64,000 nucleotides of DNA from Gemmatimonadaceae bacterium (GTDB lineage Bacteria; Gemmatimonadota; Gemmatimonadetes; Gemmatimonadales; Gemmatimonadaceae), in contig JBHYGA010000005.1 in the NCBI GenBank assembly GCA_051859245.1, forward strand, positions 641,413 to 705,412, given 5' to 3'. Each line of letters opens with the position of its first letter. Position 1 is the stretch's first letter. Both the position numbers and the translations under genes were made by a program. The notes beneath the pieces were generated by a model. It did not search any database, was not told the origin of the DNA, and saw only the letters and a list, made by a program, of their open reading frames with translations. Positions 1 through 64,000 of this stretch are shown in pieces.

Positions 1-1193
1 AAGGTCAGCGGCAGCAGGGGCAGCAACAGCAAGGCCAGCAGCAGGGTCAGCAACAGCAAGGCCAGCAGCAAGGCCAGCAAGGACAACAGGGCCAACCGCA
101 GCGTGGACAGCAAGGCGGCCAGCAAGGCGGCCAGCAGGGCGGGCAACAGGGCGGGCAGCAAGGCGGTCAGCAGGATCCGGCCGCGCAAGCCGAACGCGCT
201 GCCGACGCCATGGACCGCGCCGCCGACCAGCTCGCGGCCGCTCGCGAAGCGCAGGTTGACGCGTGGAAACAGGATCTGTCCAAACAACTCGATCAGAGCA
301 TCAACGAAACGGCGCAACTTGCACGTCAGCAGTCGCAACTCGCGGATAAGGCGCAGTCGCAGGGCAATGCGCAGGGGATGCAGGGCGAGCAAGGCGCAGT
401 GCAGCAAGGTGTGCAGCAAGCGGCTGAGCGGCTCGAGCAGGCTGGACGTGGATCCGCGTTGCTCTCGCAGCGTTCGCAGCGAGCCATGGCCGAAGCGCAG
501 CAAAAAGTGCAGCAGGCTGCGCAGTCGATGAATGCGTCGGGGCAGCCGGGTGGCGGTGAACAGGCACAGAGCGCCATGCGTGATGCCGCGCAGGCGCTCA
601 ATCAGGCCCTGTCGTCTCTCGTACGAGATCGTGAGCGCGTGAACAACGCGAACTCCGCGTCTGGTTTTGGTGAGATGATGGAGCAGATGAAGCAACTGGC
701 TGAACAGCAGGGTTCACTCAACGGCCAGATGCAAGGGCTGTCGATGATGCCAGGCGGGGCGCAGGGACAACAGGGACAGCAGCAGGCGCGTGCACTTGCG
801 CGGCAGCAGAAAAGTGTGGCTGATGGACTGCAGGATGTCGCCGACATTGATCCCACCGGTCGTCTCGAAGCACTCGCGCGTGAAGCGCAGCAGGTTGCGC
901 AGGCCCTCGATCGTGGTGTCACTGATCCCGCGGTCGCCGCGCGTCAGCAGCAGTTGTATCGTCGTATGCTGGACGCCGGTCGTTTCCTTGAACAGAACGA
1001 ACGCGACGATCAGGGGGCGCGTGAAGCGCGCGCGGGTACTGGTCGCGGCACGAGCGCGGCAACGGGTGCAACGAGCGGGAAGGACGGCGTACGCTTCGCG
1101 CCGCCCACATGGAATGATCTGCGCACCCTGTCGCCGGAAGAGCGTCGACTGGTGTACGAGTATTTCCGACGGCTGAACGCCACGCCGCCGTGA
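1..1193 (+). CDS. Gln/Gly-rich coiled-coil protein, DUF4175-like C-terminus (5' partial)
   Basis: Frame is open from position 3 (GQRQQGQQQQGQQ...) into the 210..1193 ORF. Typical tail RQQQLYRRMLDAGR...ERRLVYEYFRRL. Stop overlaps the next start (GTGA). Confidence 0.7.
   Translation, partial: GQRQQGQQQQGQQQGQQQQGQQQGQQGQQGQPQRGQQGGQQGGQQGGQQGGQQGGQQDPAAQAERAADAMDRAADQLAAAREAQVDAWKQDLSKQLDQSINETAQLARQQSQLADKAQSQGNAQGMQGEQGAVQQGVQQAAERLEQAGRGSALLSQRSQRAMAEAQQKVQQAAQSMNASGQPGGGEQAQSAMRDAAQALNQALSSLVRDRERVNNANSASGFGEMMEQMKQLAEQQGSLNGQMQGLSMMPGGAQGQQGQQQARALARQQKSVADGLQDVADIDPTGRLEALAREAQQVAQALDRGVTDPAVAARQQQLYRRMLDAGRFLEQNERDDQGAREARAGTGRGTSAATGATSGKDGVRFAPPTWNDLRTLSPEERRLVYEYFRRLNATPP
3..174 (+). 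repeat. Coding low-complexity repeat (GQQ/GGQQ units)
   Basis: Imperfect tandem cagcaaggc/cagcaaggcggc units encoding GQQ and GGQQ. Confidence 0.9.
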
Positions 1194-2932
1194 TCAAGTT
1201 CTGGCAACGCGCACGCCGATCGTGCTGCGCGCTGGCCGGAGCAGTGATTGGTGCGTGTGTCGTACCGTCGCAAAGTGCCGCCGCGCAAGATCCGGTCTCC
1301 GCGGCAATCGCGCTCGAAGATTCCGCGCGATACCCGCAAGCGGCGGCTGCCTACCGAGCGCTGCTCACGCGCGCGCTCGCGGGTGGCGACGATGCGGATC
1401 AGATCGCGCTCGCACTGCTGGGCCTCGAGCGCGTGTGGCATCAGCTCGCGTTGCGCGATTCGATCATTCCGGTGGTCGACGATGTGCTGCTGCGTCGCCC
1501 GGCAGACCCGGTTGCGCGCAGCATCCAATTTCGTGCGTTGTCGACGGCGTCGCGCGAGTCCGACCTTCGCGCGGCCTTCGTGTCGTGGCGGCGCGCGGCC
1601 CCTGATGATGCATCACCGTGGCGAGAATACGTGCGCACGTTGATGTCGATGGGTCGCACGCTCACAGCCGACAGTGTGCTCGCCGATGCCGCGCGTGCGC
1701 TCGGTGGCCGGAATGAGTTGGCCGGTGAAGTGGCGCAGATTGCCGCCACACTGGATCGTTGGAACGATGCGGCGCTGGCGTGGCGTGCGGCGATTCAGGA
1801 CATGCCGTGGATGGAAATGGCGGCCACGTTTTCGTTGCAGCGTGCGCCGGAAACCGCACGCGATTCGGTGCGCCGCGCATTGAGTGCAGCGCCTATTCAG
1901 CTGTTGCCGCGGCGTGTGCTCGCCGCACTGGAGACTGGTTGGGGCGATCCGAGGCGGGGCTGGGCCGCGCTCGCCGAAGCGCGCACGGATGACTCAAGCA
2001 CCGTGGCGTGGAAAGAGTTTGCGGAACGTGCCGAAGCGATGAACTCGTGGTCCGTAGCGCGCGATGTGTGGAGCGCGTTGTACGAGCGCACGCCCGAGCC
2101 GGCCGTGGCAGAACGCGCGGCCGAAGCGTCGCTGGCGGCGGGAGACGCCGAAGGCGCGCTTGCGTTCGCTGCCCGCGCAGCGAACGGACGATCTCCGGCC
2201 GATCGCGCCCGGAGCCTGCTGCGTCTCGAAGTGCGCGCGTTGGGTGAGCTCGGGCGCGCAGAGGAGGCGGCGAAACGAGTTGCCGCACTCGACCAGTATC
2301 TTGACCCCCAACAGCGCGCGGAGTTGGCGCGACCGCTGGTGGGTGCCTGGTTGCGCACGGGCAACGTGGAGCGCGCGCGCGAGGTGGCTGCGAGGGCAGG
2401 TGACCTGGATGATGACGAAGTGATCGGATGGTTAGCCCTCTACGACGGTGATTTGACAGAGGCGCGCAAACGACTGGTGCGCGCCACTACACGCGACGCG
2501 TCACTCACCGATGCGTTGGCCGTGCTCGCACGAACCAGGATGCCGGCCCACACGGGTTTGGGGGCCGCATTTCTCGCACTCGCGCGACGAGACAGCGCCA
2601 ATGCGGCTGTTCGCTTTGCGGGACTGGCCGACAGCCTGCCCGATGCCGCACCGGCGCTGCTCGCGACGGCCGCTCGCGTATCAACGTCACTCGGCACAAC
2701 CGCCGACGCTGTGCGATATTGGACACGTATCGTGTCGCAGCACGCGAGTGCGCCAGAAGTGCCAGAAGCCTTGCTGGAGTTGGCGAGAGCGGCGGTGCGT
2801 GCGGGCGATACCGCGACGGCGACCACTCGTTACGAAACGTTGCTCATTGACCATCCGGGAAGTGCCATGGTGCCACAAGCGCGACGGGAACTTGAGCGGT
2901 TACGCGGTCGCGTGCCGGAGGAACACCAATGA
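1190..2932 (+). CDS. Secreted tetratricopeptide-repeat protein
   Basis: Signal peptide, Ala-rich helical repeats, C-terminal TPR pair (PEALLELARAA...YETLLIDHPGS). Confidence 0.75.
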   Translation: MIKFWQRARRSCCALAGAVIGACVVPSQSAAAQDPVSAAIALEDSARYPQAAAAYRALLTRALAGGDDADQIALALLGLERVWHQLALRDSIIPVVDDVLLRRPADPVARSIQFRALSTASRESDLRAAFVSWRRAAPDDASPWREYVRTLMSMGRTLTADSVLADAARALGGRNELAGEVAQIAATLDRWNDAALAWRAAIQDMPWMEMAATFSLQRAPETARDSVRRALSAAPIQLLPRRVLAALETGWGDPRRGWAALAEARTDDSSTVAWKEFAERAEAMNSWSVARDVWSALYERTPEPAVAERAAEASLAAGDAEGALAFAARAANGRSPADRARSLLRLEVRALGELGRAEEAAKRVAALDQYLDPQQRAELARPLVGAWLRTGNVERAREVAARAGDLDDDEVIGWLALYDGDLTEARKRLVRATTRDASLTDALAVLARTRMPAHTGLGAAFLALARRDSANAAVRFAGLADSLPDAAPALLATAARVSTSLGTTADAVRYWTRIVSQHASAPEVPEALLELARAAVRAGDTATATTRYETLLIDHPGSAMVPQARRELERLRGRVPEEHQ

Positions 2933-4215
2933 TCAGACGATTGATGCAACATTCGATACGCGTTGTTGCGGCCGGCGTGGCGCTGGTTGCCGTGCTCGCG
3001 CCGAGCGTGTTCGCGCAGTCGTTGCTTGTGCCCATGGACGACGCGCAACGCAATCATCTCAAGGCGTACGGGCTGGCCTTTCAGGCGATCAAGGCCACGC
3101 AGCGCGCGGAGTGGCTGCTCAACTATCGCGGTGGTGCGTTTCTGCTCCCTGACGCGGCCGACTTGCGCCGGCGTGCCGCGCTTGATGGCGTGACCATTGA
3201 GCCCATTGCCGATCGCGATGTGGTGCGCATCCGTTCGGAAATCGCCGGCGGCAACATGGACGCGGTTGTGCTCGAGCGCGCGCCGCGCGTTGCCATCTAT
3301 CGCCCCAAGGATCAGCCACCCTGGGACGACGCCGTCACGCTTGCACTCACGTACGCCGGCATTGACTTCGAGTCGATCTGGGACGATGACGTGCTGAACG
3401 GTGACCTGAGCAAATACGACTGGGTGCATTTGCACCACGAAGATTTTACGGGACAGTTCAACAAACTGTACCTCGCGTATCGTGATGCCCCGTGGTTCAT
3501 CGCGCAGCGTCAGCGCGATGAAGCAACGGCCGCACGCTTCAAACTGCCGCACGTGCCCGCGCTCAAAAAAAGCGTGGCCGATGGCATTCGCACATTCGTG
3601 GAAAAGGGCGGCTTTCTGTTTGCCATGTGCGGCGCCACCGAATCGCTCGATCTCGCGATGGCGGCGTTCAACGTGGACATCACCGGACCATTCTCCGACG
3701 GCACGCCGGTCGACAGCGATGCAGACGCGCGCCTCGACTGGCCGCGAAGCTTTGCGTTTCGTAACGCCCGTATTGAACCGTCACCGTACGTCAATGCGCT
3801 CAGCGATATTGATGGACATCAGGTGAACGTGCCCGCGCGTCGGCAGCCGCTTGGAAGCTTTTCGCTGTTTGATTTTTCGGCCAAGCTCGATCCCGTGGCG
3901 GCAATGCTTGTACAGAATCACCGCACCAATATTCCCGACTTCTTCGGCGTGACGACGAGTTTCAACAAGGGCGTGCTCAAGCCAGGCGTCACCGTACTCG
4001 CGTCGGAAGAAGGTGCACCGTGGGTAAAGTACATTCACGGAGACTACGGACAGGGTTCGTGGACGTTTCTCGGTGGGCACGATCCTGAGGATCCGCAGCA
4101 TGCCATCGGCAGTGCGCCCACCGATCTGTCCATGCATCCCAACTCACCGGCGTATCGTTTGATTCTCAACAACGTGCTGTTCCCCGCGGCCAAGAAGAAG
4201 CCTCGGAAGACGTGA
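2929..4215 (+). CDS. Secreted class I glutamine amidotransferase-like protein (family often labelled 'asparagine synthetase B')
   Basis: Signal peptide; NHLKAYG, YDWVHLHHEDFTGQ, FAMC elbow, GGHDPED and HPNSPAYRLILNNVLFPAA motifs. Confidence 0.65.
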   Translation: MIRRLMQHSIRVVAAGVALVAVLAPSVFAQSLLVPMDDAQRNHLKAYGLAFQAIKATQRAEWLLNYRGGAFLLPDAADLRRRAALDGVTIEPIADRDVVRIRSEIAGGNMDAVVLERAPRVAIYRPKDQPPWDDAVTLALTYAGIDFESIWDDDVLNGDLSKYDWVHLHHEDFTGQFNKLYLAYRDAPWFIAQRQRDEATAARFKLPHVPALKKSVADGIRTFVEKGGFLFAMCGATESLDLAMAAFNVDITGPFSDGTPVDSDADARLDWPRSFAFRNARIEPSPYVNALSDIDGHQVNVPARRQPLGSFSLFDFSAKLDPVAAMLVQNHRTNIPDFFGVTTSFNKGVLKPGVTVLASEEGAPWVKYIHGDYGQGSWTFLGGHDPEDPQHAIGSAPTDLSMHPNSPAYRLILNNVLFPAAKKKPRKT

Positions 4216-6794
4216 TCGGCGAGGCCCGCATTTCGCGTGGTGCCGCCGCGACCATCAAGACCGCCATCAAGCTTGCCGGTGGAAACGAAGTGTGTTTCGT
4301 GTCCACGCTGGATGCCGACGGGATCATTCAGTCTGCTCGCGTGGTGGCGCGCGGTGACATTCGCAGTGTGCTCGCCCTTCCAGGCGTTGCGCAGCGCGGT
4401 GACATGTTTGTGCACAACCATCCCAGCGGTCTGCTGGAACCGAGTGACGCGGATCTCGAGATAGCAGCGCGCGTGCATGGCAATGGCGTCGGCTTTGCCA
4501 TTGTTGATAACGACGCCACTCGGCTGTACGTCGTGACCGAAGTACCGGCGCCCGCGAAAAACAGCGCAATTGCGCTTGACGCGCTCGACGAAACGCTCGG
4601 CCCACGCGGGCCCATTGCTGCGGACATGCGCGCCGCGGGTGCGTTCGGGTACGAAGATCGGCCGAGCCAGCGCGCGATGGCGAAAGCGGTGGCCAATGCG
4701 TTCAATCACAAAGGCATTGCGCTGCTCGAGGCTGGTACCGGTGTTGGCAAATCACTCGGCTACCTGGTACCGGCGCTTCGCTGGGCTGCAGGCAACGATG
4801 AACGCACGATTGTCTCGACCGCGACGATCACGTTGCAAGAACAACTCGTAAACAAAGACCTGCCGTTTCTTGCCGGCGCGTTGCAGGATCAGGACGTGAA
4901 GTTTGCGTTGCTCAAAGGGTGGCGTAACTACGTGTGTCTGCAACGCCTCGAACAAGCCACGGCGTCGGGCGCGTCGCTGTTCGATGACGCTGGCGCACGT
5001 GAACTTGAGACCATTGTTGGTTGGACCAAACACACCGCCGACGGTACGATTGCGGATCTGGCCACACCGCCGCGACCGGATGTGTGGGATGAGGTGGCCG
5101 CCGAGCCAGATTTATGCGGTCGCCTCAAGTGCCCGCACTACGACGGCTGCTTTCTCTTCGAAGCGCGCAAGCAGGCGTCACTCGCCGATGTGGTGGTGGT
5201 CAACCATCATTTGCTGTTGGCTGATGTCGCCGTGCGTCGCGCCGCAAACAACTGGGATGACGCGGCCGTGCTGCCGTCGTACAAGCGCGTGATTATCGAT
5301 GAAGGTCATCATCTCGAAGATGCGGCGTCGAGTCACCTTGGTGTGTCCGTCACGCGACGCGGAATCGCGCGTTTGTTCGGCCGTTTGGAGCGACGCGGCA
5401 ACAAAGGATTGTTACCAGTCCTCGCGACGCGGTTGGCCGCCACCAGCGATTTATTGAGCACCGCGAGTCTCGATCTGGTACGCGAACGTCTCGCGCCAAG
5501 CACGCATCGCGCGCGTGAGTTGGCGCAGCGACTGTTTGATCAGCTGCAGGAGTTGCTCGAGTCGCAGCCGGCAATGGGCGCGCTGCGTCTCGATGAGAAC
5601 TTTCAGCAGCACCGTGTGTGGCGCGACGGACTCGATGCAACGTTCACGGATTTGCTGCGCGAAGTCTCGTTGATCAATGATGGACTGCGTCTCGTGCGCG
5701 AACGCATTGAAAGTGATGAAAAGAAGGCCGAAGAGTTGTCGACAACGATCGGCGAACTTCGCGGTGTAGGACGCCGGCTTGAAGGCGCTGCCGACTCGCT
5801 CGTGCAGGCACTGCGACCTGCGGCCGGCGGTGATCCGATGGTGCGTTGGCTGGAGCTCTCAGGAAAACCGGGGCCCGATCGCAATGTGGCCGCGCACGCG
5901 GTGCCGCTTGATCTTGCACCCATTCTGCGCGCGGATCTTTTTGATCGCGTGGAAACCGCGATCGTGACGAGTGCCACCCTCGCGACAAATGGCGGCTTCG
6001 ATTTTTTGCGCGAACGATTGGGGTTGAGTGAAGAGGCACCAGCCACTGCCGCCGCTACGGACGTGCAGCCCGCACCAAAGAAGAAATCGCGTCGGTCGGT
6101 ACACACCGATGTGTTTCCGTCACCGTTCGACTACGCGCGACAGGCGCTGCTCGCGATTCCCACCGACCTGCCAGCGCCAAACGAAAATCCGTCTGGTCAT
6201 GCGGACGCCGTTCACCGTCAGCTGCGCGACCTGGTGCGGGCGGCCGATGGTGGTGTGTTCGGCCTGTTTACAAGTCATCGTGATTTGCGTGCTGCCGCGA
6301 CCTGGTGGCGCGACGAAGGGCTTGATGCCCGTTGGCCGCTGCTCGTGCATGGCGAAGACGAAGCACGCGATGTGTTGCTCAAGCGATTCCGCGATGCGGG
6401 ACGGGCGGTTCTGTTCGGGACCGCGTCATTCTGGGAAGGCGTTGACGTACCGGGACGAGCACTGCGCGCATTGCTGATTTCCAAGTTGCCATTTCGTGTG
6501 CCGAGCGAGCCCGTGGTTGCGGCGCAGTGTGAAGCCATCGAGGCACGCGGCGGCAATCCGTTCGTGGAGTACATGCTGCCGCATGCGTCGCTCCGGCTCA
6601 AGCAGGGGTTCGGCCGGTTGGTGCGCACGGCGAGCGACCGTGGGGTGGTGGTAATCAGCGATCCACGGGTGATCACCAAGCGCTACGGACGCGGCCTGCT
6701 CGACGCGTTGCCACCAGCGCGACGTATCTCCGGCGCGTGGGGCACCATACATTCCGAGATTCGTTCGTTCTTTGAGCACGAAGATCGCTCCTGA
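4212..6794 (+). CDS. dinG: DinG/YoaA-family Fe-S helicase with N-terminal JAB/MPN domain
   Basis: HNHPSG..PS..D JAB motif; EAGTGVGKS Walker A; IIDEGHH; Fe-S Cys residues; SFWEGVDVPG; QGFGRLVR. Confidence 0.9.
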   Translation: MIGEARISRGAAATIKTAIKLAGGNEVCFVSTLDADGIIQSARVVARGDIRSVLALPGVAQRGDMFVHNHPSGLLEPSDADLEIAARVHGNGVGFAIVDNDATRLYVVTEVPAPAKNSAIALDALDETLGPRGPIAADMRAAGAFGYEDRPSQRAMAKAVANAFNHKGIALLEAGTGVGKSLGYLVPALRWAAGNDERTIVSTATITLQEQLVNKDLPFLAGALQDQDVKFALLKGWRNYVCLQRLEQATASGASLFDDAGARELETIVGWTKHTADGTIADLATPPRPDVWDEVAAEPDLCGRLKCPHYDGCFLFEARKQASLADVVVVNHHLLLADVAVRRAANNWDDAAVLPSYKRVIIDEGHHLEDAASSHLGVSVTRRGIARLFGRLERRGNKGLLPVLATRLAATSDLLSTASLDLVRERLAPSTHRARELAQRLFDQLQELLESQPAMGALRLDENFQQHRVWRDGLDATFTDLLREVSLINDGLRLVRERIESDEKKAEELSTTIGELRGVGRRLEGAADSLVQALRPAAGGDPMVRWLELSGKPGPDRNVAAHAVPLDLAPILRADLFDRVETAIVTSATLATNGGFDFLRERLGLSEEAPATAAATDVQPAPKKKSRRSVHTDVFPSPFDYARQALLAIPTDLPAPNENPSGHADAVHRQLRDLVRAADGGVFGLFTSHRDLRAAATWWRDEGLDARWPLLVHGEDEARDVLLKRFRDAGRAVLFGTASFWEGVDVPGRALRALLISKLPFRVPSEPVVAAQCEAIEARGGNPFVEYMLPHASLRLKQGFGRLVRTASDRGVVVISDPRVITKRYGRGLLDALPPARRISGAWGTIHSEIRSFFEHEDRS

Positions 6795-6816
6795 CACCAA
6801 CGCCAGACGCTTACGC

Positions 6817-7428
6817 ATGCTCACGCCGTCCAAAATCGTGTGTGTCGGTCGCAACTACCGCGCGCATGCCGCCGAGCTCGGAAACGATGTCCCAACGTTC
6901 CCGTTGCTGTTCCTTAAGCCACCTTCTACGCTGATCGGGGCAGGGGACGCGATTCGATTGCCGGCGGCGTCCAGTCAGGTCGAGTTCGAAGGAGAGATCG
7001 GAGTCGTAGTCGGTGCTCGCCTGCGAGACGCTACAGAAGACGAAGCGCTCCGTGCGATTTCCGGTATTGTGGCGCTCAACGATGTGACCGCGCGCGACCT
7101 GCAAAAATCTGACGGGCAGTGGACGCGGGCCAAGGGCTTTGACACATTCTGCCCGATCGGCGCACCCGGTCCGGTGCCGAACCGCCTCGACTCGATAACA
7201 GTCGTGACGCGAGTGAACGGTGAAGAGCGCCAGCGGGGTATGGCGTCGCAGATGGTGTTCGCGATCCCCATGTTGCTGGCATACATTTCGGGAATCATGA
7301 CACTGGAGCCAGGCGATATCGTGGCCACGGGAACTCCAGCCGGTGTGGGGCCGCTTGCCCCAGGTGATCGCGTGGATGTGGAGATCGAGGGTATCAGTCG
7401 TGTCTCCAATCCGGTTGTTGCACGGTGA
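6817..7428 (+). CDS. Fumarylacetoacetate hydrolase family protein
   Basis: KIVCVGRNY, EFEGE, NDVTARD, AKGFDTF, TGTPAGVG. ATG 6817 preferred over 6772. Confidence 0.92.
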   Translation: MLTPSKIVCVGRNYRAHAAELGNDVPTFPLLFLKPPSTLIGAGDAIRLPAASSQVEFEGEIGVVVGARLRDATEDEALRAISGIVALNDVTARDLQKSDGQWTRAKGFDTFCPIGAPGPVPNRLDSITVVTRVNGEERQRGMASQMVFAIPMLLAYISGIMTLEPGDIVATGTPAGVGPLAPGDRVDVEIEGISRVSNPVVAR

Positions 7429-7492
7429 TTTTGTGGCGCAGGATCGCGTTCTGCAGGGAAACGATCGGGCGCCGAATGGGTACTGACTAGTT

Positions 7493-8524
7493 ATGGCCGT
7501 CCCTCCAAATTCGCAGGATCGCGAGCAGCAAAGCCGTGCGGCTGCCCCGACTCCGGGACAGCCCAAATCGGCGCGCGCTCGCGGTCCGGTTACCATCGGT
7601 GGCTTCAAGCCCGGTAACCAGCGCAATCCACGCGCTGTGGCCATCGCCGTTGTTGCGCACCTTGTCATTGCGATTGTGCTGCTGCGGGCCATCACGTTCG
7701 ATACCGGCTTTCGCGATTACTTCGGCTTTGCGCCAGAAGAGAAGGCGGTCGAGCGCGTCACGTTCGTTGAGACCACGCCGCCACCCAAGCCGGAAGAAGT
7801 CGCGCCACGCGAGCCATCTCGACCCGCGGCGGCGCCCGCTCCCAGCCGGGGCCCGGTACTCGCCGAGCCGAACGCTGTCGCGGCTTTGCCGGGGCCGCTC
7901 GTGGCGCCGCGCACGGACAGTGGACCGATTGTCAATCGACTTCCCGCCGCCGAGGCCGCCGTGGTTGGGCTGGTGCCTCGCGCGGACTCACGTTTGTGGA
8001 CGATGACCGACTTGCGCGAGCTGCGCGACGAGGTTCGCGCGGCGTCAGCTGGCGGCTATGCGGGAGCTCGTGAGCTTGACAGCGTTATGAACTGGGCGCT
8101 CGGTTCGGCGCGTGATTCACTCGACTCGTTGCGTGTGATTCGCGGCGTTGGCGCAACCACGGCATCGTGGACAAAGAAAGACAGTCAAGGACGCACGTGG
8201 GGCGTTGATCCGTCGGGCATTCGACTGGGCAAAGTGACGATTCCCAGTGCGTTGCTCGGACTGCTTCCGCTCGGCGCACAGCAGGCCATGAGCGGCAATC
8301 CCACGTCGTCGGAGCGCGCACGACGGCTGTCATACGCCCAGTCTGATATCGCGCGCTTCCGCGATGCCGGACCCGGCAATGATCAGTTCAAGATGCTTGT
8401 ACAAGAGTTGCGCGAACGCCGTGATCGGGAGCGCGCGCAAAAACGGGCCATGAACGCGCAGCCAGTGCGCCCCGCGTCCGGCTCAACGAACGAAGTGCCG
8501 CCGGGAGGCAGCAGTCGTCCGTGA
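7493..8524 (+). CDS. Membrane-anchored hypothetical protein with Pro-rich linker
   Basis: One TM helix (AIAVVAHLVIAIVLL) followed by a TonB-like Pro-rich segment; no recognisable C-terminal domain. Confidence 0.6.
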   Translation: MAVPPNSQDREQQSRAAAPTPGQPKSARARGPVTIGGFKPGNQRNPRAVAIAVVAHLVIAIVLLRAITFDTGFRDYFGFAPEEKAVERVTFVETTPPPKPEEVAPREPSRPAAAPAPSRGPVLAEPNAVAALPGPLVAPRTDSGPIVNRLPAAEAAVVGLVPRADSRLWTMTDLRELRDEVRAASAGGYAGARELDSVMNWALGSARDSLDSLRVIRGVGATTASWTKKDSQGRTWGVDPSGIRLGKVTIPSALLGLLPLGAQQAMSGNPTSSERARRLSYAQSDIARFRDAGPGNDQFKMLVQELRERRDRERAQKRAMNAQPVRPASGSTNEVPPGGSSRP

Positions 8525-8536
8525 GCCGTTCGTGCG

Positions 8537-10030
8537 TCAGGCCGGCATATCCTGCTTGAGCCAGCGCACGGCGTTATCAAGTCGGGACAGTGACCGTTCG
8601 CGACCCACGTAGAGCAACACATCAAAAATGCCGATGCTCACCGTGAGTCCGGTGAGCGCGACACGCAGCGGCTGAAAGATCTTGCCGCCCGAAATGTTGA
8701 GCTCTTCAGCGAGTGTGCGCAGCGCCGTTTCCATGCTCGCCGTGTCCCACACGGCCAGAGAAGCCAGTCGCTCGCGCGTCGCCGACAGAATTTCCGCCGA
8801 CGCACTCGCATCACGCCACTGTTTGGAAACCGCGTCGGCGTCGTACGTGACGTCTTCCACGAAGTAGGGCGTGGACTGATTCGCAATGTCGTCGACGGTA
8901 CGCGCGCGTACGCGCAGCAACTCCACGAGGCCGCGGAACCATTCGTCGCGCCCTTCCAACTCCGCGCGCGTCGCGACACCGAGTCGTTCGAAGGCCTGGT
9001 ATACATGCGGCATGACTTCATCGAGCGGCATCAGCGACAAATGCTGTCCGTTCATCCAATCCAGTTTTTGCGGATCGAAGATGGCGGCCTTTTTCTGCAG
9101 TCCGTCGAGTGAGAACTTTTCAAGCAGTGTTTCCATGCGCATCACTTCGGTGTCGTCTCCCGGAGACCAGCCGAGCAGCGCAAGGAAGTTGAGCATGGTG
9201 CTCGGCAACAAACCGAGATGCTGGTAATCTCCAACCGCAGTTGCACCGTGACGCTTTGACAGCTTTTTGCCGTCGGTGCCATGAATCATGGGCACATGGG
9301 CAAACTCCGGTACCGGGGCACCCAGCGCGCGATAGAGGAGAATCTGCTTGGGTGTATTTGAGATGTGATCGTCTCCGCGCATGACCATGGTAATGCGCAT
9401 CGCGATATCGTCGGACACAACGGCCAGGTTGTACACCGGCGTGCGATCCGACCGCAAGATCACAAAGTCTTCAATGTCCTTGTTCGGAAACGCAATGCGA
9501 TCGTGCACTGCGTCGAACCATTCCGTGGTGCCGTCGGGCACACGAAAGCGCACGGCGTGCGGTTCGCCGGCCGCGAGCTTTTGCGCCACAACATCGGCGG
9601 GCAAGTCTGCCGACGCGCGATCAAACGAGAACGGTACTTTGCGCGCTTCAGCGTCGGCCCGCTGACGCTCCAGTTCAGCGGGTGGGGTGAAATCGCGATA
9701 CGCCGCGCCTGAGGCAAGCAATGCTTCGACATCGGCCTGATGACGCGCGAGATTGCTCCCCTGGAAGACCACCTCTTCATCGTAGTCGAGACCAAGCCAC
9801 GCGAGTCCTTCGAAAATTGCGCGCGTACTTTCTTCCGTGCTGCGCTGCCGGTCGGTGTCTTCAATGCGCAGCAAAAACTGCCCGCCGTATTTGCGCGCGT
9901 AGAGCCAGTTAAAAAGCGCGGTGCGCGCACCACCCACGTGCAAATACCCCGTGGGTGACGGAGCGAAACGAACGCGCGGCCGAATGGCCGGAGCGGCCTC
10001 GTTCGCGGCCGATGAAGCGTTGTCAGTCAT
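8537..10030 (-). CDS. gltX: Glutamate--tRNA ligase
   Basis: RFAPSPTGYLHVGG, LRIEDTD, RGDDHISNT, KLSKR. Confidence 0.97.
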   Translation of the reverse strand: MTDNASSAANEAAPAIRPRVRFAPSPTGYLHVGGARTALFNWLYARKYGGQFLLRIEDTDRQRSTEESTRAIFEGLAWLGLDYDEEVVFQGSNLARHQADVEALLASGAAYRDFTPPAELERQRADAEARKVPFSFDRASADLPADVVAQKLAAGEPHAVRFRVPDGTTEWFDAVHDRIAFPNKDIEDFVILRSDRTPVYNLAVVSDDIAMRITMVMRGDDHISNTPKQILLYRALGAPVPEFAHVPMIHGTDGKKLSKRHGATAVGDYQHLGLLPSTMLNFLALLGWSPGDDTEVMRMETLLEKFSLDGLQKKAAIFDPQKLDWMNGQHLSLMPLDEVMPHVYQAFERLGVATRAELEGRDEWFRGLVELLRVRARTVDDIANQSTPYFVEDVTYDADAVSKQWRDASASAEILSATRERLASLAVWDTASMETALRTLAEELNISGGKIFQPLRVALTGLTVSIGIFDVLLYVGRERSLSRLDNAVRWLKQDMPA

Positions 10031-10088
10031 GAAAACCCGGGGCCGAGCCCGGCGGAAGGCAAAATCAAATTCGACAACATGTCGACTG

Positions 10089-10130
10089 GAAAAAACGACG
10101 CGGGCCCACCAGCAAATTGGCGGACCCGCG
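10089..10130 (-). terminator. Intrinsic terminator after tRNA-Ser(GCT)
   Basis: Minus strand cgcgggtccgcca...tggtgggcccgcg hairpin followed by tcgtttttt. Confidence 0.75.
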
Positions 10131-10133
10131 CAA

Positions 10134-10222
10134 CGGAGGAAGCGGGATTCGAACCCGCGATAGGGTGTTACCCCTATGCCGGTTTAGCAAACCGGTGCCT
10201 TCAGCCTCTCGGCCATCCCTCC
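10134..10222 (-). tRNA. tRNA-Ser(GCT)
   Basis: GGAGGGATGGCCGAGAGGCTGAAGGCACCGGTTTGCTAAACCGG...GGGTTCGAATCCCGCTTCCTCCG; long variable arm; G73; CCA not encoded. Confidence 0.97.
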
Positions 10223-10306
10223 TAAACGGTGTCTGCAGCGACGTTTTGCTGCGTAACCGGCCGTTCTGTGGTGCAACCTCCAATCTGACGGTACGAGGCG
10301 TCCGGG

Positions 10307-11131
10307 TCAACCTGTCGGAAGCGAACGAATCAGCACACCCAGTTCGAATGCCACAAAGGTACCGTGCGCGATCAATGCCAACCCGAGTCCGCGTCCGCGT
10401 CTTCCACGAACGGCGATCGTGCCCAGCACGACACCGAGCACAGTCGCAATGCCCGCCTGTTGCAGCGATGGCACCGGGGCGGAGAAAACGGCCATCAGGT
10501 ACGTGGCGCCAAACAGCACCGCGGAGATGACCACCGCTTTGAGCCACGTGACGCCGCGCAGGATCAGATACTCGATCAAGGCATACCGAAAGAACAGTTC
10601 TGTAATGAGCGGCACGATCAAACACGCACACACGAACCACAGGCCAAGTGCGAGATAGTGCTGACTCGTGACAAACTGTGTAATCAATACGCCAGTCTCT
10701 GGCGCCGTTGACGCCCACGCCCAGGGCCACAGTTCTGCGCGGCCCAGAAATAGCGCAACGCCTGCGGCTCCGGCGAGCGTAACCCACGAAGCAATGACGC
10801 TGGGTTCGAGCAGTCGCTCATGCGCACGCGGTAGCCAGCGACGTGAAAACGCGAAGGAGAGAACCAGCTGACCAAGCAGCCACGGGAAAAAGCTGGCCGC
10901 CACCACGAACAACGTTTGCTGCGGCGTGGCGGTCGAGAGCGTGGTGGGTAACCAGCGTTCGAAGAGCAGGGGGCCAGCATTGAAGACATGCGCAACGATG
11001 ACCGTTGCCGCCACGACAAACACACTTCGCAACTCGCGCGCATCGGGGGCAATCTGCGCCCGCGAAATCGTACCGCTGGGAGCGGTCACAGCCGGCGCGC
11101 CGAGCGGCGGAGAAGTTGAAGGAGCGGTCAT
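10307..11131 (-). CDS. CPBP/CAAX-protease-like membrane protein with degenerate motifs
   Basis: Multi-TM protein; TELFFR, FGATY and AHGTF replace EExxxR, FxxxH and HxxxN. ATG 11131 preferred. Confidence 0.7.
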   Translation of the reverse strand: MTAPSTSPPLGAPAVTAPSGTISRAQIAPDARELRSVFVVAATVIVAHVFNAGPLLFERWLPTTLSTATPQQTLFVVAASFFPWLLGQLVLSFAFSRRWLPRAHERLLEPSVIASWVTLAGAAGVALFLGRAELWPWAWASTAPETGVLITQFVTSQHYLALGLWFVCACLIVPLITELFFRYALIEYLILRGVTWLKAVVISAVLFGATYLMAVFSAPVPSLQQAGIATVLGVVLGTIAVRGRRGRGLGLALIAHGTFVAFELGVLIRSLPTG

Positions 11132-11167
11132 GCTGGATAGGATCGTCGCGATGTGATGTTTTGGCAA

Positions 11168-11581
11168 CTACAAATCGCGAGGGTACAACTTGGGCCGACC
11201 ATAAAGCGACAGCGCGCCGAAGTCGCGCAGGTTGAGTGTTGCGATCGCCGAGGCGCGCAAGCGTTCGGCCATGGCCGCGACAACACTATCCACGAGTCCG
11301 AGCTCAAGAGCGGCGTACTGCGCTCGCAGTTCGGCGGCGCGCTTCAAGTCGCCATCCTCACCCCACTCCACCGTGAAGGCGCCGTGGGCGAGATCGTTCA
11401 TGAAGGCGGCGGCCACGCTCTCGCCGAGATACTTCCCAATAAGATGGTCGACTTCCGCCAGAATCACGCTGGGAATGACCCACGCGGACGGGTCGCGTTC
11501 GAACAGGGCGGCGACTTCGGCGTGGTATTGGTCATCGCGATCGACCAGTGCGACGATCGCGCCCGTGTCGGCCACGATCAC
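11168..11581 (-). CDS. vapC: PIN-domain toxin, VapC26-like
   Basis: IVADTG, ILAEVDHL, LGLVDS, ATLNLRDF; start overlaps the antitoxin stop. Confidence 0.92.
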   Translation of the reverse strand: MIVADTGAIVALVDRDDQYHAEVAALFERDPSAWVIPSVILAEVDHLIGKYLGESVAAAFMNDLAHGAFTVEWGEDGDLKRAAELRAQYAALELGLVDSVVAAMAERLRASAIATLNLRDFGALSLYGRPKLYPRDL

Positions 11582-11817
11582 TCGTCGCGGCCCATACCAT
11601 CGAGCAGCGCTTCCGCGCGCGTAGACAGGTCACCACGACCGCTGCTGCCCGCACCAATACTAGAGGGGAGCACGGGCGCGGCGTGCCGAAGCGCGTATTC
11701 GGACACGGCCTCGCGCACCAATGCCGCCGTGGGCCGCCCCTGCGCCTTGGCCAGCGCCTTGAGGCGTCGGTAGTCGACCGGGTCGAGATAGACGGTGGTT
11801 TTGGCTGGCTCACTCAT
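11578..11817 (-). CDS. vapB: Ribbon-helix-helix antitoxin, VapB26-like
   Basis: KTTVYL beta strand, ALVREAV helix, C-terminal EALLDGMGR; lies directly upstream of the PIN toxin. Confidence 0.88.
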   Translation of the reverse strand: MSEPAKTTVYLDPVDYRRLKALAKAQGRPTAALVREAVSEYALRHAAPVLPSSIGAGSSGRGDLSTRAEALLDGMGRDE

Positions 11818-11852
11818 ATGGTTACCATATATGATTTATGGCACCCGGTCAA
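11816..11852 (-). promoter_or_regulatory. vapBC sigma70 promoter with overlapping palindromic operator
   Basis: Minus strand TTGACC-17 nt-TATGGT-6 nt-ATG; palindrome ATATGGT-T-ACCATAT at 11816-11830. Confidence 0.75.
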
Positions 11853-11871
11853 GTAACTTCGGTGTGCGATA

Positions 11872-11915
11872 CAAACGAACAGCCCGAGGCCGCCAGGGCG
11901 GCGTCTCGGGCTGTT
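11872..11915 (-). terminator. Intrinsic terminator after tRNA-Ser(TGA)
   Basis: aacagcccgag...ctcgggctgtt stem; minus-strand tail gttcgtttgt. Confidence 0.7.
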
Positions 11916-11953
11916 GATTGTTGCAGCTCACATGGAACAACACGTGCGGATTA

Positions 11954-12040
11954 CGGCGCGGGTGAGATTCGAACTCACGAGACCCTTTCGGGTCCGCCGG
12001 TTTTCAAGACCGGTGCATTCAACCACTCTGCCACCACGCC
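11954..12040 (-). tRNA. tRNA-Ser(TGA)
   Basis: GGCGTGGTGGCAGAGTGGTTGAATGCACCGGTCTTGAAAACCGG...GTTCGAATCTCACCCGCGCCG; long variable arm; CCA not encoded. Confidence 0.97.
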
Positions 12041-12050
12041 AACTGCGCCG

Positions 12051-12080
12051 AATTTAGCGACGGTGCCATCGGCGAGACAA
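12051..12080 (-). promoter_or_regulatory. Putative sigma70 promoter of tRNA-Ser(TGA)
   Basis: TTGTCT-18 nt-TAAATT, 10 nt upstream of the tRNA. Confidence 0.55.
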
Positions 12081-12118
12081 CGGCGGATTACACGTTGCGC
12101 CGTTGTCCCGCCATGTCG

Positions 12119-13837
12119 CTACGGTTTTGCCTTCGCGAGCGATGAATCGCGTGCGGCCTTGAACTCGGCCCCGGAGCTCCACGTGGGCCACGTTGGCATA
12201 TGCGCGACGCGCCATCCGACTTCAAGCAATGCGCGGGCGTCGTCGGCCGCGCCGCTCAGGTCCCAATCGGCCTTGATGTCGTCACTCGGTTTGTGATAGT
12301 CGTTGGCAACGTATTCCTCTCGCTTGGATTTGCCGAAGCCCGCGGGCTTGTCGATGAAATCGCTGCCTGCGTTGATGTAGAGCGCGGGAACCCCCTTCTT
12401 GGCGAACTCGAAGTGGTCGCTGCGAAAGAAATAGCCCTTTGACGGTTCGGGGTCAGGTGAGAGCGTACGGTTCGTCGCCGTCGCAACAGATCGCAACACA
12501 TCATCGAGCGAGCTGTTTCCTAAACCAACCACGGTGATGTCGCGCGTGCGTCCCCACTGATTCGCGCCATCCATGTTGATGTTGGCCACCGTTTTGGTGA
12601 GCGGATACAACGGGTTTTCCGCGTACCATTTCGCACCGAGCAACCCTTGTTCCTCGGCGGTCAGGGCGATGAACAGTTGCGAGCGAGGCGCTCGTTCGGG
12701 CAGCGCGGCGAGCGCACCGGCGATTTCGATCAACGACGCGGTGCCTGTGCTGTTGTCCAATGCACCATTGAAGATCTGGTCGCCCTGATGCATGGTGTCG
12801 CGGCCGAGATGATCCCAGTGCGCCGTGTACACCACGTACTCGTCTTTCAACACCGGATCCGATCCTTCAAGCCTGGCGACCACGTTGCGTGACTGCACTT
12901 CGCGCACGCTATTCGTGATGGTGAAGTTCGCGGTTGCATTGAGTGGAACCGGAGCGAACGCTCTGGTCGCCGCCAGTGTTTTCAGGGAATCAAAGTTGAG
13001 CCCCGCATTGGCAAACAGCGTGTCAGCGTAGCCGCGAGAGATCCATCCTTCCACCTGCACGCGACCCGCGGGTCCGCCCGGCACGTTCACATCAAAGTTT
13101 TCGCGGCCCCAGCTGTTGATCACCGTGAGATACGGATAGCCGGCTGGCTCCGTCTCGTGCACAATCAACGCCCCTGCGGCACCGCGCGCGGACGCCTGTT
13201 CGAACTTGTACGTCCATCGGCCGTAGTAGCTCATCGCGTTGCCTTTGAACACCGTTGCATCGAGCGAGTCACTGCCTGACGCTTTGATCGGCGGATCATT
13301 CACCAGAATCACTACCGTCTTGCCTTTCACATCAACGTTCTTGAAGTCATCCCAGTCGAACTCGGGCGCGGTGACGCCATAACCCACAAAGACGAGTTCA
13401 CTGTTCTCCAGTGACACCGTGGGCTGCGGATGACGGGAGCCCACCACATAGTCCATGGGAAAGCGTAAACGCGTGCTCGCGCCGTTTTGCGTGATCGCTC
13501 CTTCGGGTCGTGACGTGATTCCTACGAGGCTGACGTTTTGTATGTACGTGCCGTCCGGATTGCCTGGTGCGAGTCCCAGCGCTTTGAACTGCGCTTCGAG
13601 ATACCGCACGGTTCGCTCCTCGCCCACGCCGCCGGGCGCACGGCCTTCCATGGAATCATCCGCAAGCACCCGTACGTGCCGCATGATGCCCTCGGCGGTG
13701 AGTGCATCACGCGCTGGCGCGACCGTACTGGCATCGGGCACGCCGTCATCTCCGGTGGCGCCGCCGCACGCAATGAATGACACAGCGGCCGCGCAGAGCA
13801 GCGCCGCGCGGCGAACGGAATGCAAAGGAGTGTTCAT
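12119..13837 (-). CDS. M28 family metallopeptidase lipoprotein with PA domain
   Basis: Lipobox FIAC; AHWDHLG, NGALDN, TAEEQGLLG, NINMD, FRSDH, YHKPSD. Confidence 0.92.
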   Translation of the reverse strand: MNTPLHSVRRAALLCAAAVSFIACGGATGDDGVPDASTVAPARDALTAEGIMRHVRVLADDSMEGRAPGGVGEERTVRYLEAQFKALGLAPGNPDGTYIQNVSLVGITSRPEGAITQNGASTRLRFPMDYVVGSRHPQPTVSLENSELVFVGYGVTAPEFDWDDFKNVDVKGKTVVILVNDPPIKASGSDSLDATVFKGNAMSYYGRWTYKFEQASARGAAGALIVHETEPAGYPYLTVINSWGRENFDVNVPGGPAGRVQVEGWISRGYADTLFANAGLNFDSLKTLAATRAFAPVPLNATANFTITNSVREVQSRNVVARLEGSDPVLKDEYVVYTAHWDHLGRDTMHQGDQIFNGALDNSTGTASLIEIAGALAALPERAPRSQLFIALTAEEQGLLGAKWYAENPLYPLTKTVANINMDGANQWGRTRDITVVGLGNSSLDDVLRSVATATNRTLSPDPEPSKGYFFRSDHFEFAKKGVPALYINAGSDFIDKPAGFGKSKREEYVANDYHKPSDDIKADWDLSGAADDARALLEVGWRVAHMPTWPTWSSGAEFKAARDSSLAKAKP

Positions 13838-13878
13838 GTGTGTGGGCGGAGGAGAGAGGAGCGGGCGACAGACCCTGA

Positions 13879-14736
13879 CTAGCGAAGCAGCGTGCGAACG
13901 TCGACGGCAATGCGCGCACCGAGTTGATCGAGTGGAAGATCGTTGCGGTCTGTGCCGAACGGTTCTTCAATTTCACCAGCGAGCAGTTCGAGTCCCATCG
14001 TTGCGAAGAATGTGAACATGCACGCGATCACTGTGCCATACCCGAACTCGCGAACAAGCCCAAACGGCATGATGATCGCGTAGAGCACCACGAACTGTTT
14101 GATGTACGAACTGTACGAAAACGGAATTGGCGTGTTGCGGATACGTTCGCACGCGCCGGTTACGTCGTCAAACGCCGTCAGCAGCGGCTGTAGCGCAATG
14201 CGCGATTCCGTGGGGAGTACGCCAGCAGCGACATCCTTGGCCACGGCGCGGTGCATTTGCTGCACAATCCGATTGGGTTCATGCTCCGGGGACGGCGGCG
14301 GCGCGGCTGTGCCGTCGTCGGGTGGTACCTGGCGCGGTGCTCTGAGATGCGCGGCCAACGCGGGTGGAAAGGCCACGAGCAGCTGCGTGTAGTAATCGCG
14401 CCGTTCCCGGTCCGATGTGTCGAGCTGCGCGTCGAGCGCGTGGGCAAGACCGCGCGAAATGTTGACCAGTTGGCCCCACAACCGGCGACCTTCCCACCAG
14501 CGGTCGTACGCCGTGTTGGTCCGAAAGACGAGCAGCAAACCGAGAATGATTCCCAGAATGGAAAGAAAGCTCGGACCAAGCGGTACCGCGACGCGGAAGT
14601 AATCGGTCTCGATCCAGACGATGAACGCGGCGTACACACCAGCGCCAACCACGTCGAGAAAGAGCGTGCGGAAAACAGGGCTGCGTGGAAAATCGAGCAG
14701 GACTCGAATCCAGTTTTTCGGATCGTAAGAAATCAT
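13879..14736 (-). CDS. Bestrophin family ion channel
   Basis: LLVFRTNTAYDRWWEGRRLWG, CERIRNTPIP, EIEEPFGTDRNDLPLD. Confidence 0.93.
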   Translation of the reverse strand: MISYDPKNWIRVLLDFPRSPVFRTLFLDVVGAGVYAAFIVWIETDYFRVAVPLGPSFLSILGIILGLLLVFRTNTAYDRWWEGRRLWGQLVNISRGLAHALDAQLDTSDRERRDYYTQLLVAFPPALAAHLRAPRQVPPDDGTAAPPPSPEHEPNRIVQQMHRAVAKDVAAGVLPTESRIALQPLLTAFDDVTGACERIRNTPIPFSYSSYIKQFVVLYAIIMPFGLVREFGYGTVIACMFTFFATMGLELLAGEIEEPFGTDRNDLPLDQLGARIAVDVRTLLR

Positions 14737-14742
14737 GCGCGC

Positions 14743-15834
14743 TTACCAATCGAGACGCATAATGCGTCCGCGACCGCCCACCCAGGCGGATTTTCCAAAC
14801 GCATCAACACCGGCGAAACCCTGATCCGAATGGGTGGTCCAGGTGCGTCCGCCGTCGATACTGCTGAAGACGCCACCAAAGCCCGCCGCGACCACCGTCT
14901 GCGAGCCGGCATCCGGCACCCAGGTGATCCCCGTGAGCGCGCCGGGAAGGGGCGGGCGTTGACGCAGCGACCACGTACGCCCACCGTCTTGTGTGACGGC
15001 GACGACGGCAGATGCACTATCGCCGCGCAGGTTGGTCATGTCGCCGGCCACGCCGATACCAATGTTCGCGTCGCGAAACGCGAGTCCGCTGGTGCCAGCA
15101 CTCGCGCTCCGCACAAATGGTGTCTCACGCACGGCGAATGTGGCGCCGGCATCATCACTGATAAACAAACGCGAACCTGGACCACCGGTGGCGACGAATA
15201 CGCGTTCGCCTGCGTGCACGACACAGCGGCCGCTCGCTGCATACGCGCCTTCACCGCTGAGCGGCGCGGGAACCGCCGATTCCGGAAGTAACGACCACTG
15301 TGCGCCACCATTCGTAGTACGAAGAATGTGGGTGCGTCCGTGGGCCGCGTCGCCAAACACCACGCCGCGCTGGCTATCGAGGAAGGTGAAGCAGTCGTAG
15401 AACGCGGCGCTGTCGCGGTTGCGAAACTGTTCACGCCACGACACGCCACCATCTGTGGTGTGATAAATGCGCGACGCTTCGCCGTTGCCAATCGCCAACG
15501 CGAACGCGGTATCTGCGCCAAACGCATGAATATCGCGAAACTGGAGCGAGTCACCACCGGATACAGGACGCGCTTCCCATGAGGTGCCCCCGTTCACGGT
15601 GCGCAAAATCGTACCGCCGGTTCCGGATGCCCACACTACGCTGTTCGACACCGCGTGCACAGCAAAGATCAGCGCATTTCCGCTGAATGTTTGTGTGGTA
15701 ACGCGAGGCGTCGTGGCTGTTTGCGCGTGTGTGCGCAGCGGTGTCGCGGCCAGCGCGCACACGCTCAATGTCAACGCAGAGCGCATGGTGCGGCGAATGA
15801 TTGCGGTCATGACTAATTCCGTAGAGGCGCTCAT
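14743..15834 (-). CDS. Secreted BNR/Asp-box beta-propeller protein (Ycf48-like)
   Basis: Repeated TxDGGxxW Asp-boxes; ATG 15834 overlaps the upstream stop. Start could also be 15810 or 15786. Confidence 0.8.
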   Translation of the reverse strand: MSASTELVMTAIIRRTMRSALTLSVCALAATPLRTHAQTATTPRVTTQTFSGNALIFAVHAVSNSVVWASGTGGTILRTVNGGTSWEARPVSGGDSLQFRDIHAFGADTAFALAIGNGEASRIYHTTDGGVSWREQFRNRDSAAFYDCFTFLDSQRGVVFGDAAHGRTHILRTTNGGAQWSLLPESAVPAPLSGEGAYAASGRCVVHAGERVFVATGGPGSRLFISDDAGATFAVRETPFVRSASAGTSGLAFRDANIGIGVAGDMTNLRGDSASAVVAVTQDGGRTWSLRQRPPLPGALTGITWVPDAGSQTVVAAGFGGVFSSIDGGRTWTTHSDQGFAGVDAFGKSAWVGGRGRIMRLDW

Positions 15835-18185
15835 GGCGAACGCGGTGCTGGCGTGTCGATGCGTGGTAGCGCATTGGGCACTGCACGCGGTCCAACCGGT
15901 TGGTCTGCCGGCACGCGTTCGAGGTCCAATCGGTCGAGACCAAATACACGCTCGCGTCGCATGGCGCGCGCGATCGCGCGTGACTGTTCGAATACGCTGT
16001 CGGACTGGGCAAGCTGTCCGGCATTGGCGAGTGCTTCGGAAATGGTGAGTCCGGTCATGACATACAGATCCGGTATGCCGACAGACGCGTCGTCTACCCA
16101 TCCGTTGCGCAGCGCCAGTGAATGCCGGGCGTCAAACGCATCGCGCCAGAGCGCGGCACTGCGCGTGACATCCACGTAGCCTTCGCCCTCGACCACCACT
16201 ACATCGTCGCTGGCGCTCACGGGCACTTCGTTCACACGACGGGCCAAGCCCTGGGCCACAAGATACGGTTCAAAGCCAAGCGTCACCGGCAATCCGCCGG
16301 CTGTTCGACTGAAATACATGGGGCGATCTGGCCACGAATCCCGCATGAGGAAATACAGCAACACGTCGGACCGCATGAGTGAACCGCCGCGCGCGGTGGC
16401 CACCAGTTCGTTCTTCTGAAACGTGCGTTGGTCGCCGAGCTCTACGTAAAGCGGAATCGCATCGGCTTCGTCAAACGAGATGCGAAGCGCTGAGCCTTCA
16501 GGTTTTTTCCAGCTGCGATTGCGGTACACGACGGGGCCGGCGAGGCTGTCGTATTCGTACACCGGGCGCCGAATGATTTGTCGTGTGTACCAGTCCGTAT
16601 TGAGGAGCGATGTATTCACCACCAGCACATCTCGGCGCACCCCTTCTACTTCCTGCGCGTACCAGAGCGGAAATGTGTCATTGTCTCCAACCGTGACGAG
16701 CATGCCGTACGGCTCAACGGAGTTGAGCAAGTCGCGTGCGAAATCCGCCGTATCCGTTTGTGCGCCTCGCGACGCCTGACTCCAGTTGCCAATCGCCGGC
16801 AAGCACGCCACCAGCAACAGCGGAGAGGCCAACAGAAAGTTGCGCGGTGACGGGATTGCCAGCGTTTCGCGGCCGTGTTTGACCTGCTCCGTGCCAATCA
16901 GGCTGGCGACCGATTCCCACAGGTACACAAGTCCGAGTGCCGCCCACACGCTCCACGCAGAGAACGCCCACAAATAGAAATAGTCTCGATCGCGCACCTC
17001 ACGGTCTACACTGCCACCGAGTGCGGGCGCTTGAGAGTATCCGTACTTGAAGTTGAGGTAATAGATCAGCCCCAACGTCATGATGAATACAAGCGGCCCG
17101 AAGTACCAGAAGCTGCGTCGATCTTTTTGGTAGTGTACCCATCCTCCGAGCAGCCCGGTGATCAGAAAGAACACGCCCAGCGCGTTCTGCAATTGTGGTC
17201 GCTCACCGTACGCGTCGCGCCAGTACTGCCACTTGAAGTACAGCCAATACATGCCAACCTGCGCCGTAAGCGGTGCCTGACGTTCCGTGAGCTCGGGCTT
17301 GCCGTACTGACCACGGTTGAAGTTGTACATGAATCGATCGTACGTGAGCTTGCTGAACGTACAGTCGACTGCGATTTCCGTGACGCACCCGGTTGGCTCC
17401 CCTTCGTTGATCGCGGGGAAGTGCGCGGCGCGAATGGGCTGTGTGGCGAACGGCGTGATGCCAAAGAACAACGCGGCGCCGCACGCGAGCAGCAGTTTCC
17501 ACTTGAGCAACGTGCGTGGACTTCGCACCAGCACCGCCATGCCCACCGCCGGCGCGGCAAGCATGCCCGCCATGTGGTTGGCGTAGCCAAGACCGAGCAG
17601 GTACGCCACGAGCACCAGCAATCGATCCGCCCCGGCATCATCGGGGTCATCGCACCAGCGCACCGTGAGCCACGAAATCGCGGCGATGCCAAGCAGTGAT
17701 ACTGTGTAGACCTTCTCGTTCACCACCGACTGATTCCACACCGTGAATGCGGTGGAGCCAAGAACCGCGGAGAGCGCGGCTCCGGTGAGTCGCTGCCAAC
17801 GCTGCGTGAGCATGCTCACGAGCACACGTTCGGTAATCAGAAACCAGAAGAACGCTGACGCGGCACTGGAGAGGGCGGCCAGCACATTGATACGCATGGC
17901 CACCGACGGCGCCAACGGCAGCAACGCGAACACGCGCCCAATGAGTACAAACAGCGGATTACCCGGCGGATGCGGAATCCCAACCCCGTAGGCCGCCGCA
18001 ATGTACTCACTGGTGTCCCACATGCTTGTGGTTGGCGCCAGTGTCAGGATGTACAACAACATGACCGCGCACGCGGCGAGACCTGCGGCGCGGTACGATG
18101 GGGTGTAGTCGAGCTCCGTGCGCAACACGCGCCCCGTGTCCGGCGTGCTCGGCGAGTCGGATACGCTGGGTGCCTGGGCTGTCAT
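15831..18185 (-). CDS. DUF2723 / TMEM260-like multi-TM glycosyltransferase
   Basis: TLAPT.S.WD.SEYI, HPPGNPLF, EKVY, EVRDRDYFY, GDNDTFPLWYAQEVEG.R.DV, SLLNTDWY. Confidence 0.88.
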   Translation of the reverse strand: MTAQAPSVSDSPSTPDTGRVLRTELDYTPSYRAAGLAACAVMLLYILTLAPTTSMWDTSEYIAAAYGVGIPHPPGNPLFVLIGRVFALLPLAPSVAMRINVLAALSSAASAFFWFLITERVLVSMLTQRWQRLTGAALSAVLGSTAFTVWNQSVVNEKVYTVSLLGIAAISWLTVRWCDDPDDAGADRLLVLVAYLLGLGYANHMAGMLAAPAVGMAVLVRSPRTLLKWKLLLACGAALFFGITPFATQPIRAAHFPAINEGEPTGCVTEIAVDCTFSKLTYDRFMYNFNRGQYGKPELTERQAPLTAQVGMYWLYFKWQYWRDAYGERPQLQNALGVFFLITGLLGGWVHYQKDRRSFWYFGPLVFIMTLGLIYYLNFKYGYSQAPALGGSVDREVRDRDYFYLWAFSAWSVWAALGLVYLWESVASLIGTEQVKHGRETLAIPSPRNFLLASPLLLVACLPAIGNWSQASRGAQTDTADFARDLLNSVEPYGMLVTVGDNDTFPLWYAQEVEGVRRDVLVVNTSLLNTDWYTRQIIRRPVYEYDSLAGPVVYRNRSWKKPEGSALRISFDEADAIPLYVELGDQRTFQKNELVATARGGSLMRSDVLLYFLMRDSWPDRPMYFSRTAGGLPVTLGFEPYLVAQGLARRVNEVPVSASDDVVVVEGEGYVDVTRSAALWRDAFDARHSLALRNGWVDDASVGIPDLYVMTGLTISEALANAGQLAQSDSVFEQSRAIARAMRRERVFGLDRLDLERVPADQPVGPRAVPNALPRIDTPAPRSP

Positions 18186-18203
18186 GCGAGGCGCTCGGTG
18201 CGA

Positions 18204-19736
18204 TCAGTGACGGAAGAGTCGCTGTCCGGTGAACACCATTGTCATGCCGTGTTCGTCGGCGGCCGCAATGACCTCTGCATCACGCACTGATCCACCTGGT
18301 TGCACCAGTGCCGTCACACCCGCGGCGGCCGCGTGGTCTACACCATCGCGGAACGGAAAGAACGCATCGGAGCCAAGCGCCGCACCGGCGGTGAGATGTC
18401 CGGCCAGCTGCGCTTTGTGCACGGCCAGAAAACTCGCGTCAACGCGCGACATCTGGCCGGCACCGATGCCGATCGTGGCACCATCACGCGCCAGAACAAT
18501 GGCGTTTGATTTGACGCTCGCCACGGCCCGCCAGGCGAACGCGAGGTCGCGCTGCTCCGCCGCCGTTGGCTGACGTTTCGACACCACGTTCCATCCTTTC
18601 TCAAGGGCCGGTACCGTCATGCGATCCTGCACGAGCAGGCCGCCGCGCACACGCTTGTAGTCCATGTCACCGGCGGCCCAACGCGCGTTGCCTTCAAGTA
18701 CACGCAGATTCTTCTTGCGTCCGAGAATTTCAACCGCGGCGTCGCTGAATGCGGGTGCGACAATGCACTCGACGAACAAACTGGCAATGGCTTCGGCTGC
18801 CGCTTCATCAATAGGAACGGTAAACGCGATCACCGAACCAAAGGCCGATACCGGATCGCACGCCAGCGCGCGTTTGTACGCATCGAGTGCACTCTCGCCA
18901 ATCGCGAGTCCGCAGGGTGTGGTGTGTTTGATAATTGCGCAGCACGGCTCATGACCAAACGGCTCAGTCGCGAGCATCGCACCCTCAAGATCGAGCAAGT
19001 TGTTGAAGCTCAGTTCCTTGCCACCTTTCTGTACCAGCCCGCCCAGCCCGCGCGCGTTGGGTTCCACGTAAAACGCGGCGCGCTGACTTGGATTTTCACC
19101 GTACCGCAATGCCTGTCGCTTGGTGAATGCGAGCGGATAGGTTTCCGGAAACGGCTCGTCGCGGCGCATCGCAAACCACTGCGCGATGGCGGCGTCGTAG
19201 CTGCTGGTGTGCGCGTACACTTTTTCGGCCAGCAGGCGACGGAGTGGCTGATCATCGCCGCCTCCCGCAATCACATCGAGCACACGCGTGTAGTCTGATG
19301 GGTCCACGAGCACCCACACCGCCGCGTGATTCTTGGCAGCCGACCGCAGCATGGACGGACCACCAATGTCAATGTTCTCGATGGCATGTTCATCGGTCAC
19401 ATCTGGGCGCGCCACGGTTTCGCGGAACGGATAGAGATTCACGCACACGAGATCGATCGGCGCGATGTTGTGCTCGCTGAGTGCCTGCATGTGCTCCGGC
19501 ACATCGCGGCGCGCCAGCAGTCCGCCGTGCACAACAGGATGCAGTGTCTTTACGCGACCGTCGAGCATTTCCGGAAAACCGGTCACGTCTGCTACATCGG
19601 CCACTTGCAGACCCGCATCGCGCAGCGCGCGTGACGTTCCACCCGTGGAGATCAGGTCCCAGCCGAGCGACGCGAGGCGCGTGGCAAGTTCAACAACACC
19701 GGTTTTGTCAGAGACAGAAAGCAGAGCGCGAGGCAC
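18204..19736 (-). CDS. purH: Bifunctional AICAR transformylase / IMP cyclohydrolase
   Basis: RALLSVSDKTG, GRVKTLHP, ENIDIGGP, LRYGENP, SDAFFPF, LFRH. GTG start at 19736. Confidence 0.97.
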   Translation of the reverse strand: MPRALLSVSDKTGVVELATRLASLGWDLISTGGTSRALRDAGLQVADVADVTGFPEMLDGRVKTLHPVVHGGLLARRDVPEHMQALSEHNIAPIDLVCVNLYPFRETVARPDVTDEHAIENIDIGGPSMLRSAAKNHAAVWVLVDPSDYTRVLDVIAGGGDDQPLRRLLAEKVYAHTSSYDAAIAQWFAMRRDEPFPETYPLAFTKRQALRYGENPSQRAAFYVEPNARGLGGLVQKGGKELSFNNLLDLEGAMLATEPFGHEPCCAIIKHTTPCGLAIGESALDAYKRALACDPVSAFGSVIAFTVPIDEAAAEAIASLFVECIVAPAFSDAAVEILGRKKNLRVLEGNARWAAGDMDYKRVRGGLLVQDRMTVPALEKGWNVVSKRQPTAAEQRDLAFAWRAVASVKSNAIVLARDGATIGIGAGQMSRVDASFLAVHKAQLAGHLTAGAALGSDAFFPFRDGVDHAAAAGVTALVQPGGSVRDAEVIAAADEHGMTMVFTGQRLFRH

Positions 19737-19753
19737 AGGCAGAGTGGATAAGG

Positions 19754-20515
19754 TCAGCGAGCAAACAAGTGAGCGACATCTTCCGCGAACGGTTCGCGGT
19801 CCTGCGGTGATTCTGCGGCCGCATCGTCTGCTTTGCATGCCAGCTGGAAGCGACGAGCGCGCGGCAAGGTGGCGGTGTGGCCGTTGATCTGGCCGGACAC
19901 GCGACCGTCGGCGTTGAGCGACAGCGTGCCCGCCGCAACGGCTTCAACCACGAGCGGCAACAGTTGATGTTCGATACGTAGCACGCGCTGCGCAAGCGTG
20001 GCCGGTGTATCGTCCGGGTAGACGGGCACAGGCCACTGCGCGGCGATCGTTCCGCGATCGAAATGGTCATCCACAAAGTGCACGGTGGCGCCCGAGATGC
20101 GCACACCGGCGTTGATAACCGCGGTGTGAACACGCATGCCGTACATGCCGGCGCCGCCGAATGCCGGAAGCAGCGACGGATGCACATTCAGCAAACGTCC
20201 CGGCCAGGCAGCGACCACTTCGCTTGGCACCAGCTTGAGATATCCGGCCAGCACCACAAGATCGATCTGTGCGTCGTGCAACAACGTGCGAAGTGCCACA
20301 CCATCGCGCGGATCGGTAATCACCTGCGTGGCGATGCCCCGCGTTGCGGCGCGGGTGAGGGCGCCCGCTGCTGCATTGTCCGACGCAACGAGTGCGATCG
20401 TTCCAGCGGCGGCCGCGTGTGGCTGCGCAAAATGTTCGAGCAGCGATTCCAGATTGGAGCCACCACCCGAGGCAAGCACGGCTATGCGCATGGGACTGAT
20501 GTGGTGAACGTTCAC
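19754..20515 (-). CDS. purN: Phosphoribosylglycinamide formyltransferase
   Basis: IAVLASGGGSNL, LAGY, NVHPSLLP, GATVHFV. Start is 20515 (coupled) or 20491. Confidence 0.95.
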   Translation of the reverse strand: MNVHHISPMRIAVLASGGGSNLESLLEHFAQPHAAAAGTIALVASDNAAAGALTRAATRGIATQVITDPRDGVALRTLLHDAQIDLVVLAGYLKLVPSEVVAAWPGRLLNVHPSLLPAFGGAGMYGMRVHTAVINAGVRISGATVHFVDDHFDRGTIAAQWPVPVYPDDTPATLAQRVLRIEHQLLPLVVEAVAAGTLSLNADGRVSGQINGHTATLPRARRFQLACKADDAAAESPQDREPFAEDVAHLFAR

Positions 20516-21108
20516 GCGGGTGCGTTCAAGGTGGCGAGAAAGTGGGTGACCGCATCGCCGAGCGATGGCATGACGTAGGCCTGCGCGCGAGCCGAATCAA
20601 TGTCGTCCTGACTGGTATCAACACTCGGCACGAGCACGCCAAGTCCGCCTGTTTGCACGGCCGGGCTTACGTCCCGCCAGCGATCGCCAATGTAGGCCGA
20701 ACGCGAAAGGTCGAGGCCGTGCTCGGCGGCCGCGCGAACATACATGCCCAGGCCCGGTTTGCGACAGTCGCACGGTCCGGAAATCTCTGCCCAGTGTGGG
20801 CAATGATAGGTCGCATCAACGCGTGCGCCGGCCGCCGCGAGGTCAGACTCGACACGCGCTCGCACCTGCTGGTACTGCTGCTCGGTGAGCAGCCCACGGG
20901 AAATTCCCGATTGATTCGTTACCACGATCACCGGCACCTGCGCCGCGTTGCACAGCGCGAGCGCATCGGCCACGCCTGCGATGAGTCGAACACGATCAGG
21001 ATCTGACGGATAGTGCGTATCGATCATCAGCGTGCCGTCGCGGTCGACAAAACAAGCAGGTCGGCCCGTTGTTGACCTCGGTGCTGGTGTGGACACGCGC
21101 GCCGTCAC
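20512..21108 (-). CDS. gmhB: HAD-IIIA heptose-bisphosphate / histidinol phosphatase
   Basis: FVDRDGTL, VTNQSGI, CPH...CDCRKP, IGDRWRD. Confidence 0.85.
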   Translation of the reverse strand: MTARVSTPAPRSTTGRPACFVDRDGTLMIDTHYPSDPDRVRLIAGVADALALCNAAQVPVIVVTNQSGISRGLLTEQQYQQVRARVESDLAAAGARVDATYHCPHWAEISGPCDCRKPGLGMYVRAAAEHGLDLSRSAYIGDRWRDVSPAVQTGGLGVLVPSVDTSQDDIDSARAQAYVMPSLGDAVTHFLATLNAPA

Positions 21109-22487
21109 CTGCGTGCAGGCCCGGTGCGCACGACAGTATCCGGCGGCGGCGTTGAATCTCGCCGGGGCGTTGAGTCGCGAGGCGGCGCTGGATCGGCCTT
21201 GGGTGTGAGAATGGTTCGCGTGGCGCTGCCGCGCACACCATTCAGTGACTGCAGGTCACGCGTCTCGATCAGATAACGCGTGTTTGGTGTGAGCGGAGCG
21301 TCGAGCACCACCAGCATTTCGGTGGTCGGCACCGGGCGCGACATCTTGGGCGGTGGCGTGGTGTCGCGTGGAGCGTTGGGTCGCCCACCTCGCAACGTGA
21401 GCAATCGGCGCGCTTCGCGCTGCGCTATTTCTGCGGCGGCCAGGCTATCGCGACGGCGCGCTCTTGCCACGCTGTCAGCGCGTGCCAGCGCCGCACTGTC
21501 TGGTTTGATGGTATCACGCGCCGCCCGCAACGCGGCGATTGAATCCGCTTTTTGTTTGCGACTCAGCGAATCCATTACGAGCTGCTCTTCCTTCGTGCGG
21601 ACAATCACCACGCGTTGGGCGGCGGGCGCCGAGTCAGGCATGGTGCGCAGCGAAAACTGCGGCGGCGTGAACGTTTGTCCAATCGCGAGCGGCTTGTCGA
21701 ATGTCAAACGTAAGCGTCGTCCGCTGTCCTGAATCGCAATGTCAGAGATGCGAACCGGGAGGGTGTCGTGAATGAACGAGTAGAGCTCCACATTCGCGCT
21801 GTCGCGCAATGGAATGCGCACCGTGTCCCACAACTCCGTGCGTTCAAGCAGGCGATTGCCATTACGATCGAGAAACCCGCGCACAATGTACTGACCCGGC
21901 GGAACGTAGCGCAGCGCAAACCGGCCGGCAGTGTCCGTCACGCCAATGTAGGCCAGCGTCGTATCAACCACCGAAATCGCTTCCACAAGTGCGGTGCGCG
22001 CGCCGCGGCCGGCCGGCCAATCAAACACCACACCGGCTACGGTTGTGTTGGGAATTGGACCGCGCGTGGAAAACACGAGGGTCGTTGCGCTGTCGATGGA
22101 GTTGTTACGCAGGTCCTGAAGTCCCGGACGCATGATCACCGTGTAGACCGTGCTGTCCCGGAAACCGTCTTTGGCCTTGATGTCGAGACGCGATCGTTTC
22201 CAGTCCACTTCGACGTCGCCACTTCGCGGACTGATCAGGAACAGTTCGGCGAGTGACGTGGAACCTTTCGGCGCTTCGTTAATGACTTCATCGAACTGCA
22301 AGGTGATCACTTTCGGACGCACCGAGGTGTCGCCGTTTTGCGGCGTGACGCGCAGCAGTTCCGGCGAAAGCTCGTCTGGCGGACCACCGGTTGGCGCAAT
22401 CGCGTTCGCGCACGCAGCCGCGAGCCACGTTCCGAATGCGATGCAGGCCACAAGCAGTGCAGGGCGGCGCACCGACCGTACGCGCAT
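21105..22487 (-). CDS. Ig-like (Big_5) domain lipoprotein
   Basis: Lipobox LAAAC, then PTGGPPD..P, FDE, DLRNN; TGATG overlap with the valS stop. Confidence 0.8.
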   Translation of the reverse strand: MRVRSVRRPALLVACIAFGTWLAAACANAIAPTGGPPDELSPELLRVTPQNGDTSVRPKVITLQFDEVINEAPKGSTSLAELFLISPRSGDVEVDWKRSRLDIKAKDGFRDSTVYTVIMRPGLQDLRNNSIDSATTLVFSTRGPIPNTTVAGVVFDWPAGRGARTALVEAISVVDTTLAYIGVTDTAGRFALRYVPPGQYIVRGFLDRNGNRLLERTELWDTVRIPLRDSANVELYSFIHDTLPVRISDIAIQDSGRRLRLTFDKPLAIGQTFTPPQFSLRTMPDSAPAAQRVVIVRTKEEQLVMDSLSRKQKADSIAALRAARDTIKPDSAALARADSVARARRRDSLAAAEIAQREARRLLTLRGGRPNAPRDTTPPPKMSRPVPTTEMLVVLDAPLTPNTRYLIETRDLQSLNGVRGSATRTILTPKADPAPPRDSTPRRDSTPPPDTVVRTGPARR

Positions 22488-25240
22488 CAGCTCCCCAACC
22501 GGGTGATACGCTCGAGCAACTGCGCATGACGTGCACGCCATTCTTCAGCTTTCGCACGCTCCGCCTCCACCAATGCAGGTGGCGCCTTGGCGGTGAACTT
22601 CTCGTTGGCGAGTCGGCCATCAAGCGCCTGGAGTTGTGTAAACAGCTGTTCAGCCTCGGTTTGCAGTCGACGTCGTTCCTTATCGAGATCCACCATACCC
22701 GCGAGCGGGACGATGAGTTCAAAGCCGTCGCGCAACAGCGCTTGCGCGGCGGCTCCGGCTGGAACGTTCGCCGACAGTGTCATGCGAGAGCGTGACATCG
22801 TGCCCGCGATGCTAGCGAGCTGCGAAAACTCCGCCACGCGCTCAGCGGGTGCGACCAGTGTCGCATCGACCGGCTGGCCGGGGGGCACATTGTACTCGGA
22901 GCGAATCTGTCGAAGTGCGGTGACCGACAGTCGCACGATCTCAAAATCATCGCCGCCCGCGAGTTGGGCGTCCGCCGGACGCGCCGTGGGCCACGGTGCG
23001 TTTGCGCAGTAGGACGACGGACGCGGCAACGGAATGCGTTGCCACAGTTCTTCGGTGATGAAAGGAATGATCGGGTGCAACAAACGAAGCGCCGCGTCGA
23101 ACGCGTGGGCCAGCACGGTGCGCGCGACTTCGCGATCGTCGCCCTCCACTGCGAGACGCGGCTTGACCGACTCGAGATACCAATCGGCCAGTTCGTTCCA
23201 CACAAAGCGCCGCGCTGATTCGGCGTACTCCGCCAAACGCAAACCACGCAGGCGCTCCGCATCACTCCACGCACCGCTGCCAGGACGCGCCGGACCAAGC
23301 GCGGCGTCGCAGTCTTTCACGGCTTCATCGAGACGATCAAGAATCCACCGATCCGCAGCGGTGAGGCGCGCGGCATCGATTTGCTCAAGCGGAGTCACGG
23401 GGGCCGAGCCAACGCGTGACAAAAGAAAACGACCGATATTCCACAACTTCGTGCAGAAGTTGCGGCCCGGCGCAAACGATTTGTCGAGATCGTCCGGATC
23501 GAGCATCACATCCACACCGAGCCCGAGGCCGGCGATCACTGTCCATCGCAGTGCGTCCGCGCCGTAGTCGCGCACGACGTCCAGCGGATCAATGCCGTTG
23601 CCGAGCGACTTGGACATTTTGCGGTGCTGCATGTCGCGCACGGTGCCGTGCAAGTACACCGTATGGAACGGTGACTTGCCCATGAACCATTCGCCGGCCA
23701 TCACCATGCGGGCCACCCAGAAGAACAGAATTTCCGGTGCGGTGACGAGCACATCACTTGGATAGAACGCCTTCAGATCAGGCGCGTCTTCATTGGGCCA
23801 GCCGAGCGTGCTCATGGGCCAGAGCCACGACGAGAACCACGTGTCGAGCACGTCGTCGTCCTGGCGCACCGCACCGCCGCACCTGGTACACGCCGTGATG
23901 TCATCACGACTCACAATGGGTTCCGTGCCACACGCGTCGCAGTACCACACCGGAATGCGATGGCCCCACCAGAGCTGCCGCGAAATATTCCAGTCGCGAA
24001 TGCCCTCGAGCCAGTTCACGTACACCGCTTCCCAGCGCTCCGGCAGAATGCGCAGCTCACCCGTTCGCAGTGCGGCCAGCGCTTTGTCCGCCAACGGCTG
24101 CATGCGCACGAACCACTGGTCCGACAAGCGCGGCTCCACCACCGTGTCGCAGCGATAACAATGACGCACGCTGTGATCATGCGCGTCGATCTTCTGCAGC
24201 ACGCCTGACTGCGTGAGCAGCGCCACGATCTGTTTGCGTGCTTCAAAACGATCGAGTCCACGCAACGCGTCCGGCACGCGGCCGTCGGCGTCGGTGACTT
24301 CACGCACCACGCCTTCGGCATCAATGACAACCGGCATCGCAAGCGCGTGACGCTTGCCCACTTCAAAATCGTTCGCGTCGTGCGCTGGCGTAATTTTTAC
24401 CGCACCCGATCCGAACGCCGGATCGGTGTACGGATCCGCAATGACCGGAATGCGAACGTTCGACAGCGGCAGCAACAGTTGCTTGCCCACGAGATCACGA
24501 TACCGCGCATCGTCAGGATGCACGGCCACGGCCACGTCACCGAGCATGGTCTCGGGGCGCGTGGTGGCCACCGTAATGCCACGCGTTGGATCGTCGGCCA
24601 GCGGATAGCGCAGATGGTACAGCTTGCCGGCCGTATCGTTGAACTCGGCTTCTTCATCCGAGAGCGATGTCCCGCAGCGCGTGCACCAGTGAATGACGCG
24701 GTGGCCCTTGTACACCAATCCGTCTTCATGCAAACGCACAAACGCTTCGCGCACCGCGCGCGAAAGTTCGGGCGAGAGCGTGTACGCCGTGCGTGTAAAG
24801 TCTGCCGACGCACCAATCGATTTGAGCTGCTGCAGAATCGTGCCGCCGGTTTCGGCCACAAACTGCGCCGTGCGCGCCACAAACGCGTCGCGCCCCAGAT
24901 CAAAGCGCGTCTGACCGTCGCGCGCGACCTGTTTCTCCACCACGTTCTGCGTAGCAATGCCGGCGTGATCCGTGCCGGGCATCCAGAGCGCTTCGTCGCC
25001 GGCCATGCGGCGCCAGCGAATGAGCACATCCTGCACGCTGTTATTGAGACCGTGGCCCATGTGCAGAACGGCCGTCACGTTGGGCGGCGGAATCATGACT
25101 ACGAAGGACGGGCGCGTGGCCGCGCGGGCCGGATCGGCGATGAACACGCCATCGGCGGTCCAGCGATCGTACCAGGTGCGTTCCATGGACGACGGCTCGA
25201 AAGTCGCCGGCAATTCGTCGAGGTTGGTGTATCCGGTCAT
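22487..25240 (-). CDS. valS: Valine--tRNA ligase
   Basis: PPPNVT.LHMGH, DWNISRQLWWGHRIP, KMSKS, C-terminal coiled coil. Confidence 0.98.
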   Translation of the reverse strand: MTGYTNLDELPATFEPSSMERTWYDRWTADGVFIADPARAATRPSFVVMIPPPNVTAVLHMGHGLNNSVQDVLIRWRRMAGDEALWMPGTDHAGIATQNVVEKQVARDGQTRFDLGRDAFVARTAQFVAETGGTILQQLKSIGASADFTRTAYTLSPELSRAVREAFVRLHEDGLVYKGHRVIHWCTRCGTSLSDEEAEFNDTAGKLYHLRYPLADDPTRGITVATTRPETMLGDVAVAVHPDDARYRDLVGKQLLLPLSNVRIPVIADPYTDPAFGSGAVKITPAHDANDFEVGKRHALAMPVVIDAEGVVREVTDADGRVPDALRGLDRFEARKQIVALLTQSGVLQKIDAHDHSVRHCYRCDTVVEPRLSDQWFVRMQPLADKALAALRTGELRILPERWEAVYVNWLEGIRDWNISRQLWWGHRIPVWYCDACGTEPIVSRDDITACTRCGGAVRQDDDVLDTWFSSWLWPMSTLGWPNEDAPDLKAFYPSDVLVTAPEILFFWVARMVMAGEWFMGKSPFHTVYLHGTVRDMQHRKMSKSLGNGIDPLDVVRDYGADALRWTVIAGLGLGVDVMLDPDDLDKSFAPGRNFCTKLWNIGRFLLSRVGSAPVTPLEQIDAARLTAADRWILDRLDEAVKDCDAALGPARPGSGAWSDAERLRGLRLAEYAESARRFVWNELADWYLESVKPRLAVEGDDREVARTVLAHAFDAALRLLHPIIPFITEELWQRIPLPRPSSYCANAPWPTARPADAQLAGGDDFEIVRLSVTALRQIRSEYNVPPGQPVDATLVAPAERVAEFSQLASIAGTMSRSRMTLSANVPAGAAAQALLRDGFELIVPLAGMVDLDKERRRLQTEAEQLFTQLQALDGRLANEKFTAKAPPALVEAERAKAEEWRARHAQLLERITRLGS

Positions 25241-25309
25241 GTGGCGTAAGCTAGGCGGCCGGCCCGTATGCGAGGTGCATGGGACCGGCCGAAGGACAGG
25301 CGCAGACGG

Positions 25310-26011
25310 TTAATCGGCGCGCGGCGGAGATGCCGCATCAAGTGGATCGGCGGGTGGTCGCGCGTCGGTCGCGCGCCGCGCCCGGGCCGGCTTGCGAACG
25401 GTCAGTTGGTCAACCACGTGAAACACATCGGGGACGCCACGCGCAATCGTGATCGCATGCTCGACCTCGGCGTCGGAGTGGACCCAACCAGTCAATTCAA
25501 TCACACCGGTCGCGATGGCACCAATATCAATCGCGCGCTCGCGCAGGATCGGATCGTGATGGAACGCTTCCAGCACTCGGGCCTCGAGCGTCAGCACATC
25601 CGGCGCCGACGCACGCTGTGCGGCCGAAGCGCCCCCACTGCGGACTTTCCGATCCTCGGCGCGGGTAGACCCCACGTGTAGATGCGCAACGGACTCCGGC
25701 GACAGATCGTCGTCGTGGTCGTCGTCATGCGCATCGTCGTGGTCGTACTCATGGTCGGCTTCGTCCAGCAGCTCGTCGGCGTCCTCATAGCCACCGTCGG
25801 CATCATGCAGACCGTAGGGGAGCTCCTGCGTCTCCTCGGCGCTTTCAGCGCCGGCTCGCCTGAGGGAAGCGCGGCCGCGTTTCACAAGGCGATCCAGTCC
25901 GCCGAGACGATCCGCGAGCAGAGCGCCCGCGACGGCGCCCGCGGCGACGCCGAGGGAGAGCAGCAGCAGGCTATTGGGACGCGAGGACTTACGCATGGTT
26001 CGACGGGGCAC
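25310..26011 (-). CDS. BON domain protein with N-terminal membrane anchor and Asp/His-rich linker
   Basis: GVIELTGWV...ARGVPDVFHVVDQL BON pattern; DEADHEYDHDDAHDDDHDDD tract. Confidence 0.8.
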   Translation of the reverse strand: MPRRTMRKSSRPNSLLLLSLGVAAGAVAGALLADRLGGLDRLVKRGRASLRRAGAESAEETQELPYGLHDADGGYEDADELLDEADHEYDHDDAHDDDHDDDLSPESVAHLHVGSTRAEDRKVRSGGASAAQRASAPDVLTLEARVLEAFHHDPILRERAIDIGAIATGVIELTGWVHSDAEVEHAITIARGVPDVFHVVDQLTVRKPARARRATDARPPADPLDAASPPRAD

Positions 26012-26180
26012 GGAGACGCTCCTTCATTGTGGCGCTGTACATTCCTGAACGATAACTTGGCTACGAGCGTGGGGCGACTCTCAACTTGTTGCCCGGCGCA
26101 AACTTCGATACCCCGCTTCGCCCCGTTTCGTCCCCCGATCGCCTGACGATTGTGTGGACGCTCCTCTGTCCGTGTCCTGT

Positions 26181-28166
26181 ATGTCCGATTTGCGCACCGC
26201 TCCCGCTGACCTGATTGTTCTCACACTCCCCGACGGCAACACGCGCGAGGTGCCCGCCGGCACGCTCGCGCGAGACGTGGTGGGGTCAATTGGAGCGCGT
26301 TTGCTCAGCGCCTCGGTGGCCGTGGCCGTGGATGGCGAAGTGGTCGACCTGATGACGCCGCTGCGCAAGAGCGGCGCCTTTGTGGTGATCACTGATAAGG
26401 ATCCGCGGGCGCTGGAGGTACTGCGCCACTCAGGCGCCCACATTCTGGCCACCGCCGTTCGCCGACTGCGTCCCGACGCGGCGATTGGCTTTGGACCGGC
26501 CATCGACGACGGCTTTTACTACGACTTTGACGTCGAGAAGCCCTTCACGCCCGACGATCTGGCGGCGTTTGAGGCCGAAATGCGGAAGGTCGTGGCCGAG
26601 AAATACCCGTTTGTGCGCGAGGAAGTGTCGCTTGAGGAGGCGCGCGCGCGGTTTGCCGGCGACCCGCTCAAGATGGAGCGCCTGGCCGACTTTGAAGGCA
26701 GCGACGAAGTGATTTCCGTGTACACCGACGGTCCGTTCGTGGATCTCTGTCGTGGACCGCACGTGCCCGATACGTCGTACCTGAAGCACTTCAAGTTGTT
26801 GTCCATTGCCGGCGCGTATTGGCGCGGTGATGTGAAGCGACAGATGCTGCAGCGCATCTATGCAACGGCGTTCTGGAAGAAAGACGAGCTCGACACACAT
26901 TTGCACCAGCTCGAAGAAGCGAAGAAGCGCGACCACCGCGTACTCGGCAAGTCGCTCGATCTTTTCTTCTTCAGCCCGGTGTCACCGGGTGCGGCGTTCT
27001 GGACCGAACGCGGCACAGTCATTGTGAATGAGCTGCAGGCGTATCTGCGCGACTTGCAGCGCGACGGGTATCAGGAAATCCGCACGCCGCTGCTGTACAA
27101 CAAGTCGCTCTGGGAAACGTCGGGACACTGGGGCAAGTATCGCGAGAACATGTTCCTCGTGCTGGATAATGAGACGGGCGAGCACGATATGTCGCTCAAA
27201 CCGATGAACTGTCCGTCGCATTACGTGATGTATGCGTCGAAGAAACATTCGTACCGCGAACTGCCGCTGCGCTTCAATACGTACGATGTGCTGCATCGCA
27301 ATGAAGTAACTGGCGCGTTGTCGGGCCTAACGCGCGTGCGTCAGTTCCAGCAAGACGACTGTCACATTTTCCTGATGGAATCGCAGATCGCCGATGAAGT
27401 GCGGCAACTTGTGCAGTTCATTTTGTCGTACTATCGCACGTTTGGACTTACGGCCACGCTCAAGTTCGCGACGCGTCCGGCCACGCGCATTGGTAGCGAC
27501 GCAATGTGGGATCAGGCCGAAGCGGCGCTGCGTGGCGCGCTCGAAGCAACTGGTCTGCCGTACGAACTCAAAGAAGGCGACGGCGCGTTCTACGGGCCGA
27601 AAATCGACTTTGACGTGCACGATTCCATTGGTCGCGCGTGGCAGCTGGGCACCATTCAGCTCGACTACGCCGCACCGGAACGGTTTGACCTCTCGTACGT
27701 GGGCGAGGATAACAGTGCACACCGTCCGGTGATTATTCACCGCGCGGTATCTGGTTCGTTCGAACGCTTCACGGCCATCCTCATTGAACACTTTGCCGGC
27801 GCGTTCCCGGTGTGGCTCGCACCTGAGCAGATCCGCGTGATTCCGATTGCGGATGACTATCGCGAAACGTGTGAAGCACTGGTGGCGCGCTTCCGTGCCA
27901 AGGGATTGAGAGCGACGGTTGATGCGCGAAACGAAACGCTGAACTACCGCGTACGCGATGGCGAGATGCAGAAAGTGCCGTACATGGCAGTGGTCGGGAA
28001 GCGCGAAGCCGAAGAGGCCACAGTTGCGCTCCGGGTTCGTCACACGGGCAAGAAGCAGGAGATTCTCTCGGTGGATGCATTCGAAGAACGTGTGCTGCAT
28101 GAAGTGCGCACCCGCGCGCTCACGCCGATGCCGGTCGCCGCTTCAACCGACGAGGCGAGCGCGTGA
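26181..28166 (+). CDS. thrS: Threonine--tRNA ligase
   Basis: TGS domain, RHSGAH, DLCRGPHVP, KPMNCP, FYGPKID, IIHRA. ATG 26181 preferred. Confidence 0.98.
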   Translation: MSDLRTAPADLIVLTLPDGNTREVPAGTLARDVVGSIGARLLSASVAVAVDGEVVDLMTPLRKSGAFVVITDKDPRALEVLRHSGAHILATAVRRLRPDAAIGFGPAIDDGFYYDFDVEKPFTPDDLAAFEAEMRKVVAEKYPFVREEVSLEEARARFAGDPLKMERLADFEGSDEVISVYTDGPFVDLCRGPHVPDTSYLKHFKLLSIAGAYWRGDVKRQMLQRIYATAFWKKDELDTHLHQLEEAKKRDHRVLGKSLDLFFFSPVSPGAAFWTERGTVIVNELQAYLRDLQRDGYQEIRTPLLYNKSLWETSGHWGKYRENMFLVLDNETGEHDMSLKPMNCPSHYVMYASKKHSYRELPLRFNTYDVLHRNEVTGALSGLTRVRQFQQDDCHIFLMESQIADEVRQLVQFILSYYRTFGLTATLKFATRPATRIGSDAMWDQAEAALRGALEATGLPYELKEGDGAFYGPKIDFDVHDSIGRAWQLGTIQLDYAAPERFDLSYVGEDNSAHRPVIIHRAVSGSFERFTAILIEHFAGAFPVWLAPEQIRVIPIADDYRETCEALVARFRAKGLRATVDARNETLNYRVRDGEMQKVPYMAVVGKREAEEATVALRVRHTGKKQEILSVDAFEERVLHEVRTRALTPMPVAASTDEASA

Positions 28167-29413
28167 CGCCGGACGGATTGCTCGATCTCTTTGTGCTCTC
28201 GCCCGTTGGTATCGTGGCGATGAACGACGAGGGCGAAGTCGAGGTCGCCAATCCGTCGGCCAAACGGCTGTTGCATCCGTTCCTGCGCAGTGGCGACTTG
28301 TCGCCGTTCTTTGATGTGTTAGCGCCGTGGGTGGGTGACCTCGGCAGTCGGGCGCGCGCGTTTGAAGAGCCGCGTGGTGTCGTGCAGGAAGGTCTCACAT
28401 TGCTTGTGCCGAGTGCTCGCGACGAGATGCAGTCGCTGCTCTTGTCGCTGGTGAAACGTGGTCCGGGTCAGTTCATCGCACTCGTGACCGATTCGTCACG
28501 GGTAGCGGAACTCGATGCCGAAGTGCGCGTCCTGTCGGCTCGCCTTCGTGCGGTGGATCAGGGAGTACGCGACTACGCACTCTATCTCGTGGACGGCGAT
28601 GGTATCGTGCAGTCGTGGAGCGAGTCGTCAGAGCGTGTGCATCAGTGTGCCGCCAGCGACATCGTGGGTCAGTCCATGGCGGTATTGGCGCCGGCTGATG
28701 CCGGTGGCGAGTCGCACGTACGCGATCTGCTGAACGCCGCTGAGCAGAACGGATGGAGTGAAGAAGAGGGCATGCGTCTTCGACGCGATGGCACGCCCTT
28801 CTGGGCCACCACCGTGGTGGCAAGTTTGCACGTGAACGATGGCGCGAAGCAGTTTCAGGTGATCACGCGCGATTTGTCTGAGCGTCGTCGATTGGAAGAT
28901 CTGGTGCGTGAGGGCGTGGGTACGTCGACAGACGATCTCACGGGTGTGGCCACGCGTCGCGGTTTTTACGATGTGGCGTCAACGGAAATCGCGCGTGCGC
29001 GTCGTTACGGACAGCCGCTCACGATTCTGCTGGTTGATCCGGACAAGTTCCGCGACTTGAACGAAGCGCACGGCACCGAGTTTGGTGACGAATGTTTGCG
29101 CGCGATCGCGTGGGTGTGTCGTCAGGAGTCACGCACCACCGACGTGATTGGTCGTGTGGGCGGCGAAGAGTTTGCGGTGCTGCTGCCGAGCACGGAACTG
29201 CCGGGTGGCCTGGTGTTGGCCGAGCGTATTCGTGAGCGCATGCAGCGCCATGTGTTCCCCGGTGCGCACAGTGGTGTGCGCTGCACGCTGAGTGTCGGTG
29301 TGGCCGAGTTGGCGGAGGAGGCCAGCACGGTGGATGGACTGCTGGCCATGGCGGATACGGCCGTGGCACGCGCCAAACAGGCGGGGCGGAACCTCGTTGT
29401 TGGGTTGGACTAG
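28163..29413 (+). CDS. PAS-PAS-GGDEF diguanylate cyclase
   Basis: PAS/PAC (RRDGTPFWA), DDLTG, RTTD I-site, RVGGEEF, AKQAGRN. Confidence 0.92.
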   Translation: MTPDGLLDLFVLSPVGIVAMNDEGEVEVANPSAKRLLHPFLRSGDLSPFFDVLAPWVGDLGSRARAFEEPRGVVQEGLTLLVPSARDEMQSLLLSLVKRGPGQFIALVTDSSRVAELDAEVRVLSARLRAVDQGVRDYALYLVDGDGIVQSWSESSERVHQCAASDIVGQSMAVLAPADAGGESHVRDLLNAAEQNGWSEEEGMRLRRDGTPFWATTVVASLHVNDGAKQFQVITRDLSERRRLEDLVREGVGTSTDDLTGVATRRGFYDVASTEIARARRYGQPLTILLVDPDKFRDLNEAHGTEFGDECLRAIAWVCRQESRTTDVIGRVGGEEFAVLLPSTELPGGLVLAERIRERMQRHVFPGAHSGVRCTLSVGVAELAEEASTVDGLLAMADTAVARAKQAGRNLVVGLD

Positions 29414-29448
29414 TCGCACGCGCGAGCGCCGCACTCAGGCGGTCGCGC

Positions 29449-29967
29449 TCAGGTCGCGTACCGCGCCGCCGCCATGCCGATCGCGCTCAGCACCACAAGT
29501 ACCATGGCGGCCGCGCTGGATCGTACCGTCAGCATGCGTGCACGTCCCAATTGCGCACTGATCGTCGCGTGATCACTTGCTGAACCCGGCTGTTGCAGCA
29601 TCGCCGCCAGCCGCAGCGCGCGCGCTGATGCCGGGCGAATCACCAGCATGGCGACAAGAAACGCCAGAATGCCAAATAGCGCGCCCCAGGCCAGCATGCG
29701 GCCCATTGGCAACGTGAAATAGGTCCGAGAAAAACCGCCGGAAGTGATCCACATGAGCCGCGCACCAGAGGCGATCGTGAGCACGCCGATGGTGGGCAGC
29801 ACCGTGAACAGCCGCCGCGCCTGCAATCCGGCCATCACCGTGGACGCGGTGGACTGACCGGCGCGGATGAGCACTGGCGTGAGAAAGAGCACCGTGAAGA
29901 GGCTCGAGCCCACCCAGAACATGCCGCACAGAATGTGAACCACGCGAAGCAACAGGAGCTCGATCAT
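29449..29967 (-). CDS. Four-TM membrane protein, CopD-like
   Basis: HILCGMFWVG resembles the CopD HxxxxxxWxG motif; four hydrophobic helices. Confidence 0.55.
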   Translation of the reverse strand: MIELLLLRVVHILCGMFWVGSSLFTVLFLTPVLIRAGQSTASTVMAGLQARRLFTVLPTIGVLTIASGARLMWITSGGFSRTYFTLPMGRMLAWGALFGILAFLVAMLVIRPASARALRLAAMLQQPGSASDHATISAQLGRARMLTVRSSAAAMVLVVLSAIGMAAARYAT

Positions 29968-30078
29968 GCGCTATGAGTAACCGAGCGGACGGCGGCGCGC
30001 ACAGGGTCAGACGTACCATCTTCGTCTTCGGCGGCGGTCTGGCTGGACGGCGGGGGCCGCAGACCGCACCTTTGCCGC

Positions 30079-31632
30079 ATGATGATTCTCGCAAAATCGC
30101 TTCGCCACGCGGCTGGTTGCCTCCTCGTTGGCTCCACCGCGTTCGCGGGTCTGGCGTCCGCCCAGGCGCCCACCGGCTTGCTCTCGCTGAGCGTGCGCCA
30201 CAATACGCTCAAGAACACCGCGCGCCCCACCGGAGAGACCAAGGCGCAGGTTGATTCGCTGGATCGCCTGATCGCACAGGCGAACAGACTTGGACGCTCC
30301 GCCGAGGTGCGTCGACTGTACGCGCACGCCAACGCGCTGCTTACACGCCGGCCGTGGACCGCGGAATCTGAATACGCGGCCTCGCTCGTGCTGCGCACCG
30401 ATCGCCAGGTGGTGGATCCCGCCGTGCGGTGGCCGGTGCGTGTTGAGCAGATCTTCGCGCCGTCGGTGGAACTGCTGCGCCCGCTCAGCGCGCGTGCGAC
30501 GTTGCGACAGCGTGCCGCCGGCGCGGCGGCGAATGCGCCACTGACGGTTGTGAAAGAACTTGGCACCTTTGACGGGGTGCCACGCGATCTGCGCGACGCA
30601 CCGTTTGTGATTGACGCCGACTTGAACAGCGTGCCCGATGGCACGTATCTCGTGGCCGTTGACGTGCTCGACAGCACGCGCACACTCGGCACCGCCACGC
30701 TCAGCATTGTGGTGCGCAATGGCCTCGATGCCTCCGTGGCGCGATTGCAGCAAGCGGCGAGCACCGTGAGCGAACCGCTACGCTCTGATTTGCTGTTCCC
30801 GGTGGACCGGCTGCGTCACGTGAACAACAGTCGCATCGCGCTAAATACCTTCAACGCCGCGCGTGCGTTTGCCGCCGCAGAATCACTGCTGGTACGCATG
30901 GAGAGAACGCGCGATCCGTGGGCAGGTCGCACGGGCGATCTCAAGCGACACTATCTGCTCGACGCGGCGGGCGAAATCATGCCATACCGCTTGTACATCC
31001 CCAAGTCGTACACGCCCGGCACCGCCATGCCGCTGATCATCGCGTTGCACGGACTCGGCGCCACGGAAGATTCGTTCTTTGATGCGTATGGTCGCGTGCT
31101 GCCGCAACTCGCCGAGGAGCGTGGATACATTGTGGCCGCGCCGCTCGGCTATCGCGTGGACGGTGCATACGGTGTGTCGCTCACAGGAAGTCGCGATCCG
31201 GCCACGCAACGCACGCAAGCGCTGAGTGAGCAAGATGTGCTGCGCGTGCTTGAACAAGTGAAGGCCCAATACTCCGTAGACAATGATCGCGTCTTTCTGA
31301 TGGGCCATTCCATGGGCGCGATTGGCACCTGGGGCATGGCCGCGAAACGTCCGGAGCCGTGGGCCGGTCTGGGCGCATTCTCAGGCTTTGGCGTAGCGAG
31401 TACCGCGAGCACGTTGCGTGCGATTCCACAGTTTGTAGTGCACGGTGATGCGGATCCGACCGTTGCCGTGAGCGGCTCGCGCACCATGGTGGCGGCACTT
31501 AAGGAAGTCGGTGCGAACGTACGCTATATCGAGGTGCCCGGTGGTGATCACTCGAATGTGGTTGCGCCAAACCTTCCGGCGATGTTCGACTTCTTCGACG
31601 CGATTCCGCGTCGTGTAGCGAGTCCACGATGA
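30079..31632 (+). CDS. Secreted alpha/beta hydrolase (esterase/peptidase) with large N-terminal extension
   Basis: Signal peptide; PYRLYIP, ALHGLG, GHSMG, HGDADPTV, GGDH triad. Confidence 0.85.
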   Translation: MMILAKSLRHAAGCLLVGSTAFAGLASAQAPTGLLSLSVRHNTLKNTARPTGETKAQVDSLDRLIAQANRLGRSAEVRRLYAHANALLTRRPWTAESEYAASLVLRTDRQVVDPAVRWPVRVEQIFAPSVELLRPLSARATLRQRAAGAAANAPLTVVKELGTFDGVPRDLRDAPFVIDADLNSVPDGTYLVAVDVLDSTRTLGTATLSIVVRNGLDASVARLQQAASTVSEPLRSDLLFPVDRLRHVNNSRIALNTFNAARAFAAAESLLVRMERTRDPWAGRTGDLKRHYLLDAAGEIMPYRLYIPKSYTPGTAMPLIIALHGLGATEDSFFDAYGRVLPQLAEERGYIVAAPLGYRVDGAYGVSLTGSRDPATQRTQALSEQDVLRVLEQVKAQYSVDNDRVFLMGHSMGAIGTWGMAAKRPEPWAGLGAFSGFGVASTASTLRAIPQFVVHGDADPTVAVSGSRTMVAALKEVGANVRYIEVPGGDHSNVVAPNLPAMFDFFDAIPRRVASPR

Positions 31633-32903
31633 ACACATCAATGATGGCGCACGTGGCGCGCACGCGACGCAACAGCGTGCTCATTGCGCTTTCATTGTTC
31701 AGCGCCGCCTGCGCGCAAACCGCCGACGCGCCTCAGCTTGACAGCGCCGCCGCCGAAGCAAGCAATCGAGACTACCTCTACGTGTGGACCGCCTCGGCCG
31801 ACACCACGCAAGCGGATTTTCTCGCCGTGCTCGATGTGACCGAAGACTCAGTGCGGTACGGTTCGCTCGTGACCACGCTACCGGTGCCCGGACTCAAGAA
31901 CGGTCCGCACCACACTGAACATGAAATGCCGGCCGACGCGCAGCTGTTCGCGAATGGGTTCGCGTCCGGTCAAACCGTGGTGTTCGACTTGCGCAATCCC
32001 ATCGCGCCGCGCATTGCCACAACCTTTGGCGACGTGGAGGGCTTCGCACATCCGCACTCGTTTGTGCGCATGCCCGGCGGCAACGTGCTCGCTACATTCC
32101 AGATGCAGCACGATACCACCGGTATGAAACCCGGCGGTCTCGTAGAACTGACGCCGGCCGGTAGCGTGGTGCGGAGTCGCTCGGCGAATGCACCGGGCAT
32201 TGATGCGGGACTGCGCGTGTATAGCGCCGCCGTGGTCTCGCCCCTTGATCGCATTGTCAGCACGACCAGCGACATGATGGCCGACTCGCCCGCGTCGCGG
32301 AACCTGCAAATCTGGCGACTCTCGGATATGTCGCTGCTGCACACGATCACCTTGCCTGACGGTCCGCTCGGTGGTGAATCGCAGCTTACCGCCGAGCCGC
32401 GCGTGCTTGCCGACGGTCGCAGTGTGCTCGTGTCTACGTTTAACTGCGGACTCTATTTGCTCGACGGACTCGATACCGATCAGCCGTCGGGGCGACTGGT
32501 GGCGTCGTTCCCGCGAATGGAGGGCGAGTACTGCGCCATACCGGTGATTGTTGGGCGCTACTATCTCGTGGCCGTGCCCGCGTGGAATGCCGTGGTGAGT
32601 CTCGATATTTCCGATCCGGCCACGCCGCGCGAAGTGAGCCGACTCACGCTCGGCAAACAAGACATTCCGCACTGGATCGCGGTGTCTCCCAATCAGAAAC
32701 GTCTGGTGATCACCGGCTACTCGGCGCTGCAGCATCGCATTCAGATCGCAACGTTTGATACGGCGAGTGGACAGCTCGCACTCGATGAACGCTTTCGTGA
32801 AGCGGACAGTCTGCCGCCGGGCTTTCGCCTGGATAACAAAACGTGGCCGCACGGCGGAACGGCACAAGGCGTTCCTCACGGAGCGGTGTTCAGTCGTCGG
32901 TAG
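31629..32903 (+). CDS. SBP56 / methanethiol-oxidase-like beta-propeller lipoprotein
   Basis: Lipobox SAAC; DFLAVLDV..DS..YG.LV...P....PHH N-terminal pattern; HPHSF, PHW, PHG. Confidence 0.7.
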   Translation: MNTSMMAHVARTRRNSVLIALSLFSAACAQTADAPQLDSAAAEASNRDYLYVWTASADTTQADFLAVLDVTEDSVRYGSLVTTLPVPGLKNGPHHTEHEMPADAQLFANGFASGQTVVFDLRNPIAPRIATTFGDVEGFAHPHSFVRMPGGNVLATFQMQHDTTGMKPGGLVELTPAGSVVRSRSANAPGIDAGLRVYSAAVVSPLDRIVSTTSDMMADSPASRNLQIWRLSDMSLLHTITLPDGPLGGESQLTAEPRVLADGRSVLVSTFNCGLYLLDGLDTDQPSGRLVASFPRMEGEYCAIPVIVGRYYLVAVPAWNAVVSLDISDPATPREVSRLTLGKQDIPHWIAVSPNQKRLVITGYSALQHRIQIATFDTASGQLALDERFREADSLPPGFRLDNKTWPHGGTAQGVPHGAVFSRR

Positions 32904-32953
32904 TGCTGACTTTGGGAGTGTAGTTCAACCGCCAGCCGCAATCAGGAGCGCGC

Positions 32954-34873
32954 ATGTCAATCGCCGTGACCGCTTTGCTCGGGGCCGTTCTGAATGCACA
33001 ACTTTCGGCCACGTTGCCACGTGTGCCGCTGCCGAAATCAGCGCCGGGAGTTGCGCGCACAGTCACTCACTCGAATCGTTTCCCCGCTGGGACGCTGGTC
33101 GGGAACACACTGCGCCTGTCGATCAACGTGCTGGAAAGCGCGTGGAAGCCGGAAGGAAACGATGATCCGGAAGTGCCGATTCTCGCGTTCGCTGAAAACG
33201 GCAAGAGTCCGTCTGTTCCGGGACCCTTGCTCCGTGTTCCTGTTGGAACAGAAATCCTGCTGACGCTGCGTAACGCGTCCGACTCGGCGGTTGTAATTGG
33301 CGGACTGCGACCGGGCGTTGGGGTGAGCGAGGACACCGTGCAATTGGCCACAGGCGCAACGCGCGAACTGCGCTACGTGCTAAAAGAATCGGGGACGTTC
33401 TACTACTGGGGCGCATTCGCGGGCACCACGCTTGATGATCGCCTCTGGAAGGACAGTCAGCTCAACGGCGCGATCGTTGTCGACGAGCCGGGTCGTCGAA
33501 TGCGCGACGAAATCCTGGTGATCAGCGAGTGGTTTCTCGAATATCCCGATGGACGTCCATTTGAAGTCGTATCAGTCATCAACGGCAAGGGCTGGCCACA
33601 TACGGAAACCATTCAGTTGCAGCAAGGCGACTCCACTCGGTTTCGCGTGGTGAACGCAACGGTACTCTATCACCCGCTGCACCTGCACGGATTCTTCTAC
33701 AACATCGAGTCGAAGGGCGACGGAGTGCATGACGCTTCGGTTCCGCCTGCACAACGACACTTGTCAAACACGGATCTGATCAATCCGCTTGGAACGGTTA
33801 CGTTCGCATTCCTGCCGAGCACGCCGGGCAACTGGCTCTTTCATTGTCACTTTGCGTTTCATGCCGACGAAACAACGTCGCTCATCGGTTCACCCAAGGA
33901 TTCTGCGGCGGCGGCCGCCTTGGCGCATTCGAGCCACGCGGCGGGGAGCGCCGGCAAGCACGCAATGGCCGGCCTCGTCGTCGGCATCAAGGTTGCGCCG
34001 CACGCCGACTATACCGAGACAAGCACTGCGGACGCGAGAGAGCTGCGGCTATTCGTGCAAAAGAATCCTGGAAGACTCTACACGGGCGAAGCGGCGATTG
34101 GCTTTGCGCTGCAATCCGGAGACAGTGCGCCGGCGCGCGACTCGGTATCGCTGCCAGGTCCGGTGCTCGAACTGCGTCGCAATCAGCCGGTGCGGATCGT
34201 GGTGCGCAACAATCTTGACGAGCCCACCGCCGTTCATTGGCACGGGCTTGAAATCGAAAGTTTTCCCGATGGTGTACCGCACTGGAGCGGTATCGGTGAA
34301 CGCGTGTTTTCACAGATCGCGCCCAATGATTCGTTTGTGGCCGCGTTCGTCCCGACCAGATCGGGCACATATCCGTATCACTCGCATCTGAATGACCGAC
34401 ACCAGATCAACTCCGGAATGTACGGTGCGCTGCTCGTAACCGACGGACCGCGTGATCTGACCCGTGATCACTTGATTGTAACTGGCGGCGGTGGTCCTGA
34501 AGTGCGCAGAAAATACGAGAGCCCGTTCGCTCTCGTAAACGGACGTAGGAGTCCGCGTCCACTGCGTCTGACCGTCGGCGAAACGCATCGGCTCCGCATT
34601 GTCACGATACATCCGGACTGGCGCGTGGCCTACACGCTCAAAACCGATTCGACCGTGGCGCGGTGGCGAGCAATCGCGAAAGACGGTGCGGATTTACCGA
34701 GCGCGCTCGCTACCGTTCGCAACGCGCACGTTGAGATGGGTCCGGGCGAAACGTCCGATTTTGAGTTCACGCCCACGGAGGTGGGCGAGTGGCGACTGGA
34801 AATTCGCACGGTCGAACCAGGGTGGTACATCCCGCTGACCGTGATCGTGGTGCCGAAAACGAGCTCGCCTTAG
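32954..34873 (+). CDS. Multicopper oxidase, four cupredoxin domains, permuted copper motifs
   Basis: HPLHLHG and WLFHCH...H precede VHWHG and YHSH; PGP.L repeats mark the domain starts. Confidence 0.88.
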   Translation: MSIAVTALLGAVLNAQLSATLPRVPLPKSAPGVARTVTHSNRFPAGTLVGNTLRLSINVLESAWKPEGNDDPEVPILAFAENGKSPSVPGPLLRVPVGTEILLTLRNASDSAVVIGGLRPGVGVSEDTVQLATGATRELRYVLKESGTFYYWGAFAGTTLDDRLWKDSQLNGAIVVDEPGRRMRDEILVISEWFLEYPDGRPFEVVSVINGKGWPHTETIQLQQGDSTRFRVVNATVLYHPLHLHGFFYNIESKGDGVHDASVPPAQRHLSNTDLINPLGTVTFAFLPSTPGNWLFHCHFAFHADETTSLIGSPKDSAAAAALAHSSHAAGSAGKHAMAGLVVGIKVAPHADYTETSTADARELRLFVQKNPGRLYTGEAAIGFALQSGDSAPARDSVSLPGPVLELRRNQPVRIVVRNNLDEPTAVHWHGLEIESFPDGVPHWSGIGERVFSQIAPNDSFVAAFVPTRSGTYPYHSHLNDRHQINSGMYGALLVTDGPRDLTRDHLIVTGGGGPEVRRKYESPFALVNGRRSPRPLRLTVGETHRLRIVTIHPDWRVAYTLKTDSTVARWRAIAKDGADLPSALATVRNAHVEMGPGETSDFEFTPTEVGEWRLEIRTVEPGWYIPLTVIVVPKTSSP

Positions 34874-35034
34874 CGAGCTACCCCAATACTTCGGACACTG
34901 GCAGGCGGAACCCCGGGAGCCGTTAACTGGCCGCCGAGTCCTTGTCGGTCGATACCCGCCGCGAAACGCAAGGCGTCGCGTGCAGTAGAGTCGCGGGATT
35001 AGCTTTCCCGGGCTCCCCTTAACTCTACTGAATC

Positions 35035-36246
35035 ATGACCGACCTCATTCGTACGCCCGTCATCGTGGGTGCGGCTCGCACCCCGATTGGACGCTACCTC
35101 GGCGGCCTCGCGTCGCTCTCCGCTCCGCAGTTGGGGGCCGTGGCCATTAAGGCCGCGCTCGAACGCGCTGGCGTGTCGCCGGCCGACGTGAACGAAGTCA
35201 TCATGGGCAATGTGCTGCAGGCGGGTGTGGGACAAGCGCCCGCTCGTCAGGCCATGCTGCTCGCTGGCGTGCCGAGTTCGGTGTCTGCGGTAACGATTAA
35301 TAAGGTATGCGGGTCCGGACTCAAGGCCGTGATGCTCGCCGCGCAGGCGATCAAGGCTGGCGATGCGCAGGTGATCGTGGCGGGCGGCATGGAGAGCATG
35401 TCGAATGCACCGCATTACGTGCTCGGCATGCGCGGCGGCGTAAAGATTGGCAATCAGACCATGGTGGATGGCATGATCCACGACGGTCTGCATTGTTCCA
35501 CGTGCGATGTACATATGGGACGTCACGCGGAGCATACCGCGAACAAAGGCAAGGTGACGCGCGAGCGGCAGGATGCATTTGCGGCGCAGTCACACGCGCG
35601 GGCGATTGCCGCGCAGCAGAGCGGACAGTTCGATGCGGAGATCGTGCCGATCGAAGTGCCAGGTCGCAAGGGGCCCACGATTGTGTCGCAAGACGAAGGT
35701 CCGCGCGCCGATACCACGGTTGACTCGCTGGCCAAACTGCGTCCCGCGTTCCCGGGCAGCGACAAGAGTGAAGCGCTCTCGGTCACCGCGGGCAACGCGT
35801 CGTCGCTGAACGACGGTGCGGCCGCGATTGTTGTCACGAGTGAAGCGTACGCGATGCAGCACAATCTCACGATTCTTGCCCACATCACGTCGTATGCAAC
35901 GGGTGCCGGTGATCCGCAGGAACTGTTCTTTGCGCCGATTACGGCGGTGCAGAATCTGATGGCGAAGGAAGGCACGAGCATTGCCGACTACGATCTGATC
36001 GAAGCGAACGAAGCGTTTGCGTCGCAGGCGCTGGCGGATGGTGACGGACTTGGGTGGGACGAGGCACGTGTGAACGTGCGCGGTGGCGCGATCGCTTTGG
36101 GGCACCCGATTGGTGCGAGCGGTGCACGCGTGCTGGTCACCCTGCTGCACGCGCTGCGTGATCGCGGTGGACGGAAAGGACTCGCCACGTTGTGTCTCGG
36201 CGGCGGAGACGCAGTGGCGTTGGCTGTGGAGCGTCGTACGGCGTGA
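35035..36246 (+). CDS. atoB: Acetyl-CoA C-acetyltransferase (thiolase)
   Basis: NKVCGSG, NEAFA, GHPIGASG, LCLGGG. Confidence 0.95.
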   Translation: MTDLIRTPVIVGAARTPIGRYLGGLASLSAPQLGAVAIKAALERAGVSPADVNEVIMGNVLQAGVGQAPARQAMLLAGVPSSVSAVTINKVCGSGLKAVMLAAQAIKAGDAQVIVAGGMESMSNAPHYVLGMRGGVKIGNQTMVDGMIHDGLHCSTCDVHMGRHAEHTANKGKVTRERQDAFAAQSHARAIAAQQSGQFDAEIVPIEVPGRKGPTIVSQDEGPRADTTVDSLAKLRPAFPGSDKSEALSVTAGNASSLNDGAAAIVVTSEAYAMQHNLTILAHITSYATGAGDPQELFFAPITAVQNLMAKEGTSIADYDLIEANEAFASQALADGDGLGWDEARVNVRGGAIALGHPIGASGARVLVTLLHALRDRGGRKGLATLCLGGGDAVALAVERRTA

Positions 36247-37220
36247 CCAGCCGCACGCCGCGGCTCTCGTGGCAGAGGCCCGCGCGCGAGGTGCGCGACG
36301 GGTCGCCGTGGTTCGTGGCATCCACCGGGATGCTGCGAGCGCCGTGGCGGCTATCGGTGTTCGCGGCGGCGTTTGTCATGGCGTGGGTGCTCGCGAACAG
36401 CTTTCTGTATCCGTTGCTCACGTTGGCAACGAGCGGTCTGACCACGCCGCCACCGCTGTATCCGTGGCTGATGTTGGTTGCGACGTTCGTCGCGACCGTG
36501 ATTGCGCTACGCAAAGTCGACGAACAGGAGTGGAGCGACATCGCCTGTGGCGCCGAGTCGTGGCGCGCGGCGCGTTTGTCGCGTGGCCTGATCGTCGGCG
36601 CACTCGCGATTGGCAGCACGCTGGCGCTCTTGCTGCTCACCGGTGGTGTGACGTTTGAAACAAGTGCGCAGGCCAACGCGACCGCCTGGCTCAGCACGGC
36701 CTTGCGCGCGGCCTTGTTGCTTGCGCCTGCCGCATTATGGGAAGAGCTGATGTTTCGCGGTTACCTGTGGCGTGTTGCTGAACAGAGCAGTGGGTCGCGT
36801 ATGGCTCTGGCGTTCACCAGTGTCGCCTTCGGACTCGTGCATTTGCTGAACCCGGGCGCGAATGTGCGCACACTCGGCATCGTGATGCTGGCCGGTGTGT
36901 GTCTCGGCGTGATTCGCATGGTGACGCACAGTGTGCCTGCAGCGTGGCTGGCACATTTCGCGTGGAACTTTGTGATGGCCGCGATTGCGCACGCGCCCGT
37001 GAGCGGATTGCCATTTGACGCGCCCGGATGGCGCCTCGTGTCGACGGGGCCGGCGTGGTGGAGCGGCGGCGCGTGGGGGCCCGAGGGTGGCGTTGCCGCC
37101 GTGCTGGTATTGTGCAGTGCATTGGGCGCGTACGCGGTGTGGACGTCACGCGCGCGAGCCGTCAACTCATCGAACATTGGTGCGCAGTCGTTCGTGACTG
37201 TGCCTTCAGGGAGCAGATAG
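36243..37220 (+). CDS. CPBP intramembrane metalloprotease with intact motifs
   Basis: EELMFRG, FGLVH, AHFAWN; GTG 36243 overlaps the thiolase stop. Confidence 0.85.
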
Positions 37221-37221
37221 C

Positions 37222-38076
37222 ATGGCCGATCGGATTGCGGTGATTGGGGCGGGGCAGATGGGCAACGGCATCGCCCATGTATTTGCCGTTGGCGGTCACG
37301 ATGTCACGATGATCGATGTGAGTAGCGACGCGCTTGAGCGCGGACGCGGCACGATTGCCAAGAACCTTGAGCGTCAGGTCAAGAAGGGCGGCATCGAGTC
37401 GAGTGCGGCCGATGCGGCGCTGGCACGAGTGGCCGTGAACACATCGCTTGATGCGCTCGCCAACGCGGATCTGGTCATTGAAGCGGCCACCGAGCGCCGC
37501 GACCTCAAGTTTCAGATTTTTGCCGACGCGGATCGGATCGCACCGACGCACGCAATTCTTGCGTCGAACACCAGTTCCATTTCGATCACCGAAATTGCCG
37601 CGCGTACCAAGCGGCCGGAACAGGTCATCGGCATGCACTTCATGAATCCCGTGCCGGTCATGCAACTCGTGGAAGTCATTCGCGGGTTGGCCACGAGTGA
37701 AGAGACCACCGCGCGTGTCATGGAATCCGCGCGTGCGTTAGGAAAAACGCCGGTTGAAGCAAACGATTATCCAGGGTTCGTTGCCAATCGCATTCTCATG
37801 CCGATGATCAATGAAGCGATCTACTGCGTGATGGAAGGTGTGGGGACGCCCGAGGCGATCGACACGGTCATGAAGCTTGGCATGAACCATCCCATGGGAC
37901 CGCTCACGCTGGCGGATTTTATCGGCCTCGACACGTGTCTCGCGATCATGGACGTACTGCACGAAGGCATGGGCGACTCCAAGTACCGCGCCTGCCCGCT
38001 TCTGCGAAAGTATGTCGCGGCCGGATGGCTCGGTCGAAAGAGCGGCCGCGGCTTTTACGATTACCGGACCACCTGA
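37222..38076 (+). CDS. hbd: 3-hydroxybutyryl-CoA dehydrogenase
   Basis: [29 protein letters not shown]. Confidence 0.95.
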
Positions 38077-39266
38077 TGTCACTGCTTCTGTATACGGAGT
38101 TGCAGCGCGAGATTCAGCGCACCGCGCGCGAGTTTGCCCAGCGCGAGTTGGCGCCCATCGCCGCTGAACTCGACCGCGAAGCGCGATTTGAACACGCGCT
38201 CGTGAAACGCCTGTCGGAACTCGGCTTCCTGGGCATGCTCATTCCCGAGCAGTGGGATGGCCTCGGACTTGATGCCGGCTCATACCTGCTGGCGCTTGAA
38301 GAAATCGCGGTTGCCGATGCGTCGGCCGCGGTGCTGATGAGTGTGCACAACTCGTTGCCCACGCAGATGCTGCTCAACTATGGCAATGACGCGCAGCGTG
38401 AGCAGTTCCTGAAGCCTATGGCGCGTGGCGAAATGCTTGGCGCGTTTGCGCTCTCCGAGCCAGATGCCGGCAGTGACGCGGCGGGGCTGCGCACGCAGGC
38501 GGTGCGAGATGGTGACGACTACATACTCACCGGCACCAAGGCCTGGGTCTCGCACGGCACGCACGCCGATGTGATTCTGGCCATGGCGCGCACCGACGTG
38601 AGCGACGCGCGCGCCGGCGCCAAGGGCATCTCCACGTTCATTCTCACGCCTGATCTACCCGGCTTCAGCGTGGGGAAGAAAGAAGACAAAATGGGTTTGC
38701 GCTCGTCGCCCACCGTGCAGATCAATCTCGACAACTGCCGAGTGCCTGCTGACCGCCTGCTCGGCGAAGAAGGCCGTGGCTTCATGTACGCGCTCGCGTC
38801 ACTCGATCACGGTCGACTCGGGATTGCTGCGCAGGCCATCGGCATCGCGCGTGCGGCGCTTGAAGCGGCGGCGCAGTACGCCACGGAGCGCAAACAGTTC
38901 GGCGAAGCGATTGCCGGATTTCAGATCATTCAGTTCAAGCTGGCCGATATGGCCACGCGCATTACGGCGGCGCGCACGTTGTTGCACGCTGCGGCCGCCG
39001 CGAAAGAGCGTGGCGAGCGCATTACCCGATTTAGCTCCATGGCCAAGTTGTTCGCCACGGAGACTGCCATGTGGGTTACCTCCGAAGCCATTCAGATTCA
39101 TGGTGGCTACGGTTACGTGACCGACTATCCGGTCGAACGCCATTTCCGCGACGCCAAGGTGACGGAGATTTACGAAGGCACCTCGGAGATTCAGCGGATT
39201 GTGATTGCGCGCGACCTTCTTGCTGCCGTGTCGCAGGGCGACATACACGGCCACCTCACCGACTGA
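38076..39266 (+). CDS. Acyl-CoA dehydrogenase
   Basis: FALSEPDAGSD, GTKAWVS, KMG, QIHGGYGY, IYEGTSEIQ; TGATG coupling. Confidence 0.95.
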   Translation: MSLLLYTELQREIQRTAREFAQRELAPIAAELDREARFEHALVKRLSELGFLGMLIPEQWDGLGLDAGSYLLALEEIAVADASAAVLMSVHNSLPTQMLLNYGNDAQREQFLKPMARGEMLGAFALSEPDAGSDAAGLRTQAVRDGDDYILTGTKAWVSHGTHADVILAMARTDVSDARAGAKGISTFILTPDLPGFSVGKKEDKMGLRSSPTVQINLDNCRVPADRLLGEEGRGFMYALASLDHGRLGIAAQAIGIARAALEAAAQYATERKQFGEAIAGFQIIQFKLADMATRITAARTLLHAAAAAKERGERITRFSSMAKLFATETAMWVTSEAIQIHGGYGYVTDYPVERHFRDAKVTEIYEGTSEIQRIVIARDLLAAVSQGDIHGHLTD

Positions 39267-39277
39267 TACTCCCCTCT

Positions 39278-40354
39278 ATGCAATTCTTCGAAACCATCGC
39301 CGACATGGGCCACGAGCAGCTGGTCATGTGTCATGACCGCGCCAGCGGCTACCGCGGCATTATTGCGATCCACGATACCACACTTGGTCCGGCACTCGGC
39401 GGACTGCGCTTCTGGAATTACAAGACAGACGAAGAAGCGATTGTGGACGCGCTGCGGCTCTCGCGCGGCATGACGTACAAGAACGCCGTGGCCGGATTGA
39501 ATCTTGGTGGTGGAAAGGCGGTGATGATCGGTGATAACCGCACCGCAAATCGCGAGATGTTGTTCCGCGCGCACGGACGTTTTGTGGATTCGCTCGGTGG
39601 CCGCTACATCACGGCCGAAGATGTTGGTACCAGCGTGGAAGACATGGACTTCGTGCACATGGAAACGAAGCATGTCACCGGCATTGGCTCCAAGTCGGGC
39701 GATCCGTCGAGCGTGACAGCGCACGGTGTGTTTCGGGCGATCGAAGCGTCGGCGCACGAGCGGTGGGGCAGTGATTCGTTGCAGGGCAAGCGCGTGGCGA
39801 TTCAGGGCTGCGGCAACGTGGGATTGCATCTCGCCAAGGAGCTGTATGCGGCCGGTGCAACGCTTGTGGTTACCGACATTGACGAGTTCCGCATCAAGCG
39901 CGTGGTGGACGCGACCGGAGCCGAGGTGGTGGCGCCGGACGCGATTTACGGCCAGCAGGCCGACATCTTTGCGCCGTGTGCACTCGGTGGCGTGATCAAC
40001 GACACAACCATTCCGCAACTGCGTGTGGAGATTGTGGCAGGCGCGGCGAACAATCAGCTGCTTGAAGATCGCCACGGCGACGAACTCGCGGCGAAGGGTA
40101 TTCTCTACGCGCCCGACTATGTGGTGAACGCGGGTGGTGTGATCAATGTGTACAGCGAGCTCACCGGCTGGACGCGCGATCGTGCACTTCGCAAAGCTGA
40201 CGAAATTTACGAAACGGTGCTGAGTGTGTTCCGCCTCGCAAAGCGCGACGGTGTGCCGACGTATCGTGCCGCCGATCTTGTCGCGGAGCAGCGCATCAGC
40301 GCGGTGCGTGCAATGGTGCGGCAGTGGCCGCAGTACCCCAACAAGGAGACCTGA
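39278..40354 (+). CDS. Leucine dehydrogenase (Glu/Leu/Phe/Val dehydrogenase)
   Basis: GPALGG, GMTYKN, GGGKAV, TAEDVG, GAANNQL, NAGGVI. Confidence 0.93.
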   Translation: MQFFETIADMGHEQLVMCHDRASGYRGIIAIHDTTLGPALGGLRFWNYKTDEEAIVDALRLSRGMTYKNAVAGLNLGGGKAVMIGDNRTANREMLFRAHGRFVDSLGGRYITAEDVGTSVEDMDFVHMETKHVTGIGSKSGDPSSVTAHGVFRAIEASAHERWGSDSLQGKRVAIQGCGNVGLHLAKELYAAGATLVVTDIDEFRIKRVVDATGAEVVAPDAIYGQQADIFAPCALGGVINDTTIPQLRVEIVAGAANNQLLEDRHGDELAAKGILYAPDYVVNAGGVINVYSELTGWTRDRALRKADEIYETVLSVFRLAKRDGVPTYRAADLVAEQRISAVRAMVRQWPQYPNKET

Positions 40355-40373
40355 GCGCAGGCTCAGGACACAC

Positions 40374-40859
40374 ATGGCCGAACGCATTCCCATCGCATCT
40401 GATCACGCAGGCTTTGAGCTCAAGGAACGACTGCGCACCGTGCTCAGTGACGCGGGCTTTGATGTCGATGACATCGGCACGCATGGCACCGCCAGTACGG
40501 ATTACGCCGACTACGCGCATCCGCTGGCACAGCAGGTGTCCGATGGGACAGTGCAGCGCGGTGTGCTGTTGTGCGGCACGGGCCTTGGCATGTCGTACAC
40601 GGCCAACCGCTATCCTGGCGTGCGCGCCGCCGTCGCCTGGAGTCCCGAGGTGGCGGAACTGGCGCGCAAGCACAATGATGCCAATGTGCTCGTGCTGCCG
40701 GCGCGGTTTCTGTCTGACGAAGATGGCATTGCGATTTTGCAGCGTTGGCTCGAGACGGACTTTGAAGGTGGTCGACACGAGCGTCGTGTCGCCAAGATTG
40801 AGCGGGACGATGAAGCACCAGAGTCAGCAGACGATGCGTCTGCGGGAGTGCGGGAATGA
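40374..40859 (+). CDS. rpiB: Ribose-5-phosphate isomerase B
   Basis: [29 protein letters not shown]. Confidence 0.95.
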
Positions 40860-42208
40860 GTGAGCACACGGCGAACGGCGGCGCGGGCACGGAACTGCTC
40901 GCGCACGAAGTACACGACGCGAACCGGTGGCCGGATTGGGATCGCTGCCCACCCGGCGCTGCACTTCGTGCAACTGACCCTGCCATTGCGCATTTGCTGG
41001 ACGAAGAAATCATGCGTCAGGGCGAAGGACTCGAACTGATCGCCAGCGAAAATTTTGTGTCGCCGGCGGTCATGGAAGCCATGGGCTCACCGCTCACGAA
41101 CAAGTACGCCGAAGGTTTGCCGGGCAAGCGGTACTATGGTGGTTGCGAAGTGGTCGACAAAATTGAGCAGCTGGCAATTGATCGCGCCAAGCAACTGTTC
41201 GGTGCTGACCACGCCAATGTGCAGCCGCACTCGGGCGCGTCGGCCAATGCCGCCGTGTTTCTGGCCTTCCTCAAGCCGGGCGACACGTTTCTGGGCATGG
41301 ATCTGTCGCAGGGCGGGCACCTCACACACGGTTCACCTGTCAATTTTTCGGGCTTGTTGTACAAGGCTGTGTCGTACGGTGTCACCGACGAAGGGTACAT
41401 CGACTACGACGCCATGCGTGCGCAGGCGCGGGCGCACTCGCCGAAGATGATCATTGCCGGCTACAGTGCGTACTCGCGCGTGATCGATTGGTCGGCGTTC
41501 GCCGAGATTGCGAAAGAAGTGGGTGCGCTGTTCATGGTGGATATGGCACACTTTGCGGGTCTGGCTGCCACGGGCGTGTACCCGTCGCCGGTGCCTTTCG
41601 CAGACATTGTGACCAGCACTACGCACAAAACGCTGCGCGGTCCGCGCGGCGGCATCATTCTGTGCAAGGCGGAACACGCAAAAGCAGTGGACAAATCGGT
41701 GTTCCCCGGAATGCAGGGTGGTCCGCTCGAGCATGTGATTGCCGCCAAGGCGGTGGCGTTTCATGAGGCGTTGCAGCCGGCGTTTACCGACTACTGCGCG
41801 CGTGTGGTGCAAAATGCCAAACATCTTGCCGGGGCGTTGATGGCACGTGGGTTCAACGTGGTGTCGGGCGGTACCGACAACCATCTCATGCTCGTGGACC
41901 TGCGCAACCGTGGGCTCACAGGCAAGCTCGCCGAGGCAGCGCTTGATCGCGCCGGTATCACGCTGAACAAAAACACGGTGCCAAAGGAAACGCAGTCGCC
42001 GTTTGTGACGAGCGGCGTGCGCATTGGTACGCCCGCGGTCACTACACGCGGGATGGACGAAGCGGCCATGGATCAGATCGCGTCGCTCATTGATCGTGTG
42101 TTGCTGGCACCAGAAGACGCGTCTGTGTTGCAGTCAGTCAAGGCGGATGTGCGTGCGTTGGCCGCACAGTTTCCCTTGTATCCGATGGTCGGCGGAAGTC
42201 GGAGCTGA
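40856..42208 (+). CDS. glyA: Serine hydroxymethyltransferase
   Basis: [32 protein letters not shown]. Confidence 0.98.
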
Positions 42209-42363
42209 GGCGCCGCAGGAAGTTGGAACGGTGTTTGGGCCCCGCGCAAGGCATTGTGACCACCGGCGTGGGGCCACATCTTTTGAAGAGGTGAGTCTGG
42301 ACGGGCGCTCCGCCGTATGGAGCCGAACAGTACGCGTGCCACAGTGACTTCTGGAGCGGGTGA

Positions 42364-42750
42364 GTGACGGAGCTGGCCTTTCGTGACGGCATTATGGAGC
42401 AGATCCGCTTGCGTGAGCAGCGGTTCGATGAGCGCGCCTATCTGTTTGTGTTGGCGGCGCTTGAGTATTGCCAGGGCCGGTTGACAGAGCGCCGTCACAT
42501 TACCGGGCCTGAGCTGGCGCACGCGTGTCGCACGCTGGCCATGGAGCGCTTTGGTGTCACGGCGCGCCTCGTGCTTGACCACTGGGGCGTACGCACAACG
42601 CAGGACATTGGCGACATCGTGTTCACGCTGGTGGAACTCGGTTTGCTGATCAGTCAGCCGCAGGATCGTCGCGAAGATTTTCAGGACGTATTCGACTTCG
42701 CGCAAACCTTTGAACGCGAATATCCCTGGAGTGCGGCGCAGCTCGTGTGA
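42364..42750 (+). CDS. Minf_1886-like hypothetical protein
   Basis: AYLFVL.AL, RHITG.EL, FG..A..VL..WG...T.DIG.IVF.LV pattern. Confidence 0.75.
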   Translation: MTELAFRDGIMEQIRLREQRFDERAYLFVLAALEYCQGRLTERRHITGPELAHACRTLAMERFGVTARLVLDHWGVRTTQDIGDIVFTLVELGLLISQPQDRREDFQDVFDFAQTFEREYPWSAAQLV

Positions 42751-42784
42751 GCGGCGTGCACCCTTCCCGATTCTTTCCTGTCCC

Positions 42785-42982
42785 ATGGTTCCAGTCCACG
42801 CATTGCCTGCCTGTGCCAAGTGCGGGACCGGCACACTCCTCCCACTCAGCGACTACGGTCGTGATGGCGCGCCGATCACGTACAAAGCGTGGGTGTGTTC
42901 GAACGCCACCTGCGGATTCAGCGTGCGTATCGACAACGGCGAGATTGGATACGGGCGCATGGTTGGCGTAAGCCAAAAATGA
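42785..42982 (+). CDS. Small zinc-ribbon protein
   Basis: 65 aa; CAKC...WVCSNATC; fills the gap between flanking genes. Confidence 0.7.
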   Translation: MVPVHALPACAKCGTGTLLPLSDYGRDGAPITYKAWVCSNATCGFSVRIDNGEIGYGRMVGVSQK

Positions 42983-42985
42983 CCG

Positions 42986-44833
42986 GTGCGTGTGCGGTGG
43001 ACGCGCGTGCCTGAGGGCGTGCGTGTGACCACCGCCGCCGAAGCAGCTGCACGCGACGCGTTGGCCATTGCATCGGGCACACCGTCGTTCTTGCTCATGC
43101 TGCGCGCCGGGACCGCGGCCGCTTCGCACATCGTGCGCATCGCGTCACATCGTCTGGCGTTCGGTGTGCACGTGTACGCCGGTTCCGGCAACAATGGTGG
43201 TGACGGTTACATCGTTGCGGCGCAGTTAAGTCGACTTGGTGTGCGCGTGCTCCTCCACGAAGTCGCGGCGCCGCGCACGCCAGACGCAATTGCCGCCGCG
43301 CAACTCGCACGACGACATCTCGCCACCGAGCAGTTTGTCGCGAGTGAAGATACGGGCATTGCGACTGCGGCTCGCGTCGCGACGTTCACCATGACCCAAG
43401 CGGTATTCGTCGATGCGATGCTCGGCACGGGGGCCAATGGGGTGCTGCGTGGCGCTGTTGCGCAAGCCGCGCACGTCTTCCGGCGTGCGAGGGAAGGTGG
43501 TGCCATCATTGTGTCGCTCGATGTTCCGACGGGCCTCGATGCGAGCACTGGCGAGTTGGCCCCGGATCATGTTGTTGCACATCACACGCTCACGTTCGGC
43601 ACGTGCAAAGCGGGTCTCTTGTCGGCGCGAGACGCATGCGGCGAGATCACCGTGCTCGATATTGGGCTGGGTGCGCATGCAGAAATCAGTGACGATGCCG
43701 CCAGACTCGCGGATGCCCGCGCGTTGCGTGCAACCCTGCCGGCGATTGCGTGGAACGCGCACAAGGGCACGCGCGGTCGCGTGCTCATTGTTGGCGGCGC
43801 TCGGGGAATGGCGGGCGCGGCGCAACTGGCGGCGCGCGGTGCGCTCGCGTCCGGCGCCGGCCTCGTGCGCGCCTACGTGCACTCCAGCAGTGTTCCGGCA
43901 CTGCAAGCGAGCACACCGGCGGTGGTGTGTCAGTCGTGGCGTGGGCGGGGGGCGGCCGAGAGCCCATGGCGCGACCAGGCGCTGCGTACGTCTCGGGATG
44001 CGTCGCGTGATGCGTCAGGTGATCCTGCACTCGATGAGTCCGTTACGGTGCATGAATATCACGAACGGCTCGCGGCCAACGCTGACGAGTTCGCCAACTG
44101 GGCGCACGTGGTCGCGATCGGTCCGGGACTCGGACGTGACCGCGTGGCCGAGCGTGTATTGCGCGAGACGATACGGCGCGTAAGTGCTGGCAACGCGTCA
44201 ATTGTGTTCGACGCGGACGCGCTCACCGTGCTTGGATCGATCTATTCGCCAGACGAGATCAGGCGCCTCGCCGCGTCGCGCCGTATCGTACTCACGCCGC
44301 ACGCGGGCGAGTTCGCGACACTCGCGCGTGCGTTCAACATTGCAGTTGATACGCAGTCGCCAGAATTTGCGCGCGACCTTTCCGTACGGCGGCAGAGCGC
44401 TGTCGCGCTTGCAACTCGGACGGGATGCATTGTGCTGCTCAAGGGAGCGCCGAGCGTCTGCGTGGCGCCTGATGGTGACGCGTGGATCGTGCCGCGTGGT
44501 ACGTCTGCACTGGCAACTGGCGGAACTGGAGATGTCCTGACCGGCGTAATGGCAGCGCTGCTCGCATCAAAGCATGCCGCACCGCGCGCACGTATGGCGC
44601 AGTCCGAACAGCAGTCGGCAACTGACACCGCTGCGGAAACCTGTGCGCTTGCTGCCACCGCAGCGTGGGTGCATGGCGTGGCCGGTGAGCACACTGCGGC
44701 CCGCATTGGCGTGCGCGGCAGCACGGTCGAGGATATCGTGCACGCGCTTCCGTCCGCGTGGTCCGCGCTCACGCATCCGGCACCGTTGTGGCCAAATATG
44801 CTTTCCGTCGTGCCGCCATGCGTTCACGAATAG
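42986..44833 (+). CDS. nnr: Bifunctional NAD(P)H-hydrate epimerase/dehydratase
   Basis: GSGNNGGDG, DAMLGTG, DVPTG, HKGTRG, GPGLG, TPHAGE, ATGGTGDVL. Confidence 0.92.
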   Translation: MRVRWTRVPEGVRVTTAAEAAARDALAIASGTPSFLLMLRAGTAAASHIVRIASHRLAFGVHVYAGSGNNGGDGYIVAAQLSRLGVRVLLHEVAAPRTPDAIAAAQLARRHLATEQFVASEDTGIATAARVATFTMTQAVFVDAMLGTGANGVLRGAVAQAAHVFRRAREGGAIIVSLDVPTGLDASTGELAPDHVVAHHTLTFGTCKAGLLSARDACGEITVLDIGLGAHAEISDDAARLADARALRATLPAIAWNAHKGTRGRVLIVGGARGMAGAAQLAARGALASGAGLVRAYVHSSSVPALQASTPAVVCQSWRGRGAAESPWRDQALRTSRDASRDASGDPALDESVTVHEYHERLAANADEFANWAHVVAIGPGLGRDRVAERVLRETIRRVSAGNASIVFDADALTVLGSIYSPDEIRRLAASRRIVLTPHAGEFATLARAFNIAVDTQSPEFARDLSVRRQSAVALATRTGCIVLLKGAPSVCVAPDGDAWIVPRGTSALATGGTGDVLTGVMAALLASKHAAPRARMAQSEQQSATDTAAETCALAATAAWVHGVAGEHTAARIGVRGSTVEDIVHALPSAWSALTHPAPLWPNMLSVVPPCVHE

Positions 44834-46524
44834 CATTGGTCGGCGTGGCACTCGCCGTGGTGGGATGCGCAACGAGCGGCGGTGCAGGTGGCGGTGCAGT
44901 ACGCAGCGTGCCGTTGGGCGTGGATGACCGCATCGTTGTGCGCAGCAGCGCCGATGTGTTCAGCGTCAGCACCACCACTCGTTATGTCTACGCGCTGACA
45001 AGCGGCGGCTTGATTACCTACGATCGTACGTTCGCGCGATGGAAACCGATTTCGGCCCGCAGCGAAGAAGACTTGCAGCTGGTCAACATTGATCGCGCCC
45101 GCCTGCCGATCATGAGAGCGGATGTGATTGACGATGCCGTCTGGATTGGTATCAACGGTGCCGTGCTGCGGTATCGCGCACAACTCGACCAGGTAGAGCG
45201 TTTTTCTGTGCCGGGGCAGGTGAGCGCCCTTCGCCTCGCTCGCGATGGGGCATATGTGAATGCCTCCGGTCAGTGGTTCAGCGTATCGCGTGGAGGATTT
45301 GTCTCTCCGATCGCTGGTGGTACTGGCGGAGTGGCGCTGGCCTTCGAGCCCGATCTCGACGCTGTGTACCAAGCGCACCCTTCACTGCGTGGACAGCTTG
45401 AGTTTCTGCTGCGCGATTCACGAGCGGCCGGCGCAGGCGGCGGCCTGTTCCCGCGCGTGATTGCCGGCACGCTTTCCCCCGATCGCACCGGAGAAATCTG
45501 GATCGGCACACTCGGCGATGGTCTCTGGACTGTGGATGCGAATTTCCTGCAAGCGACGCCGCTTCGGTATGGTGTGCTTGATGACGCGATTGGCGCACTC
45601 ACGATCACGGCGGACGGCGTGATCAGCGCCGGGCAGGGCACGCGTCGCGGCGCAGGAATCTCGGTGGTGCATCGCGATCTCCAGCTGTTTCGTTGGATTA
45701 CCAGCCCCAGCAGCGCGCCGCTCGACGGTGCATACGCGACGGCGCTTGCGACTCGTGGCGCGAACGTGTGGGTTGCGACCGATCGTGGTGTCGTGCGCGT
45801 GAGAGTTGGCGAGACCCCGGCGTTCACACAATGGACCGCTCTGCATGGTTTGCCCGCCGAACAGGCCCTGAGTGTGGTGGCGTTGGACGACGGCGCGTGG
45901 GTGGGCACAACGCGTGGTCTGGTCTTCATTCACGACTCGAGCAACAATGCGGCCGTGCGCGGCAACGTCACCCTCGCCGGTTTCCCGGGCGAGCCGGTAC
46001 ATACACTCATGCGAGTGCGTGACCAGCTGCTTGTCGGAACTGCTCGCGGTTTGTTTACGCTGAAAGTAAGCGGACGTGAAGACGCTTCACAGAACACTGC
46101 GCCGCAGCGACTGCTCGGCCGCAACGCAATGTTTGTGCGACCTATTCAAGCGGCTGCGTGGAGCGATTCAACGCTCCTGCTGGTGACAGATCGCCGAGCG
46201 CATCTGTTGTCGCTTGAGCGTACACTGCAATCGGCGTACGATTCTGTTGCGTCCAGCCAATCCGACAGTGTCTGGAGTGAGTTTGAGCTGCAAACAATTG
46301 CACCGGTACACTCCGCAGCGATGGATGCGCGCTCGCTGTGGATTGCCGGACGAAACGGTGTGCTCACATATTCTCGCTTGAGCGGCGCCACGCGCATGCT
46401 GCGCGCGGGAGTTGATGTGCCGGCGCGCGTGACAGCGGTTGCACTAGATGACAGCTGGGCGTGGATCGGAACGGATCGTGGAATTGTTCGCGTGAAGCGC
46501 GCGAGTGACGGTGGTTTGCCATGA
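44818..46524 (+). CDS. Beta-propeller lipoprotein (Reg_prop-like repeats)
   Basis: Lipobox VVGC; repeated W(I/V)(G/A)T..G(L/V) blades. Confidence 0.7.
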   Translation: MRSRIALVGVALAVVGCATSGGAGGGAVRSVPLGVDDRIVVRSSADVFSVSTTTRYVYALTSGGLITYDRTFARWKPISARSEEDLQLVNIDRARLPIMRADVIDDAVWIGINGAVLRYRAQLDQVERFSVPGQVSALRLARDGAYVNASGQWFSVSRGGFVSPIAGGTGGVALAFEPDLDAVYQAHPSLRGQLEFLLRDSRAAGAGGGLFPRVIAGTLSPDRTGEIWIGTLGDGLWTVDANFLQATPLRYGVLDDAIGALTITADGVISAGQGTRRGAGISVVHRDLQLFRWITSPSSAPLDGAYATALATRGANVWVATDRGVVRVRVGETPAFTQWTALHGLPAEQALSVVALDDGAWVGTTRGLVFIHDSSNNAAVRGNVTLAGFPGEPVHTLMRVRDQLLVGTARGLFTLKVSGREDASQNTAPQRLLGRNAMFVRPIQAAAWSDSTLLLVTDRRAHLLSLERTLQSAYDSVASSQSDSVWSEFELQTIAPVHSAAMDARSLWIAGRNGVLTYSRLSGATRMLRAGVDVPARVTAVALDDSWAWIGTDRGIVRVKRASDGGLP

Positions 46525-47506
46525 ACGAACATTCGCCGCGTGATTCGTCAGCACATGTGCCAATGAGTGGGGGCGCCGAGTTCGACGCTATCCGAAGCCT
46601 GCTCGATCGGTGGGGCGCGTTGGCCGAAGGTGTGGGTGACGATGCCGCCGTGTTCACACCGCCACCGGGTGAACACCTCGTATTCTCAACTGACGCGAGT
46701 GTCGAAGATGTTCACTTTCGCGCGTCGTGGCTCTCGCCACAGGAGATTGGTGCGCGCGCGACCGCGGCGGCGCTGAGCGATCTCGCCGCGATGGGCGCGC
46801 GGGCGCTCGCGGTGCTCGTGGCGCTCGAGGTACCGCCGCTGTGGCAGAAGCGTTTGTCTGAACTCGCCGACGGTATTGGTCGCGTGGTCGAGCACGCGAA
46901 CGCGCGGATCATCGGCGGCAACATGACACGAGGCGAACGGCTGTCGATCACCATGACCGTGATCGGAGCGACCGAGCGCCCAGTGTATCGCCGGGGCGCG
47001 CGACCGGGCGACGCACTGTGGGTTACCGGACGGCTGGGTGGACCCCAGCAGGCGTTGACGGCCTGGTCCGCGGGTGCCGCGCCGTTGCCTGAAGCCCGCG
47101 CGCGCTTCGTCTCGCCCGTGGCGAGGCTCCGGGAAGGGGCCTGGCTGGCCGCGGTAGGCGCTCGCGCCATGATTGACATCTCAGATGGCCTTCTGGCCGA
47201 CGCGGGCCACCTGGCCGCGGCCTCACGCGTGCAGTGCGAGCTCTGGCTGGACACGCTGCCGGTTGTGGGCGACTGCACACCGCTCGACGCGCTCAGCAGC
47301 GGCGAGGAGTACGAACTGCTCGTCGCGACCGACCCGGATCTTGATGCCGACGGGTTCGCTCGGCGGTTTGGTGTGCCGCTGACCCGCATCGGCGTCGTTC
47401 GCGTGGCTGATCCGACCGGTCCCTACGTGCAGCTGCGCGCGTCTGAGCACGCGCCGTCACCGCTTCGCGTTGATCTTCCGGGCGGGCACGACCACTTTTC
47501 AGCGTA

Positions 47507-47507
<1 letters not shown>
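46521..47507 (+). CDS. thiL: Thiamine-phosphate kinase
   Basis: GVGDDAAV, LSDLAAMGA, IDISDGL, SGEEYEL, DHF. Confidence 0.95.
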
Positions 47508-49629
<2,122 letters not shown>

Positions 49630-49668
49630 ACGGAGCGCCCAATATCGTGAACACCAACACGTGCTTGC

Positions 49669-50019
49669 ATGCCGGTGAATAGCACGACGCGTCGTGGCCC
49701 AACGGCCGCGCGGCGTGTCGCCATACGTGTTGGTGCAGCGGTGGGCGCGCTGCTGATTCTGCTCTTTGCGCTCGAAGGCGGCGAGTACGGGACGCGTGAT
49801 TTGCTGTCGCGAACCAGCCGGCGCGCAGCACTCGAACTCGAAGTGCAGCAACTGCAGCTGGTGGTGGATTCGCTCAAACGCGAAACACGCGCCGTGGAAT
49901 CGGATCTCGGTACGCTCGAGCGGATTGCACGCGAGGAATACGGCATGGTGAAAGGCGATCGCGAACTGCTGTATCGATTCGCCGACGATCTGGAAGCGGA
50001 ACGCGACACGGTGCGATAG
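49669..50019 (+). CDS. ftsB: Septum formation initiator (FtsB/DivIC)
   Basis: TM helix plus coiled coil; LERIAREEYGMVK; canonical position after eno. Confidence 0.88.
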   Translation: MPVNSTTRRGPTAARRVAIRVGAAVGALLILLFALEGGEYGTRDLLSRTSRRAALELEVQQLQLVVDSLKRETRAVESDLGTLERIAREEYGMVKGDRELLYRFADDLEAERDTVR

Positions 50020-50081
50020 TCGGTTCGAATGCGCGACAGGGGTTGACTTGCCGCCGCGTCAGGGTGATGTTGAGAGACTGA

Positions 50082-50155
<74 letters not shown>

Positions 50156-50161
50156 TTGGTT

Positions 50162-50193
50162 AAACGGCCGGTCCTCACGGGCCGGCTGTTTTT
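50162..50193 (+). terminator. Intrinsic terminator after tRNA-fMet
   Basis: aaacggccggtcc...gggccggctgttttt. Confidence 0.75.
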
Positions 50194-50258
50194 CGTTCGG
50201 CGCGCATCACTGGGCGGCACGGTGCAGGTCCCTGGGTGGCACGATCGATGGCTGGTAT

Positions 50259-50332
50259 GGCAGGGTAGCTCAGCTGGTTAGAGCACGGCACTCATAATGC
50301 CGGGGTCGCGGGTTCGAGTCCCGCCCCTGCTA
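50259..50332 (+). tRNA. Elongator tRNA-Met(CAT)
   Basis: GGCAGGGTAGCTCAGCTGGTTAGAGCACGGCACTCATAATGCCG...; lacks the C4/C5 acceptor features typical of tRNA-Ile2. Confidence 0.88.
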
Positions 50333-50357
50333 CTCGCGGTCAACACTGCGAATCACG

Positions 50358-50391
50358 AAGCGCTCCCCGGCCTCGCCGACGGAGCGCTTTT
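50358..50391 (+). terminator. Intrinsic terminator after tRNA-Met
   Basis: aagcgctcc...ggagcgctttt. Confidence 0.7.
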
Positions 50392-50495
50392 GTGCATCCG
50401 GGCGCTGCCGTCACCTTGGCAGGATCGCTGGCGGGACGGCTGGGTATATTGTGAAGTTCGTCCCACCCTCCTGTCCCCATTCGGAGCACGTCCTG

Positions 50496-51272
50496 ATGAT
50501 CCGATTGTTGTGCGCTCTTGTCTTCGTTGCCACGGCTTCCCTCAGCGCGCAGGATGCACGCACCATTATTCGCGTGTTCGACAACTCGGCCAAGCCCGTG
50601 CCGTACGCACTGGTGAACTTGCGAGACGGTGTCTCACGCGTGGCCGATGACTCGGGCCGTGTGGTGTTTAACGAGCCGCCGAAAGACTCGCTGCGTATTC
50701 AGGTGCGACGGCTCGGGTTTGACCCGTTTTACGGCTGGGTCACGCGCGTCCCGGAAACGGGCGAGTATCCGGTGCTCATTCGCTTGCTCCCGCAGTCCAT
50801 TCAGTCGGTGCAGGTGACCGCGCGCGCGAACACGCCGCTCGGGCGCTCCGGTTTTTACGATCGGGTGCAGCGGGTGCAGGCGGGCGCGTACTCGGCGCGC
50901 ATGATCACGCCGGAGGAGCTCGATCAGCGCAATCCGATCCGGCTTACGCAAATGCTGCAGGGAGAAAACGCGGTACGCATTCAGCGCCTCGATCACAACC
51001 GCGCCATGATCACGGGTCGCGGTGGTCAGTGTGGTTTTTCCATTTTGCTCGACGGCAATCGGGTAACCGGCACCTACGAAGAGTTGTTAACGAACAAAAC
51101 CAACCCGCCACCAATGTCGAGCCTCACTGGCATTGACGATTTCATCACGATCAACAGCGTGGCGGCGATTGAGATTTATTCAAGCGCCGCGTCAATTCCC
51201 GCCGAGTTGCAGCGTTCGCTGGGCGGCGGGTCGTGCGGCTTGATTGCGATCTGGACCGGGCGACGTCGCTAA
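50496..51272 (+). CDS. Secreted carboxypeptidase-regulatory-like plus TonB-plug-like protein, no barrel
   Basis: Signal peptide; DDSGR, VRRLGF, ITPEEL, AAIEIY, CGLIAIWT end. Confidence 0.75.
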   Translation: MIRLLCALVFVATASLSAQDARTIIRVFDNSAKPVPYALVNLRDGVSRVADDSGRVVFNEPPKDSLRIQVRRLGFDPFYGWVTRVPETGEYPVLIRLLPQSIQSVQVTARANTPLGRSGFYDRVQRVQAGAYSARMITPEELDQRNPIRLTQMLQGENAVRIQRLDHNRAMITGRGGQCGFSILLDGNRVTGTYEELLTNKTNPPPMSSLTGIDDFITINSVAAIEIYSSAASIPAELQRSLGGGSCGLIAIWTGRRR

Positions 51273-51280
51273 TTCGCGAA

Positions 51281-51311
51281 CAACCCGCGCGCATTCACGG
51301 CGCGCGGGTTG
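51281..51311. terminator. Hairpin between convergent genes
   Basis: Perfect 12-bp stem caacccgcgcgc/gcgcgcgggttg. Confidence 0.6.
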
Positions 51312-52707
51312 CTGGCGCCATCGATGCCGTAAAAAAGAATCCGTCGTACACTGCCGGCCAGTTCGCCGCGAACTGCTGATACCCGATCGCTCGCGCCACG
51401 CGTCGGTTGAAGATCCACGCGTTTTCCTGCGTGGCAACGCGACGCAGATTCAGAAACGCGAGTGGTTTGCCGGTGGCGAGGAAGAGTCCGTCCCAGCTCT
51501 CCGGTAGCGGCATGACCAGAGGACGCACCGGCGTGGTGGCCGGAGGATCCAATGGTCCATACGCGCCCGATCCCGCGAGAAAACCCAGCGAATACATCAC
51601 ATCGCCAAGTGTGACACGCGCAATCTGCCCAAAGATCGCGCGGCCATGCCCCTGCGCCACGCCCGCCACACCGTACAGTTCATTCGGTGTGCGCATGATT
51701 GGTGTGGCCGTACTCCACACAATAATTTTGCGTCCCGGATACACGGTCTGTGCCAGCCACACGAGTGAATTCGACATCGACGAGTCGCGAATACCTGCTG
51801 ACAGCTCCGACAGGTTCTGTTGACGGAGCGCGACCGATCGTCCATGCGCGTTCAGCGCCAGCGACATGGTCACCCAGAATGATGCCTCGTCTGACGGCGC
51901 AACGTTGACCAGACGATTGCTTTCGGACATCAGCGCTTCCACGCCCGCCGCAAATGTGGCCTGCTCTGTTTGGGTGAATGGAGCAGCGTCGTAGTATCGA
52001 CGCGCCAGCCGATCAACCACGGTGCGAAACGCCGGCCAGTTGGCACTGCTGCGTACCGGAGACTCGTAGCGGTTGAGATAGGTGTCGAGTTCGTTCAGAA
52101 AGCGCGCGCCCGTTCCACCACCAATCGGCCCGGTGAACTGCGGATCAATGCCGGCCAGCGCCAGCGGACGCGCGCTACTCGCACGCGCACCGATGTACGT
52201 AAAGAGTGCCGACAACTCGCTGCTGTTGCTCCACGTGGCGTCAATCGACGCGCGCGCGGCGTTTACGGCATTTGCTCCTGACCGCACGTCGCGCCACGCC
52301 TCGCGCACATCAAACACGCCGGATTCAAACACCAGCACGTCAAATCCCATCTGCTCATGCAGAAACCGCACAAGCCGGGCTTTGGCTTCGAACGTTGTGC
52401 CATCGTAGCGCGACTGCTCGCCGAGCAACACGATGCGCGAGTCACCAATGCCGGTGCGCAGTGGTTCGAGATCGCTGAAGTTAGTGTCTGTGAAGTCGAG
52501 CGATCGAACCGCGGCCGAGTTCGCGGTGAGCCACGTGAGCGGGTCCGTGACAACAGGCGGCGGAAACGTGTCCAGCGGCGACGTGGGCAGACCAAGCCCG
52601 ATGTCACCCCAGTCACAGCTCGACGCCGACGCAACGGTGACCGCGAGCGCAACCAGGCTGAGCAAGGAAAGAGCGCGAGCACGAGGGCTCACACGAGCAT
52701 GGGTCAT
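51295..52707 (-). CDS. Erythromycin-esterase-fold lipoprotein with degenerate active site
   Basis: DFSDL-like TNFSDLEPL, IVLLGEQ, LVRFLHEQMGFDVLVFES, RDSSM, KIIVW, YDGFFF. Confidence 0.82.
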   Translation of the reverse strand: MTHARVSPRARALSLLSLVALAVTVASASSCDWGDIGLGLPTSPLDTFPPPVVTDPLTWLTANSAAVRSLDFTDTNFSDLEPLRTGIGDSRIVLLGEQSRYDGTTFEAKARLVRFLHEQMGFDVLVFESGVFDVREAWRDVRSGANAVNAARASIDATWSNSSELSALFTYIGARASSARPLALAGIDPQFTGPIGGGTGARFLNELDTYLNRYESPVRSSANWPAFRTVVDRLARRYYDAAPFTQTEQATFAAGVEALMSESNRLVNVAPSDEASFWVTMSLALNAHGRSVALRQQNLSELSAGIRDSSMSNSLVWLAQTVYPGRKIIVWSTATPIMRTPNELYGVAGVAQGHGRAIFGQIARVTLGDVMYSLGFLAGSGAYGPLDPPATTPVRPLVMPLPESWDGLFLATGKPLAFLNLRRVATQENAWIFNRRVARAIGYQQFAANWPAVYDGFFFTASMAPATRAP

Positions 52708-52802
52708 GGGCCAACAGGAAGGAGACAACCGCGGAGGGACTGCGTGTAGTATACGCGAAAGTCAGGGTCACGGATCCGTCACAGCCGCCAGGAATACCGC
52801 TG

Positions 52803-53864
52803 GTGCACCACTGTCTCCCGCGTTACCGTCTGCAGGTGATTCGCGCGCTCAGTCTGCTTTGCCTGCTCGGCACCGCCCAATCCGTCCTGTCCGCGCAGAG
52901 CGGCCCGGCGCCATCGCACGATTCCACGGTTGTGCGCGACTCGGCGGCGCCGCGCATGCAGGTGGAGCGCATCACACGCGTGCTGCTCGACAATGATCTG
53001 TTTGCGCTGCGCGACACCGGCGCGGCCACGGATTTCGATTACACGCACGGCATGGGCGTGGAGACACACTGGGCGAGTGCACCGTCATGGCTGCGTGGCT
53101 GGCTGCGCAACGCACCCGGCTGCGAGCGTGAACCATCGCGCGTGACTGGCTGTGCGATGTTCACGCTCGGCGCGCGACAGGCCATTTACACGCCGGCCAG
53201 TAACCGCAGCGTACCCGTTCCCGGGCAGCGTCCTCACGCGGGATACCTCGGTGTGAGCGCGCGTCTCTCGCATGCGACGCCAACTCGGTTGCGCTCCGCA
53301 CACGTTGAGATCGGCAGCACCGGGAAGCTTGCGCTGGCGGAACCGCTGCAGCAGCTCATTCATGTGCTCACCGGCACTGCGCGAGAACTCGGCTGGCGGA
53401 ATCAGATCGGGACGCGTCCAACGGTGCTGCTTCGCTACGACGATGCCGTCGTGCGCGATGTGCAAACGGGCCGCGCGTTTCTGCGGAGCAAGCCGAACGT
53501 GTCACTGCAGTTTGGCAACCTGCGCACCGCGGCGCGCGTGGGTGCCGAGTTTCAGCTGGCGATCAACCGGCGTCGTTTCTGGACGCCGTATGATGGTGGC
53601 GCCGCCTTGCCGCTCGGTCCGTATCTCGTGGCCGGCGCGCAGCAGGAATACGTGGCGCGTGACGTGTTTGTCGACGGTCACTTTGGTGACGAGTCCATCA
53701 CCTCGGTGCGCGTGCCGAACGTTTCTACCACGCTCATTGGATTTGGCTGGCGATTTCCCGGCGGGACGTCGGAGTATCGCTACGTTCGCCGAGGCAAAGA
53801 ATATGAAGCGCAAACGGCCGTGCACTCGCACGGCGCGTTTGCATTCACATTCTATCGGCAATAA
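52803..53864 (+). CDS. LpxR-family (DUF2219) outer-membrane lipid A deacylase
   Basis: DND...TDFDYTHG, QAIYTP, RPHAGYL, Q..IH, GWRNQI, GNLRT. Start may be slightly downstream. Confidence 0.82.
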   Translation: MHHCLPRYRLQVIRALSLLCLLGTAQSVLSAQSGPAPSHDSTVVRDSAAPRMQVERITRVLLDNDLFALRDTGAATDFDYTHGMGVETHWASAPSWLRGWLRNAPGCEREPSRVTGCAMFTLGARQAIYTPASNRSVPVPGQRPHAGYLGVSARLSHATPTRLRSAHVEIGSTGKLALAEPLQQLIHVLTGTARELGWRNQIGTRPTVLLRYDDAVVRDVQTGRAFLRSKPNVSLQFGNLRTAARVGAEFQLAINRRRFWTPYDGGAALPLGPYLVAGAQQEYVARDVFVDGHFGDESITSVRVPNVSTTLIGFGWRFPGGTSEYRYVRRGKEYEAQTAVHSHGAFAFTFYRQ

Positions 53865-53870
53865 GACGCG

Positions 53871-54734
53871 TTAGCGGCAACGCGGCACAGTTGGCGCGGG
53901 CGGCAATCGGCACGCGGCCGTGGTGCACAGCCTGCGCGCGCGCGCGATCCGATCCGCCAGACGGCCCACGGTAAATCGCGGATGCATGCCGTTGTCCGAC
54001 ACATCCGTGGCGGCATCAAGCTGTTTGCGAATGGTGGTACCGGCCGCCACGTTGCGCACGCCCTTGCTCGCGGGATCGAGATAGAGCCGTGCGAGATCGT
54101 GCAGCGCCCAGTAGTTGCCCGGCTTCACAATCGATGTAATCGCGGTGCTGTCATCACCCGACGCGAGACGATCCGCAATGCTGCGCGCAGCCGTCAGACT
54201 GTACAACGCGCCACTGCGGCTGCTGTTGGCCACTTGAATCTCTGCGAGGCCGAGCAAAAAGTTCACACTCTCGCGCGTGACGCTGCGCGGGACCTCGTTT
54301 TCGATTGGCGCATAGGCGCGGGCGTGCAGGGCACGCGCACTGGCATGATCGCCACGGCGTGCGAGCCACAGGACGTAGGCGTCAGCGGCCGCGTAGTCGC
54401 CTTCGGAGGTGAGTTGCACCGCGTCTTCGTACGCCGCGCGTGCGGAATCACGACAGTTGCGCCACACGTCCCAGACTTCGGCCATACCCAGTCGCGCCGC
54501 GCTGGCCAGTTCCGCATCGCGATCCTGTCGCGCGAGTCGCAGGGCTTCCGAATAGGAGGCGAGGGCCTCGTCGGCCTTGCCCGACAGGGCGGCGGTTTGT
54601 CCGGCTCTCCAGGCGCGGTCACCGTCGCTCTGGGCGCCAGCCACGGTCGGCGCTGCGCCCAGCAGTGCAATGAAGGTCAACACGAGCGCTGTGCACGCGA
54701 ACCGCTGCTTCGCTCGTGTGAGTCTGTCACTCAT
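53871..54734 (-). CDS. Secreted TPR-like hypothetical protein
   Basis: Signal-like segment after ATG 54734; helical repeats (ALASYSEALRLAR). Confidence 0.6.
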   Translation of the reverse strand: MSDRLTRAKQRFACTALVLTFIALLGAAPTVAGAQSDGDRAWRAGQTAALSGKADEALASYSEALRLARQDRDAELASAARLGMAEVWDVWRNCRDSARAAYEDAVQLTSEGDYAAADAYVLWLARRGDHASARALHARAYAPIENEVPRSVTRESVNFLLGLAEIQVANSSRSGALYSLTAARSIADRLASGDDSTAITSIVKPGNYWALHDLARLYLDPASKGVRNVAAGTTIRKQLDAATDVSDNGMHPRFTVGRLADRIARARRLCTTAACRLPPAPTVPRCR

Positions 54735-54984
54735 GCATTCACTCCCCGTCCAATGAAGCCGTTTGGCGCGAACCAGTTCGCTCACGCTGCACACGCTCGT
54801 CAGTGCGACCCATCCACGCAAGACGTGCGGGTGAATATTAGGTATCGCCGAGGTGATACAGCGCACCAGATCTTTTGGGAAATATTGCGAACCGTTTTCC
54901 GGCGTTGCGCATTGATCAACGGCATGACCGCAGCGACAACCCGATGACGGGTTGTACCCTCGGACCTTCAGCGTGTGCATTGGT

Positions 54985-55458
54985 ATGACCGACTTCAGCG
55001 CTCAGCGCGATCAGGCAGAACTTCACGGGAGCCGGCTCACGGCGCTGGTGATCGAACCGGACGTCATTTTGCAGCAGTTTCTGCGGCGACTGCTGGAACG
55101 GCACGGGATCGAAGCGCGACTGGCGTTCACCATGGAGCAGGGCGAGCGGCTGGCGCGCGAGGACAACGCGATCGATGTGGTGCTGCACGCCTCAGGCGCG
55201 GAGACACACGCGTCACAGGCGTTCGGCGGGTCGAGGGCGCCGCTGCCGGTCGTGCAGTTCGGTGGTGTGATGTCGCTGCGGGCCAAGGGCCCACGTCGGG
55301 CAGGCTCGTCCGGTCGGACCGACACCGGTGAAATCCCGCTCGATGCCGAAGCCCTGGTCCAGTCCATTCTGGCCGCAGTCCGGCGCGAAGCCCCCCGACC
55401 GACCCGTCAGGAAGCCCCGCGCGATACGGACACTCAACCGATTCGCCGCAGCTCCTGA
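54985..55458 (+). CDS. Atypical stand-alone receiver (pseudo-response regulator)
   Basis: ALVIEPD...LRRLLERHG...IDVVLHA; the phospho-Asp position is not Asp. Confidence 0.55.
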   Translation: MTDFSAQRDQAELHGSRLTALVIEPDVILQQFLRRLLERHGIEARLAFTMEQGERLAREDNAIDVVLHASGAETHASQAFGGSRAPLPVVQFGGVMSLRAKGPRRAGSSGRTDTGEIPLDAEALVQSILAAVRREAPRPTRQEAPRDTDTQPIRRSS

Positions 55459-55802
55459 TTGGCCGAGTGGCCAGCTCCGTGAACCGCGGCGTGAACCGCC
55501 AGCATCACATCGGCCGGTAGCGGCGCGCCTGGCGCGCGTTGCACGGCCTGGACCACCAACTGCAGCACACGCGACTGTTCCGCGAACGATGCGAGCAGCG
55601 CACCGCCAGCCCCCGGTGTGGCTGCAATGTCCTGCGCCAGCAGTTCCAACTCCACCGAAAGCGCGCGTGCGCTATCGTGGCCTGCCAGGGCCGCGGCGAC
55701 CTCGGTGGCCGCCTCATCGGGGCTTTCGGGAAGGGCCGTCACGAGCGCTTCCTGCACGCGCTGATTACTCATGGCCATGGACGCCAGCCGGCGGCGGGCC
55801 AT
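55434..55802 (-). CDS. Hypothetical protein
   Basis: Ala-rich ORF with plausible composition; start uncertain. Confidence 0.45.
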   Translation of the reverse strand: MARRRLASMAMSNQRVQEALVTALPESPDEAATEVAAALAGHDSARALSVELELLAQDIAATPGAGGALLASFAEQSRVLQLVVQAVQRAPGAPLPADVMLAVHAAVHGAGHSANQELRRIG

Positions 55803-56122
55803 GTGCGAAGATTCGAATCCCACTCTGTTAGTCTCCTCAGCCGCGAACTGGACTCTTGACAGAATCGCGTTTGTGACATAAATGCGACGCGCGCTTTGTA
55901 AGCGCATGAATTACTTTCTGTTGCAGTGATCAGGATCAGCAGCACGCCCCGAGCAGGCAGGCGGACCGGTTCTCCGGGTCAGCCTTGTCCGCTCGGGACC
56001 GGTCGTCGTGTTGATCGGTAGCACGTCACGTGGCGGGTGTCCTGCCACGGGTGGCCAGTGGCCTCCCACGCGCTATCGACGCGGCGATCGTCAACCTCGA
56101 ACGCTCGAGGGGACATCGCGTT

Positions 56123-57067
56123 ATGCACGTCCTTACGAATCAGACGGACCGCAGTCTCGACCAGCGCGATTTGCTGGCCGTGGCGCGAGCGACCCTCGAC
56201 GAACACTGGGCCGTCTCCGCCGTCCCGCAGGAGCGACGAACACTGCTCCTCGAACGCGCCGACGAAGCCGCCGTCGCGGCCGGTGAGGGGCTCGGAGAGC
56301 CGATCGCCGATGGTCTGGCGCTGCTCGGAACCGCGTACGAACTGGCCGCGCTTGGTCAGCTCGAAGCCGCGCTCGACAGCGCCCCCACAGCGAATCGGGA
56401 CCTCGCCCGCGCCGTGCTGATTCTTGGAGCGTCCCGCGCCTACCGCTGCGGCGCGGCGCTCCGCCCCCCCATTGATGACGGCGACGCCGCCCTCACCTGG
56501 GCGCTGCGCCTCGGTGCCTTGGCCATGGTCAGCGGACAGACGGATGTCTACGCCGACTGGTGGCAGAAACGCGAGGGCATTGCCGCCGCCGTGGAGAGCT
56601 ACGGCAAATCGCTCGACACGCTCGCCTGGGAGCCGTACGCGCGCGGCACTCTCTGGCTGGCCTGGCTGGGCCTCCTGGGCGCGCCCCTGAGCGCTCCCAT
56701 CCCGGAAGAGGGGGAAGTGGCCCCTCGGCCGCTCGTGGCCACCAGAACGCGTCTGGCGGCCTTCCGTGAACGTCGTGCGGCCCACGGCACCACCGGTGAT
56801 GCGCCCGTGCTCAGCACGGCCGCGCTGCGCGCCCGCATGGCCGAGTTCGCCATCCGCCATCTGGCCGACGCCACGGAGCTGCTCACGATTGCCGTGCTGC
56901 GCCGCACGCTCCCCGACGTGTCGTCGGAGTTCAAGCTGCGACTGAGCGCGGCGCGCTCGGCGATGGCTGGTGATCACGGTCAGGATGTGCTGCTGGCGTG
57001 GTTGCAGGCTGCCGGCGTTACGCTGGCAGGCGGCGTGACCGCCCAGCTCGAACTCCCAGGATTCTAG
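56123..57067 (+). CDS. All-helical hypothetical protein ending in QLELPGF
   Basis: GAGGGG upstream of ATG 56123; strong GC3 bias. Confidence 0.75.
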   Translation: MHVLTNQTDRSLDQRDLLAVARATLDEHWAVSAVPQERRTLLLERADEAAVAAGEGLGEPIADGLALLGTAYELAALGQLEAALDSAPTANRDLARAVLILGASRAYRCGAALRPPIDDGDAALTWALRLGALAMVSGQTDVYADWWQKREGIAAAVESYGKSLDTLAWEPYARGTLWLAWLGLLGAPLSAPIPEEGEVAPRPLVATRTRLAAFRERRAAHGTTGDAPVLSTAALRARMAEFAIRHLADATELLTIAVLRRTLPDVSSEFKLRLSAARSAMAGDHGQDVLLAWLQAAGVTLAGGVTAQLELPGF

Positions 57068-57413
57068 TCCGTCCCAGCCGTTCGGCGCCCTTCACGCGCC
57101 ACACGCGGAAGACCGTGCGTCCGGCAGAACCGGGGGCAAAGGCCACGCCACCGCGGCGTTCGCCACCGTCGGCGACCATGCCCGCGATGCCGGCGCGCAA
57201 TGCCTGCGAGGCCATATCCGCCTCCGCGCCAGATTCGATGCGGAACCACCGGCTCGAACCCGCCACATCCTGAGCGCGTACGTAATACGCGTCGTCAGCC
57301 GCCCAGAAGCCGGAGAGCTGCGCCGAGCTGTCGTCAGTGGACGCGATCGGCAGCGAGGTCAGCGGCGCGGGTTCAATGGCGCCAATCGGCGCGGCGCAGG
57401 GAATGACGTTCAT
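57018..57413 (-). CDS. Hypothetical protein
   Basis: 131-aa ORF with C-rich leader; overlaps the convergent gene by 50 nt. Confidence 0.45.
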   Translation of the reverse strand: MNVIPCAAPIGAIEPAPLTSLPIASTDDSSAQLSGFWAADDAYYVRAQDVAGSSRWFRIESGAEADMASQALRAGIAGMVADGGERRGGVAFAPGSAGRTVFRVWRVKGAERLGRTRILGVRAGRSRRLPA

Positions 57414-57524
57414 GGGGAGTGGGCGACAGGATCGGAGAATCGTGATCGAACACAGCGCGAGGCCGTGTGTCGGGCGAGCATTGTACGACGATCCGACCGC
57501 ACACGCAATACGAAGTGAACGCTG

Positions 57525-57718
57525 TAAGTTGTTGACATTGATGTGGATACGCGTTCATAACTATGTGGATAACTCGCCAAGTGTCACATTCCCAACGTGT
57601 CCACACCAGTTCGTGTGTGGAAAACACCCCTTGTGATATCGAACCCTCGGTGGGCGCTGGACCCCATCTTTTCCACACGCAGGCGAATCACAAATATTGT
57701 ATTTTCGTGTAGTCCACA
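57525..57718. promoter_or_regulatory. DnaA-box cluster with IHF-like site (candidate oriC or DnaA-regulatory locus)
   Basis: TGTGGATAC 57542, TGTGGATAA 57564, GTGTCCACA 57597, TGTGGAAAA 57616, TTTTCCACA 57669, TAGTCCACA 57710; TAAGTTGTTGACA 57525. Confidence 0.75.
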
Positions 57719-57860
57719 TGGGCGCGAGCGCCGGGCCGACTGGAAAATTCTTTCCTTTCGCGCCGGATTCAGGCTGTCCCCCCATGGCGCAATGGCTCCC
57801 CTTTCGACATGATGGCGCGATACGCGTCACCCTTGATTTCCCGCTCTCTGGAGTTGCCTG

Positions 57861-58844
57861 ATGGTTGAACCGCGAATCGGCCTGATTGTCGGGCGCGAGT
57901 GGTCCTTTCCGCCCGCGTTCATCGATGCGGTCAAGCAGCGCCGAGCTGGCGTTGTGGCTGAATACGCCTCGCTGGACGCCACACGGATGGCGCAGCCGGT
58001 GCCGTACACGCTGCTCATCGACCGCATTTCGCACGAGGTGGGCTTCTATCGCACCTACCTCAAGCACGCGGCCATTCAGGGCGCCACGGTGATCAATAAT
58101 CCGTTCATGTGGTCGGCCGACGACAAGTTCATTGATGCCACGCTCGCGGTGCGGCACGGTGTCGCGCATCCTAAAACAATGGTGCTGCCCAACAAGGACT
58201 ACATCCCGGGCATCTCGCACACGGAGTCGTTGCGCAACCTGGCCTATCCGCTCGACTGGCGCGGCGTCGCGGAGCACATCGGCTTTCCCTGTGTGCTGAA
58301 GGATGCGCACGGCGGCGGCTGGCGCGACGTGTACATCTGCCATTCCATGGAAGAGCTGATCCAGCACTACAACGGCAGCGGATTGCTCACCATGATCGCG
58401 CAGGCCTTTGTGAAGTGGGAGCAGTACGTGCGCTGCATGGTGCTGGGACGCGAGCACGTGCTGGTGATGCCGTACGATCCGCGCGAGCGAAAGTACATCA
58501 GCGACCCGGGCTACCTGCCCAAGGCCCTGCATGACCGCATTGCCGCCGACGCGCTCACGCTCTGCCGCGTGCTGGGCTACGACATGAACACCGTGGAGTT
58601 TGCGGTACAGGACGGCATTCCGTACGCGATTGACTTCATGAATCCGGCACCGGACATGGACATCAACTCGCTCACCCCGTCGTACTTTGAGTGGGTCGTC
58701 GAGCACATGGCCGACATGGCAATTCGATTGGCCACGATGCCACATGACGCCGTGCGTCCTGAAACAGCGATCCCGCCGCTCGCGCAGGCTGGTGCATCAG
58801 CCGCCGCGACGGTGGTGCCTCTCGTGGCGCCCGCGAGCAAATGA
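57861..58844 (+). CDS. RimK/glutathione-synthetase-like ATP-grasp ligase
   Basis: VINNPF, DDKF, FPCVLK..GGGW..V, QAFV, VEFAVQDG.PYAIDFMNP. Confidence 0.85.
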   Translation: MVEPRIGLIVGREWSFPPAFIDAVKQRRAGVVAEYASLDATRMAQPVPYTLLIDRISHEVGFYRTYLKHAAIQGATVINNPFMWSADDKFIDATLAVRHGVAHPKTMVLPNKDYIPGISHTESLRNLAYPLDWRGVAEHIGFPCVLKDAHGGGWRDVYICHSMEELIQHYNGSGLLTMIAQAFVKWEQYVRCMVLGREHVLVMPYDPRERKYISDPGYLPKALHDRIAADALTLCRVLGYDMNTVEFAVQDGIPYAIDFMNPAPDMDINSLTPSYFEWVVEHMADMAIRLATMPHDAVRPETAIPPLAQAGASAAATVVPLVAPASK

Positions 58845-60226
58845 GTTACGCGGCAACGGGGTTGGGAGACGATCCGGTCGCCGCCGAGGCGATTGCTCGA
58901 TATCACGACGGACTCACGGACGACATTGCCGAGTCGTCCATGGATATGCTGACCTCGCGGCTGCGCAGCGACGGTCTCTATTTCGGCGATCGTCCGCTCT
59001 GCAGCGTGATTCGTCCGCGGTTCTTTACGCTCGCGCAGTACAAGCATGTGGGGCGCGCGTCGCGTCTCGTTGTGTCGGCGATGGAAAAAGTGCGGGTGGC
59101 CGCGATGGCGGACAGCACGTTGCGTGCGCAGTTCCGCTTGCTCGACTGGGAAGAGCGCCTGATTCACGCCGATCCACGATTGCCGGTGGCGAGTCCCACG
59201 TCTCGTTTGGACGCGTTCTTTGCGCCTGGACCGGAGGGGCTCAAGTACACCGAGTACAACGCGGAAACGCCGGCTGGCGCGGCCTACAACGATGCGCTCG
59301 CCGCCGCGTTCATGGACCTGCCGGCCATGGCCGCGTTTCGCAAGCACTACATCGCGCTCAACGTGCCTGCGGGGGCGAGCGTGGTGCAGGCGTTGCTCGA
59401 GTCGTACTACAGCTGGCGTGGGGTACGCGAGACGCCCAGCGTGGTGATTCTGGATTGGAAGGAAGTGCCGACCTACAGCGAGTTTGTGCTGTTCGAGCAA
59501 CTGCTCAAGGATCTCGGCGTGCCCGTCATGATTGGTGACCCGCGCGACGCCGAGTACGCCAACGGGGTGCTGACAATTGCGGGCACACCGGTGACGCTCA
59601 TTTACAAGCGGGTGCTGCTCGACGAACTGATCACGCAGAGCGGGGAAGACTCGCCCGTGGTGCGCGCGGTGCAAGACGGCGCGGCGTGCATGGTGAATCC
59701 GTTCCGCTGCAAGCTGCTGCACAAGAAGGCGAGTCTGGCCGTGGTCAGCGATGAACAACAGGCGCATTTGCTCACCGCTGAAGAGCGGGCGGTCGTGACT
59801 GCGCACGTGCCGTGGACGCGGGTGGTCGAGGAGCGGCACACGCAGCATGCCGGTCAGTCTGTTGACCTGTTGCCCTTCATTCGCGAGCACAAGGACCGGT
59901 TGGTGCTCAAGCCCAATGACGACTACGGGGGTAAGGGGATCATCCTCGGCTGGACCGTGTCCGACGCGGAGTGGGAGACTGGCCTGATGACGGCGCTCGC
60001 GAATCCGTATATCGTTCAGGAGCGCGTGGTCCTGCCATCGGAGGCATTTCCAGCGTGGGTGGACGGGCGACTGCACATTGCCGACCGCATGGTCGACACC
60101 GCCCCCTTCCTCGTGCAACAGGCGGTTGTCGACGGGTGCCTTTCACGCATCGCGACTGATCCGTTGCTGAACGTGACCGCTGGTGGGGGCTCGAACGTCC
60201 CCACATTTCTGGTGGAGAACCGATGA
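58841..60226 (+). CDS. Circularly permuted ATP-grasp ligase (Gsp-synthetase-like)
   Basis: RLD, EYNAETPAG, IYKR, LVLKPNDDYGGKGI, VQERV, NVTAGGG. Confidence 0.85.
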   Translation: MSYAATGLGDDPVAAEAIARYHDGLTDDIAESSMDMLTSRLRSDGLYFGDRPLCSVIRPRFFTLAQYKHVGRASRLVVSAMEKVRVAAMADSTLRAQFRLLDWEERLIHADPRLPVASPTSRLDAFFAPGPEGLKYTEYNAETPAGAAYNDALAAAFMDLPAMAAFRKHYIALNVPAGASVVQALLESYYSWRGVRETPSVVILDWKEVPTYSEFVLFEQLLKDLGVPVMIGDPRDAEYANGVLTIAGTPVTLIYKRVLLDELITQSGEDSPVVRAVQDGAACMVNPFRCKLLHKKASLAVVSDEQQAHLLTAEERAVVTAHVPWTRVVEERHTQHAGQSVDLLPFIREHKDRLVLKPNDDYGGKGIILGWTVSDAEWETGLMTALANPYIVQERVVLPSEAFPAWVDGRLHIADRMVDTAPFLVQQAVVDGCLSRIATDPLLNVTAGGGSNVPTFLVENR

Positions 60227-61038
60227 GTGACACGCCGTACCGGCCGACGATTGGCCTGACCACACAAACGCTGCATTCCATTGACGGCATACCGCCGGCG
60301 CTTCCGTCGTCGTGGGTGATGAATCAGCGGTACTTCATGGCCACTACGATGGTGGGCGGTGTGCCGTGGATGATTCCGCTGCTCGACGACGATCTGCCCA
60401 CGCTGCGCGCGATCTACGAACGCCTTGACGGTCTCTTGATTCCGGGCGGTGTGGACATGGATCCGCGGCAATACGGTCAGGAGATTGCGCCGTACTGCGG
60501 CAACCTGGATCCGTCGCGTGATCGCACGGAGTTGCAGCTTGCGCGCTGGGCCATTGAAGACGGCAAGCCGGTGTTTGGTCTCTGCCGCGGTTTGCAGATC
60601 ATCAACGTGGCACTCGGCGGCTCGCTGTGGCAGGACCTGGCCACGCAGAAGCCCGAGCTTGCCAAGCATGATTATTTTCCCACGGCGGGTTACGCACGCA
60701 CACATCTTGCGCACTCGGTTACGCTCGAAGCCAACTCGCGTCTCGCGCGTTTGCTCGACGGACCGGATACCGTGATGGTGAACAGCATGCATCACCAGGG
60801 TGTGCAGGAACTGGGCGACGGTTTGCTCGTGTCTGCTCGTGCACCAGACGGATTGATTGAAGCGCTCGAGTTGCCCGGTGAAGCGTTTGTGATGGGTGTG
60901 CAGTGGCACCCGGAAGTGTTCGAAATGAGCGACCCGCACACCCGCCATTTGTTCGGCGGTTTTATCAACGCATCAGTGCAATGGGCCGAGCGTAATCGCG
61001 CCGGTCATGTCATGGCAGGATCCACCCGGGAGCTGTAA
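60223..61038 (+). CDS. Gamma-glutamyl amide hydrolase, peptidase C26 (PuuD-like)
   Basis: DGLLIPGGVD, GLCRGLQ, NSMHHQ, GVQWHPE. Confidence 0.92.
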   Translation: MSDTPYRPTIGLTTQTLHSIDGIPPALPSSWVMNQRYFMATTMVGGVPWMIPLLDDDLPTLRAIYERLDGLLIPGGVDMDPRQYGQEIAPYCGNLDPSRDRTELQLARWAIEDGKPVFGLCRGLQIINVALGGSLWQDLATQKPELAKHDYFPTAGYARTHLAHSVTLEANSRLARLLDGPDTVMVNSMHHQGVQELGDGLLVSARAPDGLIEALELPGEAFVMGVQWHPEVFEMSDPHTRHLFGGFINASVQWAERNRAGHVMAGSTREL

Positions 61039-62259
61039 ATGAAGGGACCGTCGCTCACCGTCGGAATCGAAGAAGAGTACCAGATTATCGACCCGGTGAC
61101 GCGAGATCTCACGCCGGGTTTTGAATCGTTGATTCGGTCTGATGATCCGCTCATGGCCGAAGTGAAGCCGGAGCTGCATCAGTGTCAGGTGGAGATTGGC
61201 ACGAAGCCGTGCAATACCATCGCTGAACTGCGCGTAGAGCTGACCAAACATCGCAAGGCGGTGATTGGTGCCGCCGCGCAGCACGGACTCGCGATTGCAT
61301 CGGCCGGTACGCATCCGTTTTCAAATTGGATGAATCAGGAAATGACGCCCAAGGAGCGGTATCTGGGCGTCAAGGCGGAGCTGCAGGATCTGGCGCATCG
61401 CCTGCTGATCTTCGGCACACACGTGCACGTGGGTATTGAAGACAACGAGTTTCGTATTGATTGTCTGAACGCCGCGCGCTACGTGCTGCCGCACATTCTG
61501 TGCCTCTCTACCAGTTCGCCGTTCTGGTTCGGGCGCAACACGGGGCTGCACAGTTATCGCAGCATCGTCTTCAAGAACTTTCCGCGTACCGGCGTGCCGC
61601 GCATTTTCAACGGCTGGTCGGAGTACACGAATGTGGTTGATACGCTGGTGGAAACGCGCAGCATTCCTGACGGATCAAAGATTTGGTGGGATGTGCGTCC
61701 GCACCATTTGTATCCCACGCTTGAGTTCCGCATTTGCGATGTGAACACGCGTGTGGATGAAGCGATCTGCGTGGCGGCGTTGCTGCAGGCCGTCGTGGCC
61801 AAAATGTGGAAGCTGCGCCGCGACAACATGACGTTCCGCGTGTACGCTGCCGATCTCATTGAAGAGAACAAGTGGCGCGCGGTGCGTTGGGGGCTCGGCG
61901 GCAAGCTGATCGACTTTGGCAAGCGCACGGAGTTGCCGGCGCCGGAAGCGATTCGTGAACTGATTGAATGGTTCCTTGATGATGTGCTTGATGAACTGGG
62001 CACGCGCAAGGAAGTGGAGTACGCGTTTGATATTCTGCAGCACGGGTCGAGTGCTCAGCGGCAGTTGGCCACGTACGCGCGCACGGGGGATCTGCGGGCG
62101 GTGGTGGATCAGTTGATCCTGGAGACGGCTGAGGGTGTGTGTGATGTGACGCTCGGGCCGCCGCTGAATCGAATTGATGCGCCGATGACGGCGGCGAAGC
62201 CGGGGACGATCGCGACGCCTGTTGCGCCGCCGATGGGTGTGCCGGTGGAGTCGGATTGA
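61039..62259 (+). CDS. Carboxylate-amine ligase, GCS2/YbdK family
   Basis: [42 protein letters not shown]. Confidence 0.93.
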
Positions 62260-62300
62260 GGGTTGGTGCAGGTGCAGGGTTGTGTGCAGGGGGAAACGGC

Positions 62301-62451
62301 AACTGCTTTGAACACGGAGACGCGGAGACGGCATGTGGCTCCGGGCGCGTCGCGGAGCCGCACGTTCATCAATTTTTATGTGAACTGCGTGCAAGGGCCA
62401 CGGTTTGCCCTTCATACCAACTCACTCCGCGTCTCCGTGTTCAAAGCAGTT
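62301..62451. repeat. Inverted-repeat element copy 1 (REP/MITE-like)
   Basis: Perfect 27-bp IR aactgctttgaacacggagacgcggag (62301-62327) / 62425-62451, with three internal hairpins. Confidence 0.85.
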
Positions 62452-62703
62452 TACGATGCCGGTGCCGAGCGCAGACCGTGGAGACTAGCACCGAACTTCT
62501 GGATTTTTGGAATGCTTGCGAGCCAGTTTCTATTCACGTGGTGCTGGCGTAACTCGGCGAGGACAGGCCGCTACGACCGTAGCGATCTACGATCCCGCGC
62601 CGACGTCGCACATGTTGCAGACGCGAAGGACTCGAAGGTGTCATCGTAGCGAGTGTCAGCGAACCGCTGCGTGACTTCAGGTGTGGCGCTGAGTCGGCAC
62701 CGG

Positions 62704-62861
62704 AACTGCATTAACACAGAGACGCAGAGTCGCAGAGACTGCATGTCGCGACGAGCAGCGTCGCAGCGGGTACACATATTCAATTAATTTGAATCTGTGT
62801 GCCGCGATGCTCGAACAACATGTTGTCTCTGCGCCTCCGCGTCTCCGTGTTCAACGCAGTT
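62704..62861. repeat. Inverted-repeat element copy 2 (REP/MITE-like)
   Basis: Imperfect IR of about 36 bp, 62704-62739 / 62825-62861, homologous to the copy 1 arms; nested inner stem. Confidence 0.8.
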
Positions 62862-64000
62862 TACGATGCGAGCCCCGCGCGCAGGCTGTCGAGATCTGCA
62901 CCAAACCCGAGCAGCATCCGTGCGATCGGCTGCTCATCTTCACGTATTAGCGCGAGCAGCACGCGCTCCGGCGAAATTTCCTCTCGGCGCTTCTCCCGAG
63001 TGAGCTCGCGGGCATCAGCGAGCGCCTTCTCAACCTCCGCATCCAACGCGATCGCGGGCGCATCAACACGATCATCGTGCGGCAACAACCGCTCGCGATA
63101 CTCCTGCGCAAAGCGTCGCACATCCATTCGACTGGTGTTCTTCAGCGTGGGTTGCGCGCCGCTGCGTGATCGTATGAGGCCGAAGAAAAGATGCTCGACC
63201 GTAACGAGTGAATCACCGCGTCGGTGTGCATCATCGCCGGCGAGCAGCAACGCTTCCTGAACACGCGAAGAAAACTGCGGTTCAGGTGCTGGTTTCGCAC
63301 GCTCCTCCGCGAGCACCGCGTCGGGATCAATACCGAACAACTCGGCGATTCGACGCGATGATCGATATGGATCTCCCAACATTTCGCGTGCCATCTCGCG
63401 CGCCGATGTTCTGGGACGCCAGCCCCGCAGGTCGGGATCTGCACCGCATCGCAGCAGCGCCTCAACGGCGTTTGCCCAACCGTTGCCAACGGCGACAACG
63501 AGTAGCGGAACTTCCCACAGTCGAGCGTTCACGTTGGCGCCGCGCTTGGCGAGGTATTCGATGGTGGATGCGCGGCCGTTCATCGCGGCGACGATGAGCA
63601 GTTCGAAGAGCAGTTCTTCGTAGCTTGGTTCCGGGATCATTGGCATGGCCATGCCGGGGCTCGCGGCCGGAAAGTTTGGGCGATTTCGGCGTGCCTCCGG
63701 GCGCAGCTTTCCGTTGCTGTCAAACCATCGTGAGAGGCCGACAACATCGCCAAGTCCGGCGGCGATCCAAGCGGCGTCGCGACGGTTGGCGCGCGCCGCG
63801 AGCACGTCAACAGCATCACCATTCCACCAACGCAATATGGCGTGCTCCAGCACGCTCAGACCGTTCGGCGCCACCCAGTTGGGATTTGCGCCAAGCGCGA
63901 TAAGATGCGTGACGCGGTCGGGGCGCATCATGTTTACGCCGAGCAGCTGCGGGTTGAGAAGCGAATGCAGATCACCCCCTCGCTCAACCAGCCATTCGAC
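62861..64000 (-). CDS. Ankyrin-repeat protein with C-terminal Clp-N domain (5' partial)
   Basis: GANPN, GANVNA and GADPDL ankyrin turns; FSSRVQEALLLA...VTVEHLFFGL and ISPERVLLAL Clp-N repeats; frame stays open to the window end. Confidence 0.82.
   Translation of the reverse strand, partial: VEWLVERGGDLHSLLNPQLLGVNMMRPDRVTHLIALGANPNWVAPNGLSVLEHAILRWWNGDAVDVLAARANRRDAAWIAAGLGDVVGLSRWFDSNGKLRPEARRNRPNFPAASPGMAMPMIPEPSYEELLFELLIVAAMNGRASTIEYLAKRGANVNARLWEVPLLVVAVGNGWANAVEALLRCGADPDLRGWRPRTSAREMAREMLGDPYRSSRRIAELFGIDPDAVLAEERAKPAPEPQFSSRVQEALLLAGDDAHRRGDSLVTVEHLFFGLIRSRSGAQPTLKNTSRMDVRRFAQEYRERLLPHDDRVDAPAIALDAEVEKALADARELTREKRREEISPERVLLALIREDEQPIARMLLGFGADLDSLRAGLAS

Follow-up and report, generated by a model that had tools for sequence, protein, structure and literature searches.

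Does a bacterium outside the Bacteroidota glycosylate its envelope proteins at the tripeptide D-[ST]-[AILVMT]? This question was raised by a 64-kb stretch of DNA (the window, meaning the whole of that stretch), for which a sequence-only reading had proposed O-glycosylation at D-S/T sites with a DUF2723 protein as the candidate transferase. The host of the window is a soil bacterium of the Gemmatimonadota. Its nearest relatives carry the names Gemmatimonas or Gemmatimonadaceae, placing it outside the Bacteroidota. In the relevant passages of a 2025 review (PMC12871550), D-S/T-x is given as the sole known bacterial O-glycosylation sequon and as confined to the Bacteroidota. As the mere presence of so short a motif is trivial, the question tested was whether the motif is under selection. 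Occurrences of D-[ST]-[AILVMT] were compared with the mean of 500 shuffles per protein for window proteins sorted by hand as exported (n = 14) or cytoplasmic (n = 23). Genes were picked by a self-trained codon-usage score and a Pfam scan covered 62 window ORFs. The relevant features are as follows.

1190..2932, plus strand: TPR/YbgF-like protein, exported (hand classification)
12119..13837, minus strand: M28 peptidase lipoprotein (Pfam)
14743..15834, minus strand: BNR/Ycf48-like beta-propeller protein, exported (Pfam and sequon counts)
15831..18185, minus strand: DUF2723/TMEM260-like, GT117 GT-C glycosyltransferase, 784 aa (PF11028, E 6.3e-46)
18204-19838, minus strand: purH (Pfam; housekeeping, context only)
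19754-20515, minus strand: purN (Pfam; housekeeping, context only)
20512..21108, minus strand: GmhB-like HAD-IIIA phosphatase (Pfam; below NCBIfam cut-offs)
21105-22541 as an ORF, likely gene 21105..22487, minus strand: Big_5 lipoprotein (Pfam)
22487-25240, minus strand: ValRS (Pfam)
31629..32903, plus strand: SBP56/methanethiol-oxidase-like lipoprotein (Pfam)
32954..34873, plus strand: multicopper oxidase (Pfam)
49669..50019, plus strand: FtsB/DivIC, membrane anchor and periplasmic domain (Pfam and counts)

The DUF2723, purH, purN, GmhB-like, Big_5 and ValRS genes form one co-directional run on the minus strand, and the Pfam gene map thereby upheld the earlier statement that the DUF2723 gene shares such a run with the lipoprotein gene. 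Both purH and purN sit between these two genes, while the GmhB-like gene lies between the lipoprotein gene and purN and belongs, by synteny, to the conserved gene run. The run of DUF2723 and the hyper-sequon lipoprotein is conserved in relatives down to ~40% identity. Downstream, the ATG of the BNR gene overlaps the DUF2723 stop codon (ATGA), a layout repeated in related locus L001.

Exported proteins of the window contained 57 motifs against 21.7 expected (2.63-fold; Poisson p 2e-10), and 39 against 19.4 once the Big_5 lipoprotein was set aside (2.02-fold; p 6e-5). Cytoplasmic proteins contained 25 against 30.7 (0.81). Controls in the exported set were flat (E[ST]x, 0.98; reversed, 0.92; [ST]Dx, 0.74), and a wrong third residue, D[ST][KRHWY], gave 0.46. 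For individual proteins, observed and expected counts were 7 and 2.1 for the TPR/YbgF-like protein (7 and 1.6 for its orthologue in locus L009), 7 and 1.8 for the multicopper oxidase, 6 and 1.8-1.9 for the SBP56-like lipoprotein, 5 and 2.0-2.1 for the M28 peptidase, 4 and 1.3-1.6 for the BNR/Ycf48-like protein and 2 and 0.3 for FtsB/DivIC. Enolase had 1 motif and GlyA none, each with 1.2 expected. One cytoplasmic exception was a Glu/Leu-dehydrogenase-like ORF (39071-40354) with 5 motifs versus 1.3, one of the five falling within a probably spurious N-terminal extension. These recounts reproduced the hand counts of the sequence-only reading for the lipoprotein at 21105-22487 (18 motifs on 34 Asp), the TPR protein and the oxidase (about 7 each), the BNR protein (about 4) and FtsB (2), and for enolase and GlyA (about 1 and 0), both of which are at or below expectation. 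For the M28 peptidase the enrichment stood and the exact count was corrected from about 4 to 5.

Conservation of sites was followed in the multicopper oxidase, 120 homologues of which had a median of 6 motifs (range 3-8) versus 1.6 expected. The seven window sites were retained in 105, 116, 118, 84, 45, 110 and 96 of these 120, and exchanges of S/T and of the third residue stayed within the allowed sets. In the TPR-like protein the motifs lie at or inside predicted helices.

The densest carrier was the Big_5 lipoprotein, with a likely start at M19 (position 22487), a length of 460 aa and the lipobox LAAAC. Its 18 motifs on 34 Asp compare with 2.3 expected, a count reached in 0 of 500 shuffles. 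All of the 120 homologues listed had at least 9 motifs (9-24; median 14 versus ~2.0 expected), 47% of the Asp residues in these homologues began a motif, and the control E[ST]x was found 26 times versus 121.2 expected. The lipoprotein family bears the tripeptide at about seven times chance density. An AF2 model (pLDDT 79.5) comprised a Big_5 Ig-like domain, a CarboxypepD_reg-like beta sandwich, a third beta domain holding an inserted helical hairpin, and a disordered C-terminal tail. In this model, seven of the 18 sites fell in loops beside strands, one at a strand start, five in the helical hairpin, one in the hairpin loop and four in disordered sequence. Five sites were retained in 9-10 of 11 orthologues, with exchanges within the allowed residue sets; disordered tails and loops hold many of the motifs, whose positions turn over fast at constant density. 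A fold search with the model ranked the S-layer proteins SbsC and SbsB highest with a TM of 0.17; these matches reflect generic strings of Ig-like domains, so nothing was drawn from them.

The analysis was extended to the best 80 of 644 relatives, which formed 56 loci (761 kb) of Gemmatimonadota only. With ORFs and signal peptides called by home-made heuristics (which, in the window, wrongly classed ThrRS as exported and missed an esterase and the multicopper oxidase), the exported proteins of these loci contained 236 motifs against 98.0 expected (2.41-fold; 3.36-fold for lipoproteins) and the cytoplasmic proteins 268 against 255.6 (1.05). The loci are syntenic and orthologues therefore recur in the pooled counts; a bootstrap by locus gave ranges of 1.71-3.12 for exported and 0.86-1.26 for cytoplasmic proteins. 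Nearly half of the pooled motifs came from the lipoprotein family, and removal of its 8 orthologues lowered the exported ratio from 2.41 to 1.53 (127/82.9; p 4e-6). In the closest 23 loci, with the family likewise removed, exported proteins stood at 2.32 (62/26.7) versus 1.01. Same-composition controls (reversed or permuted) ranged from 0.74 to 1.13 over the window and the 56 loci. The predicted excess over shuffled controls in exported versus cytoplasmic proteins was thus seen both in the window and in its relatives. Selection retains and multiplies the tripeptide in exported proteins only.

Residue preferences in the 56 loci were then profiled. In exported proteins, Asp alone was raised at position 1 (2.4), Ser (3.2) and Thr (1.7) at position 2, and T (3.6), L (2.6), I (2.4), A (2.1), V (2.0), S (1.8) and M (1.5) at position 3, where D, H, K, Q, W and P were depleted; the profile of cytoplasmic proteins was flat. 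An unbiased tripeptide scan excluding the lipoprotein family placed DSL at rank 3, DST at 5 and DSA at 25 of 1202, and the motif-richest proteins were classic envelope types (i.e. YceG, MlaD, GH16 and an ABC auxiliary lipoprotein). Under a first-order Markov null, the excess in exported proteins (1.40) was close to that in cytoplasmic proteins (1.35), and this likeness indicates that the hydrophobic preference at the third position is not itself export-specific. The enriched residues match the Bacteroidota sequon, as published in PMC10897501, at all three positions.

Several lineages were examined for comparison. Exported proteins of E. coli (10/14.3) and of the Sinorhizobium meliloti pSymB replicon (29/40.4), treated with the same pipeline, showed no excess, with ratios of 0.70-0.72 in these two Proteobacteria. 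Loci whose DUF2723 protein is <40% identical to that of the window, including Longimicrobiales, also had no excess (29/33.7 = 0.86). Sampled proteins of Bacteroidales, the known positive, had a motif ratio of 1.31, below the 1.46 of the reversed control; as a sequon-specific excess is absent there, enrichment is not a known signature of the Bacteroidota system. The Bacteroidetes Q-rule was considered for the window lineage, and a crude count gave 18 of 61 signal peptides for it, 6 of 16 for E. coli and 10 of 38 for S. meliloti, leaving the rule unsupported.

General O-glycosylation in the Bacteroidota, with its sequon D-(S/T)-(A/I/L/V/M/T), later widened, employs the same tripeptide position by position and, as here, has extracytoplasmic targets, lipoproteins above all. 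Bacteroidota and Gemmatimonadota both belong to the FCB group, and their DUF2723 proteins share a catalytic-site motif. In Bacteroidales the DUF2723 gene has polysaccharide deacetylase and queG as neighbours. The two cases differ in phylum and in that the motif is strongly over-represented here, with 9-24 copies in one lipoprotein family, whereas the sampled Bacteroidales lack a sequon-specific excess. Nor was an lfg-like glycan-synthesis locus found among the 62 ORFs of the window or among the DUF2723 neighbours in 19 loci.

The identity of the DUF2723 protein was examined by alignment and modelling. It matched PF11028 with 156.8 bits (cut-off 24.2), its relatives are labelled 'glycosyltransferase family 117' in their sources, and it matched human TMEM260 chain 9rql with an E of 1.4e-14 as a single sequence and 1.3e-48 as a profile. 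Residues D57, H72, R291, Y294, R400 and D501 align to D52, H67, R264, Y267, R355 and D441 of TMEM260, and all six are invariant in 25 homologues and in a further 3 Bacteroidota and 6 Gemmatimonadota proteins. Their TMEM260 counterparts are described as essential in a preprint (bioRxiv 10.64898/2026.03.17.711096); of these, four contact the mannose of Dol-P-Man and one its phosphate. Gemmatimonadota and Bacteroidota members of the DUF2723 family have an almost identical segment, GDNDTFPLWYAQxVEG, around the catalytic base. On these alignments, the window protein is a true GT117 homologue that keeps each residue used by TMEM260 for donor binding and catalysis. An AF2 model (pLDDT 86.8, pTM 0.88) had a helical membrane core, an alpha/beta domain (432-672) and terminal helices (673-743). 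All 18 Foldseek matches of this model at E<=0.001 were GT-C enzymes, with PglB first (TM 0.38/0.41); the TMEM260 chain was absent among the 50 matches listed. Pfam found no TPR in the protein. A complex prediction for DUF2723 24-745 with lipoprotein 280-460 scored 0.00 (mark 0.32) and has no bearing either way.

Three characterised systems offer partial parallels. TMEM260 (GT117; PDB 9RQL, 9RQM, 9RQN) is an ER protein O-mannosyltransferase of IPT domains from the same Pfam family. In TMEM260 a GT-C core precedes a Rossmann-like and a helical domain in the lumen, an order of parts that the AF2 model of the window protein may echo on the periplasmic side. TMEM260 modifies Ig-like domains, and an Ig-like domain opens the densest carrier seen here. 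TMEM260 adds one unextended mannose from Dol-P-Man at the sequon Px6Px3Px2GGx3T in a beta strand, whereas the motif here has three residues, starts with Asp and mostly occupies loops or disordered stretches. Past the catalytic Asp the two enzymes diverge, with GDNDTFPLWY here and GDLPGNSLRY in TMEM260. For work on TMEM260, a farnesyl analogue of the polyprenyl-phosphate-mannose donor has been employed. N-glycosylation by PglB likewise involves a periplasmic GT-C enzyme and a short sequon (D/E-X-N-X-S/T) with an acidic residue upstream of the acceptor, but the acceptor is Asn, the donor a diphosphate-linked oligosaccharide, and the likeness is one of GT-C fold only, without sequence relation. 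PglL/PilO enzymes (Wzy_C family) are likewise general O-glycosylation enzymes of Gram-negative bacteria, with periplasmic and surface proteins as targets. They act without a strict sequon, as the review describes them (PMC12871550), and no Wzy_C or O-antigen-ligase domain was matched by Pfam among the window ORFs scanned.

On balance, sequon-directed O-glycosylation of many exported and lipid-anchored proteins probably takes place in this Gemmatimonadota. Such proteins would be modified on the Ser/Thr of the sequon after export to the periplasm, and the modification would be an O-glycan. The DUF2723/GT117 enzyme, whose gene is the fourth downstream of that for the lipoprotein, might initiate the process by using a polyprenyl-monophosphate donor to place one hexose, probably mannose, on the sequon Ser/Thr; this assignment of the initiating step is tentative and rather doubtful. 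For the original proposal of envelope O-glycosylation at D-S/T in a non-Bacteroidota host, the outcome is that the excess is real, export- and order-specific and conserved, and that the lineage is Gemmatimonadota, while enrichment alone is no proof of glycosylation. The candidature of DUF2723 gained a GT117 identity and the six residues, and its support consists of family identity and gene proximity.

The tripeptide could instead mark O-glycosylation by a different transferase encoded elsewhere in the genome, e.g. an oligosaccharyltransferase of Bacteroidota type, with DUF2723 glycosylating other targets, such as a different class of proteins or a glycolipid or polymer of the envelope. This is the likeliest of the alternatives but is considered unlikely. 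Pfam identified no glycosyltransferase other than DUF2723 in the 62 ORFs scanned from the window, and the gene shares its conserved run with the hyper-sequon lipoprotein to ~40% identity; both speak against this alternative. In its favour, glycan-synthesis genes, scored as glycosyltransferase or flippase domains, were absent from the 56 neighbour proteins of DUF2723 in 19 loci. Also against it, protein O-mannosylation is the activity of the nearest relative with a known function, and mannose has been reported as the linking sugar in Bacteroidota. In favour, the conserved residues here suit a monophosphate-monosaccharide donor whereas the Bacteroidota model set out in the review is en-bloc transfer from a lipid-linked oligosaccharide (PMC12871550). 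A different transferase is also favoured by the distant Gemmatimonadota that possess DUF2723 yet lack the motif excess, and by the breadth of the family, which at 13,938 clusters (E<=0.001) extends far beyond two phyla. Two further points count against the DUF2723 assignment: the TMEM260 sequon is different and longer, and one genome has at least two DUF2723 paralogues (loci L001 and L027).

Selection for a reason other than a glycan (i.e. another periplasmic Ser/Thr modification, a lineage-specific chaperone or protease site, or a structural capping motif) is improbable. At each of the three positions the enriched residues are those of a glycosylation sequon defined by experiment, although the phylum in which that sequon is known to be glycosylated shows no enrichment and the excess fades within the Gemmatimonadota. 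Motifs at or in predicted helices of the TPR-like protein and the lipoprotein hairpin, together with the similar Markov-null excess of both compartments, would suit a non-glycan role, but a capping motif would be expected to show an excess in the cytoplasm as well, where the ratio was 1.05, and many motifs occupy disordered tails and loops with fast positional turnover at constant density. An artefact of composition, low complexity, gene-calling or repeated counting of related proteins is very improbable and already largely refuted, since, despite recurring orthologues in syntenic loci, heuristic signal-peptide calls and one family supplying nearly half of the motifs, same-composition controls stayed flat, the bootstrap by locus excluded 1, the excess persisted without that family, the motif-richest proteins were of envelope types and the same pipeline gave no excess in two Proteobacteria.

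A wider and more speculative proposal can be framed. DUF2723/GT117 could be the enzyme that initiates D-S/T-x O-glycosylation in Bacteroidota as well as Gemmatimonadota, acting as a periplasmic protein O-mannosyltransferase fed by polyprenyl-phosphate-mannose, with the rest of the glycan ligated onto the mannose and with Gemmatimonadaceae as an extreme case possessing a dedicated glycan-carrier lipoprotein family; as a whole this is judged unlikely. Were it true, shared initiation followed by ligation onto mannose would make the system older than the Bacteroidota phylum. The sections of the review concerned with the pathway liken it to eukaryotic O-mannosylation and list the Bacteroidota transferase, core-glycan flippase and ligase as still undiscovered (PMC12871550). 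Visible selection for this tripeptide in a second phylum would place the beginnings of the system earlier within the FCB group, and Gemmatimonas would offer a culturable, non-host-associated model. One concrete candidate transferase family is now available, with residues for mutation mapped onto a solved human homologue, and the hyper-sequon lipoprotein family can serve as a reporter substrate as it stands. Plasmid records with a DUF2723 match numbered 5 of 72,556, all from Bacteroidota.

The Big_5 Ig-like lipoprotein (460 aa) carries 18 D-[ST]-[AILVMT] motifs on 34 Asp residues, as compared to 2.3 in shuffles of its own residues, and 18 was reached by none of 500 shuffles. Upon recounting, the hand counts of the sequence-only reading were all correct or off by at most one. 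Window proteins were classed by Pfam family and N-terminus, with signal peptides and spurious ORF extensions removed before counting; expected counts are means of composition-preserving shuffles. The 14 exported proteins contained 57 motifs vs 21.7 expected (2.63; P = 2e-10) and were still enriched without the lipoprotein (39 vs 19.4; 2.02; P = 6e-5), whereas the 23 cytoplasmic proteins were not (25 vs 30.7; 0.81). Control patterns of the same composition were flat in the exported set (i.e. reversed motif, 0.92; [ST]-D-x, 0.74; Glu-first, 0.98; D-[ST]-[KRHWY], 0.46). Zero motifs were found in three exported proteins (2929-4215, 25310-26011 and 51295-52728). The single clear exception to the exported/cytoplasmic split was a Glu/Leu/Phe/Val-dehydrogenase-like cytoplasmic ORF (39071-40354) with 5 motifs vs 1.3 expected.

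ORFs in the related loci were called by a self-trained method, and signal peptides and lipoboxes by a heuristic rule. On the window, this rule wrongly classed ThrRS as exported and missed an esterase and the multicopper oxidase, so the exported/cytoplasmic contrast is diluted. Across the 56 loci (761 kb, 577 proteins), predicted exported proteins (n = 90) had 236 motifs vs 98.0 (2.41), the 37 lipoproteins among them 141 vs 41.9 (3.36) and cytoplasmic proteins (n = 308) 268 vs 255.6 (1.05); locus resampling gave ratios of 1.71-3.12 for exported and 0.86-1.26 for cytoplasmic proteins. Seven control patterns in the exported proteins ranged from 0.61 to 1.13. The loci are syntenic and nearly half of the motifs came from eight lipoprotein orthologues, without which the exported ratio was 1.53 (127/82.9; P = 4e-6). 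With the lipoprotein family removed, the excess varied with identity to the window's DUF2723 protein, the candidate transferase.

Motif ratios by DUF2723 identity (lipoprotein family removed)
At least 50%: 23 loci; exported 62/26.7 = 2.32 (n = 28); cytoplasmic 1.01
40-49%: 15 loci; exported 36/22.5 = 1.60 (n = 26); cytoplasmic 0.95
Below 40%, including Longimicrobiales: 18 loci; exported 29/33.7 = 0.86 (n = 28); cytoplasmic 0.88

The richest carriers elsewhere (14 scanned) are ordinary envelope proteins, among them YceG (3), MlaD (3), an ABC auxiliary lipoprotein, GH16 and an LVIVD-repeat protein. Motif positions in exported proteins at large were skewed N-terminally (43, 39, 32, 20 and 24 by quintile).

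Residue specificity was examined by varying each motif position singly over 103 exported and 331 cytoplasmic proteins. In the exported set, Asp alone was enriched at position 1 (285/118 = 2.4; runner-up Trp, 1.5), Ser (3.2) and Thr (1.7) led position 2 (all others at most 1.4), and position 3 favoured T (3.6), L (2.6), I (2.4), A (2.1), V (2.0), S (1.8) and M (1.5), with depletion of D, H, K, Q, W and P. No position was enriched in the cytoplasmic set. This is the same motif as the experimentally defined Bacteroidota sequon, given in the available text of PMC10897501 as D(S/T)(A/I/L/M/T/V), with S added later and R, H, K, W and Y never found in third place. Without the lipoprotein family, Asp and Ser were still top, the third position was led by T, L, A and I, and an unbiased scan of 1202 tripeptides ranked DSL 3, DST 5 and DSA 25. 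Against a first-order Markov null, the close group's exported proteins had an excess of 1.40 and its cytoplasmic proteins one of 1.35; as these are similar, the hydrophobic preference after D-S/T is general. The export-specific part is the surplus of D-S/T plus a permitted third residue: ratios were 2.10 (exported) and 1.12 (cytoplasmic) with AILVMT, and 0.68 and 0.63 with S, C, G, F, N, E, Q, D or P.

Control organisms were run through the same ORF/signal-peptide pipeline as the loci.

Motif ratios in control organisms
E. coli K-12, 200 kb: exported 10/14.3 = 0.70 (n = 21); cytoplasmic 0.87
S. meliloti pSymB, 400 kb, high G+C: exported 29/40.4 = 0.72 (n = 44); cytoplasmic 0.62
Bacteroidales, 354 kb: exported 114/86.9 = 1.31 (n = 76); cytoplasmic 1.04; lipoproteins 1.53
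Hymenobacter: exported 5/9.8 (n = 6)

The excess is general neither to exported proteins nor to G+C-rich genomes. Nor is it a property of Bacteroidota, where the sequon works, as judged from the Bacteroidales and Hymenobacter samples; the reversed-motif control in Bacteroidales (127/86.9 = 1.46) lay above the motif's 1.31. The step from enrichment to glycosylation is weakened because a phylum with a known working sequon shows no such excess, and the glycosylation inference rests on motif identity, not on enrichment as such.

Conservation was followed in two families. All 120 lipoprotein homologues listed (34-92% identity) had at least 9 motifs (median 14, maximum 24, ~2.0 expected), a pooled excess of 7.18-fold; 47% of their Asp residues start a motif, and E-[ST]-hydrophobic was ~5-fold rarer than expected (26 vs 121.2). 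In an 11-orthologue alignment, five sites retained the motif in 9 or 10 sequences, with Ser/Thr interchange and a third residue varying within the allowed set (e.g. DTT/DSL/DTV; DTL/DTT/DSL/DTV; DSA/DST). Motif density was constant in the low-complexity tails, where positions are non-homologous through gain and loss. Modelled with AF2 from an 11-row alignment (pLDDT 79.5, pTM 0.63), the lipoprotein has three beta domains, a helical hairpin within the third, and disorder at residues 366-389 and 438-460; the 18 motifs are placed in strand-adjacent loops (7), at a strand start (1), in disordered segments (4), in the less confident hairpin (5) and in its loop (1). Multicopper-oxidase homologues (n = 120, 60-89% identity) had a median of 6 motifs vs 1.6 expected; each of the window oxidase's seven sites was retained in 45-118 of the 120, lost sites mostly becoming DSS, DTS, DSN or DSG. 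Look-alike clusters of the lipoprotein family were also reported from Fibrobacterota, Bacteroidota and Zixiibacteriota.

The initial motif observation is thus confirmed and extended to a bacterial family and order, and its best reading, on sequence grounds, would be sequon-directed O-glycosylation of Gemmatimonadales envelope proteins. If true, this is a known kind of system in a new lineage, which would be marked by unusually strong sequon selection and a dedicated hyper-sequon lipoprotein. The suggestion that it was undescribed for this lineage agrees with the literature searched: titles and abstract openings on glycosylation in Gemmatimonas, Gemmatimonadetes and other FCB phyla held nothing on the subject.

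A Pfam scan of 62 candidate ORFs gave a gene map of the window (G+C ~62%), in which nine co-directional minus-strand genes form one run.

Genes of the run, in order
22487-25240, minus: ValRS
21105-22487, minus: Big_5 Ig-like lipoprotein
20512-21108, minus: GmhB-like HAD phosphatase
19754-20515, minus: purN
18204-19838, minus: purH
15831-18185, minus: PF11028 TMEM260-like/DUF2723 protein (E = 6.3e-46)
14743-15834, minus: BNR/Ycf48-like exported protein
minus: bestrophin-like channel
minus: M28 peptidase

The claim that the DUF2723 gene shares the lipoprotein's run was borne out, as was that of a non-Bacteroidota organism, since the closest DUF2723 homologues (68-85% identity) carry the source names Gemmatimonas, Gemmatimonadaceae or Gemmatimonadota and all 56 related loci (from the best 80 of 644 relatives) are Gemmatimonadota. 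An ATGA overlap (15831-15834) joins the DUF2723 stop and BNR/Ycf48-like start codons, which suggests that the two genes may be translationally coupled; their order is kept in the closest locus and absent from more distant ones. The order ValRS, lipoprotein, HAD, purN, purH, DUF2723 recurred among the 56 loci: DUF2723 adjoins purH in 19, with the lipoprotein gene also present in 11, reaching loci with only ~40% DUF2723 identity. Among the other loci, many are short contigs or represent a second DUF2723 paralogue.

Human TMEM260 structures (9RQL, 9RQM and 9RQN) matched the DUF2723 protein with a single sequence (E = 1.4e-14) and with a 25-sequence profile (E = 1.3e-48, residues 27-480). The available text of a preprint (bioRxiv 10.64898/2026.03.17.711096) describes six essential TMEM260 residues: D52, H67, Y267 and R355 engaging the mannose of Dol-P-Man, R264 contacting phosphate, and D441, the catalytic base, within a lumenal Rossmann-like domain. 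These align with D57, H72, Y294, R400, R291 and D501, respectively, and were unvaried in 25 DUF2723 homologues and in another six proteins from Gemmatimonadota and three from Bacteroidota; GDNDTFPLWYAQxVEG around the predicted base is near-identical in both phyla. As the monosaccharide-phosphate contacts are conserved, a polyprenyl-monophosphate-hexose donor is suggested. The AF2 model (pLDDT 86.8, pTM 0.88) shows a membrane core of helices together with an alpha/beta domain and terminal helices. The 18 Foldseek matches that reached E <= 0.001 were GT-C enzymes without exception (top PglB, TM 0.38/0.41); no TMEM260 chain was among the matches listed.

Several findings favour this protein as the transferase for the motif: no other glycosyltransferase was seen in the window, gene order with the lipoprotein recurs down to ~40% identity, DUF2723 occurs in both phyla using, or seeming to use, the sequon, and all five tblastn matches over 72,556 plasmid records were from Bacteroidota. 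The available text of a review (PMC12871550) gives the Bacteroidota transferase as undiscovered and the linking sugar as a hexose (mannose), and urges a search for homologues of eukaryotic O-mannosylation; other literature searched held only statements of the transferase being unknown. A full-text search for DUF2723 returned, within the library searched, only the TMEM260 discovery paper, which cites the model merely as a route to the human gene. Against the link, DUF2723 neighbours are housekeeping genes, with 0 of 56 neighbour proteins glycan-related; the family is very large, one genome has two or more paralogues (L001, L027), and lineages below 40% identity have DUF2723 yet no motif excess (0.86). 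The TMEM260 sequon, unlike D-S/T-x, is also long and Pro- and Gly-marked. DUF2723/GT117 is thus a well-founded candidate only, and its assignment to the motif is tentative and rather doubtful.

Other DUF2723 settings were observed. In Parabacteroides (L058, 19938-24730) and Prevotella (L059, 19962-24978), the gene encodes a protein of ~1090 aa that matches TPR weakly at its C-terminus, and after it come, in the same order in both, a polysaccharide deacetylase family gene and queG. A second Gemmatimonadaceae paralogue (L015, 8607-12205; L016, 8622-12214) sits just downstream of genes for an ECF sigma factor and an AMPK1_CBM-domain protein, and in three distant loci (L038, L039 and L047) DUF2723 follows a hydantoinase/oxoprolinase gene.

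By eye, signal peptides ended in A-Q in 8 of 9 non-lipoprotein window cases (1190-2932, 2929-4215, 14743-15834, 30079-31632, 32954-34873, 50451-51272, 52803-53864 and 53871-54980; e.g. SVFA-QS, THA-QT, SLSA-QD), reminiscent of the Bacteroidetes 'Q-rule'; by a crude count, this ending was not commoner in the loci (18/61) than in E. coli (6/16) or S. meliloti (10/38). One of these ORFs (50451-51272), of only 273 aa, combines a CarboxypepD_reg domain with a weak match to the TonB-receptor Plug but lacks a barrel; the gene after it lies on the opposite strand, and the ORF may encode a truncated receptor or a stand-alone plug protein. ORF 3-1193, reaching past the window start, has no Pfam family and a long N-terminal Gly/Gln-rich low-complexity stretch (GQQQQGQQQG...). 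Two tRNA-Met(CAT) genes (50082-50155 and 50259-50333) lie ~100 bases apart immediately downstream of ftsB, and two tRNA-Ser genes (GCT, TGA) at 10134-10222 and 11953-12041. A DinG-like helicase (4212-6794; DEAD_2, Helicase_C_2) has a weak N-terminal RadC-like JAB match (residues 25-89, E = 1.5e-5). Two ATP-grasp-like proteins are encoded at 57861-62259 together with a C26 gamma-glutamyl peptidase and a GCS2 glutamate-cysteine-ligase-like protein, a cluster that may be a small peptide or amide-bond pathway.
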